Part shown: positions 1 through 64,000 of the stretch, piece after piece | Layout of the letters: every line of letters begins with the position of its first letter | Position numbering within the stretch: position 1 is the stretch's first letter | Assembly: GCA_022703645.1 (NCBI GenBank) | Contig: JAKLDG010000001.1 | Span: 274,814 to 338,813, forward strand | Length of the DNA stretch: 64,000 nucleotides | Reading direction: 5' to 3' | From: Patescibacteria group bacterium | GTDB taxonomy: Bacteria > Patescibacteriota > JACPGU01 | The notes under the pieces: model-generated | What the model was told of the DNA's origin: nothing | The model's database searches: none | What the model saw: the letters and a program-made list of their open reading frames with translations, nothing else | Program-made: the position numbers and the translations under genes

Positions 1-1033
1 TGTCCAGTTTATTCATAAATCCAAGTGAATGTGACGAGAATATTAATTGAGCCTTTTTATTTTTATCTTCATCAATAAAATAACCAATAAGTTTATTTAA
101 AGCTTCCGGATGAAAACCAGTTTCAAGCTCGTCAATAATAACAACATTATTATTTTTCAATGCACTTAGGATATTTGCCATTACAAAGAATAATGATTTA
201 GTGCCTCTCGATTCATATCCAAAATCCAGTTTGTTATTTTCTGTTTTAGTAGAGTGAACGCCTTGTACGGTTATAGAGAATCCCTTTTCTCTGACATCTT
301 CTTTGATTTCAAAACTATTTAACCCAATATCAAAATGGCGAATAAAATTTTCTACTTCTTTTTTTAGTTCAGAATCACTTAAATAAACCTTAAGTGCATC
401 AATTTGATGCATAACATGATTTATTTCGCCTCTTTCATTAATGTTGGTTTTAAATCCTAAGAAATAATCATAAACACTGTTTATGATATCAACGCTATAA
501 GTAGATTTCTTTATAAAGGCTATAAAAGAAACATCCTCTCTTATTTTTGGAAGAGCACTTATAGAAATATTCTTAAAATAATTTTCATTTAACGAATCTA
601 TAGTGCTTAATTGGCGCGAGAATATTTTTATTTTTTTTGAACCCGCTTGGATTGCTTTTATGTATAGGGATTCTTTTGTGATAATGTCTTTTTTTATTGA
701 GAAGTCATAAAAAAACACATTATTATTATGCTCGAATTCAACATAAAAATTTGATAACTTATCATTACCAAAAAAGGTTTTGAAGGCAATGCCTGGCATA
801 AGAGGGAATTCATCATTTATATTTCTGCATACAAAAAACTTTAGAAAACTAAAGAATCTCATGACATTTGTTTTACCCGATGCATTGCCACCAATAAAAC
901 CAGCAATCTTTGTTATTTGGTCGTCAGTCTTCGACTGATAATAGTCGTAAGTTTTTTTCTTTTTCGCTAGAAAACTAATTTCTTGCTCCTTGTTGAAGGA
1001 ATAAAAATTACTAAACTTTACCTTTCTTATCAT
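1..1033 (-). CDS. AAA-family ATPase (AAA_15/AAA_21-like), 3' end beyond window
   Basis: Minus-strand translation from ATG at 1031-1033 gives MIRKVKFSNFYSF...IGGNASGKTN (Walker A GxNxSGKT), later ...VIIDELETGFHPEA (Walker B-like DE plus HP). The reading frame stays open to the window edge. Confidence 0.5.
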   Translation of the reverse strand, partial: MIRKVKFSNFYSFNKEQEISFLAKKKKTYDYYQSKTDDQITKIAGFIGGNASGKTNVMRFFSFLKFFVCRNINDEFPLMPGIAFKTFFGNDKLSNFYVEFEHNNNVFFYDFSIKKDIITKESLYIKAIQAGSKKIKIFSRQLSTIDSLNENYFKNISISALPKIREDVSFIAFIKKSTYSVDIINSVYDYFLGFKTNINERGEINHVMHQIDALKVYLSDSELKKEVENFIRHFDIGLNSFEIKEDVREKGFSITVQGVHSTKTENNKLDFGYESRGTKSLFFVMANILSALKNNNVVIIDELETGFHPEALNKLIGYFIDEDKNKKAQLIFSSHSLGFMNKLD

Positions 1034-1119
1034 ATTTTTTGAGTTATTATTATTTCTCTAGCTAAGTATATCAGTGATTAAATAATAAGTCAAGTTAATA
1101 CAAAATATTGTATTAAGTC

Positions 1120-1480
1120 CTTAGATAGTCATTCATCTCACGGCTTTGCCGTGCCCCCTCTATAATATAAAAAATCAAATTCGTTTTCCCCTATATAAAA
1201 AAGCCTATCAATATTCCTTATTATAAGAAAAATATTTATTGAATTGCGTATAATGTCTCAGTATATCTGATGTTTCGCTCGATACCAAATTAGTTGAAAA
1301 TAGAAGAGCAGAAATATGGACGAACCCCGAGCCGAGGGGTGAGTCAGATATACTGTGTTAGGCGAGGGATTGATTTACTTACATTATTGAATATATATAA
1401 AAAGTAATCAAGAGCGCAGCGCCCCCTTGAGTTTCAAAAAACAAACTTCTCCTTTATTTAAGAGCTCTTTTGGGATTTTT
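1120..1480 (+). repeat. Modular island repeat, copy A (h1 hairpin 1126-1165; three-way-junction core 1250-1362; reversed AAGAGCTCTT module 1414-1480)
   Basis: Core has stem cagtatatctg/cagatatactg, CTGATGT junction, variable hairpin, AATATGG, a GAGCGA-like box and a GTGTTA tail. It is one of 10 copies. Confidence 0.85.
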
Positions 1481-1572
1481 ATTTTAATTGTTAAACAAGG
1501 ATTAATTTTACAGTTAATGTCAAATATGATAAAATGTGGAAAGAAAAAAAGAAAGGAGCGTGACCTTAACAA

Positions 1573-1958
1573 TGGATAATATGACAGCAGTTGTCTGGGC
1601 AAACAGAACGGAGAGAAGAATCTCCCAAAAAGACCTTCAGAAGATAATAAAGGATCATCTTCGCGAACTTGCGGATATGTATAACAAGTTCACGGACGCC
1701 AGTGATTTCACAAATAATGGCATGGATGTTATAGCCAAAGAAATCAGCGAACGCTTAAAAACCCTCATCGTAACAGGTGGCAACCAGATGGTGTCGGTTT
1801 CGGCGAGCGAAGATGATGTTTCAATAGCGCTCATAGAAATGAGCAAAGAAGGATTCTTCGAGGGCGGGCCGACCGGGTTTTTGGTGGTTGATGTGAAGGG
1901 AAGCCTTACGGAGTTCAAGCTGAAGACGGGAGTCAGAACGAAAACTCGATACGAATAA
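1573..1958 (+). CDS. Hypothetical protein (cassette 1; ~50% GC)
   Basis: ORF 1536..1958. An ATG at 1573 follows the RBS-like gaaaggagcg. GC is clearly higher than the flanks. It is followed by a terminator hairpin and T-run at about 1995-2025. Confidence 0.5.
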
Positions 1959-2017
1959 GTTTTCACACGCAATTCATTACACACAATGTCGAAGCTGGCC
2001 GCTGAGGTCGGCTTTTT

Positions 2018-2215
2018 TTCTTTCCCAAAAATCCCAAAAGAGCTCTAATTAAAATATAAAAAAGTTTGTTTTTGAAATTTCGCCTAATGTTTCGGTATAT
2101 CTGATGTCTAGGCTCGCTACCCAATTAAGTTGATGTAGGAAGAGCATAGATATGGGCGCAGGTTTGCGACTTAGCGAACCGTAGCCAGATATACCGTGTT
2201 ATGTGACGTCATGAA
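2018..2215 (+). repeat. Modular island repeat, copy B (forward AAGAGCTCT module 2018-2085; core 2085-2205)
   Basis: Core stem cggtatatctg/cagatataccg, CTGATGT, hairpin, GATATGG, GTGTTA. Confidence 0.85.
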
Positions 2216-2246
2216 AAATTCTTAATTCGACGATTTTAGTCGAATT

Positions 2247-2273
2247 TTAATCAGGGCAGATTTATTTTTTTAT
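2247..2273. repeat. Left 27-bp terminal inverted repeat flanking the cassette-2 methyltransferase gene
   Basis: ttaatcagggcagatttatttttttat is the exact reverse complement of 3058-3084. Confidence 0.9.
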
Positions 2274-3034
2274 TTCTTGGTTATTATGATTAAGTCGTCC
2301 TTAAAATCTAAGTAATTATTCCTTTGATGTTTTATGATGTTGGCTAAAAACTTCTTTACTTCTGTTGCAGTTGGGAGGGTGTTAGTGTTATGTATAAACC
2401 TATAGTAGTTCTTCAAATCAAAGTTTATTTTCCCGCTCAATATATCGCCCACATACATTCGCATTTTGTAGCGCTTTGTTTTTACAGAAAAGCCCTGTTT
2501 TTTATAAAAATCCGAAATATATTCCGAATAATTAAACTTTGGATACACTTGTTTTATAGCAATGTTATAGTGGTCACTTTCTTCAGGTAAGGTTAATATC
2601 AAAAGCTTACCTTTTTTCTTCAACAAGTCAGTCAGTTTTAACAACTGCTCTTGATAACTCTTTTCATCGGATGCCCAGTAATAATTCGTGTGAGAGGTAA
2701 AAATATAATCATATTTTTCATCGGTTTTTAGTTTGGATAGGGGTGCAGTGAATAGCTTTCCTATATTATTCTCGGGCGATAAAAATGTTTTCGCGTACGA
2801 CAGAGCTTTTTTGTTCGGTTCCAATAGATCGCATGAATAATCATACTCCAATCTGTCTAATATCTGTTTTGTAGTATGACCTTCGCCACATCCAATATCT
2901 AAAATCTTTCCACCTTTTATCTCTTTAACTATACCAAATACAATACCGAACCAGTCTTCGGTTAAGGCTCTGATATATATATTCTCATATACTTCTGCGA
3001 ATTGTTTTTCTCCCCAAAAATCCCATTTTGTCAT
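2270..3034 (-). CDS. Class I SAM-dependent methyltransferase (cassette 2)
   Basis: 254 aa with motif I ILDIGCGEGHTT. It is bounded by perfect 27-bp inverted repeats. Confidence 0.65.
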   Translation of the reverse strand: MTKWDFWGEKQFAEVYENIYIRALTEDWFGIVFGIVKEIKGGKILDIGCGEGHTTKQILDRLEYDYSCDLLEPNKKALSYAKTFLSPENNIGKLFTAPLSKLKTDEKYDYIFTSHTNYYWASDEKSYQEQLLKLTDLLKKKGKLLILTLPEESDHYNIAIKQVYPKFNYSEYISDFYKKQGFSVKTKRYKMRMYVGDILSGKINFDLKNYYRFIHNTNTLPTATEVKKFLANIIKHQRNNYLDFKDDLIIITKK

Positions 3035-3057
3035 AAATATATGTATTTTATTATATC

Positions 3058-3084
3058 ATAAAAAAATAAATCTGCCCTGATTAA
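3058..3084. repeat. Right 27-bp terminal inverted repeat (partner of 2247-2273)
   Basis: ataaaaaaataaatctgccctgattaa. Confidence 0.9.
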
Positions 3085-3109
3085 TTTTGCGTGAGCTACG
3101 CAAAAAAGA

Positions 3110-3441
3110 ATTTTTTATTATGTCACATAATGTCTCCGAGTATCTGATGTCTTTGATTTCCTTCAATATTACATTAAATATAAAAGGAAAGCAAAGATAT
3201 GGGTTGAGCGACGGCAGGAGCGAACCAGATACTCGGTGTTGGGCGACCCGAACGAGCTATTCACTTTATTAAATGTAAAAAGCGAGTGAGAGTGCAACGC
3301 GGTGCAAACGTCCATTTTCTTTTTCCTTTATTTATTGCTGGCTGTAACCACTCATAGTATTAGTAATTATAAGAAAATTTTGCTTCTCCATTTTTGGGCG
3401 AGGTCAGAGGGGATTCAGGGGTGAATGACCGAAGCCCAAAA
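3110..3441 (+). repeat. Modular island repeat, copy C (core 3125-3245; tail module; GGGG-loop hairpin 3392-3441)
   Basis: Core stem ccgagtatctg/cagatactcgg, a compensatory variant of copy A. The 3' module is ttttgggcgaggtcagaggggattcaggggtgaatgaccgaagcccaaaa. Confidence 0.85.
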
Positions 3442-3533
3442 TCATAAATGTTTTCAAAAAAATGTTATTTAAGGTATAATATTTGTTGAACAATAAGTTG
3501 TACCCTAAAAAACGAAAAAAGGAGGTGGTGGTT

Positions 3534-4403
3534 GTGATAAAGTTTTCCAATGGTCATGCCTTTGAATACATGACAGCAAGTGGTGCGTTGGGTTTCGACG
3601 GAAAAGGTTGGCCATGGGAAAAACCGTGGCACTGGCTCGGACTTTTTGACCCGACACTCTTTACTTCGGTAACCAAAACATTGACGCTTCAACCAAGGGA
3701 AGGAAATCTGCGGTGGTATAATCCGCTCCGATGTTTGCGGTTCGTCAGCGGTGGGGTCGTCAATGCAGTTGGTTTGTCAAATCATGGCGTTGATTGGTGG
3801 TGCAATAAGATTGGTCCATCAGTCACTTCCAAAAAAATTCCTTTGGTCGCTTCAATTTTTGGGGAACCAGAGGAATTAGTAGAAATGGCAAGAATGCTGG
3901 ACGGTTTTGACTTGGTCGGACTGGAAATCAATGCATCATGTCCGAACACTGAAACTTGCATTCTGCAAGATACTACGAGAGTAATTGCAAGTTGCGAAGC
4001 GGTCAAAACCAATTCACGCCTACCACTGATTCTGAAAGTATCAGTTACTCACGATGTTCCACGAATCACGAAAGAGGTCGAGGGTCTCATTGACGCAATT
4101 TCGATCAATAGCGTTCCTTGGTCAATGGCTTTTCCAAATCGCAGAAGCCCTCTCGAAAATCTCGGAAACGGTGGCGTATCAGGTAAAGTTGCCCAACCGT
4201 TCACGTGGGGCTTGGTCAAAAAAATTACCGAATTAACAAGTATTCCGGTAATCGGACCGAGCGTTTGGGACTTCGACGACCTCGAAAAAGTCAGAAATTT
4301 TGGTGCGAAGGCCGTCAGTTTTGGTTCTGTCTTTCTGTATCGTCCGTGGAGTCCGACGCTGTATGTTCGGAAAGAACAAAAATTCAAACGATTAAGGGTA
4401 TAG
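3534..4403 (+). CDS. Dihydroorotate dehydrogenase-family TIM-barrel flavoprotein (PyrD-like; cassette 3)
   Basis: NAVGLSNHGVDWW and LEINASCPN, the class-1 DHOD active-site Cys motif. The likely start is GTG at 3534 after GGAGGTG; the ORF track began at an upstream TTG. GC is about 47%. A terminator sits at 4404-4440. Confidence 0.55.
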   Translation: MIKFSNGHAFEYMTASGALGFDGKGWPWEKPWHWLGLFDPTLFTSVTKTLTLQPREGNLRWYNPLRCLRFVSGGVVNAVGLSNHGVDWWCNKIGPSVTSKKIPLVASIFGEPEELVEMARMLDGFDLVGLEINASCPNTETCILQDTTRVIASCEAVKTNSRLPLILKVSVTHDVPRITKEVEGLIDAISINSVPWSMAFPNRRSPLENLGNGGVSGKVAQPFTWGLVKKITELTSIPVIGPSVWDFDDLEKVRNFGAKAVSFGSVFLYRPWSPTLYVRKEQKFKRLRV

Positions 4404-4446
4404 TGGCACCCTGTCATAAATGACGAAGCCACTTTTTATTTTCCCC

Positions 4447-4834
4447 TTAAATAGTCCTTCATCTCACAGCTTTGCTGTGCCCCCTATAAATAAAATAAAA
4501 AAGCAAAATTTTCCCTTTGTTAGAAGAAAATAAATATTCAGTCATCACAAACCTTGCCAGCAAAATATAAGAAAAGAAAATGTATGTCGCCCAATGTTTC
4601 CGAGTATCTGATGTTGCTGATTATTTCTACCTTTATTTTATTATATAAAAGAAAAATCAGCAATATGGGTTGAGGGGCGAGCCGAGCCCCGAACCAGATA
4701 CTCGGTGTTAGGCGAGGGTTCATTTCCCCTTCATTATTAGATTAAATATAAAAGGGGGAATGAAAGCGCAGCGCCCCCTTGAGTTTCAAAAAACAAACGT
4801 CACCTCTATCTAAGAGCTCTTTTGGGATTTTTTG
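4447..4834 (+). repeat. Modular island repeat, copy D (h1 hairpin 4450-4493; core 4592-4712; reversed AAGAGCTCTT module 4766-4834)
   Basis: Core stem ccgagtatctg/cagatactcgg. Its internal hairpin is ttgctgattatttct...agaaaaatcagcaa. Confidence 0.85.
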
Positions 4835-4860
4835 GCTCTGGCGAATTGACCAAAAAAAGC

Positions 4861-4889
4861 TTGACAGAGCCACAAATATGTGATACAAT
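4861..4889 (+). promoter_or_regulatory. Sigma70-like promoter for cassette 4 (TTGACA-17-TACAAT)
   Basis: ttgacagagccacaaatatgtgatacaat lies upstream of an AAGGAGG RBS. Confidence 0.6.
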
Positions 4890-4939
4890 GATTATGTAAA
4901 AAATTTAATGCCCGAGTGGCATATAAGGAGGAAAGGACA

Positions 4940-5218
4940 TTGAAAACAAAGAAAGAGTTAATCGAAGAGAAAAGCGACGGTGTGTTCGGCGCTATGACAG
5001 GTCTGGTGCAGTTTGCTTCGCTGGTAAGTGATGAGGAATTCGCACTGCTGTGCGATAACATTCCCAGCGGCGAACATCTCTGGCTGGACTTCAAGAAGTA
5101 CCGCGACTCAAAGTTTGAAGGTTTCGGTATGTTGCACTATTTTCTTGGCAAGCTGGTAAAAGTCAAGCCAGAGATAGCCACGAAACTCGGGTTCGATCCC
5201 GAAACGGTTGCTCTTTAG
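4940..5218 (+). CDS. Hypothetical small protein (cassette 4; ~50% GC)
   Basis: ORF 4916..5218. TTG at 4940 is 7 nt after aaggaggaaagg. It is followed by a terminator. Confidence 0.4.
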   Translation: MKTKKELIEEKSDGVFGAMTGLVQFASLVSDEEFALLCDNIPSGEHLWLDFKKYRDSKFEGFGMLHYFLGKLVKVKPEIATKLGFDPETVAL

Positions 5219-5299
5219 TTCACACTGTACACGTCTGCGGTACAGCAATAAAACTCCGCGCTGAAATGTTCTTCGGAACAAATCGGCCACGGAGTTTTT

Positions 5300-5672
5300 T
5301 TCTTTCCCAAAAATCCCAAAAGAGCTCTAATTAAAATATAAAAAAGTTTGTTTTTTGAAATTTCGCCTAATGTTTCGGTATATCTGATGTTTCAGCTCGA
5401 TACCAAATTAGTTGATAAAAGAAGAGCAGAAATATGGACCGAGCGAGGGCACGAGCGAGTCAGATATACTGTGTTACCCGACCCGAGCATTTCTTTCATC
5501 TTTATTATATGTAAAAGAATGCGAGAGTGCAACGGGGCAAGCCCCCCCAAGGGCGCAGCGTGTATCTTTCGCTCATTGTTATTAGATTGAACACTTAAAA
5601 GAGATTCAAAACAGAATTATTCCATTTTTGGGCGAGGTCAGAGGGGCAGGGGTGAATGACCGAAGCCCAAAA
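5300..5672 (+). repeat. Modular island repeat, copy E (forward AAGAGCTCT module 5300-5368; core 5368-5478; tail; GGGG-loop hairpin 5626-5672)
   Basis: The most complete copy. The core is near-identical to copies G and H. Confidence 0.85.
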
Positions 5673-5685
5673 CCTTAAATGAATT

Positions 5686-6333
5686 TTATTTTTTCTGTCC
5701 GAAGTTAAGTTTGCGAATTACATTGAAATGCATACTTTCGTCAGGAACAATATAAACAAGACCATCGCATAAAAATTCTCCTGCGCTTGTTTTATCTTCC
5801 AATTCTTTCAATAAATCTGCGGTTTCTTCTTTCGAAATGAATTCTGCAATCGTCATGTGCGGGTTGAACGGAAATCTTCTTGGAACAGCTTCTGAAAATA
5901 ATGAAGCGCTTTCAATTTTTTCTCGTACTGCGTTTAGTTCGGTTTGATTTTCCAAAGGGAAAGCAACTCCTGGGTATGGTGGGTAATCCTTGGGTTTGCC
6001 ATAATTAATTTCGAAAGGTTTAATTTCAGAAGCAATGTTCTGCAATTCCTGCCAATCTTCTTCGGTTAATGGTTTGGGTACGGGCACCGAAATACTAATA
6101 TGTGTATCACAACTAGCCTGCGATTTAGGATCATACTTCGAGCGAAGGGAATTGACCAATGAAAGCACCGGTTCAGGCGGCATGATTAAAATGAGTCCAT
6201 AACGATATTCTTTTTCCCAATTTTCCCAATTATCAACATTTGAAACATATTCAGTAATCGGTTTATTTTTTTCAATTTGTTCATGCGCTGGGGTTGAATC
6301 GTTTTTATTCTCTGGCCAATTTTTTTCTGTCAT
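5686..6333 (-). CDS. 2H phosphoesterase (LigT/2',5'-RNA ligase-like; cassette 5)
   Basis: Two H-x-(T/S)-x motifs (CDTHISI and NPHMTI) about 80 aa apart. The N-terminus MTEKNWPE shares the MT..WP leader with cassettes 7 and 8. Confidence 0.55.
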   Translation of the reverse strand: MTEKNWPENKNDSTPAHEQIEKNKPITEYVSNVDNWENWEKEYRYGLILIMPPEPVLSLVNSLRSKYDPKSQASCDTHISISVPVPKPLTEEDWQELQNIASEIKPFEINYGKPKDYPPYPGVAFPLENQTELNAVREKIESASLFSEAVPRRFPFNPHMTIAEFISKEETADLLKELEDKTSAGEFLCDGLVYIVPDESMHFNVIRKLNFGQKK

Positions 6334-6344
6334 ATAATTATTTT

Positions 6345-6794
6345 TATTAATAAATAGTCCTTCAACTCGTAGCTTTGCTACGCCCCTCTTAAATATAAAA
6401 ATTCTGTTTTAATTTTGTTCAGGCTCAGCACAAACATTTAGAAACAAAAAAGAAAGATACATGTCTGGGTAATGTATGCGTATATCTGATGTTTTTGACT
6501 TGCTTCAATGTTAAATTAAATATAGAAAAAAGTCAAAAATATGGACGAGCGACAGCCGGAGCGAGTCAGATATACGCTGTTCTACGACCCGAAGCCCGAT
6601 ATTCAATATTTATTATATGTAAAATCGGGGTGAGAGTGCAACGCGGGCGTCAGCCGTACATTTTCTTTTTCATTATTATTTATTGCTGGCTGTAACCACT
6701 CAGAGTATTAGTTATTAAATGAAAATTTTGCTTCTCCATTTTTTGGGCGAAGGTCAGAGGGGAATTAAAGGGGTGAATGACCTGAGCCCAAAAT
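6345..6794 (+). repeat. Modular island repeat, copy F (h1 variant hairpin 6352-6388; core 6470-6585; tail; GGGG-loop hairpin 6741-6794)
   Basis: h1 is ctcgtagctttgctacg, a compensatory variant of cacggctttgccgtg. Core stem is gcgtatatctg/cagatatacgc. Confidence 0.85.
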
Positions 6795-6876
6795 CCCTTA
6801 ATGAATTTTGGACAAAAAAATATGCCCGGATTACCGCCGGGCGCGGGATCGTTTACAGAACGGAGAGCACAAGGTT

Positions 6877-7203
6877 TCATTTGTGCTCTTGATCAAAAAA
6901 ATCTTCGAAGTCTTTCAGGGTTTTGCGAAGCTTGGATTTTTTTGGTAAGGACTTTTTGCCGTGGGTTTCAATCTCGATTCTCACCGGAACTTCAAATCCT
7001 TTGGTTTTTTCCGTGAAAAACATCGTCCCACTTGTGCCGACAACATCAGCATCCACTTCTCTCAAGAAATCTCTGTTAAATAAAATGGGATGTCTTTTGC
7101 CTTTTGCATCTCCGAGAGAAACTCTGACACTGTGGGGGAGGACTTCGATAACAAGAAAGGGATATCCCTTTTGTTCTTCTGTGCTGAGGGCAGTTTTTTT
7201 CAT
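6877..7203 (-). CDS. Hypothetical protein, 108 aa (cassette 6)
   Basis: ORF only. I could not support a family assignment. Confidence 0.35.
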   Translation of the reverse strand: MKKTALSTEEQKGYPFLVIEVLPHSVRVSLGDAKGKRHPILFNRDFLREVDADVVGTSGTMFFTEKTKGFEVPVRIEIETHGKKSLPKKSKLRKTLKDFEDFFDQEHK

Positions 7204-7317
7204 AATTCAGATTCCTCGCTTCCTTTGGTTTTTTTGATATGTTAAGGTATTTCAATAATACCACAAATGTTTGGATTTGTCAATGGCTTTTTGGCACAAC
7301 AGAGCTAAAAAACCAAA

Positions 7318-7752
7318 TTAAATAGTCCTTCATCTCACGGCTTTGCCGTGCCCCCTCTATAATCAAATAAAAAAGCAAAATTTTCCCTTTGTTAGAAAAG
7401 AATAAATATTCAGTCATCACAAACCTTGCCAGCAAAATATAAGAAAAGAAAATGTATGTCGTAGAATGTCTCAGTATATCTGATGTTTCGCTCGATACCA
7501 AATTAGTTGATAAAAGAAGAGCAGAAATATGGACCGAGCGAGGGCACGAGCGAGTCAGATATACTGTGTTACCCGACCCGAGCATTTCTTTCATCTTTAT
7601 TATATGTAAAAGAATGCGAGAGTGCAACGGGGCGAAGCGTGTATCTTTCTGACTATTGATATTAGAATTAACACTTAAAAGAGAACAAAACAGAATTATT
7701 CCATTTTTGGGCGAGGTCAGAGGGGCAGGGGTGAATGACCGAAGCCCAAAAC
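7318..7752 (+). repeat. Modular island repeat, copy G (h1 hairpin 7322-7366; core 7465-7575; tail; GGGG-loop hairpin 7704-7752)
   Basis: The X-type upstream module is near-identical to 4447-4600. The core is near-identical to copy E. Confidence 0.85.
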
Positions 7753-7753
7753 C

Positions 7754-8602
7754 TTATTTAAAATATTGTGGCACCATCCCTACTTCGGCTAATTTGTTAC
7801 ATTCTATTTCCCACGATTCTTTTTCTTTTTTTGCCATTTCTAAACCCTCCCATAAATCGCTTTTAGAATCTGTGTACAAAAAATTTCTATAAATATTCGA
7901 AAAGGTTGTATGGCGAAAAGATTTTTCTCCATAGGCAACATCTCCTTGATTATCTAAAAATATTTTTTCAATATTATCAACCATCGCGTTCAAACAATGC
8001 AAGAATTCTTGTAGAAAATAAAAAGCATTTCCCATTTTGATTCTTAACTTTTGTTGATAGTCATCAAAATATTCCGGATTAAATGGTCTTGATAGAAATT
8101 GAAAGCAATCCTCCACGCCTTTTGCATCATTTGCAATTCTATCGTAAATTTTTTTTCTAAAATTCGCATCTGATTCATTCTTGGGATCACGATTTTTATC
8201 AATTATTAAAATCGCATCATTAATAATTGGTTCAACATTTTTAACAAAGTAATTTTTAGCCTCGCGCCACTTACCTTCTAATTCTTCTCTTAGTTTTGGA
8301 AATTCCGTTACTTTTATAAATCTAATGTCTTTAGAAGGGGATATGTTAAAGGTAGGATTCTTTATTATAACATCTATTGGTGGAAGCATCCTTGTTAATT
8401 CGTCAATCTTTTCACCTATTTTCTCATCACTAAATTCATTTTTATATTTTTCTAAAAATTTTTCTATATTTTTTATGGTTTTCTCTATAAATTCACTTTT
8501 TTCTGCTCTTTTTTCGACCACATTAATATTATCAACTTTGGGTTGTTCTTCTTTTAGTGGGTTAGTGTTGTCGCCTGTCGGCCATTTTATTGGATCTGTC
8601 AT
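7754..8602 (-). CDS. Hypothetical protein (cassette 7) with the shared MTDPIKWP N-terminal leader
   Basis: ORF 7754..8635 from an upstream TTG inside the repeat module. The ATG at 8602 gives MTDPIKWPTGDNTNP, followed by a Pro/Glu/Lys-rich region. Confidence 0.45.
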   Translation of the reverse strand: MTDPIKWPTGDNTNPLKEEQPKVDNINVVEKRAEKSEFIEKTIKNIEKFLEKYKNEFSDEKIGEKIDELTRMLPPIDVIIKNPTFNISPSKDIRFIKVTEFPKLREELEGKWREAKNYFVKNVEPIINDAILIIDKNRDPKNESDANFRKKIYDRIANDAKGVEDCFQFLSRPFNPEYFDDYQQKLRIKMGNAFYFLQEFLHCLNAMVDNIEKIFLDNQGDVAYGEKSFRHTTFSNIYRNFLYTDSKSDLWEGLEMAKKEKESWEIECNKLAEVGMVPQYFK

Positions 8603-8619
8603 AAGTTTATTTTTTATTA

Positions 8620-9044
8620 ATAAATAGTCCTTCAACTCGTAGCTTTGCTACGCCCCTTTTAAATATAAGAATTCTGTTTTGATTTTATTCAGGTTCAGCA
8701 TAAACATTTAGAAGAAAAAAAGAAAGATACATGTCTGGGTAATGTTTCAGTATATCTGATGTTTCAGCTCGCCACCTTATTCACTTGATAGAGAAAGAGC
8801 AGAAATATGGACCGAGCGAGGGCACGAGCGAGTCAGATATACTGTGTTACCCGACCCGAGCCCTGATACCTTATTTATTATATGCAAAGAAGGGCGAGAG
8901 TGCAACGGGGCAAGCCCCTCAAGGGCGAAGCGTGTATCTTTCTGTTCATTGTTATTAGATTTAATACTTAGAAGAGATTCAAAACAGAATTATTCAATTT
9001 TTGGGCGAGGTCAGAGGGGCAGGGGTGAATGACTGAAGCCCAAA
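8620..9044 (+). repeat. Modular island repeat, copy H (h1 variant 8624-8662; core 8740-8852; tail; GGGG-loop hairpin 8997-9044)
   Basis: Same architecture as copy F and copy E. Confidence 0.85.
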
Positions 9045-9055
9045 ACCTTGATAAT

Positions 9056-9931
9056 TTAATCCTTCTTTTTTGTAAATAAATGCACTGCATTTGGACCAGC
9101 AACACCAAAAATACCTTCATGATGTGTTTTATAACCAGATAGATCAAGAGATTGATGAAGTATAATGCATCCTTCTGGGCTTAGTACTCTATCAATTTCT
9201 TTATTTATAGCCTTAACATATTCTGGGTCTGCATCGTGCATTACACAATCGTCTATACCTGAAGCGTAAATACTAACCGAGTCATCAGGAAGTCTTCTTA
9301 AAAAGGAAAGCATATCTTCATCAGCTACTGAGGCAGGAATCCCGTGAAAATATTCTATCTTCCCTTGTGTATAGTTGCTATTCGTATTGATCAGTTCTGA
9401 TAGTGAGTTCTTTAATTCTGATTTACTTTTGTCTAATGTCTCACTAAGTTGGGAAGAGAAAAATTTATCTACACCGACATATGATTTTGCTCCCAATATG
9501 TCAAGGATGTAGTACGCATCTCTACCGCTCATACCGGCTCCTAGGTCAATTACTATTTGGTTTTTGAGATGTTCCAGCGTAGTCGCAAAGGTTGTGTTTT
9601 GTTCGTTTACTCCTGCATTACGATTTTTAAATTTTTCAATAAGCTCTCCCTCTGTCAAATCCGGATTTGCATTTTTTAAATTAACAAAAAATTTCAAAGG
9701 ATTAATCATCCATCTGAATGCACTATCAGAAAAAGATTGTGGAAGATCGTATCCAGTTTTTTTAAATTCTTTACCAATATCAGTGTTCTGTTCTTTTTCT
9801 TTGATTCCGGGAACTAGCTCTTCAACTGGTCTTAAAATACTTTCTTCTGATTCTTTTTCTACAGTGTTTTCAACTTCAATTTTTGGCTTAGGTGGTTCTG
9901 TATTTGGGTTTGGCCATTTTGGGTCTGTCAT
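9056..9931 (-). CDS. Class I SAM-dependent methyltransferase-like protein (cassette 8) with the shared MTDPKWP leader
   Basis: VIDLGAGMSGRDAYYIL is a motif-I-like sequence. The ATG at 9931 gives MTDPKWPNPNTEPP; the ORF track started at an upstream TTG inside the repeat. Confidence 0.5.
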   Translation of the reverse strand: MTDPKWPNPNTEPPKPKIEVENTVEKESEESILRPVEELVPGIKEKEQNTDIGKEFKKTGYDLPQSFSDSAFRWMINPLKFFVNLKNANPDLTEGELIEKFKNRNAGVNEQNTTFATTLEHLKNQIVIDLGAGMSGRDAYYILDILGAKSYVGVDKFFSSQLSETLDKSKSELKNSLSELINTNSNYTQGKIEYFHGIPASVADEDMLSFLRRLPDDSVSIYASGIDDCVMHDADPEYVKAINKEIDRVLSPEGCIILHQSLDLSGYKTHHEGIFGVAGPNAVHLFTKKKD

Positions 9932-9944
9932 AGATTTATTTTTT

Positions 9945-10310
9945 ACTATTAAATAGTCCTTCAACTCGTAGCTTTGCTACGCCCCTCTTAAATATAAAGA
10001 ATTCTGTTTTGAATTTCGTTAAGCTCAGTACAAGCGTTTAGAAGTAAAAAAGAAAGATACATGTTGGGTAATGTCTCATAGTATCTGATGTTGCTGATTA
10101 TTTCTACCTTGATTATATTATACAGAAGAAAAATCAGCAATATGGGTTGAGGGGCGAGCCGAGCCCCGAACCAGATACTATGTGTTAGGCGAGGGTTCAT
10201 TTCCCCTTCATTATTAGATTAAATATAAAAAGGAAATGAAAGCGCAGCGCCCCCTTGAGTTTCAAAAAACAAACTTCACCTCTATTTAAGAGCTCTTTTG
10301 GGATTTTTTG
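9945..10310 (+). repeat. Modular island repeat, copy I (h1 variant 9948-9986; core 10070-10190; reversed AAGAGCTCTT module 10240-10310)
   Basis: Core stem catagtatctg/cagatactatg, another compensatory variant. Confidence 0.85.
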
Positions 10311-10318
10311 GCTACCTA

Positions 10319-10347
10319 TTGACATTTTTTGGGAAATATGATAAGAT
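10319..10347 (+). promoter_or_regulatory. Sigma70-like promoter for cassette 9 (TTGACA-17-TAAGAT)
   Basis: ttgacattttttgggaaatatgataagat upstream of an aaaggag RBS. Confidence 0.5.
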
Positions 10348-10397
10348 TAATTATCGGTTTTTGCGGATATATAATCCAATAGAAAGGAGTAAAATCG

Positions 10398-10790
10398 ATG
10401 ATCTTTAAGAACTTACAATTGGAAACAGGCGACTTTGTTGCGTTTCAAACAGAGGCTGTTCCGCTTCCGGAAGTTCAGGCGGCTGTCATCGGTATTGAGG
10501 ATGGCGTACTCGAAGTCATGAGTACCTTGCTCGCACCATTCCAGCACAACGGGAAATTTACAGAAGACGAGGTAGGCCAAATCATGGTCGTCTATCCATC
10601 AGCGATTGCCATTCCTCGGGAGTCTCGAGGCAAAAACTTCTCTAAACACCAAGGTGTATCCGTCATCATCAAGGGCGGAGAGGAACATCGGGGTGAAGTT
10701 GTTGCTGCGTTCGACGGTATCGTCGTGGCACGCAGAAGCGATGGTGAGCTGATCACCGGCGGAGCTTCGCATTTCAATGCTGTTGCCTAA
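10398..10790 (+). CDS. Hypothetical protein, 130 aa (cassette 9; ~50% GC)
   Basis: ATG with RBS. GC is well above the flanks. A terminator follows at about 10815-10846. Confidence 0.5.
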   Translation: MIFKNLQLETGDFVAFQTEAVPLPEVQAAVIGIEDGVLEVMSTLLAPFQHNGKFTEDEVGQIMVVYPSAIAIPRESRGKNFSKHQGVSVIIKGGEEHRGEVVAAFDGIVVARRSDGELITGGASHFNAVA

Positions 10791-10842
10791 GAATCGACAG
10801 CAAGTCCTGCTAATTGAGCGCACGACCTACGGGTACGGCGCT

Positions 10843-11135
10843 TTTTTCTTCCCTAAAAATCCCAAAAGAGCTCTAATTAAAATATAAAAAAGTTTGTTTT
10901 TTGAAATTTCGCCTAACGTTTCGGCATATCTGATGTTTGCCGTAGCGTAGCGAAGGCAAATATGGGTGGAGGCTTTTGTATAAAAGCCGTAACCAGATAT
11001 GCCGTGTTATGTGATGTGCATGTTTTACTTTAATCCTGATAGCAATCGGGATTGCTCTAAAAAAGAATTTTAATTTTGTTTTTTTGTTTTGGATTTTGGG
11101 CAGAGGGGTTAGGGGTGAATGCCCAAAATCCAAAA
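10843..11135 (+). repeat. Modular island repeat, copy J (forward AAGAGCTCT module 10843-10918; core 10915-11012; GGGG-loop hairpin 11089-11129)
   Basis: Core stem cggcatatctg/cagatatgccg. The perfect hairpin is ggattttgggc-agaggggttaggggtgaa-tgcccaaaatcc. Confidence 0.85.
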
Positions 11136-11139
11136 CTCC

Positions 11140-11547
11140 TTATTCTGCTAATAATTTAAACACTAAGCTAAATATTTTTGGTGAAAAATCTTTATAAATT
11201 AACTCTCTCGTCTCGTCCTCACCAAATGACCAAAATTTACCATTAATTTCTAAACCAGTAGGATAATGACTCTCGTGAAATAATTTATTTCTTATTTCTC
11301 TTAAAGATTCTAAAAATTTAAGTTCCGCGTCATCAATTAAATCCTTTTCTTTAGCTTCTGTAATTATTCTATGAAAATTGCCGTCAATTTTATTGACAGA
11401 AAATTTTATAATCTGTTCTGACAAAACAAATAGACAAGCAAGCGCAGAAAAGTAATTTTCTTGTTCATAAGAATTTTGTGCCTCGAAACATAATTTCCCA
11501 AAAATATGGTCTCTTTCATTTATTTTTGCAATTATATCGGTATTCAT
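11140..11547 (-). CDS. Hypothetical protein, 135 aa, co-oriented with and abutting the C5-methyltransferase gene
   Basis: ORF only. Its stop is 2 nt from the methyltransferase start. Confidence 0.4.
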   Translation of the reverse strand: MNTDIIAKINERDHIFGKLCFEAQNSYEQENYFSALACLFVLSEQIIKFSVNKIDGNFHRIITEAKEKDLIDDAELKFLESLREIRNKLFHESHYPTGLEINGKFWSFGEDETRELIYKDFSPKIFSLVFKLLAE

Positions 11548-11549
11548 GT

Positions 11550-12527
11550 TTATTTCAAATCAGCCATTATTTTTTTTGCTAAATGGTGGGCAAAATTTAC
11601 TGCGACAGCATTTCCAATCATTTTATATCCGTCGGCAATATCACGATATTTAAAAATAAAATTATCAGGGAATGTTTGAATCCTTGCACATTCACGAACA
11701 GACAAGCGACGATATAAATGTTCTTTTCCGGGAACAAAAATTCTTTTATTTTGACTGATAAATTTCATTTTCGGAGCTTGGGGATGAATTGGAGCATGGC
11801 GACCACCGGCTTGAATGGTAAAAGAAGGTTCATCCCATGAGCGAACACGATTTCGCGACATATAAATTGAAGAAAAACCGCCATTCATGTATTCGTGATT
11901 TGGAATTTTTAACACATCGCCATTTGTCTTATTTTTATCTAACGCAGGTTTTGCTAAACGCAAATCATAAATAGCGTCTTTCAATACTGGTTTATATTTT
12001 TGCGGTTCTGGAAATTCAAATTTTTTCTTTAGTTTTTTATTATATCCAACAATAATGACACGCAATCTATCTTCAGGAACATCATAATCATTTGCATTTA
12101 ATAATTTGCAGGAAATTTCATATCCAGCATTTTCAAATTCTTTTATTATATTTGAAAAAGCCTCTTTGTGTTTAGGGTGAAGAATACCCGATACATTTTC
12201 TGCAAGAAAAAATTTTGGTTGTTTTTCCTTTAATAAACGAATGTAATCATAAAATAATTTTCCTCTTTTATCATTTATTCCACGTCCAGCCCCAGCCTCG
12301 CTCCAACTTTGACAAGGTGGTCCGCCAATGATTCCGTCAACATCGGGAATTTCAGAAGCAGGGACGTCGACAATACTTCTTTTATCAAGTTTTGTTTTTG
12401 GAAAATTGTGTTCAAAAGTTTCCCAAATTGTGGGGTCATATTCATTTGCCCAGACGACATGAAAACCAGCTTTTTCAAAGCCTAAATCAAGTCCTCCTGC
12501 ACCTGTAAACAATGAAGCTATTTTCAT
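11550..12527 (-). CDS. DNA (cytosine-5)-methyltransferase
   Basis: Motif I FTGAGGLDLGF, motif IV GGPPCQSWS, ENV. Confidence 0.9.
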   Translation of the reverse strand: MKIASLFTGAGGLDLGFEKAGFHVVWANEYDPTIWETFEHNFPKTKLDKRSIVDVPASEIPDVDGIIGGPPCQSWSEAGAGRGINDKRGKLFYDYIRLLKEKQPKFFLAENVSGILHPKHKEAFSNIIKEFENAGYEISCKLLNANDYDVPEDRLRVIIVGYNKKLKKKFEFPEPQKYKPVLKDAIYDLRLAKPALDKNKTNGDVLKIPNHEYMNGGFSSIYMSRNRVRSWDEPSFTIQAGGRHAPIHPQAPKMKFISQNKRIFVPGKEHLYRRLSVRECARIQTFPDNFIFKYRDIADGYKMIGNAVAVNFAHHLAKKIMADLK

Positions 12528-12529
12528 AA

Positions 12530-13534
12530 TTATTCGTGACTAATATTTAGTGTGTTTTTAAATAATTTTTTCGGCGATTTCAAAAGATTTATATCAAATT
12601 TCAAAGACGATTCAACCCTAGAACTTGCATTATGAATACGAAAAGAAAGAGTCCAATCATTATTCATGGTTACTATTGCCGTTGTTTGGCTATCGGTTTT
12701 GAAACAAATATCAACAATTTCTGTTGGCAATGGAACTTTTGGTGTTTTGTATTTTGGAAGAATGTCGTTAAAAGGCAAATTTAATGTTCCATTCAAATTG
12801 TATGCGTGTATTTCTACACTATTTTTGCCTTTAATAACTTTGTAAAAATCTTTATTTCCAACGAGGTATGCAACTAGATTAGACGCTACTTTTTTAGAAT
12901 CTTTTTTGTATAGATTTTTCAGTTCTTTAATAAAGGCTTTTAAAATTGGAATATAGATTGATGAATGATAATCACCAAGCTCACTCCACTTTTTCTTTGC
13001 ACCGCTTTCTTTTCTAATTTTCTCTAAATTGTTAAAAATAGGTGTTACTGTTTCAAAATATTCTTTTGATGTTTTTATTCCAAGCCACTTTTCACCAAAA
13101 TCAATATTTGAAGATAGTCGGGAATGCTTTACTGCATGATGATTGTTTTTGGCCGATACTCCAATTTCCCATTTTTGCAACAAACGAATTGCTAAAACAT
13201 CTCTAACATCGCCTGATTTTCCATGTTGATCGGATAAAATTTCAAGTTGCAGAATATCATCTTTACCAACATCATTTGTGAGGCGTGGCTCTATATCCAT
13301 TAGAAAATTAACCGCAAAACTAGCGGTGAGTAAATAATCACTTTTTTCTGTTTCGCTCACATTTTCAAAACATCCTTTTGCAATTTCAAAAGAAGAATTT
13401 TTGATAACTTCAAGATTTGTTTTATCTTTCAATTTTTCTTCAAATTGAACAAGTAAAGCATATTCAAAAGATTTTCCAGTTGTCATTTGTCTTGATGCAG
13501 TAGTAGTCATATTTTTATTATTACATTTTTCCAT
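12530..13534 (-). CDS. Putative cognate Type II restriction endonuclease
   Basis: 334-aa ORF directly upstream of and co-oriented with the C5-methyltransferase gene. I recognise no motif, so the call rests on context only. Confidence 0.35.
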   Translation of the reverse strand: MEKCNNKNMTTTASRQMTTGKSFEYALLVQFEEKLKDKTNLEVIKNSSFEIAKGCFENVSETEKSDYLLTASFAVNFLMDIEPRLTNDVGKDDILQLEILSDQHGKSGDVRDVLAIRLLQKWEIGVSAKNNHHAVKHSRLSSNIDFGEKWLGIKTSKEYFETVTPIFNNLEKIRKESGAKKKWSELGDYHSSIYIPILKAFIKELKNLYKKDSKKVASNLVAYLVGNKDFYKVIKGKNSVEIHAYNLNGTLNLPFNDILPKYKTPKVPLPTEIVDICFKTDSQTTAIVTMNNDWTLSFRIHNASSRVESSLKFDINLLKSPKKLFKNTLNISHE

Positions 13535-13662
13535 TTAAAAATAAATCGTTTTCGTAGCGGAGCGGAGAAAACACCTTATACCCCTTTCTAATTAATAAAA
13601 AACAAAATTTAAATTCTTTTTTAGAGCTGGGCGATAGCCCAAAAGTAAAACATGCATTTCAC

Positions 13663-13709
13663 ATAACTCGTTTTTATCTGAATATATTTCAGATAAAAAC
13701 GAGTTACGG
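13663..13709. promoter_or_regulatory. Perfect 19-bp-arm palindrome in the divergent region between the REase and recombinase genes
   Basis: taactcgtttttatctgaa-tatat-ttcagataaaaacgagtta. It contains the ATCTGA/TCAGAT boxes also present in the repeat cores. Confidence 0.5.
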
Positions 13710-13783
13710 TAGTTTATGCGGTTATTGTGTACATTCTTCAACATCTTTGATATTATCGATTTAATATTATCATTTTTTATTAT

Positions 13784-14605
13784 ATGCAACAATACTTAGA
13801 TAGATTGTCGCAGGAATTACGATTAAGAAATTATAGTAACAGCACGGTCGAAAGTTACCTGACGTGCGTGAAATATTATTTTTATTTTGTGGAAAGAAAT
13901 GGCGCAAGAATTGAAGATGGTGATCAGGATATTCTCAAATCATTTCTTCTTGATAAACATAACAAAGGGTCCTCATCACAAACGATCAATCTTTATCTCA
14001 ATGCGATAAAGTTTTTTTATCGGGAAATCATGAAATCACCACAAAGTATCGATATTAGATTTGCCAAGAAATCAAATAAGCTGCCGGTAGTCCTCTCGCA
14101 TGATGAGATTGAAAGAATTATTGAAGTAACAAAAAATTCAAAGCATCGGCTCATTATTTCGCTGAGCTATGGCGCAGGGTTGAGAGTGAGCGAAATCATA
14201 AGTTTAAAAGTTAAAGACTTGGATTTGGATAGCTTAACGATTCACCTAAAAAATGCGAAGGGGAAAAAGGACAGAATTACGGTTTTGCCGGTAAAATTAG
14301 TTAATTCTTTGCGCAATGCGGTTGCGGGCAAGGATATTGATGATCTGGTTTTTGAAAGCGAGAGAGGCGGGGGATTGACCGATCGGACTGCACAGGTCAT
14401 TTTCAACAATGGGTTGAGGAGAGCGGGAATCAAAAAAGAAGCGACATTCCACTCGCTTCGCCATTCGTTCGCTACACATCTGCTTGAAAACGGTACAGAC
14501 ATTCGTTACATTCAAGAATTGCTTGGACATCAAAATATTCGAACGACTCAAATTTATACAAAAGTGACAAACCCGGCGGTACGCAATATAAAAAGCCCGC
14601 TGTAA
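13784..14605 (+). CDS. Tyrosine site-specific recombinase (XerC/D-like phage-integrase family)
   Basis: AGLRVSE (catalytic Arg), HSLRHSFATHLL (H-x-x-R), LGHQNIRTTQIYTKV (nucleophilic Tyr). At 273 aa it is shorter than classical IntI. Confidence 0.85.
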   Translation: MQQYLDRLSQELRLRNYSNSTVESYLTCVKYYFYFVERNGARIEDGDQDILKSFLLDKHNKGSSSQTINLYLNAIKFFYREIMKSPQSIDIRFAKKSNKLPVVLSHDEIERIIEVTKNSKHRLIISLSYGAGLRVSEIISLKVKDLDLDSLTIHLKNAKGKKDRITVLPVKLVNSLRNAVAGKDIDDLVFESERGGGLTDRTAQVIFNNGLRRAGIKKEATFHSLRHSFATHLLENGTDIRYIQELLGHQNIRTTQIYTKVTNPAVRNIKSPL

Positions 14606-14624
14606 ATTTCATTTATCTTATAAA

Positions 14625-15152
14625 ATGCAAAACGAAAATAAAAATAGAAAATCAATCCGTTTAAAAGAATATGATTATTCTGAACCAGGAGATTATTTTG
14701 TTACAATTTGCACACAGAATCGAGAATGTTTGTTTGGGGAGATTGTAGACGGTAAGATGATTTTAAATGAAATGGGATTAATAGTTAATGATTGTTGGAA
14801 TGATTTAGAAAATCATTACCCGGGAATTTATTTGGATATATTTACAATCATGCCGAACCATATTCATTTTATATTAACAATATTGTGCGATGATCATATT
14901 GTAGGGGCGGGTTTGAAACCCGCCCCTACGGGGAAGCGATATCAATTGTTCGAGATAATTCGTGGGTTCAAAACATTCTCTGCAAGAAAAATAAATAAAA
15001 TGAAAAATACATCTGGTAATCCTGTTTGGCAACGCAACTATTACGAACACATCGTTCGCAACGAACAATCTTACGATGAAATTTATTCTTACATAGAGTC
15101 TAATTCTCAAACCTGGGATCGGGATAGGAATAATCCAAAAAATATGATATAA
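14625..15152 (+). CDS. IS200/IS605-family HUH transposase-like protein (RAYT/TnpA-REP-like)
   Basis: 175 aa with an HUH motif in IMPNHIHFIL. It contains an in-frame REP-like palindrome at 14901-14929. Confidence 0.65.
   Translation: MQNENKNRKSIRLKEYDYSEPGDYFVTICTQNRECLFGEIVDGKMILNEMGLIVNDCWNDLENHYPGIYLDIFTIMPNHIHFILTILCDDHIVGAGLKPAPTGKRYQLFEIIRGFKTFSARKINKMKNTSGNPVWQRNYYEHIVRNEQSYDEIYSYIESNSQTWDRDRNNPKNMI
14901..14929. repeat. REP-like palindrome GTAGGGGCGGGTTTGAAACCCGCCCCTAC inside the transposase ORF
   Basis: Perfect 13-bp arms. The same GTAGGGGCG head occurs at three operon-end hairpins. Confidence 0.7.
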
Positions 15153-15194
15153 TAAATTCATAATTCTAAATTCTAGATTCATAATTCAAACACG

Positions 15195-16457
15195 ATGTTT
15201 TACGATGAAGCGAAAATAAAAATTAAAGCGGGAGATGGAGGCAACGGTGTTGTCTCGTTTTTCCGTACAAAAGGTATTACTCATGGAGGACCGGATGGAG
15301 GAGACGGCGGAAATGGCGGGGATATTTATCTTGAGTCAACAAATAGCGAAAATACGCTTTCTGACTATATTCATCAAAAAGAATTTGAAGCGCCGAACGG
15401 TGAGCCCGGGAGCAAGCAAAGATGTCATGGTAAAGAAGGCGATGATATAATTCTGAAGGTTCCTGTCGGAACGGTGGTTTTCAAATTATTGGACGATAAA
15501 GAAGTTTTTCTTTTTGACTTAAATAAAGCGGGCGTCAAAGTTCTATTAGCCAAAGGCGGTAAAGGGGGATTCGGAAACGCGCATTTTACTTCTTCGACTC
15601 GCCAATCGCCAAAATTCGCCGAGCTTGGCAGCCCGGGAGAGGAATTTGCGATCAGGCTTGAATTGCAATTAATCGCAGATGTGGGACTAGTAGGATTTCC
15701 CAATTGCGGGAAATCAACATTACTTGCTCGTGTTACTTCAGCCAGACCAAAGATTGCGAATTATCCATTTACTACTATTGTTCCAAATCTTGGCGTGGTT
15801 GTGCGCGGTAAATCATCACTCGTATTAGCTGATATTCCAGGTTTGATCGAAGGTGCCAGCCAGGGTAAAGGATTGGGACACGAATTTCTACGCCATATAA
15901 AAAGAACGCGCTTGATCGTTCACATCATAGATGGATTGGAAGATGATTGGGCGGCCAGATACAAAGAGATAAAGAAGGAGCTTGGACAATTCGATAAAAC
16001 GATTTTGGATAAAAAAGAGCTCGTTGCGATAAATAAAATCGATGCGATTAGCAAAGAAGAAATTAAGGAGAAATTAAAGAAAATCAAGAAATTAAAATTA
16101 AAAAAGATTTATCTTATTTCAGCGGTGAGCGGCGAGGGAGTCAAAGAATTATTTGATGATGTATTTGAAATTGCTTCAAAAACTCCTGTTCCAAAATATG
16201 AAGTCGATCAGGAAAAAGTATTCACCTTTGAGGATATCGATCCGAACTTCTTTGAGGTAAGAAAAGTTAAATCCGGTTTCCGCGTATATTGTAAAAAACT
16301 GGATTATATCGCTACCCGAACCAATTTTGACAACGATGAAGCGGTTGAAAGACTTCGAGATGTTATGAAGAAACTTGGAATTGCAAAAGCCATGGAGAAG
16401 CAAGGAATAAATCTAGGCGATGTAGTGTGGATAGGGGAAAAGAAAATTGAATGGTAA
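15195..16457 (+). CDS. obg: GTPase Obg
   Basis: N-terminal Obg fold MFYDEAKIKIKAGDGGNGVVSFFR and a G domain GFPNCGKSTLL. Confidence 0.9.
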   Translation: MFYDEAKIKIKAGDGGNGVVSFFRTKGITHGGPDGGDGGNGGDIYLESTNSENTLSDYIHQKEFEAPNGEPGSKQRCHGKEGDDIILKVPVGTVVFKLLDDKEVFLFDLNKAGVKVLLAKGGKGGFGNAHFTSSTRQSPKFAELGSPGEEFAIRLELQLIADVGLVGFPNCGKSTLLARVTSARPKIANYPFTTIVPNLGVVVRGKSSLVLADIPGLIEGASQGKGLGHEFLRHIKRTRLIVHIIDGLEDDWAARYKEIKKELGQFDKTILDKKELVAINKIDAISKEEIKEKLKKIKKLKLKKIYLISAVSGEGVKELFDDVFEIASKTPVPKYEVDQEKVFTFEDIDPNFFEVRKVKSGFRVYCKKLDYIATRTNFDNDEAVERLRDVMKKLGIAKAMEKQGINLGDVVWIGEKKIEW

Positions 16458-16482
16458 AAAAGCCATATTATTTATATTATAC

Positions 16483-16511
16483 TTGACATAATATTTATTG
16501 TGTGATAAAAT
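16483..16511 (+). promoter_or_regulatory. Sigma70-like promoter (TTGACA-17-TAAAAT) upstream of the rSAM operon leader
   Basis: ttgacataatatttattgtgtgataaaat. Confidence 0.55.
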
Positions 16512-16645
16512 GTGCGAAAGTGAATAAAGTCACTGTATCAACAATAAAAAATATGTCAGAAAACCTAATTCTGCAAAACCAGTTTTTCTGCCAAGAGGAA
16601 AAATTTTCTCTCATGATTTTATCACTTAAAAATAAGGTAAGTTAG

Positions 16646-16679
16646 CATCGGCGTCTACAAGCGCCGATTTTTTTTAATT
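16646..16679 (+). terminator. Intrinsic terminator-like hairpin in the rSAM operon leader (possible attenuator)
   Basis: gcatcggcg-tctacaa-gcgccgat followed by a T-run, 55 nt upstream of the rSAM start. Confidence 0.5.
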
Positions 16680-16735
16680 TTAATTTAAAAGTGAATACCA
16701 GTTGTAACTTAAAAATTTAATAAAGGAGGAATAAA

Positions 16736-18094
16736 ATGAATTCAATAGGCGCTATCAGTGTACCTTCGAAGATTGAGGGAATTTATCAGGATGACGTAAA
16801 TGGTTTTTTATTGGTTTGCAACCCTCTTGATATGAACGGTATCCATGTTCTTGATAATCGAACAACAAAAATTTTTAACCTTTGTTGCGGATTGAAGTCA
16901 ATTGCTGAAATATCGTTTCAATGTGAAGAAGATATCAATTATACAAGCGCTGTGGTAAATGCGCTGTATGAAAAGGGAATTATTAGGATAGGTGATACAT
17001 CTATCGCATCATTTTCAAAAAAACATTTAAAAAAACAACTCGATTCTTGGTTTCATATAACGAACAATTGTAATTTAGCATGTAAATATTGTTACATTAA
17101 TAGGACTAATGAATCGATGAGTTTTGAGACCGCAAAAAAGGCGATTGATAGTTTGATCGCTAGCGCTGTATTATATGGAAAAACTTCGATTCGAGTAAAA
17201 TTTGCAGGAGGTGAGCCGCTTCTTGAGTTCCCCTTGATCAAAAGGATTGTTTCTTACGCGCGTTGGGCAGGAGATACGAAGGGTGTTGATTTCATCTTTA
17301 ATATTATTACAAATGGTACTCTTATATCGAAAGATATCTCAGAATATATTAAATCTGAGGAAATGTCAGTTTCTGTTTCGTTGGATGGCATTGGGGAATA
17401 CCATAACTGTCAAAGAGGCGGTTTTTCAAGAGTTGAAAGGGGCATAACAGTGTTGCAAGATAATGAGGTTATTCCAAGTATTTTGGTGACAGTTTCGGAG
17501 TTAAGTCTAATGGGGTTACCTGCGCTGACAGAATACCTCTTGGATAGAGGACTACCCTTCCGATTTAGTTTATTTAGGGAGCTGGAGGTTCGAAATGATA
17601 GCCCCATCAAAAGCGATGACAATTTTAACCATAGAGTCATAACAACGCTTCATCAATGTTACGACATTATCGAAACCATGCTTCCTAAAAAAGAACTACC
17701 GCAATTTCATAAACTTTGTGATATCGATATTACAAGAAAAAGGATGCGGAACTGCGGGATTGGTAGTAATGGAGTAGTTGTTGGGCATAATGGGCAAATA
17801 GCTATTTGCCAAGCTCTGTTGGATCATCCAGTTGGAACGGTCTTTAGCGGTGACCCTTTAACACTCGTAAGAAACCAGAGCGAATATAAAATAGGCTCAT
17901 ATTCGGTTGATAAAAACACGGAATGCAATTCTTGCATATGGAGGTATGTCTGTACGGGTGGTTGTCCGCTACTCACTACATTAAAAAATGGTAGCTTTAG
18001 TGCAAGATCACCTTTTTGTGAAGTGTTTAAAGAAATGATTCCAAGGCTGTTACGTATTCACGGGCTTCAGATAATTAACAAAAATTCCAAATGA
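16736..18094 (+). CDS. Radical SAM/SPASM-domain peptide-modifying enzyme
   Basis: CNLACKYCY (CxxxCxxC), a C-terminal Cys-rich SPASM-like region (CNSCIWRYVCTGGCP...CEVF), an ~90-aa N-terminal extension that may be an RRE, and a strong RBS aaaggagg. Confidence 0.8.
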   Translation: MNSIGAISVPSKIEGIYQDDVNGFLLVCNPLDMNGIHVLDNRTTKIFNLCCGLKSIAEISFQCEEDINYTSAVVNALYEKGIIRIGDTSIASFSKKHLKKQLDSWFHITNNCNLACKYCYINRTNESMSFETAKKAIDSLIASAVLYGKTSIRVKFAGGEPLLEFPLIKRIVSYARWAGDTKGVDFIFNIITNGTLISKDISEYIKSEEMSVSVSLDGIGEYHNCQRGGFSRVERGITVLQDNEVIPSILVTVSELSLMGLPALTEYLLDRGLPFRFSLFRELEVRNDSPIKSDDNFNHRVITTLHQCYDIIETMLPKKELPQFHKLCDIDITRKRMRNCGIGSNGVVVGHNGQIAICQALLDHPVGTVFSGDPLTLVRNQSEYKIGSYSVDKNTECNSCIWRYVCTGGCPLLTTLKNGSFSARSPFCEVFKEMIPRLLRIHGLQIINKNSK

Positions 18095-18110
18095 AAGGAG
18101 GTGAATCGTT

Positions 18111-18230
18111 ATGGCAGCAGAACTCGGGATTTTTTCAAGTAGCTCAAATGCAGGGATGACCACTCAGTGTCTCGATGAGTGTACATCCCCCGTAGATTGC
18201 GATTGCGACTGCACTGACGCCGACGACTAA
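18111..18230 (+). CDS. Candidate RiPP precursor peptide (39 aa; not in the ORF track)
   Basis: MAAELGIFSSSSNAGMTTQCLDECTSPVDCDCDCTDADD. RBS ggaggtg 9 nt upstream. It starts 17 nt after the rSAM stop. A terminator follows at 18265-18296. Confidence 0.5.
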   Translation: MAAELGIFSSSSNAGMTTQCLDECTSPVDCDCDCTDADD

Positions 18231-18264
18231 GAAAAACCGGGCGAATATTTCAGAAATTCAAATA

Positions 18265-18296
18265 AAAACCCTATTTGTTCGCAAATAGGGTTTTTT
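18265..18296 (+). terminator. Intrinsic terminator after the precursor peptide
   Basis: aaaaccctatttgttcgcaaatagggtttttt. Confidence 0.7.
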
Positions 18297-18332
18297 ATTG
18301 TATAATAGACAGTAACAATAAATAATAAATTT

Positions 18333-19046
18333 ATGAAACCAAAAATATCTTTTAAATATTCGTTAGAAAAAGACGCAGAAAACTGGATTTATAAAATTAT
18401 TGGTACTGAAAAAGGGTTTATATCAGTAGAAGATACTCATTCGTACTATACGGAAAATATTCTTGAAGGATTAAAAAAAGCCAAAGATAAAAAAGAAGCT
18501 TTGGCGTTTATGATTCAAAAAATTAAATCACCAAAAAATTCTGAAATAAAATTTTTAGCAATTCATGAAAATATTAAAACATTAGAAAAAATTTGGAAGA
18601 CAATTCAAGGCGACTATTTTGATATTTTGAGTAAAATACTAAAAGCACCACTTTATCGCGGTGGTTTTATATCTTATTTATCAACTTTTACATTATGTCG
18701 TTCCAATGTCGAAGAAGGTTATTTCTATATTAGTACTTGGGGCAATATCTCTAGTCAAATTAATATAATTTTTCATGAAATGCATCATATGCAATTTCTA
18801 TCAGTCTATCGCAAGACTCTTGAGGAATCAGGTTTGTCTGAAAATCAGATTCAAAACCTTAAAGAAGCTTTAACATTTCAGCTCAATGAAAAAGATTTTC
18901 AAGCAATAACTCTTTTACCCGATCGTGGTTACCCGCAACATAAAGATTTTCGAAAAAAATTAAAAAAGATTTGGGATAAAGAAGGTGATTTTAAATTATT
19001 CTTGCCTAAGGCCATAGAACTAACAAAGAAAATAATTAAGAAATAA
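18333..19046 (+). CDS. Hypothetical protein with a HEXXH motif (possible zinc peptidase)
   Basis: 237 aa. The only motif seen is IFHEMHHMQF. Confidence 0.4.
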   Translation: MKPKISFKYSLEKDAENWIYKIIGTEKGFISVEDTHSYYTENILEGLKKAKDKKEALAFMIQKIKSPKNSEIKFLAIHENIKTLEKIWKTIQGDYFDILSKILKAPLYRGGFISYLSTFTLCRSNVEEGYFYISTWGNISSQINIIFHEMHHMQFLSVYRKTLEESGLSENQIQNLKEALTFQLNEKDFQAITLLPDRGYPQHKDFRKKLKKIWDKEGDFKLFLPKAIELTKKIIKK

Positions 19047-19049
19047 ACA

Positions 19050-19085
19050 AGATTTATAAAGAACCACTAGTTACACTAGTGGTTC
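19050..19085. terminator. Bidirectional terminator between convergent genes
   Basis: aaagaaccactagttacactagtggttctttt. Confidence 0.7.
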
Positions 19086-19092
19086 TTTTATA

Positions 19093-19797
19093 TTATATTG
19101 ATTCTTTCTCTTTCATTTTCAACTTTCTCTTTATCCCAACCCCGATTTCTTTTCCAACTTCTTTATACATTTTCCCTCTATGTTTAAGTCCTTTTTCAAT
19201 TCCCATTTTTTGCTCTTTCATGAGGTGCCCTACTCCGGGAAGGAAAACCTTCATTGATTTCGCGCCTTTTTTCTTAAAATGATTTTTCAGAGCGATTTCA
19301 ACTCCAAACCGGCTATTTTTTATATTGGCGTCTTCGATTAGATACTTCCAGAAAGCCTGTTGTCCGGAGAGATTTGAACCCGTAACTTGAATGAAAGTCA
19401 TCCACCATCTTTTTTTATGCGCGATTATTCCGATACACACATCCGATTGTTTTTCGATTATTGGCATAAGAAGTTTCTCGATGTGGGGTTTTTCGATTCC
19501 AACCAGATCCGCATCTAACATTACAATAATATCTCCAGTTGCATGCTGTAAACCATGCCAGACAGCCCCTCCTTTTCCGACATTGTGTTCCAAGTCAACA
19601 AAAATAATACCTTTCTCATTCCGAAGGATTTCGTAAGTTCCATCTATTGAGCCATCATTAACCACAATTATCTCGTGAAAAATATCACTTTCCTTGGCCG
19701 AATTGATCACTTGTTTGATGGTTAACTCTTCATTGTATGCAGGAATTATGCAGGAAATTCTTTCCATTTGATTTTCATTATATATTAAAAGACTCAA
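19093..19797 (-). CDS. Family 2 glycosyltransferase (dolichyl/polyprenyl-phosphate sugar transferase-like)
   Basis: CIIPAYNEE...VVNDGSIDGT...MLDADL (DxD). Confidence 0.75.
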   Translation of the reverse strand: MSLLIYNENQMERISCIIPAYNEELTIKQVINSAKESDIFHEIIVVNDGSIDGTYEILRNEKGIIFVDLEHNVGKGGAVWHGLQHATGDIIVMLDADLVGIEKPHIEKLLMPIIEKQSDVCIGIIAHKKRWWMTFIQVTGSNLSGQQAFWKYLIEDANIKNSRFGVEIALKNHFKKKGAKSMKVFLPGVGHLMKEQKMGIEKGLKHRGKMYKEVGKEIGVGIKRKLKMKEKESI

Positions 19798-19919
19798 AAT
19801 ACAATGGAAAATTTTCTTGCAAAAAAATGATTGTTATGCTAATATATTTTGGCCAAAGCAGTTCCTTAATAGCTTGTTTGATTTTAATCACAAAAATATA
19901 ATGAAAAGGAGAAAAGCGG

Positions 19920-20153
19920 ATGAATCAAAACGTTGGTGCGGAAAAATTTCATCCGGTATCTGGCAAGTACGCGACATGGATCGACCCGAATGGAAAAATG
20001 ATTCACTGCGTGATACTATGCCCTGATGATTTCGATGAAGATGGGGATCCCGCGTTCAAAATCAAAGACATCGACAATGAATACGCGCCATACATCAAAG
20101 TAAAAGCCAAAGAGCTTAGTCCTAGCGCCAGGCCAAAACTATTTTCAACTTAA
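19920..20153 (+). CDS. Hypothetical small protein, 77 aa
   Basis: RBS aaaggag. Promoter-like TTGCAA-17-TAATAT at about 19817. Terminator at 20196-20232. Confidence 0.4.
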   Translation: MNQNVGAEKFHPVSGKYATWIDPNGKMIHCVILCPDDFDEDGDPAFKIKDIDNEYAPYIKVKAKELSPSARPKLFST

Positions 20154-20228
20154 CGTTTCAGAACCGTTTCAATTTAAATTGGATGGAATAATTAAAAGAA
20201 CCCGCTCTTATGAGCGGGTTTAAATTTT

Positions 20229-20687
20229 TTATTGATGCGTTTTTATATACTCTCTCCAATTTTTTCTGATCCATCTTTTCTGAAACTTCAGAATATCTCC
20301 AAATCCGCGGTCTTTCAGCTCTTGATCAATGATGCCACCAGCATGGGGATTGCGGAAACTTTTTGGTCGCATGGAATTAAATCCATGAACAAAATGGCAA
20401 AATTCATGAGCCAGAATTCCTTCCACGACTGTTTCTGGAATATCTTCACGCGCGAAATAACCGTTGATTGTAATAATACTAACCACTTCATCGGCGTTTA
20501 AAAACTTCATTTTGCGCCGGTCTAGCTGCATACGTTTATTCGCTTTTTCGCGAATAGCAATAGAGCCCAGACGGGTACGATTCGCTCGTCCGAACTTTAC
20601 CTCGATCTCATTACCATCGATAATATCCGAAAAATATGTCTGATGGATGAAAATTAATTTTTCAGTTAACCATGTGTTGTCTCTCAC
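20229..20687 (-). CDS. SprT-like zinc metallopeptidase domain protein
   Basis: HEFCHFVHG is a HEXXH motif in a ~150-aa protein. Confidence 0.5.
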   Translation of the reverse strand: MRDNTWLTEKLIFIHQTYFSDIIDGNEIEVKFGRANRTRLGSIAIREKANKRMQLDRRKMKFLNADEVVSIITINGYFAREDIPETVVEGILAHEFCHFVHGFNSMRPKSFRNPHAGGIIDQELKDRGFGDILKFQKRWIRKNWREYIKTHQ

Positions 20688-20868
20688 GATGTTGGTCGGT
20701 TAATTAATATTTAATTGGGTATTGGGGATTAAAAAATCGATTGGGCATTGATCATTGGATATTGGTCATTATAAACTATTTTCATCTAAAATAAATAATA
20801 AATTTTGATGATTATTTTAGATGAGAGCATTTATTGCAGATCGAAATGCTCCTGTGGAAAAAAGGTTA

Positions 20869-20896
20869 TTGACACCCTTTTTATATATGCTATATT
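20869..20896 (+). promoter_or_regulatory. Promoter upstream of rpoB (TTGACA-16-TATATT)
   Basis: ttgacaccctttttatatatgctatatt. Confidence 0.5.
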
Positions 20897-20967
20897 AGTT
20901 GTGTGAACAATTTGTTCGAACTAATCCAAAATTAAGGTAATAACCACTTACCCCATTTGTTTTTTTC

Positions 20968-23900
20968 ATGATGGTGGAAGATTTTTTTATGAGCTCTAAA
21001 ACTGTTTTAAAAAGAAAATATTTCCAACCAATTAATGAGGCTATAACGCCTCCTAATTTGATTGAAGTGCAAACTGATTCTTATGATTGGTTTTTGCGCG
21101 AGGGGCTCAAAGAAATCTTTGCGGAATTAAACCCAGTCGAAGACTTCATCGGTAAAAACTTAGAGCTAAACTTTCTCGACTATAATGTAGAGGCTCCAAA
21201 ATATTCCGAAGAAGCTGTACGACAGAGAAACCTTACTTATCGCGCTCCTGTGCGATGCAAGGTTCAATTGGTAAATAAAAATACCGGCGAGATAAAAGAA
21301 CAAAATATTTTCCTTGGTGATTTTCCTTTAATGACATCTCAGGGTACTTTTATTATTAATGGTGTTGAAAGAGTTGTTGTTTCTCAGCTTGTAAGAGCTC
21401 CCGGTGTATTATTCACTTCCGACAATACTGCCGGATTTGATTATTTTGGCGCAAAGATTATTCCAGAAAGAGGCGCCTGGCTTGAATTTGAGACCAGCGC
21501 CAAGAACGTTATATATGTAAAGATCGATCGCAAAAGAAAAATTCCTTTTACAACGCTCCTGCGATCATTTGGCTTTGGCAAGAATGAAGAAATTTATTCG
21601 CTATTTGCTGATGTCAATACAGACCCAGATAGAAATTATGTCAAAGCATCACTGGAAAAGGATCCAGCAAACTCAGTTGATACGGGTATTCTTGAAGTAT
21701 ATAAAAGGATTAGACCAGGAGATTTAGCAACAGTAGAGAATGCGAAAACTTTAATTGATAATACATTTTTTAATTTCCGCAGATATGACATGAGTAAGAT
21801 TGGGAGATACAAAATTAATAAGAGGTTGAAACTTGAAACACCAAACGATATAGAGCATCGAGTACTACAGAGAGAAGACGTAATCGCGATTTTAAAAGAA
21901 ATAATGAGGCTCAATAATGATCCAAATGCTGTAGCGGATGATATTGATAACTTGAAAAACAGACGCGTTCGGGCGGTGGGCGAATTAGTTGCCAAAAAAG
22001 TACGCGTAGGGTTCTTAAGAGTAGAAAGAAACATTAAGGATAGAATGAGTGTGGTTGATATTAATAGCGCGACTCCTGCGCAGTTGATTAACGTACGGCC
22101 TATTACAGCTTCATTACAGGAATTTTTTGCCAGCTCACAATTATCTCAATTCATGGATCAAGTAAATCCACTAAGCGAGCTGGAACATAAGAGAAAATTA
22201 ACCGCTACCGGTCCTGGAGGGTTAACGCGTGAAAGAGCAGGATTTGAAGTTCGTGATGTACATGTGTCTCACTATGGCAGACTTTGCCCTATTGAGTCTC
22301 CAGAGGGACCAAGTATTGGTTTGATTTCCTATTTTTCAACATTTGCGCGAGTAAATGAATATAATTTTATTGAAACGCCTTACATTTGGATACAAAGAAA
22401 GGCAAAAAACGACGGTAAAGAAACTATTGGCCACTATATTCGTACTGATATAACGGATGAAAAAGGAAAGATAGTTGCCAAAGACGGTGAAAAGATTACC
22501 AAAGAATTGGCTGAAAAATTAAAGAAATTACCACAAGATAAAATCAGAATTAAGCCTCGCGTAACCGGTGAAGTCGTTTATCTTGACGCTGGTGAAGAAG
22601 AGACAACAGTTATCGCGCAGGCAAACGCAAAAGTTGATGAACGAGGATATTTTACAGAAAAAAGAATTGCTGCCCGAAATCGCGGCGAACCGGACGTAGT
22701 ATCGGAAGAAAAAATTGACTATATGGACGTTTCTCCACGCCAAGTTGTTTCTGTTGCTACAGCCCTAATTCCATTTATCGAGCACGACGAGTTAAAAAGA
22801 GCGTTGATGGGATCAAACATGTTACGTCAAGCCGTACCTCTCGTGAAGCCGGACTCGCCAATCGTGGGAACTGGTATGGAAGGAGTAGTTGCGGCAAATT
22901 CGGGCGAAATGTTGGTTGCTGAAGGTGAAGGAAAAGTTTCTTCAGCAAATAGCAATGAAGTGATTGTTAATTATAAAGATGGAACAAATAAATCATACCA
23001 CCTAAAGAAGTTTATCCGCTCTACAACCGGGACTTGCATTAACCAGAGAATCAATGTTGATGTCGGTGATAAGGTTGAAAAAGGAACGATATTATCTGAT
23101 AGTTATGCTACTGAAAACGGCGAAATCGCATTGGGCAAAAACGTTTTGATTGCATTTATGCCATGGGGTGGTTATAACTTTGAGGATGCTATCATTATTA
23201 GTGAAAAATTAATTCACAGAGACGGATTCTCTTCAATTCACATTGAGCATCATGAAGTAGAAGTCCGTGACACAAAACTTGGACCGGAAATAATCACTCG
23301 CGATATTCCAAATGTTGGTGACGAAGCTTTGAAAAATCTTGACGGAGAAGGAATCATCCGAATCGGAGCTGAGATAAAAGCCGGTGATATTCTTGTTGGT
23401 AAAATTACTCCAAAAGGTGAAACAGAATTAACTCCAGAAGAAAGACTGCTTCGTGCGATATTCGGCGAGAAAGCCAGAGATGTTAAAGACGTATCGCTGA
23501 AGCTTCCTCACGGTGAATACGGAAAGGTAGTTGGTATCAAAGAATTTAGTCGCGACTATGGCGATGAATTGCCAACGGGAGTTATAAAAAGAATCCAAGT
23601 TGCGGTAGCGCAATTCCGCAAGATTTCAGTTGGAGATAAAATGGCAGGACGTCACGGTAACAAAGGTATTGTAAGTAAAATTATGCCAGTTGAAGATATG
23701 CCGATGTTGGCTGACGGTACGCCGATTGATATAGTTTTAAATCCTTTAGGCATTATCTCGCGTATGAATGTGGGCCAGCTTCTTGAAACTCACCTGGGCT
23801 ATGCAGCAAGTATTTTAGGATATAAAGTTGCTTCACCAGTTTTCTCGGGAGTTACGGTAGAACAAATCGGACAGGAATTAATCAAGGCAGGTAAAGCAGA

Positions 23901-24603
23901 AGATGGCAAAGAGCAATTATTTGACGGGCGAACAGGAGAGCCATTCCAACAAAGAACCACAGTCGGTATCATGTATATGATGAAATTACATCACTTAGTT
24001 GATGATAAAATTCACGCCCGATCTATTGGTCCGTACTCATTGGTAACGCAGCAACCTTTGGGAGGTAGAGCGCAATTCGGCGGCCAGAGATTTGGAGAAA
24101 TGGAAGTGTGGGCGCTCGAGGGTTATGGCGCGGCGCATACATTACAGGAAATGTTAACTATTAAATCCGACGATGTTTGGGGCAGACGTAAAGCATATGA
24201 ATCAATTATCAAAAATGAAGAGATAAGAAAGCCTTCAATTCCCGAATCATTTAATGTATTAGTAAAAGAATTAGAAGCTTTAGGATTATCAGTTGATCTG
24301 ATTCGCAAGAGTGAGGGTGGAGGATTGGAAATCGTTGACGCGGAGTTGGCTTCTGATATGGAAATGAGAAAAATTCAAGAAGAAAATGCCTTTGTCGATG
24401 AAGAAACTCTTGTAGAGGAGTTAAAAGATATCACTGGCGCTGCTTTGCATGAAGAATTGGAAGGAGGGTTGGATATCGGCGAGGGAGAAGATTTCCCGAC
24501 CGAAGAGGAGATTCTTGAAGAAGGAGTAGAAGGTGAAGACGAAGTCCCGCTCGACGAAGCAGGATTGAATGAATTTGAAGATGAGATGGGGATAGCGGAA
24601 TAA
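20968..24603 (+). CDS. rpoB: DNA-directed RNA polymerase subunit beta
   Basis: 1211 aa with conserved beta regions throughout and an acidic C-terminal tail. The start could instead be the ATG at 20989. Confidence 0.95.
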
Positions 24604-24649
24604 TTGAGGAAAATTTCATAAACATTTAGAAAAAATAAAATATATTGTT

Positions 24650-27600
24650 ATGAATGAGAATTTAAATGAGAAGATGATAGACTTTGACGCGATAAAGATT
24701 TCTTTGGCAAGTCCTGAAGATATATTGTCGTGGTCTCATGGCGAGGTAACCAAGCCTGAAACCATCAACTATCGGACGCAAAAACCAGAGAAAGATGGTC
24801 TTTTTTGCGAAAGAATTTTCGGTCCTACAAAAGACTGGGAATGTTATTGCGGTAAATATAAGAAAATCAGATACAAAGGCATTATTTGCGACAAGTGTGG
24901 AGTCCAAGTAACTCGATCTTTGGTTCGTCGCGAGAGAATGGGCCATATCAAATTAGCAGCTCCAGTTACTCACATTTGGTACTTACGTTCTGTCCCGTCT
25001 AGAATCGGTCTTTATCTTGGGTTGTCTGTCAGGGATCTAGAAAAAGTGGTTTATTTTGCCGGTTTTATCGTTAGTTCAGTAAATGAAAAAGCTCGAACAA
25101 AAATTTTGGAGAATATTAAAGACGAATACGAAACATTTAAAAAAGAAATTGATAAAGAATTTGATAAAAAGAAAAAAGGCTTAGAAAAAGAGGTTTCTGA
25201 ATATATTAAAGCAAATCCAGGGACGGACAAAAAAACTGCTGAAGGAAAAGTACAAAACGAATTTAAACAATGGCAGAAAGAGATGGAAGAAAAGAAATCA
25301 GAAATGGCTACGGCATTCGACGAAGCAAAGATTGATATTAATTCCATCAAGAAATATAGCGTTATTTCTGAAGGAAAATACATGGATCTATCTCGCAAAT
25401 ACGGGGATTTCTTTGAAGCTGGGATAGGCGCGGAAGCAATATTGAAATTAATCAAAGAAATAAACCTTAATGACCTTGCAAAAGAACTCGAAGAAGAACG
25501 CGACAAATCAGTAGGTCAAAGAAGAAAGAAGGTTTTGAAAAGATTAAGATTTATCAAGGGTTTCCAAAAAGCCGAAATTGATCCATCATGGATGGTTTTG
25601 ACTCATATAGCTGTAATGCCGCCAGATCTGCGTCCAATGGTTCAGCTTGATGGAGGACGTTTTGCGACATCTGATATTAATGATCTATATCGTAGAGTAA
25701 TTAATAGAAATAATAGACTGAAGAAATTACAAGAGTTGCGCGCTCCGGAAATCATTCAAAGAAATGAAAAACGAATGCTTCAGGAAGCAGTTGATGCTTT
25801 GATTGGCAATGATAGCCAGCGCGGCAAGACGAATCTTGCTGCCGGTAAGAAGAAATACAAATCATTATCTGAATCTCTAAAGGGTAAACAAGGACGCTTC
25901 CGTCAAAATCTTCTCGGAAAACGTGTTGACTACTCAGGTCGATCCGTAATCGTAGTGGGTCCCAATTTGAAACTTGACGAATGCGGTGTTCCAAAGAGTA
26001 TCGCTTTAGAGTTATTTAAACCATTTATAATTTCAGAATTAATCGCAAAAGGATTTACACATAGCGCCAAAAATGCTGCGAAAATGATTGATGGCAGTTC
26101 TCCCGAAGTATGGGATATTTTGGAAGATGTTACCAAAAAATACTATGTTCTTCTAAACCGTGCTCCAACACTGCACAGACTTGGTATCCAAGCTTTCAAA
26201 GTGGTTTTGATCGAAGGTAAAGCAATCCAGATTCATCCATTGGTATGTTCGCCATTTAACGCTGATTTTGACGGTGATCAGATGGCTATTCACTTACCAT
26301 TATCACGTCAGGCGCAAGAAGAAGCGCGCGATATTATGGTTTCTTCAAAAAACCTACTAAAACCTTCTGATGGTTCTCCATCAGTGACACCTTCGCTCGA
26401 TATTGTACTGGGTTGTTATTACATTACAACATTTGAAAATGGCGTAAAAGGCGAAGGTAAATATTTTTCAGACAGCTCGGAAGCGATGTTAGCATTTTAT
26501 CGAGATAATATTCACATCAGAGCAAAAGTAAAACTAAAGATTAACTCCGAAGTTATTGAAACAACGATCGGTAGAATTATTTTTAATGAAATAGTTCCGG
26601 AAGAGCTTGGATTTCTCAATCAAGATATGGACAAGAAAAACTTGGAAAAAGTAATCTCCCGTTCTTTTAAAGAATTAGGAATCGAAAAAACAGCTGTTTT
26701 TGTAGATGATATAAAACGTATTGGTATGCAATATGTTACAATGTCAGGCCTTACATTATCAATTTCTGATATGAAAATTCCGGAAGCTAAGTCCATGTTA
26801 ATTGAAGAAGCAGAAAAGAAAGTCGACGAGATTGACGGTCAGTATAAAAGAGGTTTGATCACTGCGAATGAAAAATACCTGAAGAATATTGAGATTTGGA
26901 CTTCAACCAAAGAAGCTATTGAAGTAGAAATGTTGAAAGGATTTGATGAGAAAAATCCTTTGAGTTTGATGTTTACATCAAAGGCCAGAGGAAGTCGTGA
27001 CCAAGTTTCGCAGGTGGTTGCAATGAGAGGTCTGCTTCAGGATACTGGTGGTAACATCATTGAATTACCAGTGAAATCAAACTTTAAAGAAGGTTTGACG
27101 GTTTTAGAATACTTTATTTCTTCCCATGGCGCACGTAAGGGACTTACTGATACGGCTTTGAGAACATCCGATTCAGGTTATTTAACGCGACGTATGGTGG
27201 ATGTTGCGCAAGAAGTTATAGTATCTGAGCCTGATTGTGGTACTGATGAAGGAATGGAATTCTCCAGAACAGAGCTCACAGCAAATAAAGAATCAATCCA
27301 AAGACGTCTTGATGGTAGAATATTGCTTGATGATATCAAAGACAAGAAAGGCAAAGTCCTAATTAATCGCGGCGAAGAATTGACTCCTACTAAAATTGAA
27401 ATGATTTTTGCTTCTGATGTTACAAATATAAAGGTTAGGTCACCTCTAAATTGTAAGAGCGCATGGGGAATCTGTCAGGCTTGTTACGGAAGAGATCTCG
27501 CGCGCGGAAGATTGGTAAAATTAGGTGAAGCGGCAGGTATTATCGCTGCTCAATCTATTGGTGAACCGGGAACGCAGTTGACAATGAGAACCTTCCACGC

Positions 27601-28507
27601 CGGTGGTATTGCGAAGAAAGATATTACATCGGGTCTTCCTCGTGTGGAAGAGCTTCTTGAAGCGCGAACTCCAAAAGGCAAGGCTATTATTGCTGAGATC
27701 GCGGGTAAGGTTCAGATCATTGAGGATGAAAAACTAGGTGTAATGGTTCGCATTATTTCTAATCAACCAAAGAAAGATTTTATAAAAATGAAGCCAAATT
27801 TTAAGGTTTTAGTCAAAGATGGCGACAAAGTAGATGAAGGACAAGTAATAATTGAGGTTGGCAAGCAAAAGAATCTGAAAGCTCATGGCAAGGGAATGAT
27901 TCAGGTTGATAAAGAGAATAATCAAGTAGTTTTAGTTTATAATAAGAAAGAAGAAAAAGTTTATCAGATTGATCCAGATATGGAATTAATGATTGAAGAT
28001 GGGGCTGAAATTACGCTTGGTGAGCAAATTACAGAGGGTCATATTGACTTGCATCAATTGTTATCGCTACGAGATTCATTGGCAGTGAAAAAATACATTG
28101 TCCGAGAAATTCAGGCTATTTACGACTCCCAAGGTCAGTCAATTAATGATAAGCACATTGAAATTATTATCCGCCAAATGTTCTCAAAGGTAAGAGTTAT
28201 TGACTCTGTCGACAGTGAATTTATTGAAGGAGAAATAATTAGTAAAACCCAAGCGCAGCAGTATAATATAAATGCAAAAGCTAATAAGAAAAAGCCGATT
28301 GTATGGGAGGAATTATTGCTTGGTATTACAAAATCTTCGCTCAATACCGATTCTTTCTTATCAGCAGCCAGCTTCCAAGAGACAACTTCAGTTTTGATTG
28401 ATGCTGCTACGACAGGAAAGGTTGACTATCTGAGAGGATTAAAAGAAAATACCATTCTTGGTAAATTAATACCAGCCGGAACAGGGTTTCGGGGGATGAT
28501 ACAGTAA
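24650..28507 (+). CDS. rpoC: DNA-directed RNA polymerase subunit beta'
   Basis: 1285 aa with NADFDGD, Zn-binding Cys, and trigger loop. Confidence 0.95.
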   Translation: MNENLNEKMIDFDAIKISLASPEDILSWSHGEVTKPETINYRTQKPEKDGLFCERIFGPTKDWECYCGKYKKIRYKGIICDKCGVQVTRSLVRRERMGHIKLAAPVTHIWYLRSVPSRIGLYLGLSVRDLEKVVYFAGFIVSSVNEKARTKILENIKDEYETFKKEIDKEFDKKKKGLEKEVSEYIKANPGTDKKTAEGKVQNEFKQWQKEMEEKKSEMATAFDEAKIDINSIKKYSVISEGKYMDLSRKYGDFFEAGIGAEAILKLIKEINLNDLAKELEEERDKSVGQRRKKVLKRLRFIKGFQKAEIDPSWMVLTHIAVMPPDLRPMVQLDGGRFATSDINDLYRRVINRNNRLKKLQELRAPEIIQRNEKRMLQEAVDALIGNDSQRGKTNLAAGKKKYKSLSESLKGKQGRFRQNLLGKRVDYSGRSVIVVGPNLKLDECGVPKSIALELFKPFIISELIAKGFTHSAKNAAKMIDGSSPEVWDILEDVTKKYYVLLNRAPTLHRLGIQAFKVVLIEGKAIQIHPLVCSPFNADFDGDQMAIHLPLSRQAQEEARDIMVSSKNLLKPSDGSPSVTPSLDIVLGCYYITTFENGVKGEGKYFSDSSEAMLAFYRDNIHIRAKVKLKINSEVIETTIGRIIFNEIVPEELGFLNQDMDKKNLEKVISRSFKELGIEKTAVFVDDIKRIGMQYVTMSGLTLSISDMKIPEAKSMLIEEAEKKVDEIDGQYKRGLITANEKYLKNIEIWTSTKEAIEVEMLKGFDEKNPLSLMFTSKARGSRDQVSQVVAMRGLLQDTGGNIIELPVKSNFKEGLTVLEYFISSHGARKGLTDTALRTSDSGYLTRRMVDVAQEVIVSEPDCGTDEGMEFSRTELTANKESIQRRLDGRILLDDIKDKKGKVLINRGEELTPTKIEMIFASDVTNIKVRSPLNCKSAWGICQACYGRDLARGRLVKLGEAAGIIAAQSIGEPGTQLTMRTFHAGGIAKKDITSGLPRVEELLEARTPKGKAIIAEIAGKVQIIEDEKLGVMVRIISNQPKKDFIKMKPNFKVLVKDGDKVDEGQVIIEVGKQKNLKAHGKGMIQVDKENNQVVLVYNKKEEKVYQIDPDMELMIEDGAEITLGEQITEGHIDLHQLLSLRDSLAVKKYIVREIQAIYDSQGQSINDKHIEIIIRQMFSKVRVIDSVDSEFIEGEIISKTQAQQYNINAKANKKKPIVWEELLLGITKSSLNTDSFLSAASFQETTSVLIDAATTGKVDYLRGLKENTILGKLIPAGTGFRGMIQ

Positions 28508-28509
28508 GG

Positions 28510-28625
28510 GGGAATTTTCAATTTTACAATTCTCAATTTTCAATCAATGAAACAATGTATTAATGTTTGAAAATTGAATCATTGAAAATTCAATGAAAAT
28601 TGTGAATTGATAATTGGAAATTATG
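28510..28625. repeat. AT-rich imperfect palindromic element (CAATTTTCAATTG-word family), copy 1
   Basis: aattttacaattctcaattttcaatcaatg and its near-complement flank a short centre. Confidence 0.7.
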
Positions 28626-28697
28626 TTTTTTGGGTTGTAAAAGTTATTTTTTTGTGATAAACTGTCTTAGTAATATAAAATTTTAAGTTAAAACGCC

Positions 28698-29111
28698 GTG
28701 CCTACCATTAATCAATTAATACGAAAAGGAAGAAGAACACAACCAAACAAGAGTAAGGTACCTGCCTTGCTCAAGGATTTTAATTCCATAAAGAACAAAC
28801 TTATTGATAACCCAAAAGGTTCACCGCTGAAACGTGGAGTTTGTACGAAAGTTACGACAATGACCCCAAAGAAACCTAACTCAGCTTTGCGAAAAATCGC
28901 CAGAGTCAGATTATCAAATGGAATGGAAGTAACTGCTTATATTCCGGGAATCGGACATAATCTTCAGGAACACTCAGTAGTTGTCATCCGAGGTGGTAGA
29001 GTAAAAGATTTACCGGGTGTCCGATATCATATAGTACGCGGAATGTTGGATGCCGGAGGAGTAGATAAGAGGAAACAAGGCAGAAGTAGATACGGCGCAA
29101 AAAAGAGTTAA
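28698..29111 (+). CDS. rpsL: 30S ribosomal protein S12
   Basis: [10 protein letters not shown]...[13 protein letters not shown] start. Confidence 0.95.
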
Positions 29112-29153
29112 AAGTTTAAAGTGAAAAGTTAAAAATAATAATTCTAAGAATAT

Positions 29154-29630
29154 ATGCCTAGAGGTAACCGCAAGGTACATCGTCATGATCCAAAACCAGA
29201 TCCAAAATTCGGTTCTGCGATTATTGGTAAATTCATAAACAATCTTATGTGGGCTGGAAAGAAATCCACAGCCACATCATTAGTCTATGATGCTTTTGAT
29301 ATAATAGAGAAAAAAACCGGTAAAAAAGGTTTGGATATTTTCAATAAAGCTATCGCAAATGTTTCGCCAACTCTAAAGGTTCGCTCCAGAAGAATCGGTG
29401 GCGCAAACTACCAGATTCCGATGGAAGTGAAAAAAGATCAGAAAATAGTATTTGCTACGAAATGGATAATTGAGGCTGTCAGAGCGAAAAAAGGCAGATC
29501 TACACCTGAAGAATTGGCAGAAGAGCTGATGTTAGCAGCTGAAAATCAAGGTGCTGCAATGAAGAAAAAAGAAGATACGCATAGAATGGCAGAGGCAAAC
29601 AGAGCATACGCTCACTACGCGAAATTTTAA
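29154..29630 (+). CDS. rpsG: 30S ribosomal protein S7
   Basis: MPRGNRKV... Confidence 0.95.
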   Translation: MPRGNRKVHRHDPKPDPKFGSAIIGKFINNLMWAGKKSTATSLVYDAFDIIEKKTGKKGLDIFNKAIANVSPTLKVRSRRIGGANYQIPMEVKKDQKIVFATKWIIEAVRAKKGRSTPEELAEELMLAAENQGAAMKKKEDTHRMAEANRAYAHYAKF

Positions 29631-29640
29631 TATGATATCC

Positions 29641-29668
29641 GTAGGGGCGAAGTGTCTTCGCCCAAAAA
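29641..29668 (+). terminator. REP-like GTAGGGGCG hairpin terminator after rpsG
   Basis: gtaggggcgaagtgtcttcgccc. Confidence 0.5.
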
Positions 29669-29876
29669 TGAATTTGTTTAAAGGTTAGCTCCGAGTAATG
29701 TCGGAGCCCTTTTAATATTCCCCTAAAATTTCCATTGAAAATTAAAAAATAAAGAATATAATGGGAAATGATCCAAAGTGAGAAAGTTTGGACACGTTCA
29801 TTAAAAACGTATCTTGCTTACTCAAAGGGCAGATTTTATATTTGATCTTTCAAAAACATCGAAAGGAGAGCCATTT

Positions 29877-30584
29877 ATGTCTAAAAAAGATGGAGAGGTT
29901 TTTAGTGTTATTGAATATTACATAAAAAATCATAATCCAGATTATTCCTGCGACCAGTCGCTAAAAAATTGGATTAAATGCAAAGAGAAGATTACTCAAA
30001 AAATTACTATTCCTGACCACACGATTATTCATGACCGGAATCACAAAGAGATCTGTCGCCCTTACCGATTTTCCCTCACACCTCTCGAAAGGTCGGGGGA
30101 GAATTTCCGTTATTATTGTCGGGTACTTACGATTTGGATAAAGGAAAAAATCGAAAATACTGGCGCCAAACCGAATATATTGATCGCTATGGGAGGAGCA
30201 AATATTTTTGCAAAGCAACTGCTTCTTTACCTAGGTCAATATGGCATTTTTTTGGAGTTCGGTAGTATTAAGATGAATCGGGTAGTTTCAGGTGGAGAAA
30301 TGACCATGGAATACGATTCCAACCATTACATACCGGATTTCGATCCCGGGAAGTTCAACGCCTTTATTATCGAAGATTTTCTTAATACGGGTTTATCGGT
30401 GGATACTGCGATTAAAAGAGTTCGCTGCGATAGAACCAAAGTTCTGGGTGTTATTGCCTTTACGAATTCTTACCGGAAGTGTTGGCCTTTCGATGTTCCT
30501 ATCAACATTTCTTTTCTCGAACTGCCTTTCGAGAAATTTCCAGCAGGTACCTGTCCCGAACATTGTCAGAAAATAAGTGGGTAG
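29877..30584 (+). CDS. Phosphoribosyltransferase-domain protein inserted between rpsG and fusA
   Basis: PRTase-like motif AFIIEDFLNTGLSVDTAI. ATG at 29877 after gaaaggagag. Its own terminator is at 30613-30645. Confidence 0.45.
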   Translation: MSKKDGEVFSVIEYYIKNHNPDYSCDQSLKNWIKCKEKITQKITIPDHTIIHDRNHKEICRPYRFSLTPLERSGENFRYYCRVLTIWIKEKIENTGAKPNILIAMGGANIFAKQLLLYLGQYGIFLEFGSIKMNRVVSGGEMTMEYDSNHYIPDFDPGKFNAFIIEDFLNTGLSVDTAIKRVRCDRTKVLGVIAFTNSYRKCWPFDVPINISFLELPFEKFPAGTCPEHCQKISG

Positions 30585-30721
30585 GTTGCAGACGATCAAG
30601 AATCAAAAAATTTCATCCGGGGCATTGCGCCCCGGGTTTTTTATTTTATAAAGTCCTTGCAGTTGTCGGCAGGATTATATATAATTATTTAGCAACACGA
30701 AAAAGTGTGTTATTTTTCTTT

Positions 30722-30852
30722 TTGTTTAATAGAATTTTCAATTTACAATTTCCAGTTTTCAATAAATTTTCAATTTTTCAATGTTTCAAAATTGTGAATT
30801 GATTCATTGGTTCATTGATTGAAAATTGAGAATTGAAAATTGTAAATTATTT
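30722..30852. repeat. AT-rich palindromic element (CAATTTTCAATTG family), copy 2
   Basis: The right arm cattgattgaaaattgagaattgaaaattgtaaatt is the reverse complement of the copy-1 left arm. Confidence 0.7.
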
Positions 30853-30887
30853 TTTTGATTAATAATAATTAAGAGTAAAAAACAAAT

Positions 30888-32984
30888 ATGACAGACGAAA
30901 TTAAGTATCCCTTAGACAAAGTTCGTAACTTTGGAACAATCGCGCATATTGACGCGGGCAAAACTACTGTAACGGAAGGCATTCTTTATATTACCGGAAA
31001 AAAACACAAAATCGGAGCTGTGCACGAAGGCGAAGCGACGATGGACTGGATGGAGCAAGAAAGAGAACGCGGTATCACGATCACTTCTGCTGCTACCACG
31101 GCTTTTTGGAAAGATTGTCGGCTCAATATTATCGACACTCCCGGACACGTGGACTTTACGGTAGAAGTAGAAAGATCACTTCGCGTTCTTGATGGAGCTG
31201 TGGTTATATTTGATGGGAAAATGGGAGTAGAACCGCAATCAGAAACTGTTTGGAGGCAAGCAGATAAATACAATGTTCCAAGAATTTGTTTCATTAATAA
31301 AATCAATCAAACTGGCGGAGATTTTTACCGATCACTCGAAAGTATTAATAAAAGACTTCGCAAAAATGCTTTACCAATTCAGCTGCCTATCGGTTTCGAA
31401 AAAGACATCAATGGAATTGTGGACTTGGTAAAAATGAAAGCGTATACATATAAAGAATATACCGATAAAGCATTAGTTGAAGGCGAAATTCCTGCTGATA
31501 TGATGGAAAAAGCAAAAGAATACCGCAGTAAATTAGTTGAAAAAGCGGTTGAATATGATGAAGCTTTAATGGAAAAATATCTTGGCGGAACAGAGCCAAC
31601 AGAAGAAGAATTGGTTTCTGCGATCCGAAAAGCAACTATTTCCGGAGGATTTTCACCGGTAATGGGAGGAGATGGACGCGGGGTAATTGTAGAACCATTG
31701 CTTGATGCTGTTGTAGCATATCTGCCTTCACCTTTGGATAAACCGCCAGTAACTGGTACTAATCCAAAAACAGGCGAGGAAATAGAAAGGCATGCAGACG
31801 AAAAAGAACCATTTGCGGCTTTGGCATTCAAAATTGCTACCGATCCATTTGTGGGAAAACTTTGTTTCTTCCGTGTTTACTCTGGAAAATTAGCTGCCGG
31901 TTCTTATGTATATAATTCTACCAAGGGGGAGAGAGAAAGAATTGGAAGAATTGTACGAATGCACGCCGCCCAACGTGAAGATGTTGCTGAAGTTACTGCG
32001 GGTGAAATCGCAGCTGCGGTGGGGCTCAAATCAACATTTACGGGCGATACACTTTGCGATGAAGCTAATCCAATAATTTTGGAAAATATCACATTTCCAA
32101 CACCGGTTATTTCAGTTGCCATTGAGCCAAAGACCAAAGCAGACCAGGAAAAATTGGGATTAGCTCTTGCAAAATTAGGTGAAGAAGATCCAACTTTCAA
32201 AATTCATACAGATGAAGATACGGGTGAGACAATTATCTCAGGCATGGGAGAATTACACCTTGAAATTCTAGTAGATCGTATGAAAAGAGAATTCAAAGTG
32301 GAAGCCAATGTTGGCAAACCACAAGTAGCTTATAAAGAAGCAATCCGCAAAGCTGTTGAGTGCGAAGGTAAATTTATTCGTCAATCAGGTGGTCGCGGAC
32401 AATATGGTCACGTATTACTAAAACTTGAACCTCTTGAAAGAGGAAAGGGTTTTGAATTCGTTAATGCAATCGTTGGTGGAACGGTTCCAAGAGAATATAT
32501 CGCTCCAAGTGAAAAGGGTATCAAGGAAGCTATGGATCGCGGTGTTATCGCCGGCTATCCGGTTATTGATGTAAAAGCGACTTTATACGACGGTTCGTTC
32601 CACGAAGTTGACTCTTCTGAGATGGCGTTCAAAATCGCAGCTTCTATGGCGTTCCAAGATGGTGTGAAAAAAGCTGATCCCGTAATACTTGAGCCGATCA
32701 TGAAAGTAGAAGTATTAGTGCCGGAAGACTTCTTGGGAGATGTAATGGGGGACTTGAACGCGAAACGCGGTCAAATCCTTGAGTCCGGTGACAAAGGCGA
32801 AATTAAATTTGTCGATGCATATGTACCACTATCAGAAATGTTTGGTTATACGACAAATCTTCGTTCAATGAGTCAAGGACGAGCCAGCGCGGTAATGGAA
32901 TTTGATCACTATGGCGAAGTACCTCGCAATGTTGCGGAAACGATTATTGGCATCAGGGCAAAGGCAAAGGCGGAAGGGAGATAA
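30888..32984 (+). CDS. fusA: Elongation factor G
   Basis: [17 protein letters not shown], 698 aa. Confidence 0.95.
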
Positions 32985-32990
32985 ATAATT

Positions 32991-33020
32991 GTAGGGGCGA
33001 GCCGTTGGCTCGCCCCTTTT
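32991..33020 (+). terminator. REP-like GTAGGGGCGAGCC hairpin terminator after fusA
   Basis: gtaggggcgagccgttggctcgcccctttt. A second terminator is at 33033-33058. Confidence 0.6.
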
Positions 33021-33273
33021 AAATAAAAATAATAAAACCGCTGTTGTCAGCGGTTTTAGAATAACGTCAGTCTAAAAAATTATACAATCCTAAATCCTTT
33101 AGCACCTTTTAATCTCAGTGTTGCTGGGTCGATTTTGAACTTAATTGCGTCTTAATAATTATAAATATGTATAGCTAAATTATACCAAAATGGCTTAAAT
33201 AAGTCAATAAATTTATTAATCACTTAACTTTGAGTTCGTGTTATAATATTCTTAATACAAATAAAAAATAAAA

Positions 33274-34068
33274 ATGTCAAAAGTAAGCCGCATAAAAGCA
33301 ACAAAAAATCTTAAAAAAGATATTAAATCGGCAGTTGATGAGATTGGGGGATTTTCAAAATTTATAAAAAAGGGCGACGCGGTTCTGATTAAACCAAATT
33401 TTAATACTGCCGATCCGCCGCCGGCTTCGACAGATGTTGATTTTCTAAGACATGTTGTGGAACTAGTTTATGATGCTGGAGCAAAGGCGGTTATAGTTGG
33501 GGATTCATCAACTATGATGTTAAATACTCGCAAAGTAATGGAAGAGAAAAAAGTTTTTGATCTCGATAAAAACATGAAATATCCGCCTCGAATAATTGTT
33601 TTTGAAGAGCGGAAATGGAATGTCAAAAAAATCAAGAACGGAAAATATCTGAAAACCATTTCGGTTCCGGAGTCACTCGAAAAAGTTGATAAGTTGATAC
33701 TGCTGCCTTGCTGCAAAACGCATATGTATGCGGGCTATACCGGGGCTTTGAAAATTTCAGTTGGATTTATGAAGCCAGTAGAAAGAGTTAGGCTCCATAT
33801 GGGGCATCTGCAGGAGAAAGTTGCGGAATTGAATACCGTGATTCATCCGGATCTGATTATAATGGATGCCAGGAAATGTTTTATCACCAAAGGTCCTGCA
33901 AAAGGTGAGGTGAGAGAACCGGGTTTGATATTCGCTTCAACCAGCCGAGTAGATATTGACATAGAAGGAATCAAAACTATTCAAAAATATGAGGGCAATT
34001 CATTAGCAGGAATAAAACCGGAAGAATTAACTCAGATTAAATTGGCAAAGAAAATCGGTATAAAATAA
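33274..34068 (+). CDS. DUF362-family protein
   Basis: KGDAVLIKPNFN. Confidence 0.45.
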   Translation: MSKVSRIKATKNLKKDIKSAVDEIGGFSKFIKKGDAVLIKPNFNTADPPPASTDVDFLRHVVELVYDAGAKAVIVGDSSTMMLNTRKVMEEKKVFDLDKNMKYPPRIIVFEERKWNVKKIKNGKYLKTISVPESLEKVDKLILLPCCKTHMYAGYTGALKISVGFMKPVERVRLHMGHLQEKVAELNTVIHPDLIIMDARKCFITKGPAKGEVREPGLIFASTSRVDIDIEGIKTIQKYEGNSLAGIKPEELTQIKLAKKIGIK

Positions 34069-34146
34069 ATCTTGAAAATAAAAACCCCGCATAAACTGCG
34101 GGGGTTTAGTTTTTAGATTTATAGATCATTTTATGGTAAATAGTTA

Positions 34147-34593
34147 TCAGGGTAATATCGCTTTTACTAATGCATCAGCGAGCGATATTGTAGACTCCTT
34201 GTCCTTACCCCTTGATTTCAGAACAAGATAGTAGAGGGGGTATCTTACAGTTTTTCTTTTAACCATAATTGTTGTGACCACTACTCCTTTTTTGTTTCTC
34301 TCCATAATAATAAAAATATGATCGTTATTTTTGACTTTGTGGGCTTTACGGAGTGTTTCGCAAATCAGCCAGCCCTCCTTGATTCTTACTTCTGGTAAAC
34401 GTCTTTCTGCATGGCAGAAAGAAAATGATGTAAAATTTCCTGCTTGCGAAAAGTCATCTACTATTGGCACCGAGGATTTTTCCTTATTCTGAATGCAGCC
34501 AGGCAGCAATGCAAGTGAGATGATGATACAAGATGATATTAAAGTAATAGTGATAATGGTTTTCCAGTTCGGAGCGTTTTTCATACCTTTCAC
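34147..34593 (-). CDS. Hypothetical lipoprotein/membrane-anchored protein
   Basis: N-terminal hydrophobic segment ending LLPGC. Confidence 0.35.
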   Translation of the reverse strand: MKGMKNAPNWKTIITITLISSCIIISLALLPGCIQNKEKSSVPIVDDFSQAGNFTSFSFCHAERRLPEVRIKEGWLICETLRKAHKVKNNDHIFIIMERNKKGVVVTTIMVKRKTVRYPLYYLVLKSRGKDKESTISLADALVKAILP

Positions 34594-34630
34594 CTTCGTT
34601 TCTTTCTAGTAGTATCATTCTTGTGTGGAT

Positions 34631-34906
34631 TTAACGACCTTCATTCTTGCGTTCTTCGAGATAAGACTTGGCTTTTTCAAGCATTTTTCCGCATTTTTCA
34701 AAGTCGTATTTCTCGCGGCATGTTTGAACAACAACTTTCATGGTTCTTTCGCTTTTTATAAGCCGATTATAAATTATATCGGAATCATGCTTGTAGACTT
34801 TCACATTATCTCTCAGTATTACGATTGTGTGTCTCTGCGAATTTAGCACAAAACCTGTTGTTATGCAAAAAACGCAAATAATTGCATAGTACCATTTCGT
34901 GTTCAT
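34631..34906 (-). CDS. Hypothetical small membrane protein
   Basis: ORF with an N-terminal hydrophobic helix. Confidence 0.3.
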   Translation of the reverse strand: MNTKWYYAIICVFCITTGFVLNSQRHTIVILRDNVKVYKHDSDIIYNRLIKSERTMKVVVQTCREKYDFEKCGKMLEKAKSYLEERKNEGR

Positions 34907-35029
34907 TTCTTTCCTCCTTCAATAAATTGCACGATATGTTAATGTGCTATATTAATAATAATATAAATTAACGATAGCGTCAATATTAATAATAAAAATG
35001 ATAGATATTAAACAAATAAAAAAGGAACG

Positions 35030-35278
35030 CTATGCGTTCCTTTTATTCTGCTTTATTTGTAATTCTGGAATAAGTGAAACCGGTGCATTAGTGCCGCAAT
35101 GAGGGCATCCATCTTCATTTGGTAAAAATGTAAGTCCGCACTTATTGCATTGATGCGAATCCTGTGTGATAGCTTCAGTTGCAATCATATCCAAGTGTTG
35201 TTCGATCGAAATCATGTGGCCTTTGGCAAGGGCAACCATTATCATCAATAAAACTTGATGAACCGCTGTGAACCTCAC
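35030..35278 (-). CDS. Zinc-ribbon small protein (possibly the frameshifted continuation of 35175..35393)
   Basis: CNKCG...CPHCG. Confidence 0.25.
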   Translation of the reverse strand: MRFTAVHQVLLMIMVALAKGHMISIEQHLDMIATEAITQDSHQCNKCGLTFLPNEDGCPHCGTNAPVSLIPELQIKQNKRNA

Positions 35279-35393
35279 TTACTCTCCCCGTGCTTTTCCA
35301 GCCCGGAGCTCCCATAATAACAACTACTCGCTGTCCTATCTCCAAAATTTTTCCGTTCTTATCTTTCGGAACAAAATGTCTGAATTCTACCAT
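35175..35393 (-). CDS. Hypothetical small protein with a strong RBS
   Basis: ccgaaaggagtg then ATG MVEFRHFV. It overlaps ORF 35030..35278 in another frame. Confidence 0.35.
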   Translation of the reverse strand: MVEFRHFVPKDKNGKILEIGQRVVVIMGAPGWKSTGRVSEVHSGSSSFIDDNGCPCQRPHDFDRTTLGYDCN

Positions 35394-35415
35394 GTTGAGG
35401 ATCACTCCTTTCGGA

Positions 35416-36015
35416 TTATTTTAGCAGGAATAAAACTGTATATACGGCCAATCCTAAAATGATTATACTATATATATAGTCAAAATAAAACTTTTGTAAA
35501 CCATTAGCAAGTTTAATTATTATGACAAAGGGATATAAAAATATGGCAAATGGGTTGAAACGTTGGAAAAGATGACGATTGGCTTCCATCAGTAGCACAT
35601 GCGCATCGCCATTTGAAGGGAAGCAACCCAAACTAATAGAAAAACCAAACCAAAGAGCGATAGGTATAAGGATTGCATTGTAAATAGAAAGAGGGAGAAA
35701 ACCAAAGTAAATTTTTTGAATAAACATTAACACAAATGTAAACAATCCAAAAGACAGAAGTGTTCCAAATATAAAAGGTCCGACGGAAATAAAAAATGCT
35801 TGAATAAAATTTCTTGGTTGGGCATGCTCGACATAACCGGCGGGATTTTTGAGCTGAAAATATTTTACTTTAAAAACTTTAACATTTGATAACACGCAAA
35901 AAAGCTCATGAGAAAATTCATGAATGATTATGCCGGGTGCGGAGAAGATGATGTTGGCGATAAATGCGCCGCGTTGTTTCATGGGAATATTATACACCAA
36001 ATTTTCAATTTTCAA
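35416..36015 (-). CDS. Membrane protein with a HEXXH motif (putative zincin-like peptidase)
   Basis: IIHEFSHELF plus several TM helices. Confidence 0.4.
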   Translation of the reverse strand: MKIENLVYNIPMKQRGAFIANIIFSAPGIIIHEFSHELFCVLSNVKVFKVKYFQLKNPAGYVEHAQPRNFIQAFFISVGPFIFGTLLSFGLFTFVLMFIQKIYFGFLPLSIYNAILIPIALWFGFSISLGCFPSNGDAHVLLMEANRHLFQRFNPFAIFLYPFVIIIKLANGLQKFYFDYIYSIIILGLAVYTVLFLLK

Positions 36016-36118
36016 TTCTCAATTTCCATTGAATTTTCAATGATTCAATTTTGAAAATTTAATAATTGTGTCATTGATTGAAAATTGTAAATTGCAAAAT
36101 TGAAAATTTCTAAAAAAA
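36000..36118. repeat. AT-rich palindromic element (CAATTTTCAATTG family), copy 3
   Basis: ttttcaattctcaatttccattgaattttcaatgattcaattttgaaaa. Confidence 0.7.
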
Positions 36119-36268
36119 CCTCTTGCATCATTTCTAAATCTATTATAGAATGTATATCAGCTGTGTAAAAAACAGTCGTTACTTTTTTGTAGCGAGTTTA
36201 TATATTATAAATATAGTAAAATAAAACAATAATTTTTGCCCACAACTTTTGGGCAGGGAGGAAACAAA

Positions 36269-37471
36269 ATGGCAGCAGAAAAATTTGAAAGAACCAAACC
36301 GCATTTAAATGTGGGAACAATCGGTCACGTTGATCACGGTAAAACAACATTAACCGCAGCTATTACAAAATGTTTAGCTGGTTCAGGACAAAAAGTAGAA
36401 GTAAAAGGCTACGATGCTATTGATAATGCACCGGAAGAAAAAGCTCGTGGTATTACTATTAATACTGCTCACGTAGAATATGAAACAGCTGACAGGCACT
36501 ATGCTCACGTTGACTGTCCAGGACATGCTGACTATATCAAGAACATGATTACTGGCGCGGCTCAAATGGACGGCGCAGTTCTAGTAGTTGCAGCATCTGA
36601 TGGACCGATGCCACAGACCAGAGAGCATATCGTACTTGCCCGAAACGTTGGCGTACCATATATAGTAGTATTCTTGAACAAGACTGACCAAGTATCTGAT
36701 CCAGAATTAGTTGACTTGGTAGAGGAAGAAGTAAGAGATCTTTTAACAAAATATGAATTCCCTGGTAAAGACACGCCAATTATCAGAGGTTCAGCTTTGA
36801 AGGCATTGGAATGCGGTTGTGGTAAGAGCGATTGTCCAGCTTGTGGACCAATCCTTGAGCTAACTGCAGCGCTTGACACATATATTCCAGAGCCAACTCG
36901 CGATATTGACAAACCATTTCTGATGGCAGTAGAAGATGTTTTCTCCATCAAAGGCAGAGGAACGGTGGCTACCGGTAGAATTGATCGCGGTATTGTAAAG
37001 GTAAATGAAGAAGTTGAAATAGTTGGTATCAAACCAACCAAGAAAACCGTTGTTACTGGAGTGGAAATGTTCCGAAAAATGCTAGATCAAGGTCAGGCTG
37101 GTGATAATGTAGGAGTACTCTTAAGAGGTATTGAAAAAGAAGATATTGAAAGAGGACAAGTTCTATGCAAACCAGGTTCAATTACCCCACATACAGAATT
37201 CGAAGGACAAGTGTATATTCTAACCAAAGAAGAAGGTGGAAGACATACTCCATTCTTCAAAGGATACAAGCCACAATTCTATATCCGAACCACAGATGTG
37301 ACCGGTGATGTTGAAATCCCAGAAGGTACAGAGATGGTAATGCCAGGGGACACAGTAACTTTGAAGACAAAATTGATTGTACCAGTAGCTATGGAAGAAG
37401 GAATGAGATTCGCTATCCGTGAGGGTGGCAGAACTGTAGGAGCTGGAACCGTAACAAAAATTATCAAATAA
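36269..37471 (+). CDS. tuf: Elongation factor Tu
   Basis: [13 protein letters not shown] at 36269 after ggagg. Confidence 0.95.
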
Positions 37472-37473
37472 AG

Positions 37474-37845
37474 ATGCCAACAAAAGCAAAAGCAGAAGTT
37501 AAAAAATCAACAACAGTTGCTAAGCCGGTAAAGAAAGAGGAAAAGCAAAGAATCAGACTAAAACTAAAATCTTATGATCATAAGGTTTTGGATCAGTCCG
37601 CTGCTCAAATCCTAGAAACCGTGAAAAGAACAGGAGCAAAGCTTGCAGGTCCTATTCCCTTACCAACTGAAAGAAGTCTATTTTCTGTTTTGAAATCTAC
37701 TTTTGTACACAAAAATGCACAAGAGCAGTTTGCTTTAAGAATTCACAAGAGATTAATTGATATATTTGAACCATCGCAGAAGACAATCGACTCTTTAATG
37801 AGTTTAAATCTTCCGGCCGGAGTTGATATCGAGATTAAAATGTAA
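37474..37845 (+). CDS. rpsJ: 30S ribosomal protein S10 with a Lys-rich N-terminal extension
   Basis: [18 protein letters not shown]. Confidence 0.9.
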
Positions 37846-37990
37846 TGTAAGGGCTTATTGCATAAGCCCAATAAAGATTAAAATATAGTTAATTTATTTA
37901 AGCCCGTCAATACGATTGGCGGAAACAAATAAATTCATAGGTAACCGGCAAAACTGGTTGAAATGGATTTATGCCGGTTATTTTATTTAA

Positions 37991-38605
37991 ATGATAACAA
38001 TGTCAAAATTTATACTTGGGAAAAAAATTGGAATGACTTCTATAATCAACGAGGACGGCAATCTCGTTCCTGTTACTGTTATAGAGGCTGGTCCATGTGT
38101 AGTTACTCAAGTAAAGGGAGTTGAAAAAGACGGTTATAAAGCATTGCAGATTGGTATTGGTACGGAAAAAAAGCCAAATAAACCATTAACTGGTCATACA
38201 AAGAAATCTGGGGTAGCTTCCAAAACATTAAAAGAGTTCAGAATCGGTGATGATATTGAAATGAAGGAAGGCGATATAGTTGATGTTTCAATCTTTGAAA
38301 AGGGAGAAAAGGTAAAAATCGCCGGAAATATTAAAGCAAAAGGATTCCAAGGCGGAATAAAAAGATGGGGGTTCAAGAGTCATCCAGCCGGTCATGGTCA
38401 TCCGCAGCAGCGCAGAGTTGGTTCAATTGGTTCAGGATACCCACAACATGTATTCAAAGGTAAAAAAATGCCAGGCAGATGTGGCCCAGATCGCAAGACT
38501 ATTCTTGGGCTTACGATTGTCGATGTAGATGTAAAAAACAATCTTTTATTAGTTAAGGGTTCAGTCCCAGGAGTAAAAGGAAGACTGTTGGAGATAAGGG
38601 GATAA
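37991..38605 (+). CDS. rplC: 50S ribosomal protein L3
   Basis: GKKIGMTSI... Confidence 0.9.
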   Translation: MITMSKFILGKKIGMTSIINEDGNLVPVTVIEAGPCVVTQVKGVEKDGYKALQIGIGTEKKPNKPLTGHTKKSGVASKTLKEFRIGDDIEMKEGDIVDVSIFEKGEKVKIAGNIKAKGFQGGIKRWGFKSHPAGHGHPQQRRVGSIGSGYPQHVFKGKKMPGRCGPDRKTILGLTIVDVDVKNNLLLVKGSVPGVKGRLLEIRG

Positions 38606-38722
38606 TAATTTTACAATTTTCAGTTTTCAATTTTCATTGTAGGTATCGCTTCGCGATGGATTTAATTGAGAATTATAACATTGTAAAATTGATTGGAAAT
38701 TGAAAATTGATAATTGAAAATT
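38606..38722. repeat. AT-rich palindromic element (CAATTTTCAATTG family), copy 4, between rplC and rplD
   Basis: ttttacaattttcagttttcaattttcattg ... tggaaattgaaaattgataattgaaaatt. Confidence 0.7.
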
Positions 38723-38723
38723 T

Positions 38724-39428
38724 ATGAATAATATAAATGTAGTAACAACCAGCGGAGAGTCAAAAGACTCGATTAGCTTAAAAAAAGTCAAGAAGGTATC
38801 TTCTGCTATGATTTCAGCTACGGTTTTGGCGAACCTTTCAAATAAAAGAACAGCTATTGCTCATACCAAGACAAAGGGCGAAGTAAGAGGCGGCGGCAAG
38901 AAACCTTATCGCCAAAAAGGTACAGGACGTGCTCGAGCTGGTTCAAATAGATCACCTTTATGGATTGGTGGAGGAACAACATTTGGTCCTAGGAGCAACC
39001 GTAATTTTTATAAAAGAGTTAATAAAAAGCAAAAGACAGCAGTATTATTACATTTAATTAATCAAAAAGCTGAAAGTGGAAATCTTAAAATAGTAGATGA
39101 AATCAAACTTGTACAGCCAAAAACCAAAGAAATGATAAGATTTTTATCTGCTTTGGGAATTAACGATAGTGCGCTTTTGGTTATTGATGATGCTTTTTCA
39201 AATTCTCCCGAAAGCACATTTGTTTATGTTGCCGGAAGAAATATTAGCTTTTTGCATATTACTTCCCTACAAAAAGCAAGTTCATTTATGATAATGAAGC
39301 ATAAATGGCTTATTATGACAAAAAAAGCAGTAGAAGACCTGAATAATAAAGTGATAGAGAAAGTTGAAATTGAAGTAAAAAAGCCAGTAAAGAAAACGGC
39401 AAAAAAAGAAGAAGTAAAAGCAGAATAA
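38724..39428 (+). CDS. rplD: 50S ribosomal protein L4
   Basis: [20 protein letters not shown]. Confidence 0.9.
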
Positions 39429-39442
39429 TTTAATATAGACGT

Positions 39443-39784
39443 ATGAAATTTGATAAGTTAATTATACATCCATTGGTTACAGAGAAATCGGCTATTGCGG
39501 AAAGCAAGGGCAAGTATTTTTTTAAAGTTGAGAAAAACTCAAACAAGATTGAGGTCAAAAAAGCGGTTGAAAAGATATTTGGAGTTAAGGTAGCGGATGT
39601 AAATATTATAAATACAAGATCAAAGACCAAAAGAAGAGGTAGAATATTCGGGACAGTCGGCGGTTTCAAAAAAGCGTTAGTAACCTTGAAAAAAGGTCAA
39701 TCAATCAAATTACGCGAAGAGAAGAAGGAAGAGAAGAAGGCGAAGACGAAAGTTAAAGAGGAAAAAGCAGAAACAAAAGAGTAA
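39443..39784 (+). CDS. rplW: 50S ribosomal protein L23
   Basis: LIIHPLVTEKS. Confidence 0.9.
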   Translation: MKFDKLIIHPLVTEKSAIAESKGKYFFKVEKNSNKIEVKKAVEKIFGVKVADVNIINTRSKTKRRGRIFGTVGGFKKALVTLKKGQSIKLREEKKEEKKAKTKVKEEKAETKE

Positions 39785-39900
39785 ATATCCAATATTCAAT
39801 AACCAATACTCAATCAATACCCAATATGAAGAAATACCCAATTGAATTGCGAATTGAAAATTGATTGGAAATTGAGAATTGGTCATTGGGTATTATAACG
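39785..39900. repeat. AT-rich palindromic element (CAAT-word family variant), copy 5, between rplW and rplB
   Basis: Left arm ccaatattcaataaccaatactcaatcaatacccaat; right arm caattgaattgcgaattgaaaattgattggaaattgagaattggtcattggg. Confidence 0.6.
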
Positions 39901-39953
39901 GTTTAAATAACAAAAGATAATAGTTCAGTTAGAATAATTTAAGTCAAAACGAT

Positions 39954-40793
39954 ATGGCAGTTAAACACCAAAAACCTACAACCCCCGGACGAAGGCAAAT
40001 GATAATTGCTGATTTTTCGCATTTGACAAAGAAAAAACCAGAAAAAGCGCTATTATCAAAGAGAAAACAAAACGCCGGACGCGGTCATGGTGGTCAGATT
40101 ACGGTAAGACATCGCGGCGGCGGAGCAAAAAGAAAGCTCAGAACAATAGACTGGAAGCAAGATAAGATGAATGTTTCGGGACGCGTTGCTGCGCTTGAGT
40201 ATGATCCAGGCAGAACCGCATATATAATGTTGGTTAATTATAAAGATGGCGATAAGAGATACTTGCTTGCGCCAGAAGGAATCAAAGTAGGTGATGAGGT
40301 TGTTTCTTCGCCAAAAGCTCCAATAAAAACTGGAAATAGAGCAAAATTGGGTCATATACCAACTGGAATTCCGATTTTTAACATAGAATTAAGTATTGGT
40401 AAAGGCGGACAGATCATTCGAAGCGCTGGCGGTAAGGCATTAATAATGGCAAAAGAAGGCGATTGGGTTACTGTAAAACTGCCATCATCAGAAATACGAA
40501 AAATCCACAAAAACTGTTTTGCAACAATTGGTTCAGTCAGCAATACAGAACATAACCTGATATCTATTGGTAAGGCGGGAAGAAATAGATGGAAAGGTAT
40601 CCGACCAACAGTAAGAGGATCTGTAATGAACCCGGTTGATCACCCACACGGTGGTGGTGAAGGTAAAGCACCAGTAGGTATCAAAAAGGGTCCAAAGACT
40701 CCATGGGGCAAGAAAGCATTGGGAGTTAAGACTCGACGCAAGAAGAAATATAGTAATCAGTTTATAGTAAATAGAAGAAGTAAGAATAAATAA
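39954..40793 (+). CDS. rplB: 50S ribosomal protein L2
   Basis: HPHGGGEGK. Confidence 0.95.
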
Positions 40794-40801
40794 TAAATCA
40801 T

Positions 40802-41125
40802 ATGAGCAGAAGTAGTAAGAAAGGGCCATTCGTTGACCCGAGGGTGTTAAAAAAACTTGATGGAATGAGTATCGGAGACAAAAAAGTCATCAAAACATGG
40901 CTTCGACACTGCGTTATTTCTCCAGAAATGGTTGGTTTTAATTTTGCAGTGCATAATGGCAAGGATTTTATCCCAGTTTACGCTACTGAAAATATGGTAG
41001 GGCACAGGCTTGGAGAATTTGCTCCAACGAGAAAATTCCGTGCGCATAGCGGTAAGATGGCAAAAGATCAGGCAAAAGCTGCGGTGGCAAGTACATCAGT
41101 AGCAGCTAGCAAGGATAAGAAATAA
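40802..41125 (+). CDS. rpsS: 30S ribosomal protein S19
   Basis: [11 protein letters not shown]. Confidence 0.95.
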
Positions 41126-41135
41126 TTAAGAAAAA

Positions 41136-41627
41136 ATGGAAAATAAACAAGCAATTGCAAAATCTAGATATTTGAGAATAGGTCAGCGAAAAATGCTGGG
41201 TACTTGTAGTTTGGTTCGTGGTAAGGATGTTGCTGTTGCTAAAGCTATATTAATCCGGACACAAAAAAAAGCCGCAAAATTCATTTCAAAAACACTAGAT
41301 AGCGCGATTGCAAATGCAAAAAACAAGAATATGGATGCAAAATATCTTTTTATCAAAAGCATTCGAGCAGATATGGGGCCGTCAACTATGAGGCATATTC
41401 CTTGGTCACGTGGCACAGCATTACCTATAAAGAAAAGAACAGTACATTTAAGTATAATATTAGAAGAAAAGGCGCATGAAAAGAAGAAAGAAGCAAAGCC
41501 AGTAAGCACAGAAAAGGTTGTTGAGAATAAAGAAGTTAAAACAGAGGAAAAGACAGTAAAGCCGGTTAAAAAGGAAAAAGCGATAAAGACTGGCAAAGTA
41601 AAGACAAAAGTTAAAACTGCTAAATAA
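41136..41627 (+). CDS. rplV: 50S ribosomal protein L22 with a Lys-rich C-terminal extension
   Basis: L22 core plus a KKEAKPV... tail. Confidence 0.9.
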   Translation: MENKQAIAKSRYLRIGQRKMLGTCSLVRGKDVAVAKAILIRTQKKAAKFISKTLDSAIANAKNKNMDAKYLFIKSIRADMGPSTMRHIPWSRGTALPIKKRTVHLSIILEEKAHEKKKEAKPVSTEKVVENKEVKTEEKTVKPVKKEKAIKTGKVKTKVKTAK

Positions 41628-41651
41628 TAATTATCAAGTAAAAAAACACCT

Positions 41652-42284
41652 GTGGGACAAAAAGTACACCCAAAAATAATTAGAATAGGTATTTCAAGAG
41701 ACTGGTCTAGCAAATGGTTTGCTGAAAAAGACTATGCGAAGTTTTTATTGGAAGATCACAAAATCAGAAAGATGATCGCCGATAAATACAAAGCAGCAGG
41801 AGTTGCAGAAGTTGAAATCAGCCGTTCAGCAAATGACGCAAAGGTTACTATTCATACGAGTAAACCTGGTGTCTTGATTGGCAGAGGCGGCGCTGGTATT
41901 GAAGATTTGAGAAAGGCAATTGAAAAACTTACTAAAAGGAAAACGGGTGTAGTAATTCAAGAAGTAGATTTTCCGGAAGATCATGCAGTATTGGTTGCAA
42001 GAAACATTGCGGATCAAATTGAGAAAAGAATCCCATATAGACGCGCAGTAAAGAATGTTTTGGAGAACACGTATAAGACAGGTATTAGAGGTATTAGAGT
42101 CAGAGTAAGTGGGAGATTGAATGGTGCTGATATTGCCCGAAGCGAACCTTTCTCAATGGGAAAAATTCCTTTATCATCACTACGAGAAAATATCGATTAC
42201 GCGCATGTTGGAGCAAACACCACATATGGAGTAATTGGAATAAAAGTTTGGATATACAGAAGAAAAGAAGCTATTAAACAATAA
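41652..42284 (+). CDS. rpsC: 30S ribosomal protein S3
   Basis: GQKVHP... KH-domain. GTG start. Confidence 0.95.
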   Translation: MGQKVHPKIIRIGISRDWSSKWFAEKDYAKFLLEDHKIRKMIADKYKAAGVAEVEISRSANDAKVTIHTSKPGVLIGRGGAGIEDLRKAIEKLTKRKTGVVIQEVDFPEDHAVLVARNIADQIEKRIPYRRAVKNVLENTYKTGIRGIRVRVSGRLNGADIARSEPFSMGKIPLSSLRENIDYAHVGANTTYGVIGIKVWIYRRKEAIKQ

Positions 42285-42293
42285 ATACGACGT

Positions 42294-42698
42294 ATGTTAA
42301 TGCCGAAGAAAGTAAAATACAGAAGACAGTTCAGCCCAAAGATTAGAGCAGTTACGACTCGTGGAGCTACTCTTTCATTTGGCAAATACGGTTTAAAATC
42401 ACAAGAAGAAGGTTATATTACGGCACGACAAATCGAGGCGGGTAGACGCGCAATAACGAGATTTATCGCCCGTGGCGGGAAACTATGGATTCGAATATTC
42501 CCAGATAGACCAAAAACCAAGCATGCGGCAGAAGCGCCAATGGGTTCAGGAAAGGGTTCGCTAGATCATTTCGTAGCAAATGTAGAAGCAGGTAGAATAC
42601 TATTTGAGCTTGATGGAATACCGCTCGATACAGCAAAAGAAGCATTAAGACTAGCAGCTCAAAAAATGTCTGTAAAGACTAAGTTTATTCACAAATAA
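42294..42698 (+). CDS. rplP: 50S ribosomal protein L16
   Basis: MLMPKKVKYRR. Confidence 0.95.
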   Translation: MLMPKKVKYRRQFSPKIRAVTTRGATLSFGKYGLKSQEEGYITARQIEAGRRAITRFIARGGKLWIRIFPDRPKTKHAAEAPMGSGKGSLDHFVANVEAGRILFELDGIPLDTAKEALRLAAQKMSVKTKFIHK

Positions 42699-42735
42699 GC
42701 AATTAAGCAAAAAATCAAGAAAACAATAAATCAAT

Positions 42736-42957
42736 ATGAAGACAGAAGTAATTAAAGAAATTAGAGAAAAATCATTAGAACAATTATATAAAGATATCAA
42801 TTCTTTTGAAAAAGAACTGAGAGAAATTAGATTTAAAACAGTAAATCGTGAAGTAAAGGATTTTAACCAAAAAATGAAATTGAAAAAGAAAATGGCGCGC
42901 TACTGGACGGTAATTCATGAGAAAGAATACGCAAAGATAGTGGAATCAATTAAATAA
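42736..42957 (+). CDS. rpmC: 50S ribosomal protein L29
   Basis: Position and size; EIREKSLEQL. Confidence 0.85.
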   Translation: MKTEVIKEIREKSLEQLYKDINSFEKELREIRFKTVNREVKDFNQKMKLKKKMARYWTVIHEKEYAKIVESIK

Positions 42958-43049
42958 TAATTTCTCAATTAATCCCCAATTTCTCAATTTCAAAACCATT
43001 TAGAAATTAAGAAATTAGATATAATATTTAGGAATAATAATTTAAACGC

Positions 43050-43376
43050 ATGAAAGTTAGCAAACAGGGAATTATAATCAAAAAGTTAGATAACCGCACA
43101 GCCGTTGTGGAGACCTTTTTGATGAAGACGCACCCGATTTATAAGAAAAGTTTCAAGGTTATTAAAAAATATCTTGCGGATGATAAAGAGAATAAATTTA
43201 AAGTAGGTGATATTGTGATAATTAAAGAATGTCGGCCAATCAGCAAAACAAAGAGGTTTGAAGTAGTGGAAAATGTTGGTTCGGTTGGATCGGTTGAAGA
43301 AGACAAGATAGTTGGTGAAGAAGTATTAGGCGCAGAAGAACCGGTAGAAGAGGAAAAAGAACAAGAAAACAATTAA
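43050..43376 (+). CDS. rpsQ: 30S ribosomal protein S17 with an acidic C-terminal tail
   Basis: Order in the operon, and [16 protein letters not shown]. Confidence 0.9.
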
Positions 43377-43396
43377 ACAATAAATCAAGAAATCAA

Positions 43397-43765
43397 ATGA
43401 TACAAAATCAGACACGTTTAAAAGTAGCAGATAACACAGGTGCAAAAGAATTGTACTGTATTAAGGTGTTAGGCGGTTCCGGAGCTCGTTATGCGCGTGT
43501 TGGGGACATTACTACTTGTTCAGTTAAAGATGCAAGACCAGGCGGGGTTGTTAAGAAAAAAGAGGTTGTAAAAGCGGTTATTGTCAGACAAAAGAAAGAT
43601 ATTAAAAGAAAAGACGGAACAACAATAAGATTTGATGAAAATGCTGCAGTAATCGTTGATAAAGATGGGAATCCTCGTGGAACGCGTATTTTTGGCCCGG
43701 TTGCGAGAGAATTAAGAGATAAAGGTTTTATGAAAATAGTTTCATTAGCACCAGAAGTATTATAA
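43397..43765 (+). CDS. rplN: 50S ribosomal protein L14
   Basis: [18 protein letters not shown]. Confidence 0.95.
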
Positions 43766-43792
43766 TCAATTTATCAAGAAAGTAAAAAAACA

Positions 43793-44113
43793 ATGAAATT
43801 GAAAAAAGGCGACAATGTAAAAGTATTAGCAGGAAAAGACCGCGGAAAGACGGGTAAGATTGAAGCTGTCTTCCCAGATAAAGGTAAGGCGGTTGTTGCT
43901 GGTATTAATACGGCAATAAAACACCAAAAGCCAAAAAGAGGCGTGAAACAGGTTGGTAGAATTAATATTACACTTCCGATAGATTTATCAAATCTCGCTT
44001 TGGTTTGCGATAAATGCGCAAAACCGGCAAGAGTAGGTTTTAAACTTTTGGGAGATGGTAAAAAAGTTAGAATATGCAGAAGATGTAGTGAAGTATTAGG
44101 TCAAACATCATAA
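43793..44113 (+). CDS. rplX: 50S ribosomal protein L24
   Basis: KKGDNVKVLAGKDRGKTGKI (KOW motif). Confidence 0.9.
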   Translation: MKLKKGDNVKVLAGKDRGKTGKIEAVFPDKGKAVVAGINTAIKHQKPKRGVKQVGRINITLPIDLSNLALVCDKCAKPARVGFKLLGDGKKVRICRRCSEVLGQTS

Positions 44114-44214
44114 AATATCTAAATTATAATATCTAATATCTAAATAAATCTAAAATCAAAAATCCAGATTAGAAATTAGAGCTTAGGATTTAGAAATTTA
44201 AGGAAATAAATAAT

Positions 44215-44784
44215 ATGAAAAGCAAAGACAATTCACCAAGACTAAAAAAACTTTACAACGAAACCATAATTCCGGCTATGATGGCTGATTTTGGTATAAA
44301 AAATAGGATGGCGGTTCCCGCTATAAAAAAAATATCAGTTAACGTTGGCGTTGGTAAAATCGTGGTAGCTGATAGTAAGGCAATAGAACAGGTTGTAAAT
44401 AATATCAGTAAGATTACTGGTCAGCGCCCGGTTGTTACAAAGGCGAAGAAAGCCATTGCTGGCTTCAAGCTTCGAGAGGCAATGCCAGTAGGGGTTTCAG
44501 TAACACTTCGTGGCCCAAGAATGTATGAATTTCTAGACAGGTTGGTAAATATTGCTTTGCCAAGAATCCGTGATTTCCGAGGGTTAAAAACAACCAGTTT
44601 CGATCAACAGGGAAACTACTCAATTGGAATCAAAGAATATATGGTTTTCCCTGAGATTGTACAAGAAAGTAATGAAATAACTCATGGATTACAGGTAAAT
44701 ATATCACTGAGCAAGAAGAACAAAGAAATGGGCACAGCATTATTAAAGAAATTCGGCTTCCCATTCAAAGAAGATAAAAAATAA
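44215..44784 (+). CDS. rplE: 50S ribosomal protein L5
   Basis: RLKKLYNETIIPAM. Confidence 0.95.
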   Translation: MKSKDNSPRLKKLYNETIIPAMMADFGIKNRMAVPAIKKISVNVGVGKIVVADSKAIEQVVNNISKITGQRPVVTKAKKAIAGFKLREAMPVGVSVTLRGPRMYEFLDRLVNIALPRIRDFRGLKTTSFDQQGNYSIGIKEYMVFPEIVQESNEITHGLQVNISLSKKNKEMGTALLKKFGFPFKEDKK

Positions 44785-44793
44785 TAAACATTT

Positions 44794-44988
44794 ATGGCTA
44801 AAACATCGCAGATTGTAAGTACAAACAGACTAAAAAAGAAAGCGAAATATAAGACTCGCGTATATAACCGATGTGGAATTTGCGGTAGAAATGGCGGTTA
44901 CATGCGGAAGTTTGGTATTTGTAGAATTTGTTTTAGGCAAATGGCCCATAAAGGCTTAATACCGGGAGTAAAGAAAGACAGCTGGTAA
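44794..44988 (+). CDS. rpsN: 30S ribosomal protein S14 type Z (zinc-binding)
   Basis: 64 aa with CGICGR...CRICFR. Confidence 0.9.
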
Positions 44989-45024
44989 AAATAAATTAAA
45001 AAAACAATAAATCAATTAATCAAA

Positions 45025-45110
45025 GAAAAAATCTACACCAAGATATATAGTCGGATTTTTTCTTAAGAGGAGAAATTTCACGAAAGCTGGAGAGAATAAA
45101 ATTTACTAAT
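45025..45110 (+). promoter_or_regulatory. Conserved leader element upstream of rpsH (paralogous to 52155-52270 upstream of rpsM)
   Basis: aaaaaatctacaccaagatatatagtcggattttttcttaagaggagaaat... is about 85% identical to the rpsM leader. Confidence 0.5.
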
Positions 45111-45144
45111 TTTGTTCTCGAAAGTGAAAGTGAAATTTAGACGA

Positions 45145-45534
45145 ATGGATCCAATAGCAAATATGCTAACACAAATTAGAAACTCATTACTAGTAGGACA
45201 AAAATCCTGCCTAGTTCGCTATTCAAAAATTAAAGAAGAGATATTGAAAGCGATAAAGAGTGCTGGATATATTAAAGACTATAAGATTGAAGAAAAAAAT
45301 GACAGAAAAAATATTCGTGTTATATTAGCATATGATCATGATAACAATTCAATAATTACCAGTATTAAAAGAATTAGTAAATCAGGTAGAAGGGTTTATT
45401 GCACAAAAGATAAATTACCATATGTTTTGAGAGGTATGGGAATATTAGTGGTATCTACAAGTAAAGGAATAATGACGGATAAATCCGCAAGAAAAGAAAA
45501 TATCGGCGGTGAGATAATTTGTGAAATATACTAG
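45145..45534 (+). CDS. rpsH: 30S ribosomal protein S8
   Basis: MDPIANMLTQIRN. ATG at 45145; the ORF track started at an upstream TTG. Confidence 0.9.
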   Translation: MDPIANMLTQIRNSLLVGQKSCLVRYSKIKEEILKAIKSAGYIKDYKIEEKNDRKNIRVILAYDHDNNSIITSIKRISKSGRRVYCTKDKLPYVLRGMGILVVSTSKGIMTDKSARKENIGGEIICEIY

Positions 45535-45574
45535 ACAATTAAACAAGAAATCAATAAAACAATAAAGCAAAACT

Positions 45575-46117
45575 ATGGCGAGAATAGGTAAGAAAGCGAT
45601 ACAATTAGCAAGTGGAATAACTGCCGAAATCAATGGCGGAATTGTTAAAATAAAAGGACCAAAGGGTGAACTAACTCAAGATTTTGGTCCGATTCCAAAT
45701 ATTATATTAAATGGCAGTGAAATAACCGCAGAGAAAAAAGATAATTCGCAAGAGCAGGATGTTTTTCAAGGGACTGTCCGGGCGATTATTGCCAACATGG
45801 TTGAGGGCGTTACAAATGGATACAAGAAAACTCTTGAATTAAACGGTGTTGGTTACCGCGTAGCAAAAAAAGGAAACGATGTGGAATTTCATATTGGTTT
45901 CTCTCATCCTGTGTTATTCAAGGTTCCAGAGGGAGTTACTGTAGATATTGAGAAAAATCTTATACACGTTTCCGGGATCAATAAGCAATTAGTAGGTGAA
46001 GCAGCTGCAAATATCCGAAAACTCAAAGTTCCAGAACCATATAAAGGTAAAGGAATTAAATATATCGATGAGCATATAAGAAGAAAAGCAGGTAAAGCCG
46101 GAAAAGCAGCCAAATAG
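45575..46117 (+). CDS. rplF: 50S ribosomal protein L6
   Basis: MARIGKKAIQL. Confidence 0.95.
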   Translation: MARIGKKAIQLASGITAEINGGIVKIKGPKGELTQDFGPIPNIILNGSEITAEKKDNSQEQDVFQGTVRAIIANMVEGVTNGYKKTLELNGVGYRVAKKGNDVEFHIGFSHPVLFKVPEGVTVDIEKNLIHVSGINKQLVGEAAANIRKLKVPEPYKGKGIKYIDEHIRRKAGKAGKAAK

Positions 46118-46153
46118 TCAATTAAACAAGAAAACAATAAACCAAGAAAACAA

Positions 46154-46513
46154 ATGAAGAAAATATCAACACAAGATCAAAGAAACATTCTTAGAAAAAA
46201 TCGCGTAAAAGCCAAGATTCAACGCGGCGGAATTACTCGACCACGTTTTTGTGTTTCAAAAACCAATAAGCATATATTTTTACAGATTATTGATGATATA
46301 AAAGGTGTAACACTGGTAAGCGCATCGGATAAAGATGTGAAGGGAAAAGATAAGAAAAAAATCGATATAGCTTCAGAATTAGGAAAGATTATTGCGGCTA
46401 AAGCTATTGAGAAAAAAATTAAAAAAGTAGTTTTTGATAGAAATAAGTATAATTATCATGGTATAGTTAAATTGATTGCAGATGGAGCAAGAGAAGGAGG
46501 GCTAGAATTTTAA
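46154..46513 (+). CDS. rplR: 50S ribosomal protein L18
   Basis: Operon position, and RPRFCVSKTNKHIF. Confidence 0.9.
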   Translation: MKKISTQDQRNILRKNRVKAKIQRGGITRPRFCVSKTNKHIFLQIIDDIKGVTLVSASDKDVKGKDKKKIDIASELGKIIAAKAIEKKIKKVVFDRNKYNYHGIVKLIADGAREGGLEF

Positions 46514-46538
46514 GTAACAAAGGGGGCATGGAGGCAAT

Positions 46539-47051
46539 ATGGCAGAGGAAACTGTTAAAAAAGATAAAGGACAAGTAGGAAAATTCAAGAAGTATGTTTG
46601 GGTGGTAGTACTGATTTTGGCTGCTGTCATAATAGGATTGCTTTTTTATAAACAAAGAACAAAGATTGAGACAACAAAAGAAGTTCAGATCGAAAAAGAT
46701 TTTACGGATAACTGGCAGACTTTCAAAAGTGAGAAATACGGGATATCATTCAAATATCCAAAAAAAGAAAGTGGCTGGAGCATTACTGACTTGACTGATA
46801 CGCCATATGAAAGACCGCAGAGTAGTTTTTTAATATTACACAAAAAAGATGATGGTACGGATACTGCAGTTAGCGTTGGAATATCAGAATCAAGAAATAT
46901 TGCCATCCAAGATAAAAACTATGCCATTCAAATATCAATCCCATTTGATAAGAAAAACTATATAATTTTTTCTTCAACAACGGAGTTAACGAATGAAGAG
47001 AAAAAAGTTTTTTATAACATTCCAGTAACATTGCAAATAGGAAATAAATAG
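46539..47051 (+). CDS. Hypothetical single-pass membrane protein inserted between rplR and rpsE
   Basis: RBS aagggggcatggagg; TM helix YVWVVVLILAAVIIGLLFY; 170 aa. Confidence 0.45.
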   Translation: MAEETVKKDKGQVGKFKKYVWVVVLILAAVIIGLLFYKQRTKIETTKEVQIEKDFTDNWQTFKSEKYGISFKYPKKESGWSITDLTDTPYERPQSSFLILHKKDDGTDTAVSVGISESRNIAIQDKNYAIQISIPFDKKNYIIFSSTTELTNEEKKVFYNIPVTLQIGNK

Positions 47052-47102
47052 TTATAAAGTAGAAAGTTACAAAGTTTATAAAGTAAGATTAAAATAAGAA
47101 AA

Positions 47103-47873
47103 ATGTCAGAAAACAAACCAACGAAAGACATCAAGGATGAAAAAATAGAGGCGGAGAAAGAAGCTGAAATAGAGGCTGATATCTCCGAGGCTATTGTTAG
47201 CACTCCAATAGAGATTGTCCCTCCGCGAACAGACGCAGTGCCAACAGGCGGAGGTAGGGGCGGTCGTTTTAGTGGCGGAGCCGGCGGAGGTAAAGGCGGC
47301 GGCAGAAGACCGGGTGGACGAGGACCGCGCAGAGAAGAGAATAAAGACGGCTTCGAAGAAAAAGTAATAACAATTGACCGAGTTACACGTGTAGTAAAAG
47401 GTGGACGCAGAATGAGATTCCGCGCATTGGTTGTAGTAGGGGACAAAAAAGGCAAGGTTGGATATGGTCTTGGAAAAGGTAATGAAGTACAAATGGCTGT
47501 TGCCAAAGCTGTTTCTAGCGCCAAAAAAGACCTGATTACAGTAGAACTTGGCGATGGTACGATACCGCATGATATTATTGGCAAATCAAGAACTGCAAGA
47601 GTATTATTAAAATCAGCCAAAAAAGACCGCGGAATTATTGCTGGTGGAGCAGTGAGATCTGTATTAGAATTGGCTGGATATAGCGACATTGTAGCAAAAT
47701 CCTACGGATCAAATAATAAGATTAACAGTGTTATTGCAACTATCGACGGATTGAAACATCTTTTAAAGCGCAGAACATTTAAAGGGGAAGTAAAGAAGGC
47801 TATCGAAAAAAAGGATGAAAAGCCAGCAGAGAAAACGGCAGTAAAACCAGTCGAAAAGAAAGAGAAAAAATAA
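47103..47873 (+). CDS. rpsE: 30S ribosomal protein S5 with Gly/Arg-rich N-terminal and Lys-rich C-terminal extensions
   Basis: S5 core RVTRVVKGGRRMRF. Confidence 0.9.
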   Translation: MSENKPTKDIKDEKIEAEKEAEIEADISEAIVSTPIEIVPPRTDAVPTGGGRGGRFSGGAGGGKGGGRRPGGRGPRREENKDGFEEKVITIDRVTRVVKGGRRMRFRALVVVGDKKGKVGYGLGKGNEVQMAVAKAVSSAKKDLITVELGDGTIPHDIIGKSRTARVLLKSAKKDRGIIAGGAVRSVLELAGYSDIVAKSYGSNNKINSVIATIDGLKHLLKRRTFKGEVKKAIEKKDEKPAEKTAVKPVEKKEKK

Positions 47874-47885
47874 TTTATATATAAA

Positions 47886-48350
47886 ATGAATACATTATCA
47901 TCACTAAAATCTATTAAAAGTGGAACCTCCAAAAGAAGAGTTGGTAGAGGAGGGGGAAGTGGCAAAGGAAAGACTTCTGGACGAGGACACAAAGGTTACA
48001 AAGCAAGAACCGGCTCAAACTCACGTCTTCGTTACGAAGGTGGTCAGATGCCGATTATTTCACGTATACCAAAACTAAAAGGTTTTAAGGTTGTTAACAC
48101 AAAAAATCTTAAAGTTATTAATGTTGGTGAGATTGCGGAGTATGCGGTTAGCGGAGAAATAACCAAAAAAATCTTGGTAAAAAATGGCATTTTAAGAAAA
48201 GGATTTAATCTTAAAATCTTAGGAGACGGAGAATTAAATGAAAAATTAAATATTGAGGCAGATGCTTTTACGAAAAGCGCCATTGAAAAGATAGAGAAGG
48301 CAGGGGGCAAGGCAATAATAGCTGTTGTTAAGAAAAAAAGAAGAGAGTAA
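47886..48350 (+). CDS. rplO: 50S ribosomal protein L15
   Basis: GSGKGKTSGRGHKG. It follows rpsE after 12 nt, with no rpmD. Confidence 0.9.
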   Translation: MNTLSSLKSIKSGTSKRRVGRGGGSGKGKTSGRGHKGYKARTGSNSRLRYEGGQMPIISRIPKLKGFKVVNTKNLKVINVGEIAEYAVSGEITKKILVKNGILRKGFNLKILGDGELNEKLNIEADAFTKSAIEKIEKAGGKAIIAVVKKKRRE

Positions 48351-48512
48351 AAAATAGTTCTTTAATTTCTAAATTATAAATTATAAGTTCTAATTAGATA
48401 TTATTTTTTTAGACATTTTATTAGAAATTGCAATTTAGTAATTAGAAATTTAAATATTTTTGAAATTGTGATATTATACAGTTAATAAAAATTATTTAGG
48501 GAATAACTCATT

Positions 48513-49814
48513 ATGTGGAACAAAATAGTACAGGCTTTTAAAATTAAGGATCTCAGAAATAGAATTTTATTTACTATTTTACTTTTATTAATGATTCGTA
48601 TTTTATCTCATATACCAATTCCAGGAATTGATGTTGATAAATTACAATTATTTTTTACTAGAAGCAAAGGGCTTGGATTGCTAGATATTTTTTCCGGTGG
48701 CGCGATGAAAAACTTTTCAATTGCCATGATGGGTGTTGGTCCATACATCAATGCGTCTATTATTATGCAGTTGCTGACCCATGTCGTACCTTCTCTTGAG
48801 GCATTACAGAAAGAAGGAGAAGATGGAAGAAAGAAAATCAATCAGTGGACTAGATGGATATCTGTACCATTAGCATTTCTGCAATCTTATGGAATGATAA
48901 TGTTATTACGAAGCCAAGGTCAGGGGTTAGTTGGCGATCTTGGAATCGGTCAATTCCTCTCAGTCATTTTAATTACAGCAACCGGAACAGTACTTCTAAT
49001 GTGGCTAGGAGAACTGATCACAGAAAAGGGGATTGGAAATGGTATTTCGCTTATCATCGCGCTTGGTATTATTGCGGGTATGCCTTCAATCGTTCAAAGC
49101 TTGTGGGTTGCAAATCAGGGGACTGGTGTTAGCGGAATTATTTCAATCGCAGGTCTAATTATATTATCAATTATCGTAATAGTTTCAATTATCTATACAA
49201 ATGAAGGAAATCGTCTGATTCCCGTTTCTTACGCCAGAAGAGTGCAAGGAAATCGGCTTTATGGCGGCGGCGATACGCAATTACCTCTGAAATTAAATAC
49301 TGCCGGAGTGATTCCAATCATTTTTGCGTTGTCTTTTATGATTTTCCCAAATATGATTTCACAGTTTTTATCCAACGCCCGTACTCCTTGGCTTGCGCAT
49401 GCGGCAAAATGGGTAGGTTCAACTTTTAGTATTAGCCCACCGACTATCTGGTATACATTGCTTTACTTCGTTTTGGTGGTCGCTTTTACTTTTTTCTACA
49501 CATCAGTTATTTTTAATCCAAAAGAAATTTCCGAGAATATTCAAAAACAAGGCGGGTTTGTACCAGGGATTCGACCTGGAAATGAAACTTCAAAATATCT
49601 TGGTTTTATAATTTTACGCTTAACATTTTCAGGAGCTTTATTTCTTGGTATCATCGCTGTTTTACCAAATATTGTTGATTTAATTAAATCTGGTCACCAA
49701 TCGGTTGATACGCTGATCGGTGGTACTTCAATTCTAATTATCGTCAGTGTAATTCTTGAAACTTATCGTCAGCTTCAAGCACAGATGATTATGCGAAGCT
49801 ACGAAGATTATTAG
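48513..49814 (+). CDS. secY: Protein translocase subunit SecY
   Basis: 433 aa, multi-TM, operon position. Confidence 0.95.
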   Translation: MWNKIVQAFKIKDLRNRILFTILLLLMIRILSHIPIPGIDVDKLQLFFTRSKGLGLLDIFSGGAMKNFSIAMMGVGPYINASIIMQLLTHVVPSLEALQKEGEDGRKKINQWTRWISVPLAFLQSYGMIMLLRSQGQGLVGDLGIGQFLSVILITATGTVLLMWLGELITEKGIGNGISLIIALGIIAGMPSIVQSLWVANQGTGVSGIISIAGLIILSIIVIVSIIYTNEGNRLIPVSYARRVQGNRLYGGGDTQLPLKLNTAGVIPIIFALSFMIFPNMISQFLSNARTPWLAHAAKWVGSTFSISPPTIWYTLLYFVLVVAFTFFYTSVIFNPKEISENIQKQGGFVPGIRPGNETSKYLGFIILRLTFSGALFLGIIAVLPNIVDLIKSGHQSVDTLIGGTSILIIVSVILETYRQLQAQMIMRSYEDY

Positions 49815-49854
49815 GATAGCTTGTAGCTCTATTAACTTTTTAGGTAGATATTTT

Positions 49855-49880
49855 TAGGGGCGAGCCGTTGGATCGCCCCT
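49855..49880 (+). terminator. REP-like TAGGGGCGAGCC hairpin terminator after secY
   Basis: taggggcgagccgttggatcgcccct. Confidence 0.55.
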
Positions 49881-50004
49881 TTGAATTATCTAAATAAAAA
49901 AGCGATTCTTTCGAGCCATTTATTGTTTTTTTGTTTAATTATTTATATTGATGTGGTAAGATAGATAAGACAATACAAATTAAACTGAAAGAAAGGATTG
50001 TAAA

Positions 50005-50649
50005 ATGCGCAATATAATATTATTTGGTTCACCTGGCGCAGGCAAAAGCACATTAGTTGAGTTATTAACCGAGAAGAATTTGCCATATTCCTTGATAAGT
50101 GTTGGAATGATTTTACGTGACATTAGTAAGGAAGATTCAGAACTTGGCAATAAAGTACGCGAAACAATGGCAAAAGGAGATCTTCTCGATGATTTTTTTA
50201 TTACAGAGTTAGTAAAAAAAGCTTTGCGTGAAGTCGATAAAAGCAAATCAATTATTCTTGATGGATACCCCAGAAGCCTTGGGCAAGTCAATATAGTAGA
50301 TGGGATATTTAAAGAAAATCAAATTGATTTTCCTGTATTAGTTTACGTAAAAATATCGAAGCAAGAAGCAATCGATAGACTCTCTACTCGCAGAGTCTGT
50401 TCGCTCTGCAAAGAAAATTTTCAAGTTTATGAATTGGAAAATGCTGAAAAATGTCCAAAGTGTGGTGGAAAATTAATTCAAAGAGAAGATGATAAGCCTG
50501 AAGCTATTGAAAAACGATTTGAATTGTTTGATATGCAATTCAAAATAATTGAAGAATATTTTAAATCACGCAATCGATTCTTTGAAATCGACGGAACAAT
50601 ACCAAAACCGGAGAGAGTAGAGGAATTAATAAAAATAATTCAAGGTTAA
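50005..50649 (+). CDS. adk: Adenylate kinase
   Basis: GSPGAGKST; Zn-lid CSLCK...CPKCGG. Confidence 0.95.
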   Translation: MRNIILFGSPGAGKSTLVELLTEKNLPYSLISVGMILRDISKEDSELGNKVRETMAKGDLLDDFFITELVKKALREVDKSKSIILDGYPRSLGQVNIVDGIFKENQIDFPVLVYVKISKQEAIDRLSTRRVCSLCKENFQVYELENAEKCPKCGGKLIQREDDKPEAIEKRFELFDMQFKIIEEYFKSRNRFFEIDGTIPKPERVEELIKIIQG

Positions 50650-50711
50650 GGGTTTAGGGTACAAGGTATAGTTAAGTCCATATTCTACTACACCATATAC
50701 CCTAATTCGCT

Positions 50712-51470
50712 ATGATTACTATCAAATCACCCGAAGAAATTACTAAACTTAAACGCGGTGGTTCCATCCTCGCCTCTATTTTGCGTGAGCTGAAGGTCTT
50801 CGTTCTGGAGAATTATCAAAATAGTGATCTAACAACAGCAGATGTAAATGCGAAATCCGATGAATTGATGGCGAAATACGGTGTTTTGCCGGCTTTTCCA
50901 ACAGCTGGTTTTCCAACGGGGCTATGTATCTCAGTTAATGACGAAGTAGTCCATGGAGTGCCAGGCAGTAGAATTCTTAAAGAAGGCGATATAGTTAGTC
51001 TCGATTTAGGTGTGATTTGTGAAAAATTATTTACTGATGCATCGATTAGCTTTATTCTTGGAAAAGGTTCGAAAATCGATACAGATTTAGTTGAAGCGAC
51101 ATATAAATCCCTTATGAAAGGAATTGAGCAGGTTCGTTCCGGGGCAACTATCGGAGATATTGGTTATGCTATTGAAAGGCATGCTTTTGATAATGGATTT
51201 GGGATTGTGCGCGAATATTGCGGGCATGGGGTAGGTTATAGCGTTCATGAACCGCCATCGATCCCGAATTATGGCAAAAAGAATAGCGGAGACATTCTTA
51301 AATCCGGAATGATTCTGGCTATTGAGCCAATGTTGGTAATTGGTGAAGAGGGAGTATTTGTAGATAAAAATAATAAATGGACCGTGAAAACCAAAGATGG
51401 GGGTAACTCCGCGCATTGGGAACACACTGTGGTTGTTACCGATAAAGGTTCAATGATTTTGACGGGTTAG
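50712..51470 (+). CDS. map: Methionine aminopeptidase type I
   Basis: pita-bread fold motifs; HGVGYSVHE. Confidence 0.95.
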
Positions 51471-51573
51471 TAATATTTTCCTATTGCTTAACAGCAGTAT
51501 ATCTGTTAAAATTAATAAAAGCGGCACGAATTACGCGAATGACACGCGAATGTCGCGAATAATAAGAAACATA

Positions 51574-51837
51574 ATGGGATCCGACGAAAAAAAAGATGTT
51601 ATAAAAGCGGATGGGGAGGTTATTGAGACTTTGCCAAATGCTTTATTCAAAGTGAAATTAGAGAACGGACATGAGATCCTGGGTCATCTGTCCGGTAAAA
51701 TGCGCATGAATTTTATCAAGATTTTACCTGGGGATAGAGTTACACTTGAGATGACACCATACGATTTAACAAAAGGAAGAATCACGTATCGCCTCAAGGC
51801 TGGACAGGTTCGGCCAGGTGAAGAACCGACTGAATAA
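51574..51837 (+). CDS. infA: Translation initiation factor IF-1 with a short C-terminal extension
   Basis: [34 protein letters not shown] at 51574. Confidence 0.9.
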
Positions 51838-51993
51838 TTGTTCAGAAAAAAAGTACTTGGTTTTTTAGAGATTTTAATATAAAATATAGATATTAAAAAA
51901 GCGTTTCCTTTGTTTAGGAAGGAAGACGGTTTTATTTTTAGTCTGGGAAATGGACAATTAATCAAAAAAGCAAGAAAACAACAAATCAAAATT

Positions 51994-52107
51994 ATGAAGG
52001 TTAGGGCCAGTGTGAAGAAAATTTGTATGAAATGTAAAATAGTCCGCCGAAGAGGCAGGATTAGAGTTATATGTGAGAATCCAAAGCATAAGCAGAGACA
52101 AAAGTAA
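51994..52107 (+). CDS. rpmJ: 50S ribosomal protein L36
   Basis: [27 protein letters not shown], 37 aa. Confidence 0.85.
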
Positions 52108-52154
52108 GTAGTAAGTTGTAAGTAAATAAGTAGTAAGTAAGAAATTAAAATAGA

Positions 52155-52270
52155 AGAATAAATCTACACAACAATATATAGTCGGATTTATTCTTAAAAG
52201 GAGAAACTTGCGAAGTGCTTGTAGAGAGATCTTCACCGGAAGAGCTCGCGGAAAGCACCGAGAAAGTTTG
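52155..52270 (+). promoter_or_regulatory. Conserved leader element upstream of rpsM (paralogous to 45025-45110)
   Basis: aataaatctacacaacaatatatagtcggatttattcttaaaaggagaaac... Confidence 0.5.
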
Positions 52271-52275
52271 GACGC

Positions 52276-52659
52276 ATGGTACGAATCGCTGGTGTAAATT
52301 TACCGGATAACAAAAGAATTGAGATTGCTCTCACCTATATTTATGGTGTTGGCAAAAGCGCTTCAACCAAGCTTTTAAATGAATTAAAGATCGACCTAAA
52401 TAAAAGAACAAAAGACTTAACTGATAAAGAAGCGGATACGATCCGAGATAAGGTTGAAAAAGGAATGTTAATAGAAGGTGACCTTCGCAGATCTTTATCT
52501 CAAGATATCAAAAGATTAAAAGAAATTAACTCATATCGAGGCTTGAGACACAAGCTCAGCCTTCCTGTAAGAGGACAGCGAACCAAAACTAATGCTCGAA
52601 CCAAGAGAGGCAAGAGAGTTACAATGGGTAGCGGTAGAGCAAAAGCAGAGAAGAAATAA
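52276..52659 (+). CDS. rpsM: 30S ribosomal protein S13
   Basis: MVRIAGVNLPDNKRIEIALTYIYGVG. Confidence 0.9.
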   Translation: MVRIAGVNLPDNKRIEIALTYIYGVGKSASTKLLNELKIDLNKRTKDLTDKEADTIRDKVEKGMLIEGDLRRSLSQDIKRLKEINSYRGLRHKLSLPVRGQRTKTNARTKRGKRVTMGSGRAKAEKK

Positions 52660-52679
52660 TAACCAAATAAGTTAGAAAA

Positions 52680-53186
52680 ATGGTAAAAGAAGATAAAAAA
52701 GTGAAAAAAGAAGAAAAAATCGAAAAAGTGGAAGAAGTGGTTGAGAAACCTACGTCTGACGCTGTTGTTGATGAAAAAGCAGAAGAAAAGGTTGAAGAAG
52801 GCGCAAAAAAGACCAAGAGGAAGAAAAAGGGCGCGAAAAGCGTCGCTGTTGGTAATGCTTATGTAAAAGCTACTTTTAATAATACTATAGTTACAATTAC
52901 CGACCTACAGGGCAATGTTTTGGCTAGCGGTTCTGCTGGTTCAATGGGTTATTCAGGTTCAAAGAAAAGCACCCCATATGTAGCTGGTTTAATCTCAAAT
53001 GCTGTCGCTACGAAAGTTAAGGGCTTTGGCATGGGAGATATAAATGTATATGTAAATGGTATTGGTTCGGGACGTGAATCAGCTGTCAGAGCTCTTCAAT
53101 CTTCTGGGCTAAATATCACAACCATAAAAGATATTACACCGCTTCCACATAATGGCTGCAAGAGGCCAAGACCACGTAGGGTATAA
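52680..53186 (+). CDS. rpsK: 30S ribosomal protein S11 with a Lys/Glu-rich N-terminal extension
   Basis: S11 core NNTIVTITDLQGNVL. Confidence 0.9.
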   Translation: MVKEDKKVKKEEKIEKVEEVVEKPTSDAVVDEKAEEKVEEGAKKTKRKKKGAKSVAVGNAYVKATFNNTIVTITDLQGNVLASGSAGSMGYSGSKKSTPYVAGLISNAVATKVKGFGMGDINVYVNGIGSGRESAVRALQSSGLNITTIKDITPLPHNGCKRPRPRRV

Positions 53187-53227
53187 GTTATAAGCAAGTA
53201 AGTAATAAGTAAGAAATTAAATAGTAT

Positions 53228-53851
53228 ATGGCGCGAATTACATCACCAATTTGTAGAAAATGTAGAAGAGAAGGAGTAAAGCTTTTCCTAAAGGGAGAGC
53301 GTTGTTTTAGTGCCAAATGCGCTTTTGTACGTAGAAGTTATGCTCCCGGTATGCACGGAGCAAATAGTAGAAGCAGAAATTCACAATATGCCAGCCAATT
53401 AAGGGAAAAACAGAAGGCAAAGATAGTTTATGGCATTTTAGAGAAACAATTCCGCAGATATTATGAGCAGATGAAAAGAAAAGGCGGAACGGAGTCCATG
53501 TTATCACTAATAGAAAAAAGAATCGATAATGTGATTTTCCGAATGGGCTTTGCAGTTTCCCGAAGAGCTGCAAGACAAATGGTTTTACACGGAAAATTTA
53601 CAGTTAATGGTAGAAAATTATCTATTCCATCAGCACAATTAAAACTTGGCGATAAAGTCGCTGTAAAGGGAGCTGAAAAGAATAAGGATTTAAGTAAAAA
53701 TGTAAAAGATAACTTGAAACGCACCACTCCGGTTTCTTGGATAAAAGTAGATGTTGAAGCTTTAACTGGGGAAATTACTTCATTACCAAAGAAAGAGGAT
53801 ATCGGTGAGGATATTAATGAAAAATTGATTATCGAGTACTATTCACGATAA
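53228..53851 (+). CDS. rpsD: 30S ribosomal protein S4
   Basis: MARITSPICRKCRREG. Confidence 0.95.
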   Translation: MARITSPICRKCRREGVKLFLKGERCFSAKCAFVRRSYAPGMHGANSRSRNSQYASQLREKQKAKIVYGILEKQFRRYYEQMKRKGGTESMLSLIEKRIDNVIFRMGFAVSRRAARQMVLHGKFTVNGRKLSIPSAQLKLGDKVAVKGAEKNKDLSKNVKDNLKRTTPVSWIKVDVEALTGEITSLPKKEDIGEDINEKLIIEYYSR

Positions 53852-53930
53852 TAATTAAACAAAAAAGCAAAAAAACAACAAATCAAATTAATTTATAAAT
53901 AAGTATATTTAAAGGGGGAGGGAACAAAAT

Positions 53931-54860
53931 ATGCAAATTGACGAAATAATCTTACCTGAAATAAAAACAATCAAAGAAGAGAAAAACCTTGGAATTTTTA
54001 GTATTGAACCGCTTTGGCCTGGATATGGAATGACAGTCGGCAATTCATTACGCCGCGTCATGCTTTCATCTTTGATTGGTGCGTCTGTTTCTTCTGTTAA
54101 AATCGAAGGTGTTGCGCATGAGTTTTCTACAATTTCTGGAGTGAAAGAAGATGTTTTATCGATAATTTTGAATCTGAAGATGCTTCGGGTAAAAATTCAC
54201 CAAGGTGATAAGCACAAATTAACTTTGAATGTAAAAGGCAGCAAAACCGTTACAGCTGCTGACATCAAGGGCGATGCTGATGTTGAGATTATCAACAAAG
54301 ATCTTTACCTATTCACAACAAATTCTGATAAAGCAAATATCGAAATGGAAATTGAGGTTGAAGTTGGACGCGGTTATGTACCTGCAGAAGAAAAAAAAGA
54401 GAAAAGAGCTATTGGCGAGATTACTGTTGATTCACTATTCGCGCCAATTGAAAAAGTGTCTTATATAGTTGAAAATACTCGCGTTGGACAAGCAACAAAT
54501 TTTGATAAAATCACGTTGCAGATTGTTACAGACGGGACAATTAGTCCAAAACAAGCTATGACTGATGCTGCGAATATATTGGTTGAACAGTTTAGCCTGC
54601 TGGCTGGAAATCGTGAACCAACCAAGATTAAAGAAAAGAAGATCACTGGCATCAAAAAAGATGATAAGAATGAGGACTTGAGCGTCGAAGAAGTAGATTT
54701 CTCTACTCGAACTATCAATGCGTTGCTGAAGAATAATATCAAGACTATCGGTCAATTATCAAAACTAAACAGAGAAGAAATCGGCAGTCTAAGAGGTATG
54801 GGAAGTAAAGCTCAAGAAGAAATTGAAGAGAAGATGAAAGAATTGGGATACTTAGAATAA
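53931..54860 (+). CDS. rpoA: DNA-directed RNA polymerase subunit alpha
   Basis: 309 aa, NTD plus CTD, SD present. Confidence 0.95.
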   Translation: MQIDEIILPEIKTIKEEKNLGIFSIEPLWPGYGMTVGNSLRRVMLSSLIGASVSSVKIEGVAHEFSTISGVKEDVLSIILNLKMLRVKIHQGDKHKLTLNVKGSKTVTAADIKGDADVEIINKDLYLFTTNSDKANIEMEIEVEVGRGYVPAEEKKEKRAIGEITVDSLFAPIEKVSYIVENTRVGQATNFDKITLQIVTDGTISPKQAMTDAANILVEQFSLLAGNREPTKIKEKKITGIKKDDKNEDLSVEEVDFSTRTINALLKNNIKTIGQLSKLNREEIGSLRGMGSKAQEEIEEKMKELGYLE

Positions 54861-54892
54861 GAAAACAATAAAACAAGAAATCAAAAAAACAA

Positions 54893-55243
54893 ATGAAACA
54901 CCTCAATAAAGGACGAACATTAGGTAGAAAACAGGGACCAAAGAAAGCTTTGATGAAAAACTTGGCTAAATCTTTGTTTTTGCATGAAAAGATAGAGACG
55001 ACCCTTGCAAAGGCAAAAGAAATTCGTCCATTTGCAGAAAAATTGATTTCTAGAAGCAGAAATAATGATCTACATTCATACAGAATATTGATGAGAACAT
55101 TAGCTGATAACTTGGTAGTTGATAAATTAGTTAAAGAAATCGGTCCAAAATACAAAACCAGAAATGGCGGGTATACTAGAATAGTAAAGACTGGTCCAAG
55201 GCCGGGTGATAACGCGCAAATGGCGATAATTGAGTTGGTATAA
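54893..55243 (+). CDS. rplQ: 50S ribosomal protein L17
   Basis: MKHLNKGRTLGRK. Confidence 0.9.
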   Translation: MKHLNKGRTLGRKQGPKKALMKNLAKSLFLHEKIETTLAKAKEIRPFAEKLISRSRNNDLHSYRILMRTLADNLVVDKLVKEIGPKYKTRNGGYTRIVKTGPRPGDNAQMAIIELV

Positions 55244-55253
55244 ACTTTTAAAT

Positions 55254-55658
55254 ATGAAAAAGATAGAACAAAAAACCTATGTTATTGATGCAACAGATAA
55301 GATTCTTGGTAGATTAGCTACCAAGATAGCTGATCTTTTGCGTGGTAAAGGAAAAGTATATTTCGTACCAAATGCGGATGTAGGTGATAAGGTTGTCGTG
55401 ATAAATTGCGAAAAGATCAAAGTTACAGGCGGCAAGGAAGAAAAGAAGATTTATTATCATCACACCGGATTCCCAGGTGGAATAAGGGATATATCATACA
55501 AAGCTTTAATGGAAAAAGACCCTACGCAGATTATTAAAAAAGCTGTTTTATCAATGTTACCAAAGAATAAATTACAGAATGGATTTATAAAAAAGCTGAC
55601 GATTATAGTAGGAAATGATTATACTGTTAAAGATGGTGATATAAAGTTAGACGTTTAG
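55254..55658 (+). CDS. rplM: 50S ribosomal protein L13
   Basis: ATG at 55254, MKKIEQKTYVIDA; the ORF track started at an upstream TTG. Confidence 0.9.
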   Translation: MKKIEQKTYVIDATDKILGRLATKIADLLRGKGKVYFVPNADVGDKVVVINCEKIKVTGGKEEKKIYYHHTGFPGGIRDISYKALMEKDPTQIIKKAVLSMLPKNKLQNGFIKKLTIIVGNDYTVKDGDIKLDV

Positions 55659-55722
55659 AAATATTATAAAAATATTTTAAAATATTTCGAAATATTTTCT
55701 TAATATTTTAATCAACAAAACT

Positions 55723-56163
55723 ATGCCAAAAAAAGAAACTTCAACAAAAGAGATTAAAGAGACGAAGAAAGATGAGAAATATTTCTATGGTTTAGGACGC
55801 AGAAAAACTGCCATTGCGAAAGTTCGCCTTTATAGTGGAAATGGTAAAATTACCATAAACGATAAGGACGAAAAAGGATATTTTGGCGGGCTCGAATCTC
55901 TAATTACAAAAATTCAATCTCCGCTGAGCCTGACTGGTCAATTGGGAAAATTTGATATTAAAGCGGTTGTTAACGGCGGTGGAGTTAGCTCTCAAGCCGA
56001 TGCGATATTACTTGGTGTAGCACGTGCTATTATGGCAAAAGATGAAACTCTCAAATCAACTCTTCGAAAAGGAGGATTTCTGACCCGTGATCCAAGAGTT
56101 AAAGAAAGAAAGAAGCCGGGATTACTACGTGCTCGTAAAGCTCCACAGTTCTCTAAGCGTTAA
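55723..56163 (+). CDS. rpsI: 30S ribosomal protein S9
   Basis: GLGRRKTAIAKV...RKAPQFSKR. Confidence 0.95.
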   Translation: MPKKETSTKEIKETKKDEKYFYGLGRRKTAIAKVRLYSGNGKITINDKDEKGYFGGLESLITKIQSPLSLTGQLGKFDIKAVVNGGGVSSQADAILLGVARAIMAKDETLKSTLRKGGFLTRDPRVKERKKPGLLRARKAPQFSKR

Positions 56164-56166
56164 TTT

Positions 56167-56505
56167 ATGTCTTCTACTAGGATAGAACAGGTAAATGAAC
56201 TCATCCAGCAGGAATTAGGAAAAATAATTCTCGAAAATATTGAATTTGAACCCGGAGTTTTAGTTACTATAACTCATGTTTCCACTTCCGATACACTGGA
56301 AAACGCTACAGTTTGGATAAGTATTTTTCCGGAAGGCAAGACAGGGAGCTCTCTAGAAACTTTAAACAAAGAGATAGGCCATCTCCAAAAGTTTTTAAAT
56401 CGAAAATTATTCTTGAAATTTGTCCCAAAGATCGCTTTTAAAGTTGATACTTCGGAAGTTTATGCGAGTGAAATAGAGGAAGTATTTAAGAAAATAGAAG
56501 AGTAG
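56167..56505 (+). CDS. rbfA: Ribosome-binding factor A
   Basis: 112 aa, RIEQVNELIQQELGKII...ITHV. Confidence 0.65.
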   Translation: MSSTRIEQVNELIQQELGKIILENIEFEPGVLVTITHVSTSDTLENATVWISIFPEGKTGSSLETLNKEIGHLQKFLNRKLFLKFVPKIAFKVDTSEVYASEIEEVFKKIEE

Positions 56506-56527
56506 AACACTATTTAAAATAAGATAC

Positions 56528-56556
56528 TTGACACAATTTAAAATTTATGTTATATT
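56528..56556 (+). promoter_or_regulatory. Near-consensus promoter (TTGACA-17-TATATT) driving the GC-rich non-coding unit
   Basis: ttgacacaatttaaaatttatgttatatt. Confidence 0.65.
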
Positions 56557-56563
56557 GTTTTTA

Positions 56564-57553
56564 TTCCCCTGCGTGTGATTTTACCGCAGGGTAGAAAGGA
56601 GCCCTTTTAAAACTGAATAGAAGTATGCCTCACTACTTTGTAGGAGGTACATTATAAATTTAGGAGGAATTGCCTATGCGCACGTTCTGCACAATGGGGC
56701 CCCCGATCGGGGCGAAAGTCAAACACACTATATTGATGACGACTCACATCGGCACCGCCGGCGCGATCGCGGCCACGTAACCGGACGAAACGGGTCCAAT
56801 AAATCTATTTAAAGGTGCACGCGGACGGGCTATTATACGGCTTGCGCGAGGAGATTCCAAAGGCGTAAATAAAAGTATTGCTTCTCGCTAACACCGTTCT
56901 CGCTACGGGCGCCAAATGGCTTACCCGTACCGAACGCACGCGCAAACAGCGGCGGCTTCTTTGACGCACGCGGCACACAGTGCGAAGCCCATGCGGCACT
57001 GTAAAATTACCGGTTCCCGAGTGGACCGGAAGTAGTTGAGCTGCGGGAGAGAGCAAGATTCGGCGCCGCCGTCCTGGCTAATAGTCAGGGTAGCGAGCGA
57101 CGCCGGCGGGCTCTCTCCCGGGATCCGCTGCTGTGAATTCGGCGAGGTGAAAAATGAGGTTAATTCTTTATCAGTCCGAAAATACCAAAGCAGCCGAAAA
57201 GGCTGTCACCGCAAGATAGACCGACGGTGTGAGCGCGGTCGCATCCTTCTAATTTAAACTCGGCAAACAAAGAGGCAGACCCGCCCGATAGGGCACGATG
57301 GGTCATAACCTCGATCAAGCGCCGAGAAAAAAGGAAAAACTGACCCTTATCCGGGTCATGTGCATTCGCCGGTTAAAAGTCCACGTCCCATAAGAGGGAT
57401 ATGGCTATGCCACGAAAGTTGTGGTCTCGGCGAGATAACGCACAAACCAAAAAAGCGCGGTCGTCACCGCGGTATACAAACAGACCGTAGATGGCTTACG
57501 TTAACGCTATCAAATCCAAATCAAGCAGGCCGAGAGGCCTGCTGTTTTATTTT
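56564..57553 (+). ncRNA. Candidate large (~1 kb) GC-rich structured non-coding RNA of unknown class
   Basis: By eye the segment is much more GC-rich (above 50%) than the rest of the window. No ORF exceeds 83 aa in any frame. It has a promoter at its 5' end and two tandem intrinsic terminators at its 3' end. Many local and long-range complementary segments are visible, for example cgggagagag at about 57044 pairing with ctctctcccg at about 57110. Confidence 0.55.
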
Positions 57554-57580
57554 CAACCGTTTTCAAAAACGGTTTTTTTA
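57523..57580 (+). terminator. Tandem intrinsic terminators ending the GC-rich unit
   Basis: aagcaggccgagaggcctgctgtttt then caaccgttttcaaaaacggttttttt. Confidence 0.75.
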
Positions 57581-57782
57581 TTGCTTAAAAATAGATTTGA
57601 GGGTAAAATGAATACAGAATTTCTAATATCTAAATTCTAAATACTAAACAAGCGCAAATCTCAAAATTCAAAAAATAAATTTGAATTTTAGTATTATTTA
57701 GAAATTAGAGTTTGGAATTTAGGATTTTATGTTTTGGTGCAGTTAAAGTTTGGTAGAAAAATATTAATAAATTAGCGGCAAA

Positions 57783-58178
57783 ATGCGATTAAACAACTTC
57801 CTTTGGATATTTGAAATACTAACCTGTGTATTTTGGGTTGTTTTTCTATCCATTTTATTTTTTATCAATCCCTATAATGCCAAAGCGGAGATTTTTATAC
57901 TATTTTTTATTAGTCTTTTAATTGCGCTTGCCGGTACTTGGACGATTACCGAGTTTCGATTAGTTACGAAATATCGTGGAATGGATGCATTAAACCGAAA
58001 GCTTTCAAATTCATTCCGTCATGGCTTTATGACTTCACTTGTTATTTCGGGGTTACTATTTATGCAAGGATTGAGGGTTTTGAAAGTTTGGGACGCTGTG
58101 ATGTTTGTTTTGGCAATAGCGCTTTTTGAGGCATACTTTTTGACGAGAGGCAATTTTATGTCAGGTGAAAATAAATAA
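57783..58178 (+). CDS. Hypothetical integral membrane protein
   Basis: Four predicted TM segments. Confidence 0.4.
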   Translation: MRLNNFLWIFEILTCVFWVVFLSILFFINPYNAKAEIFILFFISLLIALAGTWTITEFRLVTKYRGMDALNRKLSNSFRHGFMTSLVISGLLFMQGLRVLKVWDAVMFVLAIALFEAYFLTRGNFMSGENK

Positions 58179-58183
58179 CCGCA

Positions 58184-59236
58184 ATGGATTTAGAAGAAAT
58201 CAAACAACAATTTATAGATGCACTTTCGAAAGTTGGGTCTGAAAAGGATTTGGCCGAACTTGAAGTTGAATTTCTTGGGCGCAAAGGTAAATTAACAACC
58301 GTTTTAAAGGGCTTATCTGATTTAACGATTGTTGAAAAAAAGAGAATAGGTGGAGCTGCGAATGAATTGAAAGAATTTATCGCAGAAGAATTTAGAATAA
58401 AAAATTTAGAATTTAGAATGAAGAAATGGGAGTTGATAGGCGAACAGGAAAAACAAGATATTAATAGTATTATTCCAGATTCTAGATTCCAGATTCCACC
58501 TTCGACCCTCGGCCACATTCATCCTATTTCAAATTTCCTATTCAAAATTAACCGTGTTTTTGAAGAAATGGAATATGAAGTAGTCGATGGTTACGAGATA
58601 GAGACTGATTACTATAATTTTACTGCTCTTGGAACACATCTAGACCATCCCGCACGTGACGAACAGGACACATTTTATATAAAAGATCTCGAACATCCTG
58701 ATAAAAAAGACTTGCTTTTACGAACTCAAACTTCCGCAATGCAGGTTCGATACATGAAAAAACATCCGCTTCCAATAAAAATTATTATACCTGGAAAAAC
58801 CTACCGCAGAGATAATGATGCAACACATTCTCCGATGTTTCACCAATTTGAAGGTTTGGTAGTAGGGGAAGGTATCACTTTGGGAGATTTGAAAAGTACA
58901 CTAATGATTGCGATGAAAAAGCTTCTTGGCGAAAATACAAAGATTCGTTTTCGAAGTAGTTACTTTCCTTTTGTTGAGCCGGGGCTAGAGGTAGATGTTA
59001 CTTGTGCGATTTGTAAAGGTTCAGGATGCAATGTCTGTAAAAACACTGGTTGGCTGGAATTGCTTGGAGCTGGAATGGTTCATCCTGATGTTTTGAAGGC
59101 TGGCGGAATAGACAGCGAAAAATATTCCGGGTTTGCATTTGGAACAGGAGTAGAGAGAATGGTTATGGTAAAACACGCAATCCCTTCGTTAAAATTACTT
59201 TATGAAAACGATATCAGATTTCTGGAACAGTTTTAA
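58184..59236 (+). CDS. pheS: Phenylalanine--tRNA ligase alpha subunit
   Basis: class II motifs; FPFVEPG...GAGMVHP. Confidence 0.9.
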   Translation: MDLEEIKQQFIDALSKVGSEKDLAELEVEFLGRKGKLTTVLKGLSDLTIVEKKRIGGAANELKEFIAEEFRIKNLEFRMKKWELIGEQEKQDINSIIPDSRFQIPPSTLGHIHPISNFLFKINRVFEEMEYEVVDGYEIETDYYNFTALGTHLDHPARDEQDTFYIKDLEHPDKKDLLLRTQTSAMQVRYMKKHPLPIKIIIPGKTYRRDNDATHSPMFHQFEGLVVGEGITLGDLKSTLMIAMKKLLGENTKIRFRSSYFPFVEPGLEVDVTCAICKGSGCNVCKNTGWLELLGAGMVHPDVLKAGGIDSEKYSGFAFGTGVERMVMVKHAIPSLKLLYENDIRFLEQF

Positions 59237-59239
59237 AAA

Positions 59240-59800
59240 ATGAAGAAATATATTAAAAAGAAAAAAAAGCAGATAAGGAGGGTCTTCTGGCGGGCATTTC
59301 TGGTTACGTGGTTTTTTGCTTTCATCTTTGTTACCGCAACGATTTACACATATTTTCTGCGCCAAATTGAGATGTCAAAAGCGCCATTTGAAGGTAAAAA
59401 CACTCTGGGTGAATGTTTGATACTGCCAGAAAATAGCATGAGAAGTATTTGTTTAATAAGACTGACTGACAACGAGCTTTTCAAAAATGGTTCGCAAGTT
59501 TGTGAGACTGTATGGCAATGGAGAGGAGGAGGCAGCCATGATATGTTGAACAATTGTTATACGAGAGCCGCAAGATATCTTAAAAATCCCGAGCTTTGCA
59601 AAAATCTTAAAAAATATGGATTTAATACAAACCCAATGTATAATCCCGATGGTTATGATAGTAAATGCTTGAGCGAAAGCTTCAGCGTCTTAACCAATGC
59701 TGAATTTGAAAACCTAAAACTGGATGGTATATGTAATAACCTGCGCTGGCGCTATGATAATGAGAAAAACGCATGTTTAGCAAAATTTAGAAGTATTTAA
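59240..59800 (+). CDS. Hypothetical Cys-rich membrane-anchored/secreted protein between pheS and pheT
   Basis: N-terminal TM helix and 10 Cys. Confidence 0.4.
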   Translation: MKKYIKKKKKQIRRVFWRAFLVTWFFAFIFVTATIYTYFLRQIEMSKAPFEGKNTLGECLILPENSMRSICLIRLTDNELFKNGSQVCETVWQWRGGGSHDMLNNCYTRAARYLKNPELCKNLKKYGFNTNPMYNPDGYDSKCLSESFSVLTNAEFENLKLDGICNNLRWRYDNEKNACLAKFRSI

Positions 59801-59807
59801 TTATAGA

Positions 59808-62210
59808 ATGAAATTTTCATACAACTGGTTGAAACAATTAGTAGACTTTAATAAGACTCCGCAAGAATTGGCGGATGATTTAAGTTGCAAATCAATAGAA
59901 ATTGAAAATATTGAGAAATTTGGCGGGGATTTCTTGGACACTATTGTGGTTGGGCAGATTTTAGAGATTAATAAGCATCCAAACGCGGATAAACTGCAGA
60001 TAACCAAAACAGATATAGGGTCGCAAACATTGCAAATTGTCTGTGGCGCCCCAAATATTGCCGTTGGACAAAAGGTTCCGGTTGCTCTAATCGGTACAAA
60101 GCTTCCTATGGGTGAGATCAAACAGGCTAAAATTCGCGATATTGAATCATTTGGAATGCTTTGCGCTCAAGATGAATTAGGAATCGGAAACGATCATACA
60201 GGCATAATGATCCTGGATCCTGATTTACCTCTCGGTAAAAAATTATCAGAAATCTATGGTGATTGGGTTTTGGATGGGAATATTCTTTCAAATAGAGGGG
60301 ATTTACAAAACCATATGCAATTAGCAAGAGAAATCGGGGCGATATATGGAAAGGAAATTAAAGAAATTCAAAATATTGAAAATTGGAAATTGGAAATTGA
60401 GAATTCGGGTCCTGTGGATGTTCAGATTAATAATCTAGAGGCCTGCCCTTTGTATACAGCCCAGGCCATTAAAGGGATTAAGATAGGCCCGTCCCCAACA
60501 TGGATGCAGCAAAAACTTCTGGCTTGCGGGATGAAACCGATCAATAATGTCGTCGATATCACGAATTATGTGATGTTAGAATATGGCAATCCTCTGCATG
60601 CTTTTGATGCGAAGAAAATTCCAACCATAGAAACACAAGGCAATTATCCTAAAAAACATCAAATAGTTGTTCGCCTTAGCAAAAAGGGTGAAGTGATCCG
60701 AACGCTGGATGGGCAGGATCATGAGCTGCCGGAAGAGCTTTTGGTAATTGCAGACCATGAAAAACCGATTGCGGTAGCGGGCGTAATGGGCGGGGAAAAT
60801 TCTGAAATTGACGAAACCACATCAATCGTGATTTTAGAATCAGCTAATTTTAATCAGAAATACATTCGTAAATCTCAAAGAGAGCTTGGACTTGCTACGG
60901 AAGCTTCCAGCAGATTCGCGAAAGACCTTTCGCCATATCTCGCTTTCCAATGTCTGCAGCGTGCTGCAGAGCTTCTTGTTGAATTAGCCAGTGGGGAATT
61001 GATTGGCGGACCGGTTAAGGCAGGAGCATTCTCTTTTGAAAAAAGAATCGTTAAATTTGACTATGAAAAAATTAGAAACTATCTTTCAATGGATATTTCT
61101 AAAGAAGAATCTATAAAAATACTAAAAAATCTTGGATTTGAAATTGATGGAAATGATATTTCAGTGCCGCTTTGGAGAAAAGATGTAGGTATCTGGCAGG
61201 ATATTGCAGAAGAGGTCGGCAGAATTTATGGGCTCGATCGTTCAAAAGAGCACGAATTATCAATTCAAATAGAACCAAAAACTGAAAAAGCTTTATATTT
61301 TGAACAATCCGCCAAGAAATATCTTGCTTCTCTTGGCTTAACCGAGATTTATACATTGTCTATTCTATCTTCAGAAACCGCGGAAAAATCGAAGATTCTG
61401 GGACACTATTTTGAGATTTCAAACCCCATGAACGAATATGATTATATTATGAGATCATCTCTCGTTCCGGGGCTATTGGCTGTTGCATCTAATAACGCAA
61501 AGAAATTTGAACGGTTTAGTTTTTTTGAATTATCAAAAATCTATTTGCCATCCGATAAAGAAGAGGCGCCATCTAGAGAGAATAGAATGCTTTCACTCTT
61601 AGTTTACGGAGAAAAGAATGAAGATGGGATATTGATACTTAAAAACTATATCGATCATTTTGCTGGTGCTTATGGATTAAATTTTCAATACGAAAACGAT
61701 GCAAAACCAAAGGAGTTTATGCATCCCGGAAGATGCGCCAAGGTAATATATAAAGAGGAAGTGATTGGAAACATATTTGAAGTTCATCCAATTGTGTCTG
61801 AAAACCTTGATCTGAAGAATAGATGTTGCGTAGCCGAGATCAATTTTGAAGCTTTTGTTGACGATGCGCTTGACGTTGAAAACAGATTTGCCGAAGAACC
61901 ATCGGAGGTGATTTATAAAGAATTCTCCCGTTTTGAGGTTAGCAAGCGTGATATTGCCGTGGTAGTTGATGTGGGTACGAATACTATTGATATAATCAAA
62001 GAAATAAAGAACACAGACGAAAAAGTTGTCGGTGCAGAATTATTCGATGAATATGTTTCGGACAAATTTGGCGCTGGAAAAAAATCCGTAGCTTATCATC
62101 TCACTTTTCAAGCATCAGATAGAACGCTGAATGATACAGAGGCGAATGAGCTATTTGATAAAGTCTTAAAAATATTAAGTAACAAATTTAATGCAGAATT
62201 AAGGAGGTAA
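59808..62210 (+). CDS. pheT: Phenylalanine--tRNA ligase beta subunit
   Basis: 800 aa with an N-terminal tRNA-binding domain, B3/4 and B5. Confidence 0.9.
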   Translation: MKFSYNWLKQLVDFNKTPQELADDLSCKSIEIENIEKFGGDFLDTIVVGQILEINKHPNADKLQITKTDIGSQTLQIVCGAPNIAVGQKVPVALIGTKLPMGEIKQAKIRDIESFGMLCAQDELGIGNDHTGIMILDPDLPLGKKLSEIYGDWVLDGNILSNRGDLQNHMQLAREIGAIYGKEIKEIQNIENWKLEIENSGPVDVQINNLEACPLYTAQAIKGIKIGPSPTWMQQKLLACGMKPINNVVDITNYVMLEYGNPLHAFDAKKIPTIETQGNYPKKHQIVVRLSKKGEVIRTLDGQDHELPEELLVIADHEKPIAVAGVMGGENSEIDETTSIVILESANFNQKYIRKSQRELGLATEASSRFAKDLSPYLAFQCLQRAAELLVELASGELIGGPVKAGAFSFEKRIVKFDYEKIRNYLSMDISKEESIKILKNLGFEIDGNDISVPLWRKDVGIWQDIAEEVGRIYGLDRSKEHELSIQIEPKTEKALYFEQSAKKYLASLGLTEIYTLSILSSETAEKSKILGHYFEISNPMNEYDYIMRSSLVPGLLAVASNNAKKFERFSFFELSKIYLPSDKEEAPSRENRMLSLLVYGEKNEDGILILKNYIDHFAGAYGLNFQYENDAKPKEFMHPGRCAKVIYKEEVIGNIFEVHPIVSENLDLKNRCCVAEINFEAFVDDALDVENRFAEEPSEVIYKEFSRFEVSKRDIAVVVDVGTNTIDIIKEIKNTDEKVVGAELFDEYVSDKFGAGKKSVAYHLTFQASDRTLNDTEANELFDKVLKILSNKFNAELRR

Positions 62211-62214
62211 ATAT

Positions 62215-62613
62215 ATGGCGGAAATATTACCATTTAAAAAGGCTGAACATAAAAATGATGGTTATGACAATGGCTTTTTATTTATCTTATCAGCTATTAA
62301 TAAAGCAATAGAAGATGAAAGTATTACTGACTTAAGCAATATAAAAGATATTATTAATCAAAGCAATGATACTAAGGAGCTTTTAGCAGTAGAAAACGCG
62401 CTTAACAGCAAACTCAACAATCTAAGGTTAAAAATGGCTGAATTAGATAGATCTGGAAGAAAATATAGGGATATTCATGCAAAGTTTGATAAAATAACTG
62501 CAATTTTAGTAATATTAAGTAAGAAAATAAGTGAAACTCCTTTTATTGAGAGGGCCGGGAATGTTATTAGTCTTGAAGAAAGAAGAAAAATGAAATCTGA
62601 CAAAGGTATTTAA
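62215..62613 (+). CDS. Hypothetical coiled-coil protein
   Basis: ORF only. Confidence 0.35.
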   Translation: MAEILPFKKAEHKNDGYDNGFLFILSAINKAIEDESITDLSNIKDIINQSNDTKELLAVENALNSKLNNLRLKMAELDRSGRKYRDIHAKFDKITAILVILSKKISETPFIERAGNVISLEERRKMKSDKGI

Positions 62614-62634
62614 AATCATTAATCATATAACATT

Positions 62635-63963
62635 ATGGAAAGAATTTTATCATCAAAAATTTCTGAAAGCACAGGTAAAACGGCAAAAATGTGTGGCTGG
62701 GTTCATGCCCGCAGAGATCATGGCAAATTGATTTTTATTGATCTACGTGATAAAGATGGACTTACTCAAGTCGTTTTTGTTCCAAGTGAAAAAGAGGCAT
62801 ATGCGGTTGGCGGGAGTCTGCACCCGGAATATGTAGTTGAAATTGAAGGCGAAGTCAACGCACGGCCTGATAATATGATAAACGACAAGATTATATCCGG
62901 AAAGGTTGAACTATTGGCAAAAAAGATATCTATCATTGGTACAGCGAAAGAGATACCTTTTGAGCTTGGAACAAACCTACAGATTGATACATATCTGGAC
63001 AATCTTCCATTTACTTTACGCGATGAAAAAGCCCAAGCTATTTTTCGTGTTCAATCAGTCGTGATAAAAGCATTCCGAGACTTCCTGAACTCTCAAGGTT
63101 TTACTGAATTTCAAGCGCCAAAATTAATCGGTGATGATGCGGAAGGCGGAGCAAACTCATTTAATGTCGAATATTTCGGACACACAGTTCATCTGGCTCA
63201 AAGCCCACAGCTTTACAAACAAATTATGGTTGGGGTTTTTGAAAGAGTATTTGCGACCGGCAATGTGTATCGAGCAGAGAAACACAGTACTTCGCGTCAT
63301 ATTAATGAATACACGAGTATGGATTTCGAGATGGGATTTATCGAAACCCATGAAGATGTAATGAAAATGGAAAATGATTTTTTGGCATACACTATTGATA
63401 TTCTGAAAAAAGAATGTGCGAAAGAATTTGAATTATTGGGCGCAGATATACCGATTGTTCCAACTGAAATTCCAAAAATGAAATTAAGAGAAGCCCAAGC
63501 TATTATTAAAGAAAAATATGGAGAAGATTGCTTAAGGGCGCCCGATCTTGATCCTCAACATGAAAGGTGGCTATGCGAATATTCACGCGAAACATTTGGC
63601 AGTGATTTTATTTTCATTACTCATTTTCCGATAACAAAACGGCCTTTTTATACGATGGAAGATTCCGCTGATCCCGGTTATGCAAAGGGTTTCGACTTGC
63701 TATTTAGAGGAGTTGAAATCACTACTGGGGCACAAAGAATTCACGATTATGATACTTTGGTAAGATCATTAGAGGGCAGGGGAATGCCAGTAGATAATTT
63801 CAGTTTCTATCTAGAAGCTTTCAAATATGGAATGCCTCCACATGGTGGTCTTGGGTTTGGGCTTGAAAGGTTTACGGCAAAATTACTGAATTTAGATAAT
63901 ATTAAAATGGCTACTCTTTTCCCTCGGGACCTAAACAGAATAGACGTTTTGCTATCAAAATAA
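62635..63963 (+). CDS. aspS: Class IIb aminoacyl-tRNA synthetase, archaeal/eukaryotic-type aspartate--tRNA ligase (possibly asparagine--tRNA ligase)
   Basis: 442 aa, which is short for bacterial-type AspRS. Anticodon-binding OB fold, then class II motifs FRVQSVVIKAFRDFL, GGANSF, GFGLERF. Confidence 0.75.
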   Translation: MERILSSKISESTGKTAKMCGWVHARRDHGKLIFIDLRDKDGLTQVVFVPSEKEAYAVGGSLHPEYVVEIEGEVNARPDNMINDKIISGKVELLAKKISIIGTAKEIPFELGTNLQIDTYLDNLPFTLRDEKAQAIFRVQSVVIKAFRDFLNSQGFTEFQAPKLIGDDAEGGANSFNVEYFGHTVHLAQSPQLYKQIMVGVFERVFATGNVYRAEKHSTSRHINEYTSMDFEMGFIETHEDVMKMENDFLAYTIDILKKECAKEFELLGADIPIVPTEIPKMKLREAQAIIKEKYGEDCLRAPDLDPQHERWLCEYSRETFGSDFIFITHFPITKRPFYTMEDSADPGYAKGFDLLFRGVEITTGAQRIHDYDTLVRSLEGRGMPVDNFSFYLEAFKYGMPPHGGLGFGLERFTAKLLNLDNIKMATLFPRDLNRIDVLLSK

Positions 63964-64000
63964 AACAGACCCCAAAAAAGATTGACAGCTAAGCGAAAAA

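Follow-up and report, generated by a model that had tools for sequence, protein, structure and literature searches.

The first 13.7 kb of the window, by which we mean the whole 64,000-nucleotide stretch of DNA analysed here, hold short accessory genes separated by a repeat of 300-450 nt. Ten direct copies of this repeat (A to J, positions 1245-11015) were found through two conserved arms, TATCTGATG and CAGATA...GTT, and modules that we call h1, m1, tail and G-tract hairpin are variously combined in them. Genes and repeats form an array of cassettes, named X and then A to J from the left, which ends beside a tyrosine recombinase gene (Table 1). Most cassette ORFs lie on the window minus strand, which is the sense (top) strand of the cassettes; in 4 of the 11 cassettes the genes are reversed and have promoters of their own. 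The payload proteins are mutually unrelated, except for a weak N-terminal similarity between those of cassettes G and H, and are enclosed by cassette ends that are up to 100% identical. A PADLOC search of the payloads returned a methyltransferase-type match only. Methylases distantly related to the one in cassette J (31-32% identity) occur in two other arrays (L045 and L057).

Table 1. Positions of the array, its sites and modules and the neighbouring features, counted from the first nucleotide of the window.
Feature	Position	Strand	Remarks
Cassette array, at least 11 cassettes (X, then A-J)	1-13667	-	Cut by the left end of the window
attC-like core A	1248-1363	+	Hybrid: 5´ half like E/G, 3´ half like D/I
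attC-like core B	2082-2204	+	
attC-like core C	3125-3244	+	
attC-like core D	4589-4713	+	
attC-like core E	5365-5479	+	Core inside the stretch 5300-5672
attC-like core F	6467-6585	+	
attC-like core G	7461-7574	+	Core and tail 100% identical to E over 144 nt
attC-like core H	8737-8852	+	
attC-like core I	10066-10190	+	
attC-like core J	10911-11012	+	Canonical R´ GCCTAAC; three-gene R-M cassette
Leader of cassette D (5´ end, cassette sense)	5219-5370	+	Terminator of gene 4916-5218; m1 forward 5313-5327; m1ext 5346-5360; R´ half TTCGCCTAA
Tail stem-loop of cassette E	5480-5538	+	CCCGAGC...GAGAGTGCAACGGGG; branches off the extended stem directly after R´´-GA
Trailer inverted-repeat segments of cassette E	5560-5618	+	GTGTATCTTTC, CAAAACAGAATT; complementary to own leader 6400-6464
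G-tract hairpin of cassette E	5625-5672	+	Abuts 3´ end of gene 5686-6333 (minus strand)
G-tract hairpin of cassette J	11086-11136	+	Pan-Patescibacteria consensus form
Further G-tract hairpins	3391-3441, 6741-6793, 7704-7751, 8998-9045		Six in all
h1 hairpin in cassette E leader	6355-6386	+	
Further h1 copies	1126-1157, 4452-4483, 7323-7354, 8625-8656, 9954-9985		Six in all
m1 forward	2031, 5313, 10859		
m1 reverse	1462, 4814, 10290		
Three-gene cassette nearest the recombinase (cassette J)	11140-13534		HaeIII-type restriction endonuclease, C5 cytosine methylase, 135-aa ORF
attI-like region	13668-13783	+	Mini-palindrome TCGTTTTTATCTGAA-TATAT-TTCAGATAAAAACGA-GTTAC at 13668-13707
Tyrosine recombinase, 273 aa	13784-14605	+	IntI-like, without I2/additional domain; divergent from the cassettes
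RAYT-like Y1 transposase ORF	14625-15152		In-frame perfect palindrome GTAGGGGCGGGTTTGAAACCCGCCCCTAC (14901-14929)
AATTTTCAATTTT...-type inverted repeats	28513-28622, 30732-30848, 35992-36108, 38607-38722, 39783-39894		A/T-rich, intergenic
AACAAGAAAACAATAAAYCAAGAAAWCAAATG	42700-54901		Purine-rich; 12 copies

A preliminary description of this DNA had reported the repeat to be a mosaic of at least five modules, each of them in a subset of copies. All of these modules are present where it placed them, and since their order varies among copies A to J the mosaic is genuine, not a product of mis-parsing. Within the 64 kb, h1, m1, the tail and the G-tract hairpin occur in the array only. No module has a match in Rfam at the gathering thresholds, and the sole match at E <= 1 is a sub-threshold chance one, on the attI palindrome.

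Each repeat holds a core of about 115 nt (102-125 nt), which on the + strand consists of RYYYAA(T/C), GTYTC, an 11-nt L´, a hairpin (P2), ATATGG, a variable P3, an 11-nt L´´, a T and GTTRRRY, and whose consensus fold is a three-way junction. In core E the order is R´ GCCTAAT, the bulge GTTTC, the 11-bp L stem, hairpin P2, ATATGG, the P3 region, L´´ and R´´ GTTACCC. All ten window copies have GTT; in the left triplet 9 of 10 have AAT, AAC being found in J and at the attI side, and the canonical form TTCRYYYAAC...GTTRRRYGA is found in at least 64 sites of other Patescibacteria loci; the R´´/R´ boxes with AAC/GTT that characterize attC sites are thus present. All 208 of the 208 cells that make up the 21 pairs of the fold are paired in the ten window cores, with compensatory changes at eight pairs, and pairing of this extent was reached by none of 500 shuffles and fell to 24-52% in slid controls. 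The fold recurs in 43 other genomes, where 64 sites show pairing in 97.4% of cells and compensatory changes at 14 pairs, so that structure is conserved over sequence, as in attC, both in the window and across genomes. The T.G of the R box and a G.T that never varies in P2 form wobble pairs on the + strand, but on the opposite strand they would become A.C mismatches, which points to the + strand as the one that folds. A covariance model of the core scores the ten copies at 78-131 bits, and a search with it detected nothing comparable in the remaining 50 kb of the window. The extrahelical bases of a canonical attC reportedly sit on the L´´/R´´ arm of the folded bottom strand. Here that arm has none, and all 11 bp of the L stem form without interruption; it is the R´-L´ arm, the cleaved one, that carries the unpaired GTYTC and, in some cases, a bulged C.

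There is one defined breakpoint per repeat, and it lies in the left arm, at or just after the AA|Y of RYYYAA|Y. When the seven variable nucleotides after GTT are compared with the reverse complement of the left arm of the next copy, 59 of 70 positions match (copy by copy 6, 7, 7, 6, 4, 7, 4, 6, 6 and 6, the last comparison being that of J with the site beside the recombinase), as opposed to 36 of 70 for the left arm of the same copy. Random assignment gives 38 +/- 3.6 matches, and 59 is reached in 1 of 200,000 permutations (p about 5e-6); complementarity to the next copy holds in other genomes too, over as much as 22 of 24 nt. Similarity between cores tracks similarity between right flanks (r = 0.51, Mantel p = 0.004), as against r = 0.11 for left flanks in the window, and with 30 sites, including those of related metagenome contigs, the values are 0.64 (p < 2e-4) and -0.04. 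The right flank of one copy is in turn correlated with the left flank of the next (r = 0.59, p < 5e-5). Cores E and G have unrelated left flanks despite their identity through the tail. The complementarity to the next copy, the linkage of cores to right flanks only and the identity of E and G therefore place the sole breakpoint in the left arm. This is the rule of integrons, in which crossover occurs in R´ and the outer R´ is complementary to the R´´ of the neighbouring cassette, applied here with the minus strand of the window serving as top strand of the cassettes. A breakpoint in the right arm (G|TT on the + strand, with the minus strand as the canonical-looking folded strand) was ruled out by the flank-linkage tests.

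If cassettes are taken to extend from each AA|Y to the following one, every inter-gene repeat combines parts of two cassettes: everything to the left of RYYYAA| is the leader of the left cassette, and the core with all that follows to the right is the trailer (3´ end) of the right one. The boundary between cassettes D and E, for example, falls between 5370 and 5371. Every cassette defined in this way has cognate ends, with a leader and a trailer that are inverted repeats and extend the R´/R´´ stem; folded as circular junctions, cognate leaders and trailers form 43-69 base pairs in the MFE structure, and those of array neighbours 0-41. The preliminary description had proposed that modules reassort by recombination between copies. 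The combinations do differ and recombination is very probably the cause, but of a site-specific kind, at the left-arm breakpoint, by which whole cassettes would be shuffled with their leaders and trailers; the modules are not independent and are grouped in cassette-specific sets. Free exchange between modules fails to account for the pattern, and adjacent repeats look reassorted as a consequence of the arbitrary order of cassettes. Core A stands somewhat apart, being 93% identical to core G in its 5´ half and resembling cores D and I in its 3´ half, a hybrid that points to recombination or gene conversion within a core.

At least four sets of ends can be told apart. In type Ia (cassettes E, G and H, R´´ GTTACCCGAC) the trailer comprises the tail stem-loop, inverted-repeat segments and the G-tract hairpin, and the leader comprises h1 and the matching inverted-repeat segments; type Ib (C and F) has the same modules and a different leader. 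Type II (A, D and I, R´´ GTTAGGCGAG) has a trailer with the GCGCAGCGCCCCC stem-loop, m1ext reverse and m1 reverse and a leader with m1 forward and m1ext forward. In type III (B and J, R´´ GTTATGTGAY), trailer and leader have their own inverted repeats of 27-31 nt, which flank the payloads; inverted repeats also bracket every cassette of a Moranbacteria MAG (L048). The finding that m1 (ATCCCAAAAGAGCTC) occurs in both orientations around the core, forward on the 5´ side of B, E and J and reverse on the 3´ side of A, D and I, was correct as first described. Core pairs A/B, D/E and I/J each bracket one gene, so that, once the array is parsed by cassette, with cognate ends, the two orientations of m1 turn out to be the terminal inverted repeat of type II cassettes. 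The tail (GAGAGTGCAACG) is likewise present, in five copies, but not as a module of its own: it is a variant of the same module as the GCGCAGCGCCCCC motif in the m1-type copies, in that the tail and the type II GCGCAGCG motif are two forms of one stem-loop, GARAGYGCARCG, closed by CCCG/CGGG or GGG/CCC and inserted directly after R´´-GA. Cassettes that do not have a tail-type stem-loop show a conserved T.T plus T.G mismatch at the same position of the extended stem (GATGTA versus GAAATA). Given the complementarity of the two ends, the + (bottom) strand of a cassette excised as a circle would be expected to form a single long hairpin with branches, and for cassette G the predicted circular junction of cognate ends would read ...GTCTGGGTAA|TGTCTCAGTATATC.

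The h1 hairpin, which like m1 is specific to this lineage, had been credited with one compensatory variant; its stems are indeed compensatory, but there are three of them (CACGGC/GCCGTG, CACAGC/GCTGTG and CGTAGC/GCTACG). A possible promoter in h1 (TTGAAG-17-AATAAT) was weak and inconsistent between copies. Just 3´ of h1 in cassette E lies GCCCCTCT, which is complementary to AGAGGGGC in the loop of the G-tract hairpin of the same cassette, and the first G-tract is complementary to CCCCTCT beside h1, again within one cassette. As a general partner of the G-tract loop, CCCCT is enriched about 4-fold in leaders yet occurs in 17 of 74 of them, which does not amount to a general rule.

The G-tract hairpin had been described correctly except that GAA was missing between TGACC and GCCCAAAA in the sequence given. 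In 25 cassettes from about 20 genomes its stem covaries (10 of 12 pairs) around an invariant loop, AGAGGGG-N(2-7)-GGGGTGAAT. In roughly half of the cases (about 16 of 31) the cassette ORF ends within the 3´ foot of the hairpin (...AAAC TCC TTA TT), with its stop codon (TAA, TAG or TGA) at a fixed spot. Because it has no T-run and an invariant loop of 19 nt, the hairpin is no ordinary terminator. We also considered a small ORF, a Shine-Dalgarno site and a start codon, none of which agrees with the lack of conservation of the ATG and of the reading frames. The h1 and G-tract hairpins both hold their position when the payload is inverted, as in cassette C, which makes us favour a function in the structure or insulation of the cassette DNA rather than in the expression of a particular gene, and we would guess that they serve to clamp the cassette palindrome at the end nearest the payload, or to insulate that end.

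The array ends at ...CACATAAC|TCG (13667/13668), 116 nt upstream of the recombinase gene, and the mini-palindrome that follows shares a TATCTGA L-box with the attC cores. The layout is that of an integron, with an adjacent divergent integrase and an attI-like site in between. Among NCBIfam models the recombinase scores highest with 'integron integrase' (TIGR02249, 223.5 bits against a cut-off of 265, in two stretches), followed by a XerA-type model at 214.8 bits, and the closest solved relative is VchIntIA (2a3v, 2e-47), which also aligns in two pieces. Residues 182-202 of the recombinase, 21 in number, replace residues 183-246 of IntI4, whereas the alignment with XerA is uninterrupted from end to end; the IntI-specific additional domain, with its I2 helix, is therefore absent. 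The literature holds this domain to be defining and necessary for attC recombination, the I2 helix being what enables recombination of a folded single-stranded attC (PMC7790495, PMC9668308), and its absence thus counts against an integron. So does a classification by Smyshlyaev et al., in which the Xer-related recombinases found in candidate phyla form a 'Cand' subgroup that is presumed to stand in for Xer (PMC8138268); on that view the family was taken to be the housekeeping Xer of these phyla. A canonical IntI elsewhere in these genomes may act in trans. In integrons a Pc promoter drives promoterless cassettes; in the region 13668-14000 there is no consensus-like minus-strand promoter, and several cassettes have promoters of their own. 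Between 14000 and 64000 the cumulative GC skew climbs monotonically and almost every gene is on the + strand, and genes diverge at about 13.7 kb; the array thus lies at a strand-switch point, which looks origin-proximal rather than terminal.

The link between core and recombinase extends to other genomes. Relatives of the recombinase number 467 in the species-representative genome set, and the best 80 of them are about 270 aa long, 56-66% identical and come overwhelmingly from Patescibacteria MAGs. With a covariance model built solely from the ten cores of the window, the loci of these best 80 of 467 yielded 92 matches at E <= 1, of which 91 share the strand of the recombinase. Upstream sequence exceeds 1 kb in 51 loci; 42 of these have at least one match at E < 1e-3 upstream of the recombinase, always in the same orientation, and no core match below E = 1e-3 was found downstream in these 51 loci. 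Contigs end within 350 nt upstream of the recombinase gene in 21 of the 80, as is expected if repeats break assemblies. Two contigs that are closest to the window by their array modules, L086 (142-2376) and L091 (9130-9918), and the first of which is also closest by obg (76% amino-acid identity), encode recombinases only 49-51% identical to that of the window, and many more distant Patescibacteria recombinases are 58-66% identical. The integrase may have been exchanged horizontally or may evolve fast.

A metagenome scan with h1 recovered 12 related contigs with the same grammar, namely core, tail, G-tract hairpin, payload and h1, and core, GCGCAGCG, m1 reverse, payload and m1 forward; a scan with the attI palindrome for strain variants with another first cassette gave 0 matches. 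The X-type leader seen in the window also occurs in two related contigs (L086 and L088), and the cassette that comes after it differs in all three, an indirect sign that cassettes may be shuffled. Payloads and ends can also be separated. The ends of cassette J (10991-11140 and 13540-13667) are 97% and 95% (94-97%) identical to positions 5851-6001 and 7236-7364 of L048, the Moranbacteria MAG, whose integrase is 58% identical; the ORFs between these J-like ends are unrelated, homology breaking off at the stop codon on one side and, on the other, no more than a few bases from the start codon. A homologue of payload I (10398-10790), with 90% amino-acid identity, occurs in another contig (L084, 1551-2640), where it stands behind a trailer with tail and G-tract hairpin, not one of the m1 type. 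The R´´ and R´ of this cassette are not cognate, and this mismatch suggests that it may be two cassettes fused by deletion. Reassortment of payloads and their surrounding cassette ends, the chassis, between genomes exists, and attC recombination does not explain it.

We conclude, with a probability of roughly 80%, that the repeat consists of the attC-type site and the conserved non-coding ends of cassettes, which in this Patescibacteria (CPR) bacterium are arrayed on the chromosome in the manner of an integron. In the proposed mechanism an IntI-like recombinase that has no I2 would exchange cassettes at AA|Y between attC and attI-like sites, presumably with the folded single strand as its substrate. 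Besides the recombinase itself, several observations count against this interpretation: the missing extrahelical bases, the bulge on the cleaved arm and the AAT in 9 of 10 copies; the absence of an identified Pc promoter and the reversed genes with their own promoters in 4 of 11 cassettes; and the swaps between chassis and payload.

The alternative that survives best, which we consider unlikely, is a housekeeping Xer-type recombinase that acts on double-stranded dif-like sites, in the manner of IMEX or of Acinetobacter pdif modules, the hairpin potential of the repeats being incidental. The recombinase gene adjoins its site in xerS/difSL and xerH/difH, and here an 11-5-11 dif-like palindrome lies about 80 nt upstream of the gene. 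The Xer architecture of the recombinase, aligned end to end with XerA and without I2, and its classification in the Xer-related 'Cand' group (PMC8138268) would suit such a system. Crossover in Xer/dif, IMEX and pdif systems takes place in the 6-8 bp centre of a duplex site of ~28 bp, at a terminus or with inverted flanks; at this locus, however, the cassette junction AAC|TCG (13667/13668) is 15 nt outside the centre of the palindrome, and 70-90 nt separate the inverted L arms of the cores, more than a core site in duplex form would allow. The stems covary as the sequence varies, the G.T wobbles are strand-specific, and R´/R´´ complementarity is kept between the two ends of each cassette, of which double-strand exchange has no need. 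All sites are direct repeats, unlike pdif modules, and the steady rise of cumulative GC skew and the divergence of genes at 13.7 kb mark this as a position other than a terminus. As a dif site, the palindrome beside the recombinase is disfavoured by GC skew and by the position of the junction.

The preliminary description had also raised the possibility of independently acting, terminator-like motifs. One part of this stands, in that the G-tract hairpin is autonomous and conserved across genomes, but h1 and m1 are lineage-specific. The corresponding scenario, in which independent regulatory hairpins (terminators, UTR elements or protein-binding sites) gathered at gene boundaries and were reshuffled by homologous recombination, with no mobile cassettes, strikes us as very improbable. 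It would accommodate the sigma-70-like promoters and intrinsic terminators that several payloads have next to the modules, the G-tract hairpins that abut ORF stop codons in about 16 of 31 cases, and the existence of chassis/payload hybrids. Intrinsic terminators have a G+C-rich stem, a short loop and a T-run, though, and neither h1 nor the G-tract hairpin conforms to this or was called terminator-like in our terminator and promoter scans. Furthermore, the modules are confined to the array and keep a constant orientation relative to the recombinase, h1 and the G-tract hairpin stay in place when a payload is inverted, and a single breakpoint per repeat with complementarity to the next copy is unexpected of regulatory motifs.

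BIME and BOX elements are classical mosaics of short modules. A REP/BIME-like or MITE/BOX-like origin of the repeat, spread by the RAYT-like Y1 transposase, is the least credible explanation: the RAYT-like ORF adjoins the array (NCBIfam REP_Tyr_transpos, 52.7 bits, under the cut-off of 80) and one h1 variant contains GTAG, but REP/BIME systems have short palindromes genome-wide along with a RAYT gene and here the other 50 kb of the window hold no copies, there is one repeat per gene boundary, all are direct, the cores are three-way junctions of 100-125 nt as against REPs of 20-40 nt, and the absence of a RAYT-like ORF beside the recombinase at all 80 other loci (the best 80 of 467 relatives) rules the link out. 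Elsewhere in the window, AATTTTCAATTTT-type inverted repeats of as much as 65 nt, 89% complementary between distant copies, form another intergenic family, which is not related to the first and could be REP-like partners of the RAYT-like gene or terminators. Copies of AACAAGAAAACAATAAAYCAAGAAAWCAAATG lie directly upstream of + strand start codons and may be a conserved translation leader.

Returning to the integron-like array, we would classify it, as far as sequence comparison can tell, as a new, I2-less variant of integron with a conserved cassette chassis. Canonical RYYYAAC/GTTRRRY arrays are tied to an I2-less IntI-like recombinase in dozens of Patescibacteria genomes, and we tentatively suggest, at somewhat less than even odds, that Patescibacteria have a separate, widespread and functional integron lineage, characterized by an integrase without I2, attC sites without extrahelical bases, a reusable chassis (extended end palindromes, tail stem-loop and G-tract hairpin) and ORFs placed at start and stop codons. 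If the recombinase is the catalyst, it would be a natural counter-example to the I2 paradigm or an evolutionary intermediate, and tools that require the IntI-specific domain would call such loci integrase-less attC clusters. If the lineage is real, cassette capture would be independent of I2, the innovation held to define integron integrases; I2 would have been either never present or lost, and a pre-I2 ancestral state is possible. We know of no account of how gene cassettes arise. Conserved ends around unrelated ORFs, in loci with integrases only 58% identical, make cassette genesis directly approachable, and if ORFs enter the chassis at start and stop codons, this would offer a first sequence-level handle on how cassettes are made. 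We found no description of integrons or attC arrays in Patescibacteria in the searchable literature, the coverage of which is incomplete, and our data suggest that in ultra-small bacteria with reduced genomes there is a substantial route of gene flux that has gone unrecognised.

Comparison with known systems places the array nearest to integrons. BIME/REP and pneumococcal BOX elements are also intergenic repeats of short modules in variable combination and orientation, but they are dispersed genome-wide and, unlike the Patescibacteria array, have neither bounds linked to a recombinase nor a cassette-wise rule of complementarity. Xer/dif with single-strand IMEX, as in the CTX phage, likewise combines an I2-less Xer-like recombinase with a folded single-stranded hairpin that mimics a duplex site, and this state has been proposed as the evolutionary precursor of integrons (PMC7790495). 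In contrast to the CTX type, in which one phage occupies the chromosomal dif, there are here many-cassette arrays with integron-type R boxes and a recombinase-adjacent site that is not at the terminus. Archaeal integrons, too, came to light in MAGs from lineages other than the classical bacterial phyla, for the most part as clusters of attC sites in fragmented assemblies (Ghaly et al. 2022, PMC9668308). Their IntIs reportedly retain the additional domain specific to IntI, and their attC sites fold canonically (PMC9668308), whereas in the Patescibacteria family the domain is missing throughout. Sedentary chromosomal integrons, such as the Vibrio cholerae superintegron with its VCR attC sites, share the most with the array: a divergent integrase and an attI-side junction; many cassettes in a long array, most of them with a single ORF, that carry unrelated accessory genes, an R-M system among them; attC sites some 100-125 nt in length, which have RYYYAAC...GTTRRRY boxes as well as a variable region that branches; closely similar attC sites on unrelated ORFs; and crossover in R´, by which each arrayed attC is a hybrid of two cassettes. 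The Patescibacteria array differs from them in an integrase without the I2/additional domain, in an L stem without extrahelical bases and with a bulge of 4-5 nt on the cleaved arm, in cassette ends that remain complementary for 25-100+ nt past the R boxes, in the extra conserved tail stem-loop, G-tract hairpin, h1 and m1, and in its Patescibacteria host.

Follow-up and report, generated by a model that had tools for sequence, protein, structure and literature searches.

Among the questions raised by this locus is how three genes with unrelated products come to share one start codon and one N-terminal peptide. The window considered here (the whole stretch of 64,000 nt that was analysed, from a Patescibacteria contig of ~0.87 Mb) holds in positions 1–13.7 kb part of an integron-like array of more than 20 kb, which adjoins a short IntI-like tyrosine recombinase and is read on the minus strand, away from it. 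A preliminary description of this DNA proposed that three cassette ORFs open with an MT(D/E)..WP leader encoded by the repeat module itself, and that this leader could be a secretion or targeting tag, or else a recombination junction placed in the start region. Is the shared start real, is it translated, and how could it have arisen?

The cassette array and its recombination sites

Every cassette has two long flanks, one of ~140 nt on the 5' side and one of ~200 nt on the 3' side, which are mutually complementary (the "chassis"), and cargos are separated by structured modules of roughly 450 nt. This complementarity is cassette-specific: a cassette's own 5' and 3' flanks score 25–55, vs 14–21 for an adjacent neighbour of another type. 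The three cassettes under study (cassettes 5, 7 and 8, hereafter cas5, cas7 and cas8) belong to a single chassis family, type A, and the 3' flank of cas5 is complementary to its own 5' flank. The flanks, sites and recombinase are the following (arrow, crossover):

5365–5479, minus strand: attC-like core at the cas5 3' end, R'' GGGTAAC ... AGTATATCTGA / TCAGATATAC ... GAAAC-A↓TTAGGC (equivalents: 7461–7574 for cas7, 8737–8852 for cas8)
5473–5685, minus strand: type-A 3' flank of cas5, reaching from the stop codon as far as R'' GGGTAAC (7568–7753 for cas7, 8846–9055 for cas8)
6334–6472, minus strand: entire type-A 5' flank of cas5, running between the crossover (A↓TTACCC) and the ATG (8603–8742 for cas7, 9932–10071 for cas8)
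6351–6386, minus strand: generic 5' module H5 of cas5, GGGG-CGTAGC-AAA-GCTACG-AGTTGAAGGACTATTTA (8621–8656 for cas7, 9950–9985 for cas8)
6334–6350, minus strand: A-rich 5' UTR extension of cas5 without a Shine-Dalgarno (SD) sequence, TTAATAAAAATAATTAT (8603–8620 for cas7, 9932–9949 for cas8)
13661–13707, minus strand: attI-like perfect hairpin, GTAAC-TCGTTTTTATCTGA ... TCAGATAAAAACGA-GTTATGT
13784–14605, plus strand: IntI-like tyrosine recombinase of 273 aa without the IntI-specific insertion, reading away from the array

The recombination sites show the attC organization, i.e., an R''/L''–L'/R' hairpin with crossover in R': the first 6 nt of the cassette (TTxxxx) are the reverse complement of its own R'', and not of its neighbour's, in 14 of 14 cassettes, and the type-A core folds accordingly. 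A core site between two type-A cassettes is predicted to fold into two helices, one of the R box and one, of 12 bp, of the L box, together with an internal loop (z -2.8 and -3.2 for the two strands), a fold that a site between cassettes of different type lacks (z -1.6 and -0.6); the loop is predicted as a 2 × 5 internal loop rather than as single bulged bases. Among 15 attC-like sites, R' is ATTnnnn in 13 and GTT in a single case, with that at 14135 in locus L002 unscored. The R' of the attI-like hairpin is also GTT, and its TTATGT matches the R'' ACATAAC that closes the first cassette, which carries restriction-modification genes; an Rfam scan of positions 1–15000 returned only a sub-threshold hairpin match, at this attI-like site. 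The type-A 3' flank opens with the H3 hairpin (a covarying stem with a conserved loop, ATTCACCCCTGCCCCTC), for which single-sequence folds were used, as RNAalifold gave no structure with the 3' arms misaligned. The 5' hairpin module, H5, is known from 23 distinct copies (this array and 15 other contigs), with 6 matches in the window vs 0.9 expected; its stem is paired in 100% of cells, with covariation at three of six pairs.

Among solved structures, VchIntIA (2a3v) is nearest to the recombinase and is matched in two stretches: residues 182–202 replace chain residues 183–246 of 2a3v, about 43 residues being missing, and the extra domain typical of IntI, which lies between patches II and III, is absent. 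The protein scores 223.5 bits with TIGR02249 (cutoff 265) and 214.8 with the XerA model NF040815 (vs 220). Several cassettes are inverted and have near-consensus sigma-70 promoters and a strong SD, so that the array does not consist of promoterless, co-oriented cassettes throughout. Cassette presence/absence polymorphism between samples was considered and rejected: the array is identical in all five carrying samples (99.97–100%, five assemblies), and no rearrangement was caught. As a side observation, the odd first 142 nt of locus L005 correspond to a different 3' flank from this array, and may stem from an assembly join.

The shared start and the genes behind it

The ORFs and their leaders are as follows:

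5686–6333, minus strand: cas5 ORF, 215 aa, 2H phosphoesterase (2'-5' RNA ligase superfamily)
6310–6333, minus strand: cas5 leader, codons 1–8, ATG ACA GAA AAA AAT TGG CCA GAG, MTEKNWPE
7754–8602, minus strand: cas7 ORF, 282 aa from the ATG, with no assigned function
8576–8602, minus strand: cas7 leader, codons 1–9, ATG ACA GAT CCA ATA AAA TGG CCG ACA, MTDPIKWPT
9056–9931, minus strand: cas8 ORF, 291 aa, class I SAM methyltransferase-like family
9908–9931, minus strand: cas8 leader, codons 1–8, ATG ACA GAC CCA AAA TGG CCA AAC, MTDPKWPN

Alignment bears out the three ATGs (at 6333, 8602 and 9931, minus strand) and the peptides first read from them (MTEKNWPE, MTDPIKWP and MTDPKWPNP). Near-identity of the three start regions runs from the crossover site through the ATG to ATGACAGA, and is followed by 7–10 divergent nt, which include an in-frame 3-nt indel in cas7, and then by TGGCC. 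Pairwise identity is 87–91% over the 139–140 nt of 5' flank between R' and the ATG, 70–75% over ORF nt 1–24/27, and 44–56% over nt 28–237, which is background; among 200 random 27-mer pairs from the window (mean identity 46%), none reaches 70%. Identity therefore extends about 25 nt into the ORF before it is lost, as had been proposed, and what the three cassettes have in common is an untranslated leader, a start codon and the first 7–8 codons, the enzymes behind being unrelated. The occurrence of one start and N-terminus ahead of three different cargos is thus confirmed.

The idea that the leader belongs to the repeat module holds in part only: the segment is indeed shared by the three cassettes, but the generic module ends with GGACTATTTA, 17–18 nt before the ATG. 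After GGACTATTTA, 17 of the 23 H5 copies read AGG.., and an A-rich UTR with an ATG follows only in cas5, cas7, cas8 and L016, the last having the same UTR type and ATG but another N-terminus (MSKDDKEK). The continuation beyond the generic module, TTAATAAAAAATAAAnnT-ATGACAGA..TGGCC, occurs only in cas5, cas7 and cas8, all of chassis type A, and it is in these three cassettes that the common sequence ends within the ORF, one start preceding different cargos. A search for further proteins with this opening returned none: no leader copy was found in 27 fetched loci (L001–L027, including 20 other H5-bearing cassettes), in two scans of viral_contigs (zero matches), or in the contigs retrieved by H5 scans of one genome set (1 contig) and one metagenome set (14 contigs). 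The copies are thus three, all in one genome, too few to separate descent from selection statistically. The MTKWDFW opening of cassette 2 (ORF 2270–3034), initially described as loosely similar, stands on an unrelated chassis type, and its likeness is indistinguishable from chance. A copy of part of the 3' flank (CTCTGACCTCGCCCAAAAATGG) was also rejected as the source of the leader, local alignments against five 3' flanks being comparable to shuffles (p 0.16–0.94).

The cargo assignments of the preliminary description are confirmed. The cas5 product matches Pfam 2_5_RNA_ligase2 (E 2e-17) and is 81–83% identical to its homologues, with intact catalytic HxS/HxT motifs. These 2H homologues open M-I-T-x-Y-V, their Met aligning with P25 of cas5 (CCG). 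At the nucleotide level, homology to the relatives L024 and L022 runs from ~58 nt past the leader ATG to the stop codon. In the predicted cas5 structure, residues 1–20 have a pLDDT around 60, and the chain is in a confident fold from about residue 21 onward. The closest cas5 homologue is not part of any such cassette chassis and has housekeeping genes within a few kb. The cas8 family has a VIDLGAG motif and is named class I SAM methyltransferase by NCBI, and its homologues sit among housekeeping genes, while cas7 has no family match and just two remote homologues, neither of which has the leader. None of the three cargos has homologues with the leader; these have disordered N-termini of their own instead. 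The low-complexity linker noticed after WP does exist, but is a trait of the cas7 and cas8 families that is also present in leader-less homologues. That cas7 could be a diverged copy of the cas8 methyltransferase was rejected (hhalign probability 0.6%), and what BLASTP similarity they show (E 9e-5, over the first ~70 aa) lies entirely in disordered regions rich in E and K, which each family has independently of the other.

Is the shared segment translated? Ahead of codon 51, cas5 has no in-frame start other than the leader ATG, and cas8 offers no alternative in-frame start within its first 60 codons; the leader must be translated in both, because no other start would retain the conserved family residues. 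A start downstream of the shared segment is available in cas7, as an in-frame GTG at codon 28. It is nevertheless improbable that the leader ATG is not the true start, with translation beginning at a TTG in H5 or farther downstream, or with the genes being decaying pseudogenes. Initiation in H5 would yield MKDYLLIKNKL-MTDP..., and cas7, cas8 and L016 have this TTG in frame, all H5 copies having ATG or TTG at this position. In cas5, however, its frame is shifted and ends at a TGA overlapping the ATG, for which reason this TTG was rejected as the true start; moreover, the mini-ORF opened in H5 varies in length and sequence across other chassis copies, and the TTG lies directly 3' of a GC-rich hairpin, unlike native starts. 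The intact motifs of cas5 and its similarity to homologues argue against gene decay. A leaderless mRNA from a TTGAAG-N17 promoter in H5 likewise found no support, the -10 candidates being poor or badly spaced.

Origin of the shared start

The reading that we prefer, with a probability of roughly 0.55, is that the three 5' ends result from the descent of one cassette, or from gene conversion of the flank into the ORF, different cargos having come to lie in frame behind an SD-less, host-style start. The shared segment would be the cargo-side end of the 5' region of one ancestral cassette, from which the 5' ends of cas5, cas7 and cas8 would all derive, now present in three cassettes and translated. 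The donor may have been the methyltransferase cassette cas8, whose relatives open M-x-x-K-P-L-N-P or M-S-P-F-N-P. Either the cassette could have been duplicated inside the array and its ORF body replaced downstream of about codon 8, or a flank-homogenizing gene conversion could have run a few codons into the ORF. In-frame products would have survived because the N-termini of these proteins are disordered and variable, and the contribution of the segment would be a working host-type translation start (an A-rich AATAAA upstream region without SD) for a promoterless cargo, the heptapeptide itself probably having no specific role. The UTR extension of the cas5 type resembles the regions upstream of host housekeeping genes, whose listed starts are almost all SD-less and A-rich upstream (fusA opens ATGACAGACGAA), and the start region is predicted to be unstructured.

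The recombination junction suggested at the outset agrees with the evidence, since the cargos represent three unrelated families and their homologues elsewhere are without the leader, since in cas5 the native family Met has become CCG and 2H DNA homology begins only some way past the foreign leader, and since in L020 (another metagenome contig) the same type-A 5' flank joins a cargo that has its own promoter and SD, and no leader. The stepwise fall in identity from flank to leader to background (87–91%, 70–75%, then background) supports it further. Two observations weigh against a simple relic: the two substitutions that separate the cas7 and cas8 leaders are both synonymous (GAT/GAC and CCG/CCA) and the indel is in frame, hinting at a constraint on the peptide or reading frame, and TGGCC is kept in all three although the preceding 7–10 nt have diverged, which would not be expected from simple decay.

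Could the leader then be a functional N-terminal tag (for targeting, secretion, partner docking or regulated stability) on interchangeable enzymes? The preserved frame, the synonymous or in-frame nature of the cas7/cas8 differences, the conservative D/E change, the invariant W-P and the exposed, disordered leader in the cas5 model are what a tag would show. Such a role is nonetheless very improbable: only 7–8 residues are common and, in cas5, are predicted to lie outside the fold, there is no other occurrence among the fetched loci, cargo homologues do without the leader (those of cas8 amid housekeeping genes), and neither a secretion system nor immunity-like partner genes were found near cas5, cas7 or cas8, nor any partner ORF within these cassettes. 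An h-region, a twin-arginine motif and a lipobox are absent from the shared peptide and from all sequence before the catalytic domains in the three proteins. The 11-residue Kyte-Doolittle maxima over the first 60 aa are -0.32 for cas7 and 0.49 for cas8, with no hydrophobic segment, and the 1.65 of cas5 falls inside the catalytic domain (LILIMPP), with none before the domain start near residue 45. The likeness could also be due to chance or convergence, in a host that prefers A-rich start contexts and in which ATGACAGA would be a common opening. In support of this, fusA in the same window opens ATGACAGACGAA, many native genes have AATAAA-type upstream regions, and a fourth cassette ORF, on another chassis, opens MTKW; the case would gain if unrelated genes elsewhere in the genome commonly opened ATGACAGAnnnnnnnTGGCC. 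We hold it to be the most improbable account: the identity of the leaders exceeds that of all 200 random 27-mer pairs, UTR length (17–18 nt) and TGGCC register are alike in all three, and the continuity of homology is simpler, because the three leaders stand on the same chassis subtype with near-identical flanks.

It is doubtful, too, that ATGACAGA and TGGCC(A/G) act as nucleic acid, either within the stretch of an SD-less mRNA where ribosomes load or as a site in the DNA, GGCC being the presumed target of a HaeIII-like restriction-modification cassette at the array head. Host start regions are SD-less and A-rich, and the leader is itself A-rich and predicted to be unstructured; GGCC is under-represented (51 sites vs 132–151 for GCGC, CCGG and CGCG), the leader GGCC is the sole one in each of the three cassettes, and the first cassette of the array encodes a RE_HaeIII-family enzyme with a C5 methylase. 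However, RNA folds give TGGCC no consistent pairing partner, leader and 3' flank are neither similar nor complementary to a significant degree, these motifs are missing from L016 although its UTR and ATG are the same, and the GGCC link, with three sites, is a numerical coincidence. More speculative, and in our opinion unlikely, is the idea that the chassis is a built-in expression adaptor, of which a variant supplies an SD-less UTR, a start and a few codons to which new cargos are joined in frame, their ORFs being trimmed to a few bases from their own start and stop codons. Were such a design general, the junctions would record cassette construction and bear on the open question of integron cassette origin.

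Comparison with known systems

Cassette assembly and the expression of promoterless cargo deep in long arrays are unresolved questions for integrons, and the chassis/cargo breakpoints, readable here at base resolution, are concrete material for testing models in which cassettes arise by duplication and replacement, by conversion or by capture: on the 3' side the cargo ends at its stop codon or only a few bases away, and on the 5' side three unrelated cargos stand in frame behind one start region. In itself, the leader is moderately interesting; the surrounding array is more unusual, and of greater interest to integron specialists than the heptapeptide. As in chromosomal integrons such as the Vibrio VCR arrays, the array is long, with a tyrosine recombinase that points away from it, the sites are hairpins of ~100–125 nt with the R''/L''–L'/R' symmetry of attC, and crossover after the first R' base leaves a cassette that opens with TTxxxx matching its own R''. 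Like sedentary chromosomal integrons, the array has mostly one ORF per cassette, host-homogeneous repeats and paralogous cassettes. Unlike integrons, its recombinase lacks the IntI-specific insertion, R' is mostly ATTnnnn instead of GTTRRRY, the first, attI-like site is itself a perfect hairpin, each cassette has extra structured complementary flanks of 140 and 200 nt (with the H5 and H3 hairpins), many cassettes are inverted with their own promoters, and in three of them the shared flank continues through the start codon.

One N-terminus ahead of unrelated C-terminal domains, with recombination breakpoints inside the ORF, also recalls polymorphic toxins (Rhs, CDI, LXG and MIX-type). The N-terminal regions of these toxins are, however, folded, tens to hundreds of residues long, and tied to a secretion system and immunity genes, whereas here 7–8 residues, predicted to be disordered, stand without either, ahead of ordinary enzymes that have homologues outside cassettes.

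A further parallel may be found in class 1 integrons, where the aac(6')-Ib N-terminal fusion variants are cassette ORFs with an N-terminus supplied by their context, and where ORF-11 in attI1 aids the translation of cassettes without an initiation region of their own. In both cases, as here, the cargo relies on a start signal or on opening codons that are foreign to it, and variable N-termini are tolerated. For aac(6')-Ib and ORF-11 the start lies outside the cassette, in attI or in the preceding cassette; in the present array it lies within the cassette, 139–140 nt downstream of the crossover, and travels with it. The array shows that in an SD-less organism cassette-borne genes can inherit their start from the mobile element.

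A start region common to three cassettes

By flank complementarity, the minus-strand cassettes cas5, cas7 and cas8 of the array belong to one chassis family (type A), a chassis being the paired non-coding 5' and 3' flanks that enclose a cargo gene.

Start 6333, minus strand: cas5 ORF, 215 aa
Start 8602, minus strand: cas7 ORF, 282 aa
Start 9931, minus strand: cas8 ORF, 291 aa

Near-identical DNA lies upstream of each ATG, and the ORFs open with ATGACAGA, followed by 7-10 variable nt and then TGGCC, giving a leader of 7-8 shared codons (pattern MT(D/E)..WP).

Table. Pairwise identity between cas5, cas7 and cas8
5' flank, recombination crossover to ATG (139-140 nt): 87-91%
ORF nt 1-24/27: 70-75%
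ORF nt 28-237: 44-56%

As the last interval is at random background (mean 46% for random 27-mers of the window, with 0 of 200 pairs at 70% or more), the shared sequence runs roughly eight codons into the ORF and ends there. This three-step drop bears out the preliminary description of a common start region with divergence inside the ORF, and its cargo identities also hold for cas5 (2H phosphoesterase) and cas8 (class I SAM-methyltransferase-like family); cas7 has no family match and two remote relatives only.

The 5' flank (~140 nt) ends in the hairpin module H5, GGGG-stem-AAA-stem-GAG[A/T]TGAAGGACTATTTA, whose stem is paired in all 23 distinct copies, drawn from 15 further contigs as well as this genome, with covariation at three of six pairs. 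The generic module ends at GGACTATTTA, after which 17 of the 23 copies continue AGG(G/A).. and lead into a promoter belonging to the cargo or, where the cargo is inverted, its terminator, and an A-rich stretch of 17-18 nt plus ATG follows only in cas5, cas7, cas8 and L016, a cassette of another metagenome in which the ATG leads into MSKDDKEK instead of the leader. In locus L020, a type-A 5' flank precedes a cargo that brings its own promoter and SD. The UTR and leader therefore lie outside the general repeat, and are a cargo-side extension common to three cassettes of one genome: the earlier claim that the repeat encodes the leader stands for the three type-A cassettes, but the generic module ends upstream. 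The search for further leader-bearing proteins returned no other copy in any fetched locus or in the viral contigs scanned.

In a subset of chassis (L010 1074-1110, L017, L002 16646-16690, L001), a conserved AGGGGATACAAAGGGTCAGAGGAATAAAAACCCTTGAC follows GGACTATTTA; homology stops where the cargo's promoter begins its -35 hexamer, and the 3' end shows the terminator T-run and then CCAAAATTCATTAAGG, so that cargo boundaries coincide with transcription signals in chassis of this type. The cassette-2 methyltransferase (2270-3034, minus strand) starts at 3034 with ATGACAAAATGGGAT (MTKWD), which resembles the leader minus GACCCA; as its chassis is of the unrelated type D, which L001 has too, the likeness may be accidental.

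Translation and origin of the leader

Judging from its homologues, the cas5 leader must be translated by necessity: 2H homologues begin M-I-T-x-Y-V, their Met aligning with cas5 Pro25 (CCG), the next in-frame start after the leader ATG is codon 51, beyond nearly invariant residues, and in the AlphaFold model residues from ~21 on belong to a confident fold (pLDDT ~60 for residues 1-20). At 6255-6285 (minus strand), cas5 retains what seems to be a vestige of an earlier start, cATGAACAAATTGAAAAAAATAAA, whose homologue in the relative on L024 is the ATG in use there; as this vestige is not in frame and CCG stands in place of the Met codon usual in the family, cas5 now depends wholly on the leader ATG. 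The cas8 leader must likewise be translated: its first 60 codons offer no other start, and conservation across the family sets in with the motif VPVExLIPGIK at about residue 35. A start downstream of the shared segment, which would have undone the earlier reading, was thus found in neither cas5 nor cas8, and for cas7 the GTG at codon 28 is a conceivable start.

Every H5 copy also holds an ATG or TTG at GAG[A/T]TGAAGGAC, opening a mini-ORF MKDYL...; the window positions for the three type-A cassettes are:

6331-6365, minus strand: H5 mini-ORF region of cas5
8600-8635, minus strand: H5 mini-ORF region of cas7
9929-9964, minus strand: H5 mini-ORF region of cas8

In cas7, cas8 and L016 the mini-ORF shares the reading frame of the main ORF; the cas5 TTG is frame-shifted, its mini-ORF stopping at a TGA that overlaps the main ATG (ATATGA), which rules out the H5 TTG as common start of the three ORFs. 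Because its length varies in other copies, the mini-ORF is probably not coding.

Among the housekeeping starts listed (window 16000-64000), almost all are SD-less and A-rich upstream, with recurrent AATAAA (the fusA start is ATGACAGACGAA), and the type-A UTR is thus a native-style initiation region. Near-consensus TTGACA-17-TAnAAT promoters and strong AGGAGG-type SDs mark the inverted, GC-richer cassettes (1536-1958, 4916-5218, 10398-10790), a style that suggests foreign origin.

The leader is not native to its cargos. The 2H genes closest to cas5 (81-83% protein identity) lie outside such cassettes, and their DNA homology begins ~58 nt past the leader ATG and ends at the stop codon; cas8 homologues in other genomes sit among housekeeping genes and start differently, for example with MEQKPLNPFENP or MSPFNPEGNPF, as do the two remote cas7 homologues. 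The low-complexity stretch noted after WP is present, but it belongs to the protein families and is no leader-supplied linker, since leaderless cas7 and cas8 homologues have it. The cas8 family openings K-P-L-N-P and F-N-P loosely resemble K-W-P-N-P, so that the methyltransferase may, on this faint likeness, be the leader's original owner.

Chassis, recombinase and array

The array spans window positions 1 to ~13,700 and extends at least 7.7 kb past the left edge; the same DNA recurs in five assemblies, one of them represented by an 866 kb JGI contig (L002), and NCBI protein names for these sequences read "Patescibacteria group bacterium".

13661-13707, between recombinase and array: attI-like perfect hairpin, 18-bp stem, ending GTTATGT
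13784-14605, plus strand: tyrosine recombinase, 273 aa

The closest solved relative of the recombinase is the Vibrio integron integrase VchIntIA, relative to which it lacks ~43 residues precisely at the site of the IntI signature insertion, and its scores against the integron-integrase model and the XerA model both fall just short of the trusted cutoff. The GTTATGT end matches the R'' box of the first cassette. Hairpin cores (ten in the window, five more in L002) have the form xxxxAAC..AGTATATCTGA ... TCAGATATAC..GARAC-A|TTxxxx, and in 14 of 14 scorable cassettes the hexamer that follows the crossover equals the reverse complement of the cassette's own 3' R'', not that of the R'' in the same hairpin. 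This match is the signature of integron-type cassette recombination, hence the term integron-like; since a test for the IntI-specific domain showed it to be absent, the array is not classed as a canonical integron. Directly downstream of the recombinase, a REP-associated tyrosine transposase/IS200-like gene (14625-15152, plus strand; NCBIfam NF047646 at 52.7 bits, under the cutoff of 80) places a second enzyme family acting on single-stranded hairpins beside a hairpin-rich array.

Compared with a normal integron cassette, those of the array carry far more conserved non-coding DNA. The 3' flank (~200 nt) opens with a second hairpin, H3, which in type-A cassettes lies no more than ~15 nt past the stop codon, whereas in others it follows a terminator belonging to the cargo:

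5634-5674, 7713-7753, 9007-9047 of the window: H3 after cargo stop codon
2167-2222 of L011; 1897-1951 of L002: H3 after cargo stop codon

Its 16-17 nt loop ATTCACCCCTGCCCCTC is conserved and its stems (13-17 bp) differ wholly in sequence between copies; part of the loop could pair with the sequences on either side of the H5 hairpin (AGAGGGG ... GTGAGATGA). Across the array (window and L002 1-20765), complementarity between a cassette's 5' flank and its own 3' flank scores 25-55, against 14-21 (no complementarity) for the adjoining neighbour's flank across the hairpin, same-type neighbours excepted; flanks therefore travel with the cassette. They would extend the attC-like stem in the excised circle, whose non-coding DNA could form a single branched hairpin of ~450 nt, tipped by the attC-like core. 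Families A, B and C of the chassis are found repeatedly with different cargos, including in other metagenomes. In one assembly (L005 1-142), the cassette downstream of cas5 continues into another of the array's 3' flanks, identical to L002 15475-15616 and 20073-20214; either the assembler bridged two repeats or the cassettes truly occur in a second order.

Explanations and relation to known systems

We favour, with a probability of about 0.55, common descent of one cassette 5' end, the cargos having been joined in frame a few codons past the start. This could occur by duplication within the array and replacement of the ORF body, or by flank-homogenising gene conversion running on into the ORF; disordered N-termini would make in-frame products tolerable, and the shared segment would give a promoterless cargo a host-type start. 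Improbably, the region could instead act as nucleic acid, in ribosome loading or as a GGCC site, as might fit its A-rich, unstructured sequence and unusual GGCC statistics. Common descent leaves unexplained that TGGCC is kept in the three cassettes although the preceding bases diverged, and that it holds the sole GGCC of each (6314, 8580, 9912). GGCC occurs at 51 sites in the window against 132-151 for GCGC, CCGG and CGCG, ~2.5-3 times rarer than these GC-only palindromes, and the first cassette carries an RE_HaeIII-family enzyme and a C5 methylase (RM genes at 11550-13534, minus strand).

A wrong start or pseudogene, for which the in-frame H5 TTG of cas7 and cas8 and the cas7 GTG could be cited, is quite unlikely. 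A functional peptide tag is very doubtful: the conserved frame, two synonymous differences and invariant W-P would suit it, but the leader is short and lacks signal features, was seen in no other fetched locus or scanned viral contig and precedes ordinary cargos, and the secretion or targeting tag once proposed is not supported, on these same points. Chance likeness of three starts is the least probable; fusA opens the same way, but no random pair reached 70% identity.

No relevant account of integrons in Patescibacteria or the Candidate Phyla Radiation came up in literature searches. Class 1 integrons are known to supply start codons from outside the native gene, located outside the cassette, whereas here the start travels within it. 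Taken alone, the leader is a minor curiosity, a translated junction specific to one subfamily; the surrounding system, with its short IntI-like recombinase, attC-like cores of 100-125 nt, structured, cassette-specific complementary flanks of ~450 nt and Patescibacteria host, stands further from described systems than the leader does.

Follow-up and report, generated by a model that had tools for sequence, protein, structure and literature searches.

Based on comparative sequence data, we propose that the tyrosine recombinase encoded in the 64-kb stretch of DNA analysed here (hereafter, the window) is probably the integrase of an integron-like gene-cassette platform in the chromosome of a member of the CPR (Patescibacteria). 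The same layout is present in more than 12 distant relatives, which suggests that the recombinase inserts and removes cassettes. An earlier note on this DNA had proposed that a non-IntI, Xer-like recombinase services the neighboring repeat array via folded single-stranded sites. Comparative evidence supports this core idea because the array abuts a conserved site, the repeats show covariation together with a cassette signature, and sites and recombinase co-occur across genomes.

The recombinase gene (13784-14605, + strand) starts with ATG and encodes a protein of 273 aa. The clear catalytic motifs described in the earlier note are borne out by Pfam profile searches, in which residues 103-262 match PF00589 (Phage_integrase) with E=1e-41 and an N-terminal SAM-like domain is matched with E=2e-12, and by an intact catalytic set (R134, H223, R226, H249 and Y258) that is invariant across 29 aligned family members. 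Judged by its sequence, the protein belongs to a short IntI/XerA-like family that is widespread in the CPR. Patescibacteria contain thousands of homologues of ~270 aa, and the family has ~65% identity and a uniform length across the CPR. Because homologues of 270-273 aa span 100% of the ORF, the annotated start is supported. The AlphaFold model of the catalytic domain, based on the 29-sequence alignment, is poor (mean pLDDT 64.8, pTM 0.38).

The closest relatives of the recombinase are the integron integrases and archaeal XerA, with IntI as the nearest characterised relative by sequence. The top PDB match is VchIntIA (2A3V, E=2e-47), in an alignment that reaches the C-terminal SPL found in both proteins, and 4A8E and 5HXY are structure matches no. 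2 and 3. Similarly, the top NCBIfam match is the integron integrase model TIGR02249 (223.5 bits, under the cutoff of 265), and the second-best is the XerA-type model NF040815 (214.8 bits, cutoff 220), for which relatives score 217-236 bits, including 235.9 bits for the relative at locus L084. The PRK15417 IntI model gives 156.4 bits (under the cutoff of 435), and the equivalog models for XerC (184.2 bits versus a cutoff of 335) and XerD (179.8 bits versus 330) are both failed; E. coli XerC and XerD are the most remote of the references compared (Kimura distance 1.7).

At the same time, the ~42-aa IntI-specific insertion, which forms an additional domain around patch III, is missing from the recombinase, as the earlier note had stated. 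In the 2A3V alignment, recombinase residues 3-181 correspond to VchIntIA residues 4-182 and residues 203-273 to 247-317, whereas VchIntIA residues 183-246 have only a short counterpart in residues 182-202. In agreement with this, the spacing from KGxKxR to HxLRH is 58 residues in the recombinase versus 100-117 residues in 25 insertion-bearing IntI proteins, and it is 60-66 residues in XerC, XerD and XerA. The phylogenetic placement that the earlier note had called for was carried out by neighbor-joining with 159 sequences, including XerC, XerD, XerA and IntI as references, and places the recombinase outside the IntI clade: this clade is monophyletic without it in 60 of 60 bootstraps, and a sister grouping of the CPR proteins with IntI is recovered in 0 of 60. 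The description of the recombinase as "not IntI-like" is, therefore, only half right; the lack of the insertion and the position outside the IntI clade stand, but the best matches among solved structures and NCBIfam models are integron integrases.

The array consists of structured, attC-like sites of ~100-120 nt with an invariant AAY...GTT core. Ten copies, all on the + strand, lie in the window and are defined by structure and covariation: e1 (1243-1368), e2 (2077-2209), e3 (3120-3249), e4 (4584-4718), e5 (5360-5484; its L stem has one G.T wobble), e6 (6462-6590), e7 (7456-7579), e8 (8732-8857), e9 (10061-10195) and e10 (10906-11017), which is the last full copy. The array extends at least 7.3 kb past the left end of the window and is still running at the end of the sequence covered, giving at least 15 sites in direct orientation over at least 21 kb (72 kb of the 866-kb contig covered). 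Each site is built from an R box of 12 nt (ATTTC-N5-AAY / GTT-N5-GAKG), an internal loop that is asymmetric (3-4 nt versus a single T), and an 11-12-bp L stem with compensatory substitutions, followed by a branched top. In the alignment of the 10 window copies, pairing extends to 99% of cells, and both sides are changed in 10 of 20 pairs; on four of five measures, pairing and covariation are unmatched by any of 500 shuffles, and controls with slid partners collapse. The + strand of the sites carries conserved G.T wobbles, and its fold is 2-4 kcal/mol more stable than that of the - strand.

Each 3' R box has its complement not in the 5' R box of its own site but in that of the following one. 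This R'(n)/R''(n+1) pairing has a mean of 10.4 of 12 positions versus 8.3 for non-cognate boxes (0 of 100,000 permutations), a comparison that includes e10 and the box at 13656-13667. Such complementarity is the signature of integron cassettes and would follow from cassettes being circles that are opened at AA|C.

The array reaches almost to the recombinase gene. The 3' box of e10, GTTATGTGA, is complementary to CACATAAC at 13660-13667, and the latter is part of the 5' R box ATTTCACATAAC (13656-13667, + strand), which closes the first cassette. Here, 116 nt before the recombinase ATG, variable DNA meets the conserved AAC|TCGTTTTTAT..., and the boundary lies, and the crossover is predicted, in or beside AAC at 13665-13667. 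The adjoining attI-like, integrase-proximal site (13668-13709, + strand) reads TCGTTTTTATCTGAA-TATAT-TTCAGATAAAAACGA, then GTTACGG, and has a fold of -19.2 kcal/mol (z -7.3); the AAY...GTT core and a box of the TAT-NN-GA type are common to this site and the array sites. Thus, while it is correct that e10 ends at 11017, with the gene 2.77 kb further on, the distance of 2.6 kb from the last repeat given in the earlier note overlooks a terminal array site (13656-13709) that lies 116 nt from the start codon. Across relatives the left arm TCGTTTTTAT... of the proximal site is kept, whereas many of them have lost the right arm of the palindrome, and a canonical 11-6-11 palindrome is, therefore, not conserved. 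A canonical 28-bp dif is not recognisable at the locus (72 kb of the contig).

A second conserved motif, TAGTTTATGCGGTTATTGTG (13710-13729, + strand; TTTTATGCGAA or TATTATACGAA in relatives), follows directly. The motif, a second TTTATGCG, directly repeats the TTTATNNG core of the proximal site; it could act as a further binding site, as part of the promoter of the integrase gene, or as both. A sigma-70-like sequence is present at 13728-13756 (+ strand; TGTACA-17-TATTAT with TG upstream), 28 nt before the ATG; it is a match to the consensus only, and the number of such matches in the region does not exceed the shuffled expectation. The second motif overlaps promoter-like sequence and may simply be a promoter. 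We also considered that the proximal half-site co-varies with the L box between genomes. This fits the window and locus L009 but was dropped because L084, with TATCTGAA in an array site versus TATACGAA beside the gene, and L085 contradict it; the sequence of the L box is not conserved between genomes. Together with the promoter-like overlap of the second motif, this lack of clean co-variation counts against our model.

The array runs away from the recombinase gene, and most cassette ORFs are on the opposite strand. Cassette 1 (10917-13666, - strand) comprises a HaeIII-type R-M pair, i.e. a restriction endonuclease (12530-13534, - strand) and a C5 cytosine methyltransferase (11550-12527, - strand), a 135-aa ORF (11140-11547) and its own attC-like site, e10. 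It has terminal inverted repeats of ~80 nt that flank the R-M module (11003-11084 and 13597-13670). The R-M module had been described as separating the gene from the array; closed by the R box at 13656-13667, it is itself the first cassette of the array. Cassettes 2-11 (1-10916) have ORFs mostly on the - strand and include a SAM methyltransferase (2270-3034), a DHO_dh-like protein (3483-4403, + strand), a member of the 2'-5' RNA ligase family (5686-6333) and unknown ORFs at 6877-7203, 7754-8635, 9056-9964 and 10398-10790 (+ strand). Several cassettes have terminal inverted repeats of 50-80 nt together with conserved 5'UTR and 3' hairpin modules. Such long terminal inverted repeats are absent from classical cassettes and are not explained by the integrase model, and they count against it. 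Cassette order and orientation are identical in three independent assemblies of the same strain.

The earlier note had asked for the co-occurrence of recombinase and repeats across genomes. We examined CPR loci among the matches listed in genome and metagenome scans and in contig look-ups; all were found through the recombinase, and arrays away from recombinase genes are outside this sample. A scanner for the TAT..GA core was too specific and was replaced by a geometry-based scanner, which finds 10 of 10 window sites with two false matches elsewhere in the 64 kb. Applied to 22 related CPR loci, this scanner gave 17 matches upstream of the recombinase gene on the same strand (0.20/kb) versus 0.02-0.05/kb in the three other sectors. 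Structured sites are indeed found beside the recombinase in divergent members of the CPR: at least one convincing site is present in 13 of the 17 independent loci having at least 300 nt upstream, and these 13 have in common the recombinase, a conserved boundary 104-129 nt upstream and structured sites on the same strand. The absence of co-occurrence, which for the earlier note would have spoken against its idea, is not what is observed. More generally, 17 of 23 loci have the ATTTC-N5-AAC|T.. boundary at a distance of 104-129 nt from the ATG, on its upstream side. In each of the 10 loci tested, a 9-nt stretch is complementary to the R' of the last site, located 105-138 nt before the ATG in seven of them and starting another site in three. 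In four genomes, conservation begins exactly at AAC|TCGTTTTTATG and the cassettes before it are unrelated. L085 and L089 have common downstream synteny and different first cassettes. Between the window and L085, the SAM methyltransferase cassettes show no close homology. In eight of nine relatives from genome collections, among the matches listed, the recombinase gene lies 4-580 nt from the upstream contig end, as expected if repeats break assemblies there. A scan for classical attC geometry (loops of 4-6 x 4-6 nt, 8-bp stems) at IntI-type loci was too noisy.

The mechanism that we propose takes IntI, and the action of Xer on CTX-phage attP, as its models: the recombinase would bind the folded + strand of a site, i.e. 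the "bottom" strand relative to the cassette ORFs, with the GTT end of the bound strand pointing to the integrase, and would cleave at the AAY triplet. Exchange of one strand with the proximal site would give integration, and exchange with another array site would give excision; replication would resolve the resulting strand-exchange intermediate. Because it is highly conserved across the CPR (~65% identity), the recombinase may also be the chromosome-dimer resolvase of the cell; its explanation as a cassette integrase is independent of any such role. Going further, a single phylum-wide, Xer-like CPR recombinase that would serve both chromosome maintenance and integron-type cassette capture beside its own gene is an idea that we advance only tentatively. 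The IntI insertion has been held to be necessary for attC recombination (Messier and Roy 2001, as cited in PMC9668308), which counts against our model.

A different explanation would be that the recombinase is a housekeeping Xer and nothing else, with a dif-like or autoregulatory upstream site and an array that is adjacent for unrelated reasons and would owe any movement of its cassettes to another agent. In single-Xer systems such as XerS/difSL, the site adjoins the gene, and the phylum-wide occurrence of the family, its uniform length and the near-cutoff XerA-type score also fit this explanation. An identity of ~65% across the radiation is seen more often in housekeeping genes than in integrases of mobile elements, and it counts against our model, as does the treatment of the "Cand" simple tyrosine recombinases of candidate phyla, which are Xer-related and probably the same family, as presumed Xer substitutes by Smyshlyaev et al. 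(PMC8138268), where arrays or sites are unmentioned. However, a housekeeping role alone does not account for the 17 of 23 loci in which variable DNA gives way to conserved DNA at the same AAC and equally far from the gene, for the complementarity of the last array site to the boundary region in seven of the 10 loci tested, or for a core and TAT-NN-GA type box common to array and proximal sites, and it is at odds with the lack of a conserved canonical 11-6-11 palindrome. Moreover, the locus looks origin-side rather than terminal because genes diverge from it and dnaA is 6 kb away in L084. We, therefore, regard this explanation as unlikely.

The remaining alternatives assign the array to other processes. 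If the repeats acted as RNA, i.e. as insulators, terminators or processing signals, in an ordinary hotspot of horizontal transfer, gene-flanking inverted repeats would provide 5'-3' pairing in the mRNA, and both the conserved modules of the cassettes (5'UTR and 3' hairpin) and their terminal inverted repeats of 50-80 nt would find a place; covariation alone cannot tell RNA from single-stranded DNA. Yet, no Rfam family matches at gathering thresholds anywhere in the window, and the G.T wobbles are on the strand antisense to most cassette ORFs, so that cassette mRNAs would carry the worse-folding complement. In addition, the sharp DNA-level boundary at AAC beside the recombinase in many genomes is a signature of recombination, and the 9-12 nt of complementarity between neighboring sites, with their exact end at AAY/GTT, would be left unexplained, making a role as RNA quite improbable. 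Even less probable is that the hairpins are substrates of a Y1 (HUH) REP-associated transposase, with the tyrosine recombinase as a bystander. Y1 enzymes work on single-stranded hairpins, a RAYT-like Y1 gene (14625-15152; NF047646, 52.7 bits, under the cutoff of 80) lies directly downstream of the recombinase gene, and a Y1_Tnp gene is present within the L084 array. But a Y1 gene is missing at most related loci: L173, the closest syntenic relative, in which obg follows the recombinase gene, has none, and none is called within 20 kb in L085, L087, L089, L176, L177 and L178. Also, elements of 100-120 nt with an AAC/GTT core are unlike REP, and R'(n)/R''(n+1) complementarity is foreign to REP/BIME. 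Finally, the 80-nt inverted repeats around the R-M module, the small size of tyrosine invertases and weak invertase matches of 63-66 bits could suggest a shufflon or phase-variation enzyme that flips segments bounded by inverted repeats, such as the R-M module. These HMM scores are far under the cutoffs, none of the 15 structured sites is in inverted orientation, the inverted repeats are cassette ends with R boxes at their tips, and the orientation is the same in the three independent assemblies; we give DNA inversion hardly any credence. By contrast, the locus has two features expected of an integron system, an insertion site adjacent to the integrase gene and an array with the AAC/GTT core and R'(n)/R''(n+1) complementarity.

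The design of the proposed cassette platform is overall similar to that of integrons, among them the sedentary chromosomal ones and those described in archaea by Ghaly et al. (2022). In both, the integrase gene lies beside the insertion site and diverges from a one-directional array of mostly single-gene cassettes with accessory cargo (R-M, methyltransferases, unknowns). Each cassette ends in an imperfect palindromic site of conserved structure and variable sequence with an invariant AAC...GTT, the 3' box of which matches the 5' box of the next site, and the bottom strand folds better, with its GTT end towards the integrase. However, the recombinase differs from IntI in having no insertion, in scoring below the TIGR02249 cutoff, in its position outside the IntI clade and in being ~65% identical across a whole radiation. 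The sites differ in their 12-bp R stem, internal loop of 3-4 x 1 nt, uninterrupted 11-12-bp L stem and branched top, a geometry that presumably departs from the canonical R-UCS-L layout of attC. The 50-80-nt terminal inverted repeats and conserved UTR modules of several cassettes also set them apart from those of integrons.

The platform also resembles Xer-dependent systems. As for CTX-phage attP(+) with XerCD/dif1 and for IMEX, we predict that a simple Xer-type enzyme without an arm-binding domain acts on a single strand whose fold imitates a duplex core site, and that one strand is exchanged and replication resolves the product; likewise, elements may pile up in tandem at one chromosomal site, and the enzyme may be a housekeeping protein. 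Unlike CTX and IMEX, single-gene cassettes instead of phage genomes would be inserted, a single recombinase would replace XerC plus XerD, and the locus looks origin-proximal instead of terminal. Archaeal XerA and the proteins of NF040815 ("site-specific tyrosine recombinase/integron integrase") match the window recombinase in length and two-domain architecture; the known function of XerA is that of a dif resolvase, the window recombinase falls just under the NF040815 cutoff, and we know of no cassette arrays described for XerA. In the pdif modules of Acinetobacter, too, accessory genes are bounded by Xer-type sites, and the modules are assorted between replicons. However, these plasmid-borne sites are XerC/XerD duplexes of 28 bp that alternate in orientation, while those described here are ~110-nt structured, direct sites beside the recombinase gene. 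In the literature searched, with subscription journals outside the search, there is no description of cassette arrays or attC-like sites in the CPR/Patescibacteria or of integron-like systems whose integrase has no insertion.

The definition of an integron rests on IntI with its extra domain, which is regarded as needed for the recombination of folded attC sites. As a consequence of this definition, search tools label arrays without such an IntI as orphan CALINs. If the model is correct, the extra domain would not be required for an integron-like lifestyle, and, for the still unsolved origin of integrons, the CPR recombinases would be a tangible intermediate form between Xer and IntI. The platform would then also represent a major overlooked route of gene flux, carrying defence genes such as the R-M genes described here, in episymbiotic bacteria with tiny genomes, and would account for the frequent breaks of CPR assemblies just upstream of the recombinase gene. 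If, in addition, the dual role holds, CPR genomes would preserve a "proto-integron" state, in which folded single-stranded sites are recombined without the extra domain of IntI. Arrays with the same site geometry are found near short IntI-like recombinases of Ignavibacteriota, Bacteroidota and other phyla, and with a dual role these recombinases would probably represent the proto-integron state too.

We rate the locus as an integron-like platform with an Xer-type integrase and a distinct site geometry. Its architecture, site structure, cassette signature and the co-occurrence of recombinase and sites were observed directly, and we consider it likely that the recombinase services the cassette array. 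The gene is an ATG-initiated ORF at 13784-14605 on the + strand encoding 273 aa, in which an N-terminal SAM-like domain precedes the Phage_integrase catalytic domain (E=1e-41), and the catalytic residues R134, H223, R226, H249 and Y258 show no variation across 29 aligned family members. Thus, the earlier note correctly described a 273-aa tyrosine recombinase with catalytic motifs. Because homologues of 270-273 aa found in a protein search align with the ORF from end to end, the start codon is supported. At E<=1e-20, this search returned at least 7,988 proteins. Its top 120 share a length of ~270 aa and 62-82% identity to the recombinase, come from Patescibacteria or Parcubacteria where the source is named, and carry the names "tyrosine-type recombinase", "XerD" or "site-specific tyrosine recombinase/integron integrase". 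No other tyrosine recombinase is present inside the 64-kb window. Downstream follow obg, rpoB and rpoC and then consecutive + strand ORFs, taken to be ribosomal-protein operons, Pfam having been run as far as rpoB. With these homologues and neighbours, and with its own length of 866 kb, the contig is a chromosome of the candidate phyla radiation (CPR).

The 10 repeat copies, all on the + strand within 1243-11017, are structured, attC-like sites. Each consists of ATTTC-N5-AAY, GTNT, five variable nucleotides plus TATCTGA, TG, a first hairpin, ATATGG, a second hairpin, (T/C)CAGATA plus five variable nucleotides, T, and GTT-N5-GAKG. The five variable positions co-vary perfectly between the arms (CAGTA/TACTG, CGGTA/TACCG, CCGAG/CTCGG, GCGTA/TACGC, CATAG/CTATG, CGGCA/TGCCG). 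In the site alignment, pairing holds in 99% of cells with both-side changes at 10/20 pairs; 0/500 shuffles reached the observed value on 4 of 5 measures, and sliding the partner by 1-3 columns lowered pairing to 24-54% of cells. The + strand folds better than the - strand by 2-4 kcal/mol because of conserved G.T wobbles. Rfam contains no family matching the sites.

Integron cassettes, being circles that are opened within the conserved triplet, show complementarity between the boxes of sites n and n+1. In the window, too, each 3' box pairs with the 5' box of the following site and not with the 5' box of its own site, with a mean of 10.4/12 matches for cognate pairs vs 8.3 for non-cognate pairs, and the observed sum was reached in 0/100,000 permutations. 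For e10 (GTTATGTGATG), the last site, the complementary partner is ATTTCACATAAC at 13656-13667, i.e. 116 nt before the start codon of the recombinase. Therefore, the R-M module, which the earlier note had taken to separate the recombinase from the array, is itself cassette 1 (10917-13666, a HaeIII-type R-M pair and a 135-aa ORF) and not a spacer. Directly past the boundary lies TCGTTTTTATCTGAA-TATAT-TTCAGATAAAAACGA-GTTACGG, followed by TAGTTTATGCGG. Most ORFs of the cassettes diverge from the recombinase, being encoded on the - strand, so that the better-folding + strand is the "bottom" strand with its GTT end towards the recombinase. In classical integrons, it is likewise the bottom strand that folds, with its GTT end towards the integrase (integron polarity). 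To the left, the array extends beyond the window on the same contig (at least 15 sites, window coordinates -7354 to 11008) and has not yet ended at the leftmost position covered. In this left-hand part (L081), two 300-nt stretches within the array (L081:15475-15774 and L081:20073-20372) are 100% identical. Within the window, the ends of cassettes 1, 4 and 9 match on both sides around different ORFs. Both findings point to recent duplication or exchange within the array. The cassette content of L081 includes a sigma-70 family protein (18029-18571) and what may be a defence pair, an AAA_15/AAA_21 ATPase and its 160-aa partner (12002-13670).

For the co-occurrence test, related loci were retrieved through the recombinase protein. 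Because the L box, the inner arm of the site, is not conserved between genomes (ATATCTGA, ATGCGA, GATTAAGAG, GGATAAAAGA), they were scanned by geometry instead of sequence (AAY, a bulge of 2-5 nt and a stem of 10 bp or more, followed by T and GTT). On the window, with both strands scanned, the scanner recovered 10/10 sites and gave 2 false hits elsewhere. Across 22 CPR loci, 17 hits lay upstream on the recombinase strand (0.20/kb vs 0.024, 0.046 and 0.033/kb in the other sectors). By scanner and manual inspection, 13 of the 17 independent loci that offer 300 nt or more of upstream sequence have at least one convincing site (L003, L009, L084, L085, L089, L091-L096, L176 and L177); the co-occurrence across genomes that the earlier note had proposed to check is, thus, positive. 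Among the remaining loci, L001, L005 and L173 have at most 1 kb of upstream sequence and L087 has a degenerate junction. This junction (TTTTGCGCAAC-ATCAGG-GTTATAC, L087:9300-9400) has the 5' and 3' R boxes, the outer arms, with no L stem between them, and the array in this genome is down to one small cassette.

The position of the boundary is also conserved. In each of the 10 loci examined, the 3' R box (R') of the last site finds a complementary partner of 9 nt, which lies 105-138 nt before the ATG and is followed by a TCGTTTTTAT-type site in seven, and opens a further site missed by the scanner in three. An ATTTC-N5-AAC/T boundary (between AAC and T) lies 104-129 nt upstream of the ATG in 17/23 loci, and in a four-genome alignment conservation begins exactly at the junction of AAC and TCGTTTTTATG, the DNA before it being unrelated. 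L085 and L089 have downstream synteny in common vs different first cassettes. For relatives in the genome collection, the contig ends 4-580 nt upstream of the recombinase gene in 8/9 cases, and a 71%-identical relative is found on three contigs from three samples, each stopping ~1 kb upstream of the gene. Such breaks are usual where assemblies meet repeat arrays.

Among NCBIfam models, the recombinase scores highest against the integron integrase TIGR02249 (223.5 bits, cutoff 265), followed by XerA-type NF040815 (214.8, cutoff 220), XerC (184) and XerD (180). Of solved structures, Vibrio cholerae IntIA (2A3V, E=2e-47) matches best, aligned as two blocks on either side of IntI residues 183-246, the second reaching the shared C-terminal SPL; XerA (4A8E, 5HXY) and then XerD and XerH come next. 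The KGxKxR-to-HxLRH spacing is 58 residues in the recombinase and all CPR relatives, 60-66 in XerC, XerD and XerA, and 100-117 in 25 insertion-bearing IntI proteins. A neighbour-joining tree of 159 sequences recovers the latter as monophyletic, with the CPR proteins outside, in 60/60 bootstraps. By Kimura distance, the recombinase lies nearest to IntI (1.25), followed by other short recombinases (1.28), XerA (1.34-1.53) and E. coli XerC/XerD (1.7). Together, these sequence comparisons place the recombinase in a short, IntI/XerA-related class. The designation "not IntI-like" in the earlier note, therefore, stands in that the IntI insertion is missing and the protein falls outside the IntI clade, but it goes too far because the top NCBIfam and structure matches are integron integrases; the protein is not an IntI, yet not "un-IntI-like". 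It is probably a member of what Smyshlyaev et al. (PMC8138268) call the "Cand" subgroup, for which they assumed an Xer-like role.

By analogy to IntI and to XerCD on CTX-phage attP, the recombinase would bind the folded + strand of a site, cleave between AA and Y, and exchange one strand. With the proximal site as partner this would give integration and with another array site an excised circle, and replication would resolve the strand-exchange product. The conserved TCGTTTTTAT... and TTTATGCG motifs beside the gene resemble binding sites in direct repeat such as those of attI; the second also overlaps promoter-like sequence and may instead be part of a promoter. Conservation of the recombinase argues that it may also be a housekeeping Xer; with 72 kb of the genome covered, a second Xer or a dif may lie elsewhere in it. 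Three observations speak against the proximal site as a terminus dif: its palindrome is not kept as a palindrome in relatives, genes diverge from the locus, and dnaA is 6 kb away in L084.

A housekeeping Xer that is a bystander to the array is hard to reconcile with a boundary that is fixed relative to the gene and to which the last site is complementary. The sites could instead belong to the RAYT-like Y1 gene between the recombinase and obg (14625-15152, + strand), which encodes a 175-aa REP-associated tyrosine transposase-like (Y1/HUH) protein scoring 52.7 bits, under the cutoff, against NF047646. L084 has a Y1_Tnp gene inside its array (6192-6794), as expected if the two were linked; however, the RAYT-like gene is absent from the closest syntenic relative (L173), and is therefore an insertion in the window, and from most other loci. 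If the repeats acted at the RNA level only, the DNA-level boundary would be left unexplained, and the wobbles sit on the antisense strand. Finally, DNA inversion by the recombinase is excluded as every site is in direct orientation.

In the full-text literature outside subscription journals, we found no cassette arrays or attC-like sites in CPR and no integron-like system with an insertion-less integrase. IntegronFinder requires the IntI extra domain through an IntI-specific profile, and its label for the window array would be CALIN at best. Its searches use protein profiles for IntI and covariance models for attC. In the archaeal integrons of Ghaly et al., IntI carries the extra domain.

Short, insertion-less IntI-like recombinases of other phyla, from Ignavibacteriota (L014) and from Bacteroidota and unassigned metagenome contigs (L109, L120, L126), have NF040815 and TIGR02249 scores much like those of the CPR proteins. 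On the opposite strand, downstream of these genes, lie arrays with the same site geometry (29 hits in 399 kb, 0.073/kb vs ~0.007/kb in other sectors; L014:12404-17337, L109:4050-8150, L120:12257-19776, L126:12241-19633, L035:11575-12348), with the gene reading towards the array and the GTT end again towards the gene. Loci with insertion-bearing IntI gave 2 scanner hits in 274 kb, in a scan without a working positive control for classical attCs. As a lead, the array phenomenon may extend well beyond CPR.

Several cassettes have imperfect terminal inverted repeats of ~50-80 nt that extend the R stem, with the R boxes as their tips (11003-11084/13597-13670, 2199-2273/3058-3130, 1432-1481/2024-2046, 4813-4835/5306-5328 and 10289-10311/10852-10874); the arms have a mean score of 21.4 for cognate vs 10.8 for non-cognate pairs. 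Several cassettes also have 5'UTR and 3' hairpin modules in common. To our knowledge, classical integron cassettes, unlike those of the window, have neither such 50-80-nt repeats nor common UTR/hairpin modules. A ~50-nt hairpin-containing sequence (AAATAAATCGTTTTCGNAGCG..GAGAAAACACCTT.TACCCC) just upstream of the first cassette ORF is ~90% identical between 13541-13590 and L084:9250-9300, the recombinases of the two genomes being only 65% identical, and may be a common cassette 5'UTR or promoter module. The conserved hairpin TTTTTGGGCGAGGTCAGAGGGG...CAGGGGTGAATGACCGAAGCCCAAAA occurs at 3386-3450, 5620-5681, 7699-7760, 8993-9054 and 11085-11144, four copies directly following the stop of a - strand cassette ORF (5686, 7754, 9056 and 11140) and the copy at 3386-3450 instead lying just upstream of the + strand ORF 3483-4403. 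Paired intergenic heptamer arrays, (AATTTTC)n then (TTGAAAA)n, lie at 28513-28622, 30733-30848, 36000-36108, 38607-38722 and 60375-60405, behind rpoC and in gaps between later genes of the + strand operons; these long AT-rich inverted repeats may serve as a terminator or punctuation element specific to this genome.

Follow-up and report, generated by a model that had tools for sequence, protein, structure and literature searches.

In the freyrasin system of Paenibacillus polymyxa, the radical SAM/SPASM maturase PapB acts on PapA, a leader-dependent, Cys/Asp-rich precursor with six C-X3-D units, and joins Cys sulfur to Asp Cβ or Glu Cγ; it tolerates CXnD spacings with n = 0 to 6 and does not process the transposed D...C motif (PMC9413430). 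The SCIFF (thermocellin) maturase CteB, for which a structure is available (PDB 5wgg), also has a small Cys-rich precursor; SCIFF Cys residues are linked to the Thr γ-carbon, and SCIFF cores are not acid rich. A further radical SAM/SPASM enzyme, QhpD, forms Cys-Asp/Glu thioethers in QhpC during maturation of the quinohemoprotein amine dehydrogenase γ-subunit. Here, we analyzed a 64-kb stretch of DNA from a member of the Patescibacteria (the window) which encodes, side by side, a radical SAM/SPASM enzyme, a Cys/Asp-rich peptide and a zinc-protease-like partner. This three-gene cassette is real and is conserved in these ultra-small bacteria. As judged from its genes, it belongs to a well-known type of peptide natural-product pathway, with a precursor core motif and an HExxH partner that appear to differ from those of the curated families.

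The cassette lies on the forward strand and is surrounded by obg, a GT2 glycosyltransferase gene and rpoB. Its first gene (16736..18094, with a TGA stop at 18092-18094) encodes the 452-aa enzyme. A Shine-Dalgarno sequence, GGAGGTG (18097..18103), can be read 7 nt upstream of the ATG at 18111 that begins the 39-aa precursor gene (18111..18230), and an intrinsic terminator with a 14-bp stem, a 4-nt loop and a T-run (18264..18295) closes the maturase-precursor operon. The third gene (18333..19046) encodes a 237-aa, cytoplasmic, zincin-like HExxH metalloenzyme with a HEMHH motif at residues 148 to 152 (nt 18774-18788) and a putative third ligand, E178 (nt 18864-18866); a second terminator, also with a 14-bp stem, follows it (19058..19088). 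The radical SAM/SPASM gene, the GGAGGTG, the small ORF, the first terminator and the HEMHH motif are all found where the original prediction had placed them. AGGAGGTG is the common Shine-Dalgarno sequence ahead of the small ORF in loci L001, L002 and L003 too, and in L002 and L003 the peptide gene is likewise followed by hairpins comparable to the 18264-18295 terminator. On the 5′ side of the radical SAM gene, no riboswitch or leader RNA matched Rfam at threshold, and the region folded no better than shuffled sequences.

The precursor gene encodes MAAELGIFSSSSNAGMTTQCLDECTSPVDCDCDCTDADD, a peptide whose last 20 residues contain five Cys and eight Asp/Glu. Residues 1 to about 19 form a putative leader with a conserved hydrophobic G-I-F strand motif, which across the family reads [LFY]-G-[IV]-[IFLV], and residues 20 to 39, QCLDECTSPVDCDCDCTDADD, form the core. 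A small Cys/Asp-rich ORF with this leader-plus-core layout is present directly 3′ of an orthologous radical SAM gene at 24 loci, mostly in Patescibacteria (the window locus and 23 others, with the precursors aligned as A4), and all 24 of the precursor-linked enzymes fall within a single neighbor-joining clade of 32. Third codon positions account for 18/27, 21/39, 28/42 and 22/39 of the substitutions between orthologues, and the window holds no second Cys/acid-rich small ORF. Within the cores, the Cys and acidic residues are ordered: D/E stands directly before 87 of the 122 core Cys, compared to 38 ± 4.5 in shuffles (0 of 5,000 reached 87), and the Cys and acceptor-type residues interleave strictly. 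Based on its conservation and its codon-position bias, the 39-aa ORF is a real gene and not a chance reading frame. Both the JGI and the ENA pipeline have already predicted a gene for the identical peptide, though under no name, and its earlier description as unannotated is therefore only partly true. In L002, an in-frame TGA was considered as a possible selenocysteine codon; the downstream hairpin had a z score of only −1.4, so a SECIS element is unsupported.

The repeated C-X3-D/E motifs of PapB-type precursors do not occur in these cores, whose motif is instead [D/E]-C together with CxC. Pfam and NCBIfam scans of the window peptide gave no match, and none of 21 members of the precursor family matched any NCBIfam model (including that for SCIFF) at an E value of ≤10, in agreement with the suggestion that this family had not been described. 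Going by sequence, we regard it as an ordered [D/E]-C precursor family that lies outside every curated model.

The maturase shows a Pfam Radical_SAM match over the cut-off (E = 1.5e-11). It carries the CX3CX2C cluster motif (C112, C116 and C119; 17069..17092) and the complete seven-Cys SPASM motif, C340-X12-G353-X4-C358...C397-X2-C400-X5-C406-X3-C410...C428 (17753..18019), all of which, G353 included, is invariant at its Cys positions and at this Gly in an alignment of 14 sequences of the family (A1). CX3CX2C plus CX9-15GX4C...CX2CX5CX3C...C is the pattern of a radical SAM/SPASM peptide maturase; the Pfam scan of the window enzyme returned no SPASM match, and Pfam SPASM is precomputed for some of its relatives. 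The top NCBIfam matches were the PapB, nif11, SCIFF and QhpD maturases, all of them below cut-off. The PapB model NF047865 led with 150.9 bits (E = 4.9e-44), far under its cut-off of 340, followed by scores of 122.6 bits against 425 for the SCIFF maturase model (TIGR03974) and 114.8 bits against 453 for QhpD (TIGR03906), the fourth-best curated family. Among solved structures, CteB is the best relative by sequence (E = 1e-43), and the best fold matches are to CteB and TigE, which align with the AF2 model of the enzyme (pLDDT 82) over its full length. That the best NCBIfam matches are all RiPP radical SAM/SPASM maturases bears out the predicted role as a peptide maturase, and the nearest relatives (PapB, CteB and QhpD) all form thioethers. 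The system nevertheless differs from each of these. Unlike the PapB/PapA pair, the cassette includes a dedicated HExxH partner and is hosted by Patescibacteria; unlike QhpD, the enzyme has no Qhp gene context, and its substrate would be a leader-bearing peptide of 39 aa that is free.

The RRE of RiPP maturases is a PqqD-like winged helix of three β-strands and three helices which binds the leader. In the present enzyme, the N-terminal domain (residues ~10 to 85; 16763..16990) is predicted to consist of strands at residues 10-12, 17-21, 24-28 and 36-39, followed by helices at 41-49, 56-62 and 67-79, and it is modeled with a pLDDT of ~90. The HMM alignment with CteB begins at CteB residue 21, that is, in the N-terminal region of CteB, and the fold alignments with CteB and TigE both take in this domain (~460 aligned columns, versus ~378 for anSME, which has no RRE). 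When the first 100 aa were scanned alone for PqqD/RRE, Pfam gave chance-level matches only, and no PqqD match. The predicted topology and the alignments fit the suggestion that an RRE occupies the N-terminal extension; the domain appears RRE-like, and presumably it is the leader-binding element.

We think it fairly likely that these genes make up a minimal RiPP cassette, namely, a ranthipeptide-like Cys-Asp/Glu thioether route with a dedicated metallopeptidase. The leader would bind the RRE-like domain through its [LFY]-G-[IV]-[IFLV] strand, and the radical SAM enzyme probably then cross-links the 39-aa peptide, with the 5′-deoxyadenosyl radical and two auxiliary Fe-S clusters serving to join the five core Cys to neighboring Asp/Glu side chains. 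These links would most likely be thioethers to a non-α (β/γ) carbon, the bond type formed by PapB, QhpD and CteB. With 2 Da lost per link, five Cys would amount to a loss of at most 10 Da. The adjoining cytoplasmic HExxH...E zincin-type enzyme would then process the cross-linked product, its most likely task being removal of the leader. We infer the cross-link chemistry and the peptidase role, as well as export of the product; a conserved transporter, immunity gene or further tailoring gene was not seen among 22 loci. Counting against this reading are the lack of a conserved transporter or immunity gene, the maturase scores below every curated cut-off, the [D/E]-C order of the cores, the absence of a significant Foldseek match for the HExxH model, and the absence of Pfam matches to PqqD/RRE and SPASM in the window enzyme.

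The HExxH gene is the only other conserved neighbor of the radical SAM gene, being present in either orientation at 17 of the 22 scanned loci, with divergent HELIH proteins at two more (L016 and L019). In the reverse direction, distant members of the HExxH family adjoin a radical SAM gene and/or a Cys/Asp-rich peptide gene (L164 and L166). H148, E149, H152, E178 and Y200 are invariant in this family. E178 sits 26 residues past the motif, on the helix that follows the HExxH helix, and a β-sheet precedes the HExxH helix, which is the layout of the gluzincins (clan MA(E)). The protein is not an M1 aminopeptidase: it is a stand-alone single domain of 237 aa, lacks GxMEN and has no Pfam Peptidase_M1 match. 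In these respects it differs from the gluzincin leader peptidases of the M1 AplP/EryP type and from the HExxH proteases YydH/LiaK, and, unlike the M50 peptidase EpeP, it is not membrane bound. We found no Pfam or NCBIfam family for it, and neither a PDB sequence search with the family profile nor a Foldseek search of the PDB with its model gave a significant match. The number of homologues recovered rose from 3 by word-indexed search to 22 by profile search and 1,536 by exhaustive search, and the family comprises ~1,500 clusters at 50% identity. A role as the leader peptidase is plausible.

Alternatively, the same cassette may employ the HExxH protein as an Fe(II)/αKG-dependent oxygenase, one which β-hydroxylates core Asp (or other residues) or cleaves the backbone oxidatively. 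Such HExxH proteins do occur in RiPP clusters, often fused or adjacent to radical SAM/SPASM enzymes; they adopt a zincin-like fold, and the residues that they hydroxylate are Asp, His, Gln and Pro (PMC12636437, PMC13060819). Also in favor of this reading, the core is 23% Asp. We nonetheless consider it unlikely, although it is the likeliest of the alternatives. No sequence-level relationship to the αKG-HExxH β-hydroxylases (ChlH, BpmH, PflC and PesO; IPR026337) was detected: 0 of 18 HExxH family members matched any NCBIfam HExxH hydroxylase model at an E value of ≤10, and at the same limit the PDB sequence search with the family profile did not recover 8s5f. The invariant constellation of HExxH, Glu and Tyr is the signature of hydrolytic gluzincins, which also score structurally above the β-hydroxylases against the HExxH model. 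By inference only, a step that consumes O2 and αKG fits poorly with an O2-sensitive radical SAM enzyme in Patescibacteria, which are mostly anaerobic fermenters.

A second alternative, which we regard as improbable, concerns the maturase itself. It may perform other chemistry, such as sactionine formation (Cys sulfur to Cα), Cys oxidation or carbon-carbon linkage, or the product may act mainly as a metal-binding peptide through its Cys and Asp residues. The enzyme falls under every curated family cut-off, and the type of cross-link (Cα, Cβ, Cγ or another reaction) is therefore not fixed by its family; moreover, the CteB-type and sactipeptide maturases have one architecture in common, and Cys spacings such as CxC and DCxC are reminiscent of metal-binding motifs. 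In addition, the core order is [D/E]-C and not C-X3-D, the reverse of PapA (PMC9413430). On the other hand, D/E also lies within five residues after 111 of the 122 core Cys, and in the window peptide all five Cys have a C-Xn-D partner with n = 0 to 4; we count this toward thioether formation since it falls inside the spacing range that PapB tolerates. The strict interleaving of acceptor-type residues with Cys points the same way, as does the fact that the nearest curated families (PapB, SCIFF and QhpD) all form thioethers at a non-α carbon, with Asp, Glu or Thr as the acceptor (PMC9413430), while the models of the sactipeptide maturases RumMC (87 bits) and StsB (69 bits) score lower than these.

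That the enzyme instead matures a protein or a cofactor in the manner of anSME, with the small ORF being incidental, is hardly credible: anSME is the second-best solved relative (E = 1e-33), and some members of the clade (e.g., L117, Clostridium sp. CAG:762) have no small peptide after the radical SAM gene and encode a 576-aa Cys-rich secreted protein instead, but the small ORF is conserved, shows coding-type substitutions and tracks the radical SAM clade, anSME lacks the extra N-terminal RRE-like domain, its model (TIGR03942) scores only 93.7 bits against a cut-off of 349, and neither a sulfatase nor any other protein partner is conserved near the radical SAM gene. The original prediction would have fallen had the enzyme grouped with anSME beside an unrelated conserved partner and had the small ORF been missing from syntenic loci; we find neither.

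One speculative extension of the favored thioether cassette, for which we would claim little probability, is that the 230-aa HExxH proteins constitute a large unrecognized family dedicated to Cys/Asp-rich, radical SAM-modified peptides, perhaps with functions beyond leader removal (redox-metal tailoring of Asp or coupled cleavage and cyclization). The [D/E]-C products might then form a new structural class (e.g., Asp-Cys thioethers of a vicinal or a reverse-order kind, or a scaffold for binding metals) with which the genome-reduced, episymbiotic Patescibacteria would interact with hosts or acquire metals.

Patescibacteria have tiny genomes, for which few or no biosynthetic gene clusters are usually reported. 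Indeed, one survey found zero such clusters in its Patescibacteria MAGs (PMC11613949). Our search of the literature on this system in CPR/Patescibacteria returned generic surveys of biosynthetic gene clusters and no description of the system. For RiPP enzymology, these precursors provide a natural substrate set on the choice of acceptor by PapB- and CteB-like enzymes when an acidic residue precedes Cys, and the cassette brings to notice an uncharacterized HExxH family which may function as a peptidase or as an oxygenase. More broadly, so compact and widely shared a combination of radical SAM enzyme, peptide and HExxH protein suggests that the Patescibacteria keep a dedicated modified-peptide pathway.

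When the window sequence, a low-GC segment of a Patescibacteria genome, was inspected, all the features described in the original prediction were found where it had placed them. The radical SAM (rSAM)/SPASM ORF (16736-18094, stop codon 18092-18094) is followed by a GGAGGTG site (18097-18103), a small ORF of 39 aa (18111-18230; product MAAELGIFSSSSNAGMTTQCLDECTSPVDCDCDCTDADD) and a strong terminator (18264-18295); the 237-aa HExxH ORF (18333-19046, with HEMHH at residues 148-152) is likewise followed by a terminator (19058-19088). The small ORF is the only Cys/acid-rich one across the 64 kb.

The small ORF is a gene, and it belongs to a family. Among 163 fetched loci encoding relatives of the enzyme, 24 (including the window) have a small ORF directly 3' of the rSAM gene, often overlapping its stop codon or no more than 40 nt away, and a AGGAGGTG site is common to these ORFs. 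Examples are the peptides of loci L003 (MDTEKSFGIIFGRFKSESSSAQCTGECSQCADCNCVDCTDDDD), L004 (MKIGAKYGVVSGFTGESSIVAQCSECSPVEDCDCHCTDDDD), L089 (MFIVDDNTLHTEVASDCGQECCSDCDCNCTVDGDCWDE) and L150 (MEKMRKLEELGIFASSSNQLENSMECNECNECIEECECDCYECLPECIGF), the last with a leader almost the same as that of the window peptide. Named hosts include Uhrbacteria, Azambacteria, Saccharimonas/Saccharibacteria and unclassified Patescibacteria, together with two Clostridia MAGs. Third codon positions take most of the substitutions between orthologous peptide genes (18/27, 21/39, 28/42 and 22/39), and all 24 peptide-linked rSAMs lie within a single clade of 32 when 136 enzymes are placed in a neighbour-joining tree. 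The aligned peptides have a hydrophobic strand motif, [LFY]-G-[IV]-[IFLV], at the N-terminal end, then a spacer and a C-terminal core composed of 26% Cys and 31% Asp plus Glu across the family. The order of residues in this core is non-random; Asp or Glu immediately precedes 87 of the 122 core Cys residues (111 if Gln and Asn are also counted), while shuffled cores gave 38±4.5 and none of 5,000 shuffles attained the observed 87. No NCBIfam match was obtained for 21 family peptides at E<=10, and the JGI and ENA pipelines have called exactly this window peptide without naming it. At the position of a Cys codon (TGT) in L001 and L003, and of Pro in the window, the orthologous precursor gene of locus L002 (2833-2961) has an in-frame TGA, beyond which the frame reads on as ADCDCVDCSDDD*. 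A nonsense variant, an assembly error and selenocysteine are all possible explanations; the adjoining rSAM gene itself stops with TGA, and the hairpin downstream of the in-frame TGA was not significant (z -1.4).

Pfam recognises the radical SAM core of the window enzyme, and its best NCBIfam matches are nearly all rSAM/SPASM maturases acting on peptides (PapB, 151 bits; nif11-type, 137; SCIFF, 123; QhpD, 115; CcpM, 111); anSME scores 94. All of these scores fall well short of the curated cut-offs, which leaves the enzyme outside any named family. When 14 close relatives (37-48% identity) were aligned, C112/C116/C119 and the complete SPASM pattern (C340-X12-G353-X4-C358, C397-X2-C400-X5-C406-X3-C410 and C428) were invariant. 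By sequence, the closest solved relative is the SCIFF maturase CteB (5wgg; E 1e-43), whose alignment starts at CteB residue 21, within its N-terminal domain; anSME is second. The AlphaFold model (pLDDT 82) places strands at 10-39 and then three helices at 41-79, a predicted RRE-like topology, and Foldseek aligned the whole enzyme over ~460 columns with TigE and CteB but only ~378 with the RRE-less anSME. Since Pfam calls no PqqD domain on the isolated N terminus, we regard its assignment as an RRE as probable, not proven.

By tblastn, a homologue of the 237-aa protein adjoins the rSAM gene in 17 loci, including the window, always co-directional or convergent with it, and a Cys/Asp-rich peptide is present in all 17. 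In the same position, L016 and L019 have a more divergent HELIH protein of ~200 aa. All-against-all clustering of neighbouring ORFs left the rSAM enzyme and the HExxH protein as the only conserved components and revealed no conserved transporter. The association also holds in reverse, from distant HExxH members back to rSAM or peptide neighbours: P0123 (locus L164) occurs with an rSAM and a 59-aa Cys/Asp/Ser-rich peptide, and P0138 (locus L166) lies directly 3' of a 65-aa peptide of GCD-type repeats. The latter peptide (L166:190-387, on a short contig; MTAGIVSLVDGVCVLSSCDEDSCDGYGCDSCETGCDVGCDQACDNGCDLGCDNGCDYGGQGDPNP) is striking for its roughly ten successive x-G-C-D units.

Across 18 HExxH sequences, H148, E149, H152, E178 and Y200 are invariant, and H203 is nearly so. 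In a confident AlphaFold model (pLDDT 90.8), an extra N-terminal helical region (residues 11-103) and a small β-sheet (111-117 and 130-134) come before the HExxH helix (139-165), and E178 is carried by the helix after it (170-185); as modelled, this arrangement is the gluzincin layout. We lean modestly toward a putative peptidase. That the partner is instead a tailoring oxygenase of the αKG-HExxH type seems unlikely: no sequence-level link to those enzymes was found, its structural scores are higher with hydrolytic gluzincins, the geometry of its Glu third ligand suits a hydrolase, and the host organisms are presumably mostly anaerobic.

A ranthipeptide-like RiPP pathway is the model with the best support: the precursor leader would bind the probable RRE of the rSAM/SPASM enzyme, radical chemistry would form up to five thioethers from core Cys to flanking Asp/Glu, and the zincin-type partner would process the modified peptide. 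We infer Cys-Asp/Glu thioethers because the nearest characterised families (PapB, QhpD and CteB) all make non-α thioethers, and because PapB tolerates C-Xn-D with n=0-6 (PMC9413430) and an acidic residue lies 0-4 positions downstream of each window core Cys. The pairing rule may nevertheless differ from that of PapA, since acid-before-Cys order dominates here and a transposed D...C motif was left unprocessed by PapB (PMC9413430).

Several related loci show further or different arrangements. In a sister clade of the rSAM, a different precursor type is encoded upstream of the enzyme (L013:354-548, L014:2831-2989, L015:2306-2455, L018:241-411, L024:2526-2669, L025:532-699, L088:2847-2999 and L133:2589-2741), with an LKNAKVIT-like leader and repeated DCAC/ECDC units (e.g., ...GDCACQENGDCACEAMCDCACEAYGDCACAQVY); these precursors had no NCBIfam match, and tblastn found no HExxH partner in the eight loci. 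In L001 (1033-3462), a second, divergent rSAM (1288-2634) and, directly after it, a 245-aa HEMMH family member (2725-3462) lie 540 nt upstream of the main cassette; a 65-aa ORF upstream of this rSAM (1033-1230), whose product includes CICTCVHC, may encode its precursor. L003, L004 and L006 carry a second rSAM as well. In Clostridium sp. CAG:762 (L117:3001-6098), a same-clade rSAM is followed not by a small peptide but by a 576-aa Cys-rich protein with a signal peptide, a hint that the substrate of some clade members is a large secreted protein.

In the window, the stretch immediately 5' of obg and the cassette (11550-15152) contains mobile or defence-type genes. They encode a C-5 cytosine methylase (11550-12527) accompanied by a HaeIII-type restriction endonuclease (12530-13534), together with a tyrosine recombinase (13784-14605) and an IS200-like Y1 transposase-related protein (14625-15152). 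Between obg and the rSAM gene, a near-consensus promoter-like site (16483-16511; TTGACA-17-TAAAAT, extended TG, 11/12) precedes a strong terminator (16647-16668) by ~135 nt; this element could be a small transcript or merely the obg 3' end, and the region (16483-16668) matched no Rfam family and was not unusual in folding energy. A 152-aa HEFCH protein (20229-20687, minus strand) is encoded two genes downstream, adjoining a GT2 glycosyltransferase gene (19093-19797); it has a weak SprT-like match (E 0.003), and the other loci do not conserve it alongside the cassette.

The cassette resembles the PapB, SCIFF and QhpD thioether systems in its working but fell outside each of them when membership was tested. 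Neither the precursor family and the [D/E]-C motif it carries nor the dedicated HExxH family is covered by the curated libraries searched, and no description of the cassette was found in the literature searched. For RiPP specialists it is a good genome-mining lead and not a surprise; more unusual are how prevalent it is in genome-reduced Patescibacteria and its uncharacterised partner enzyme.
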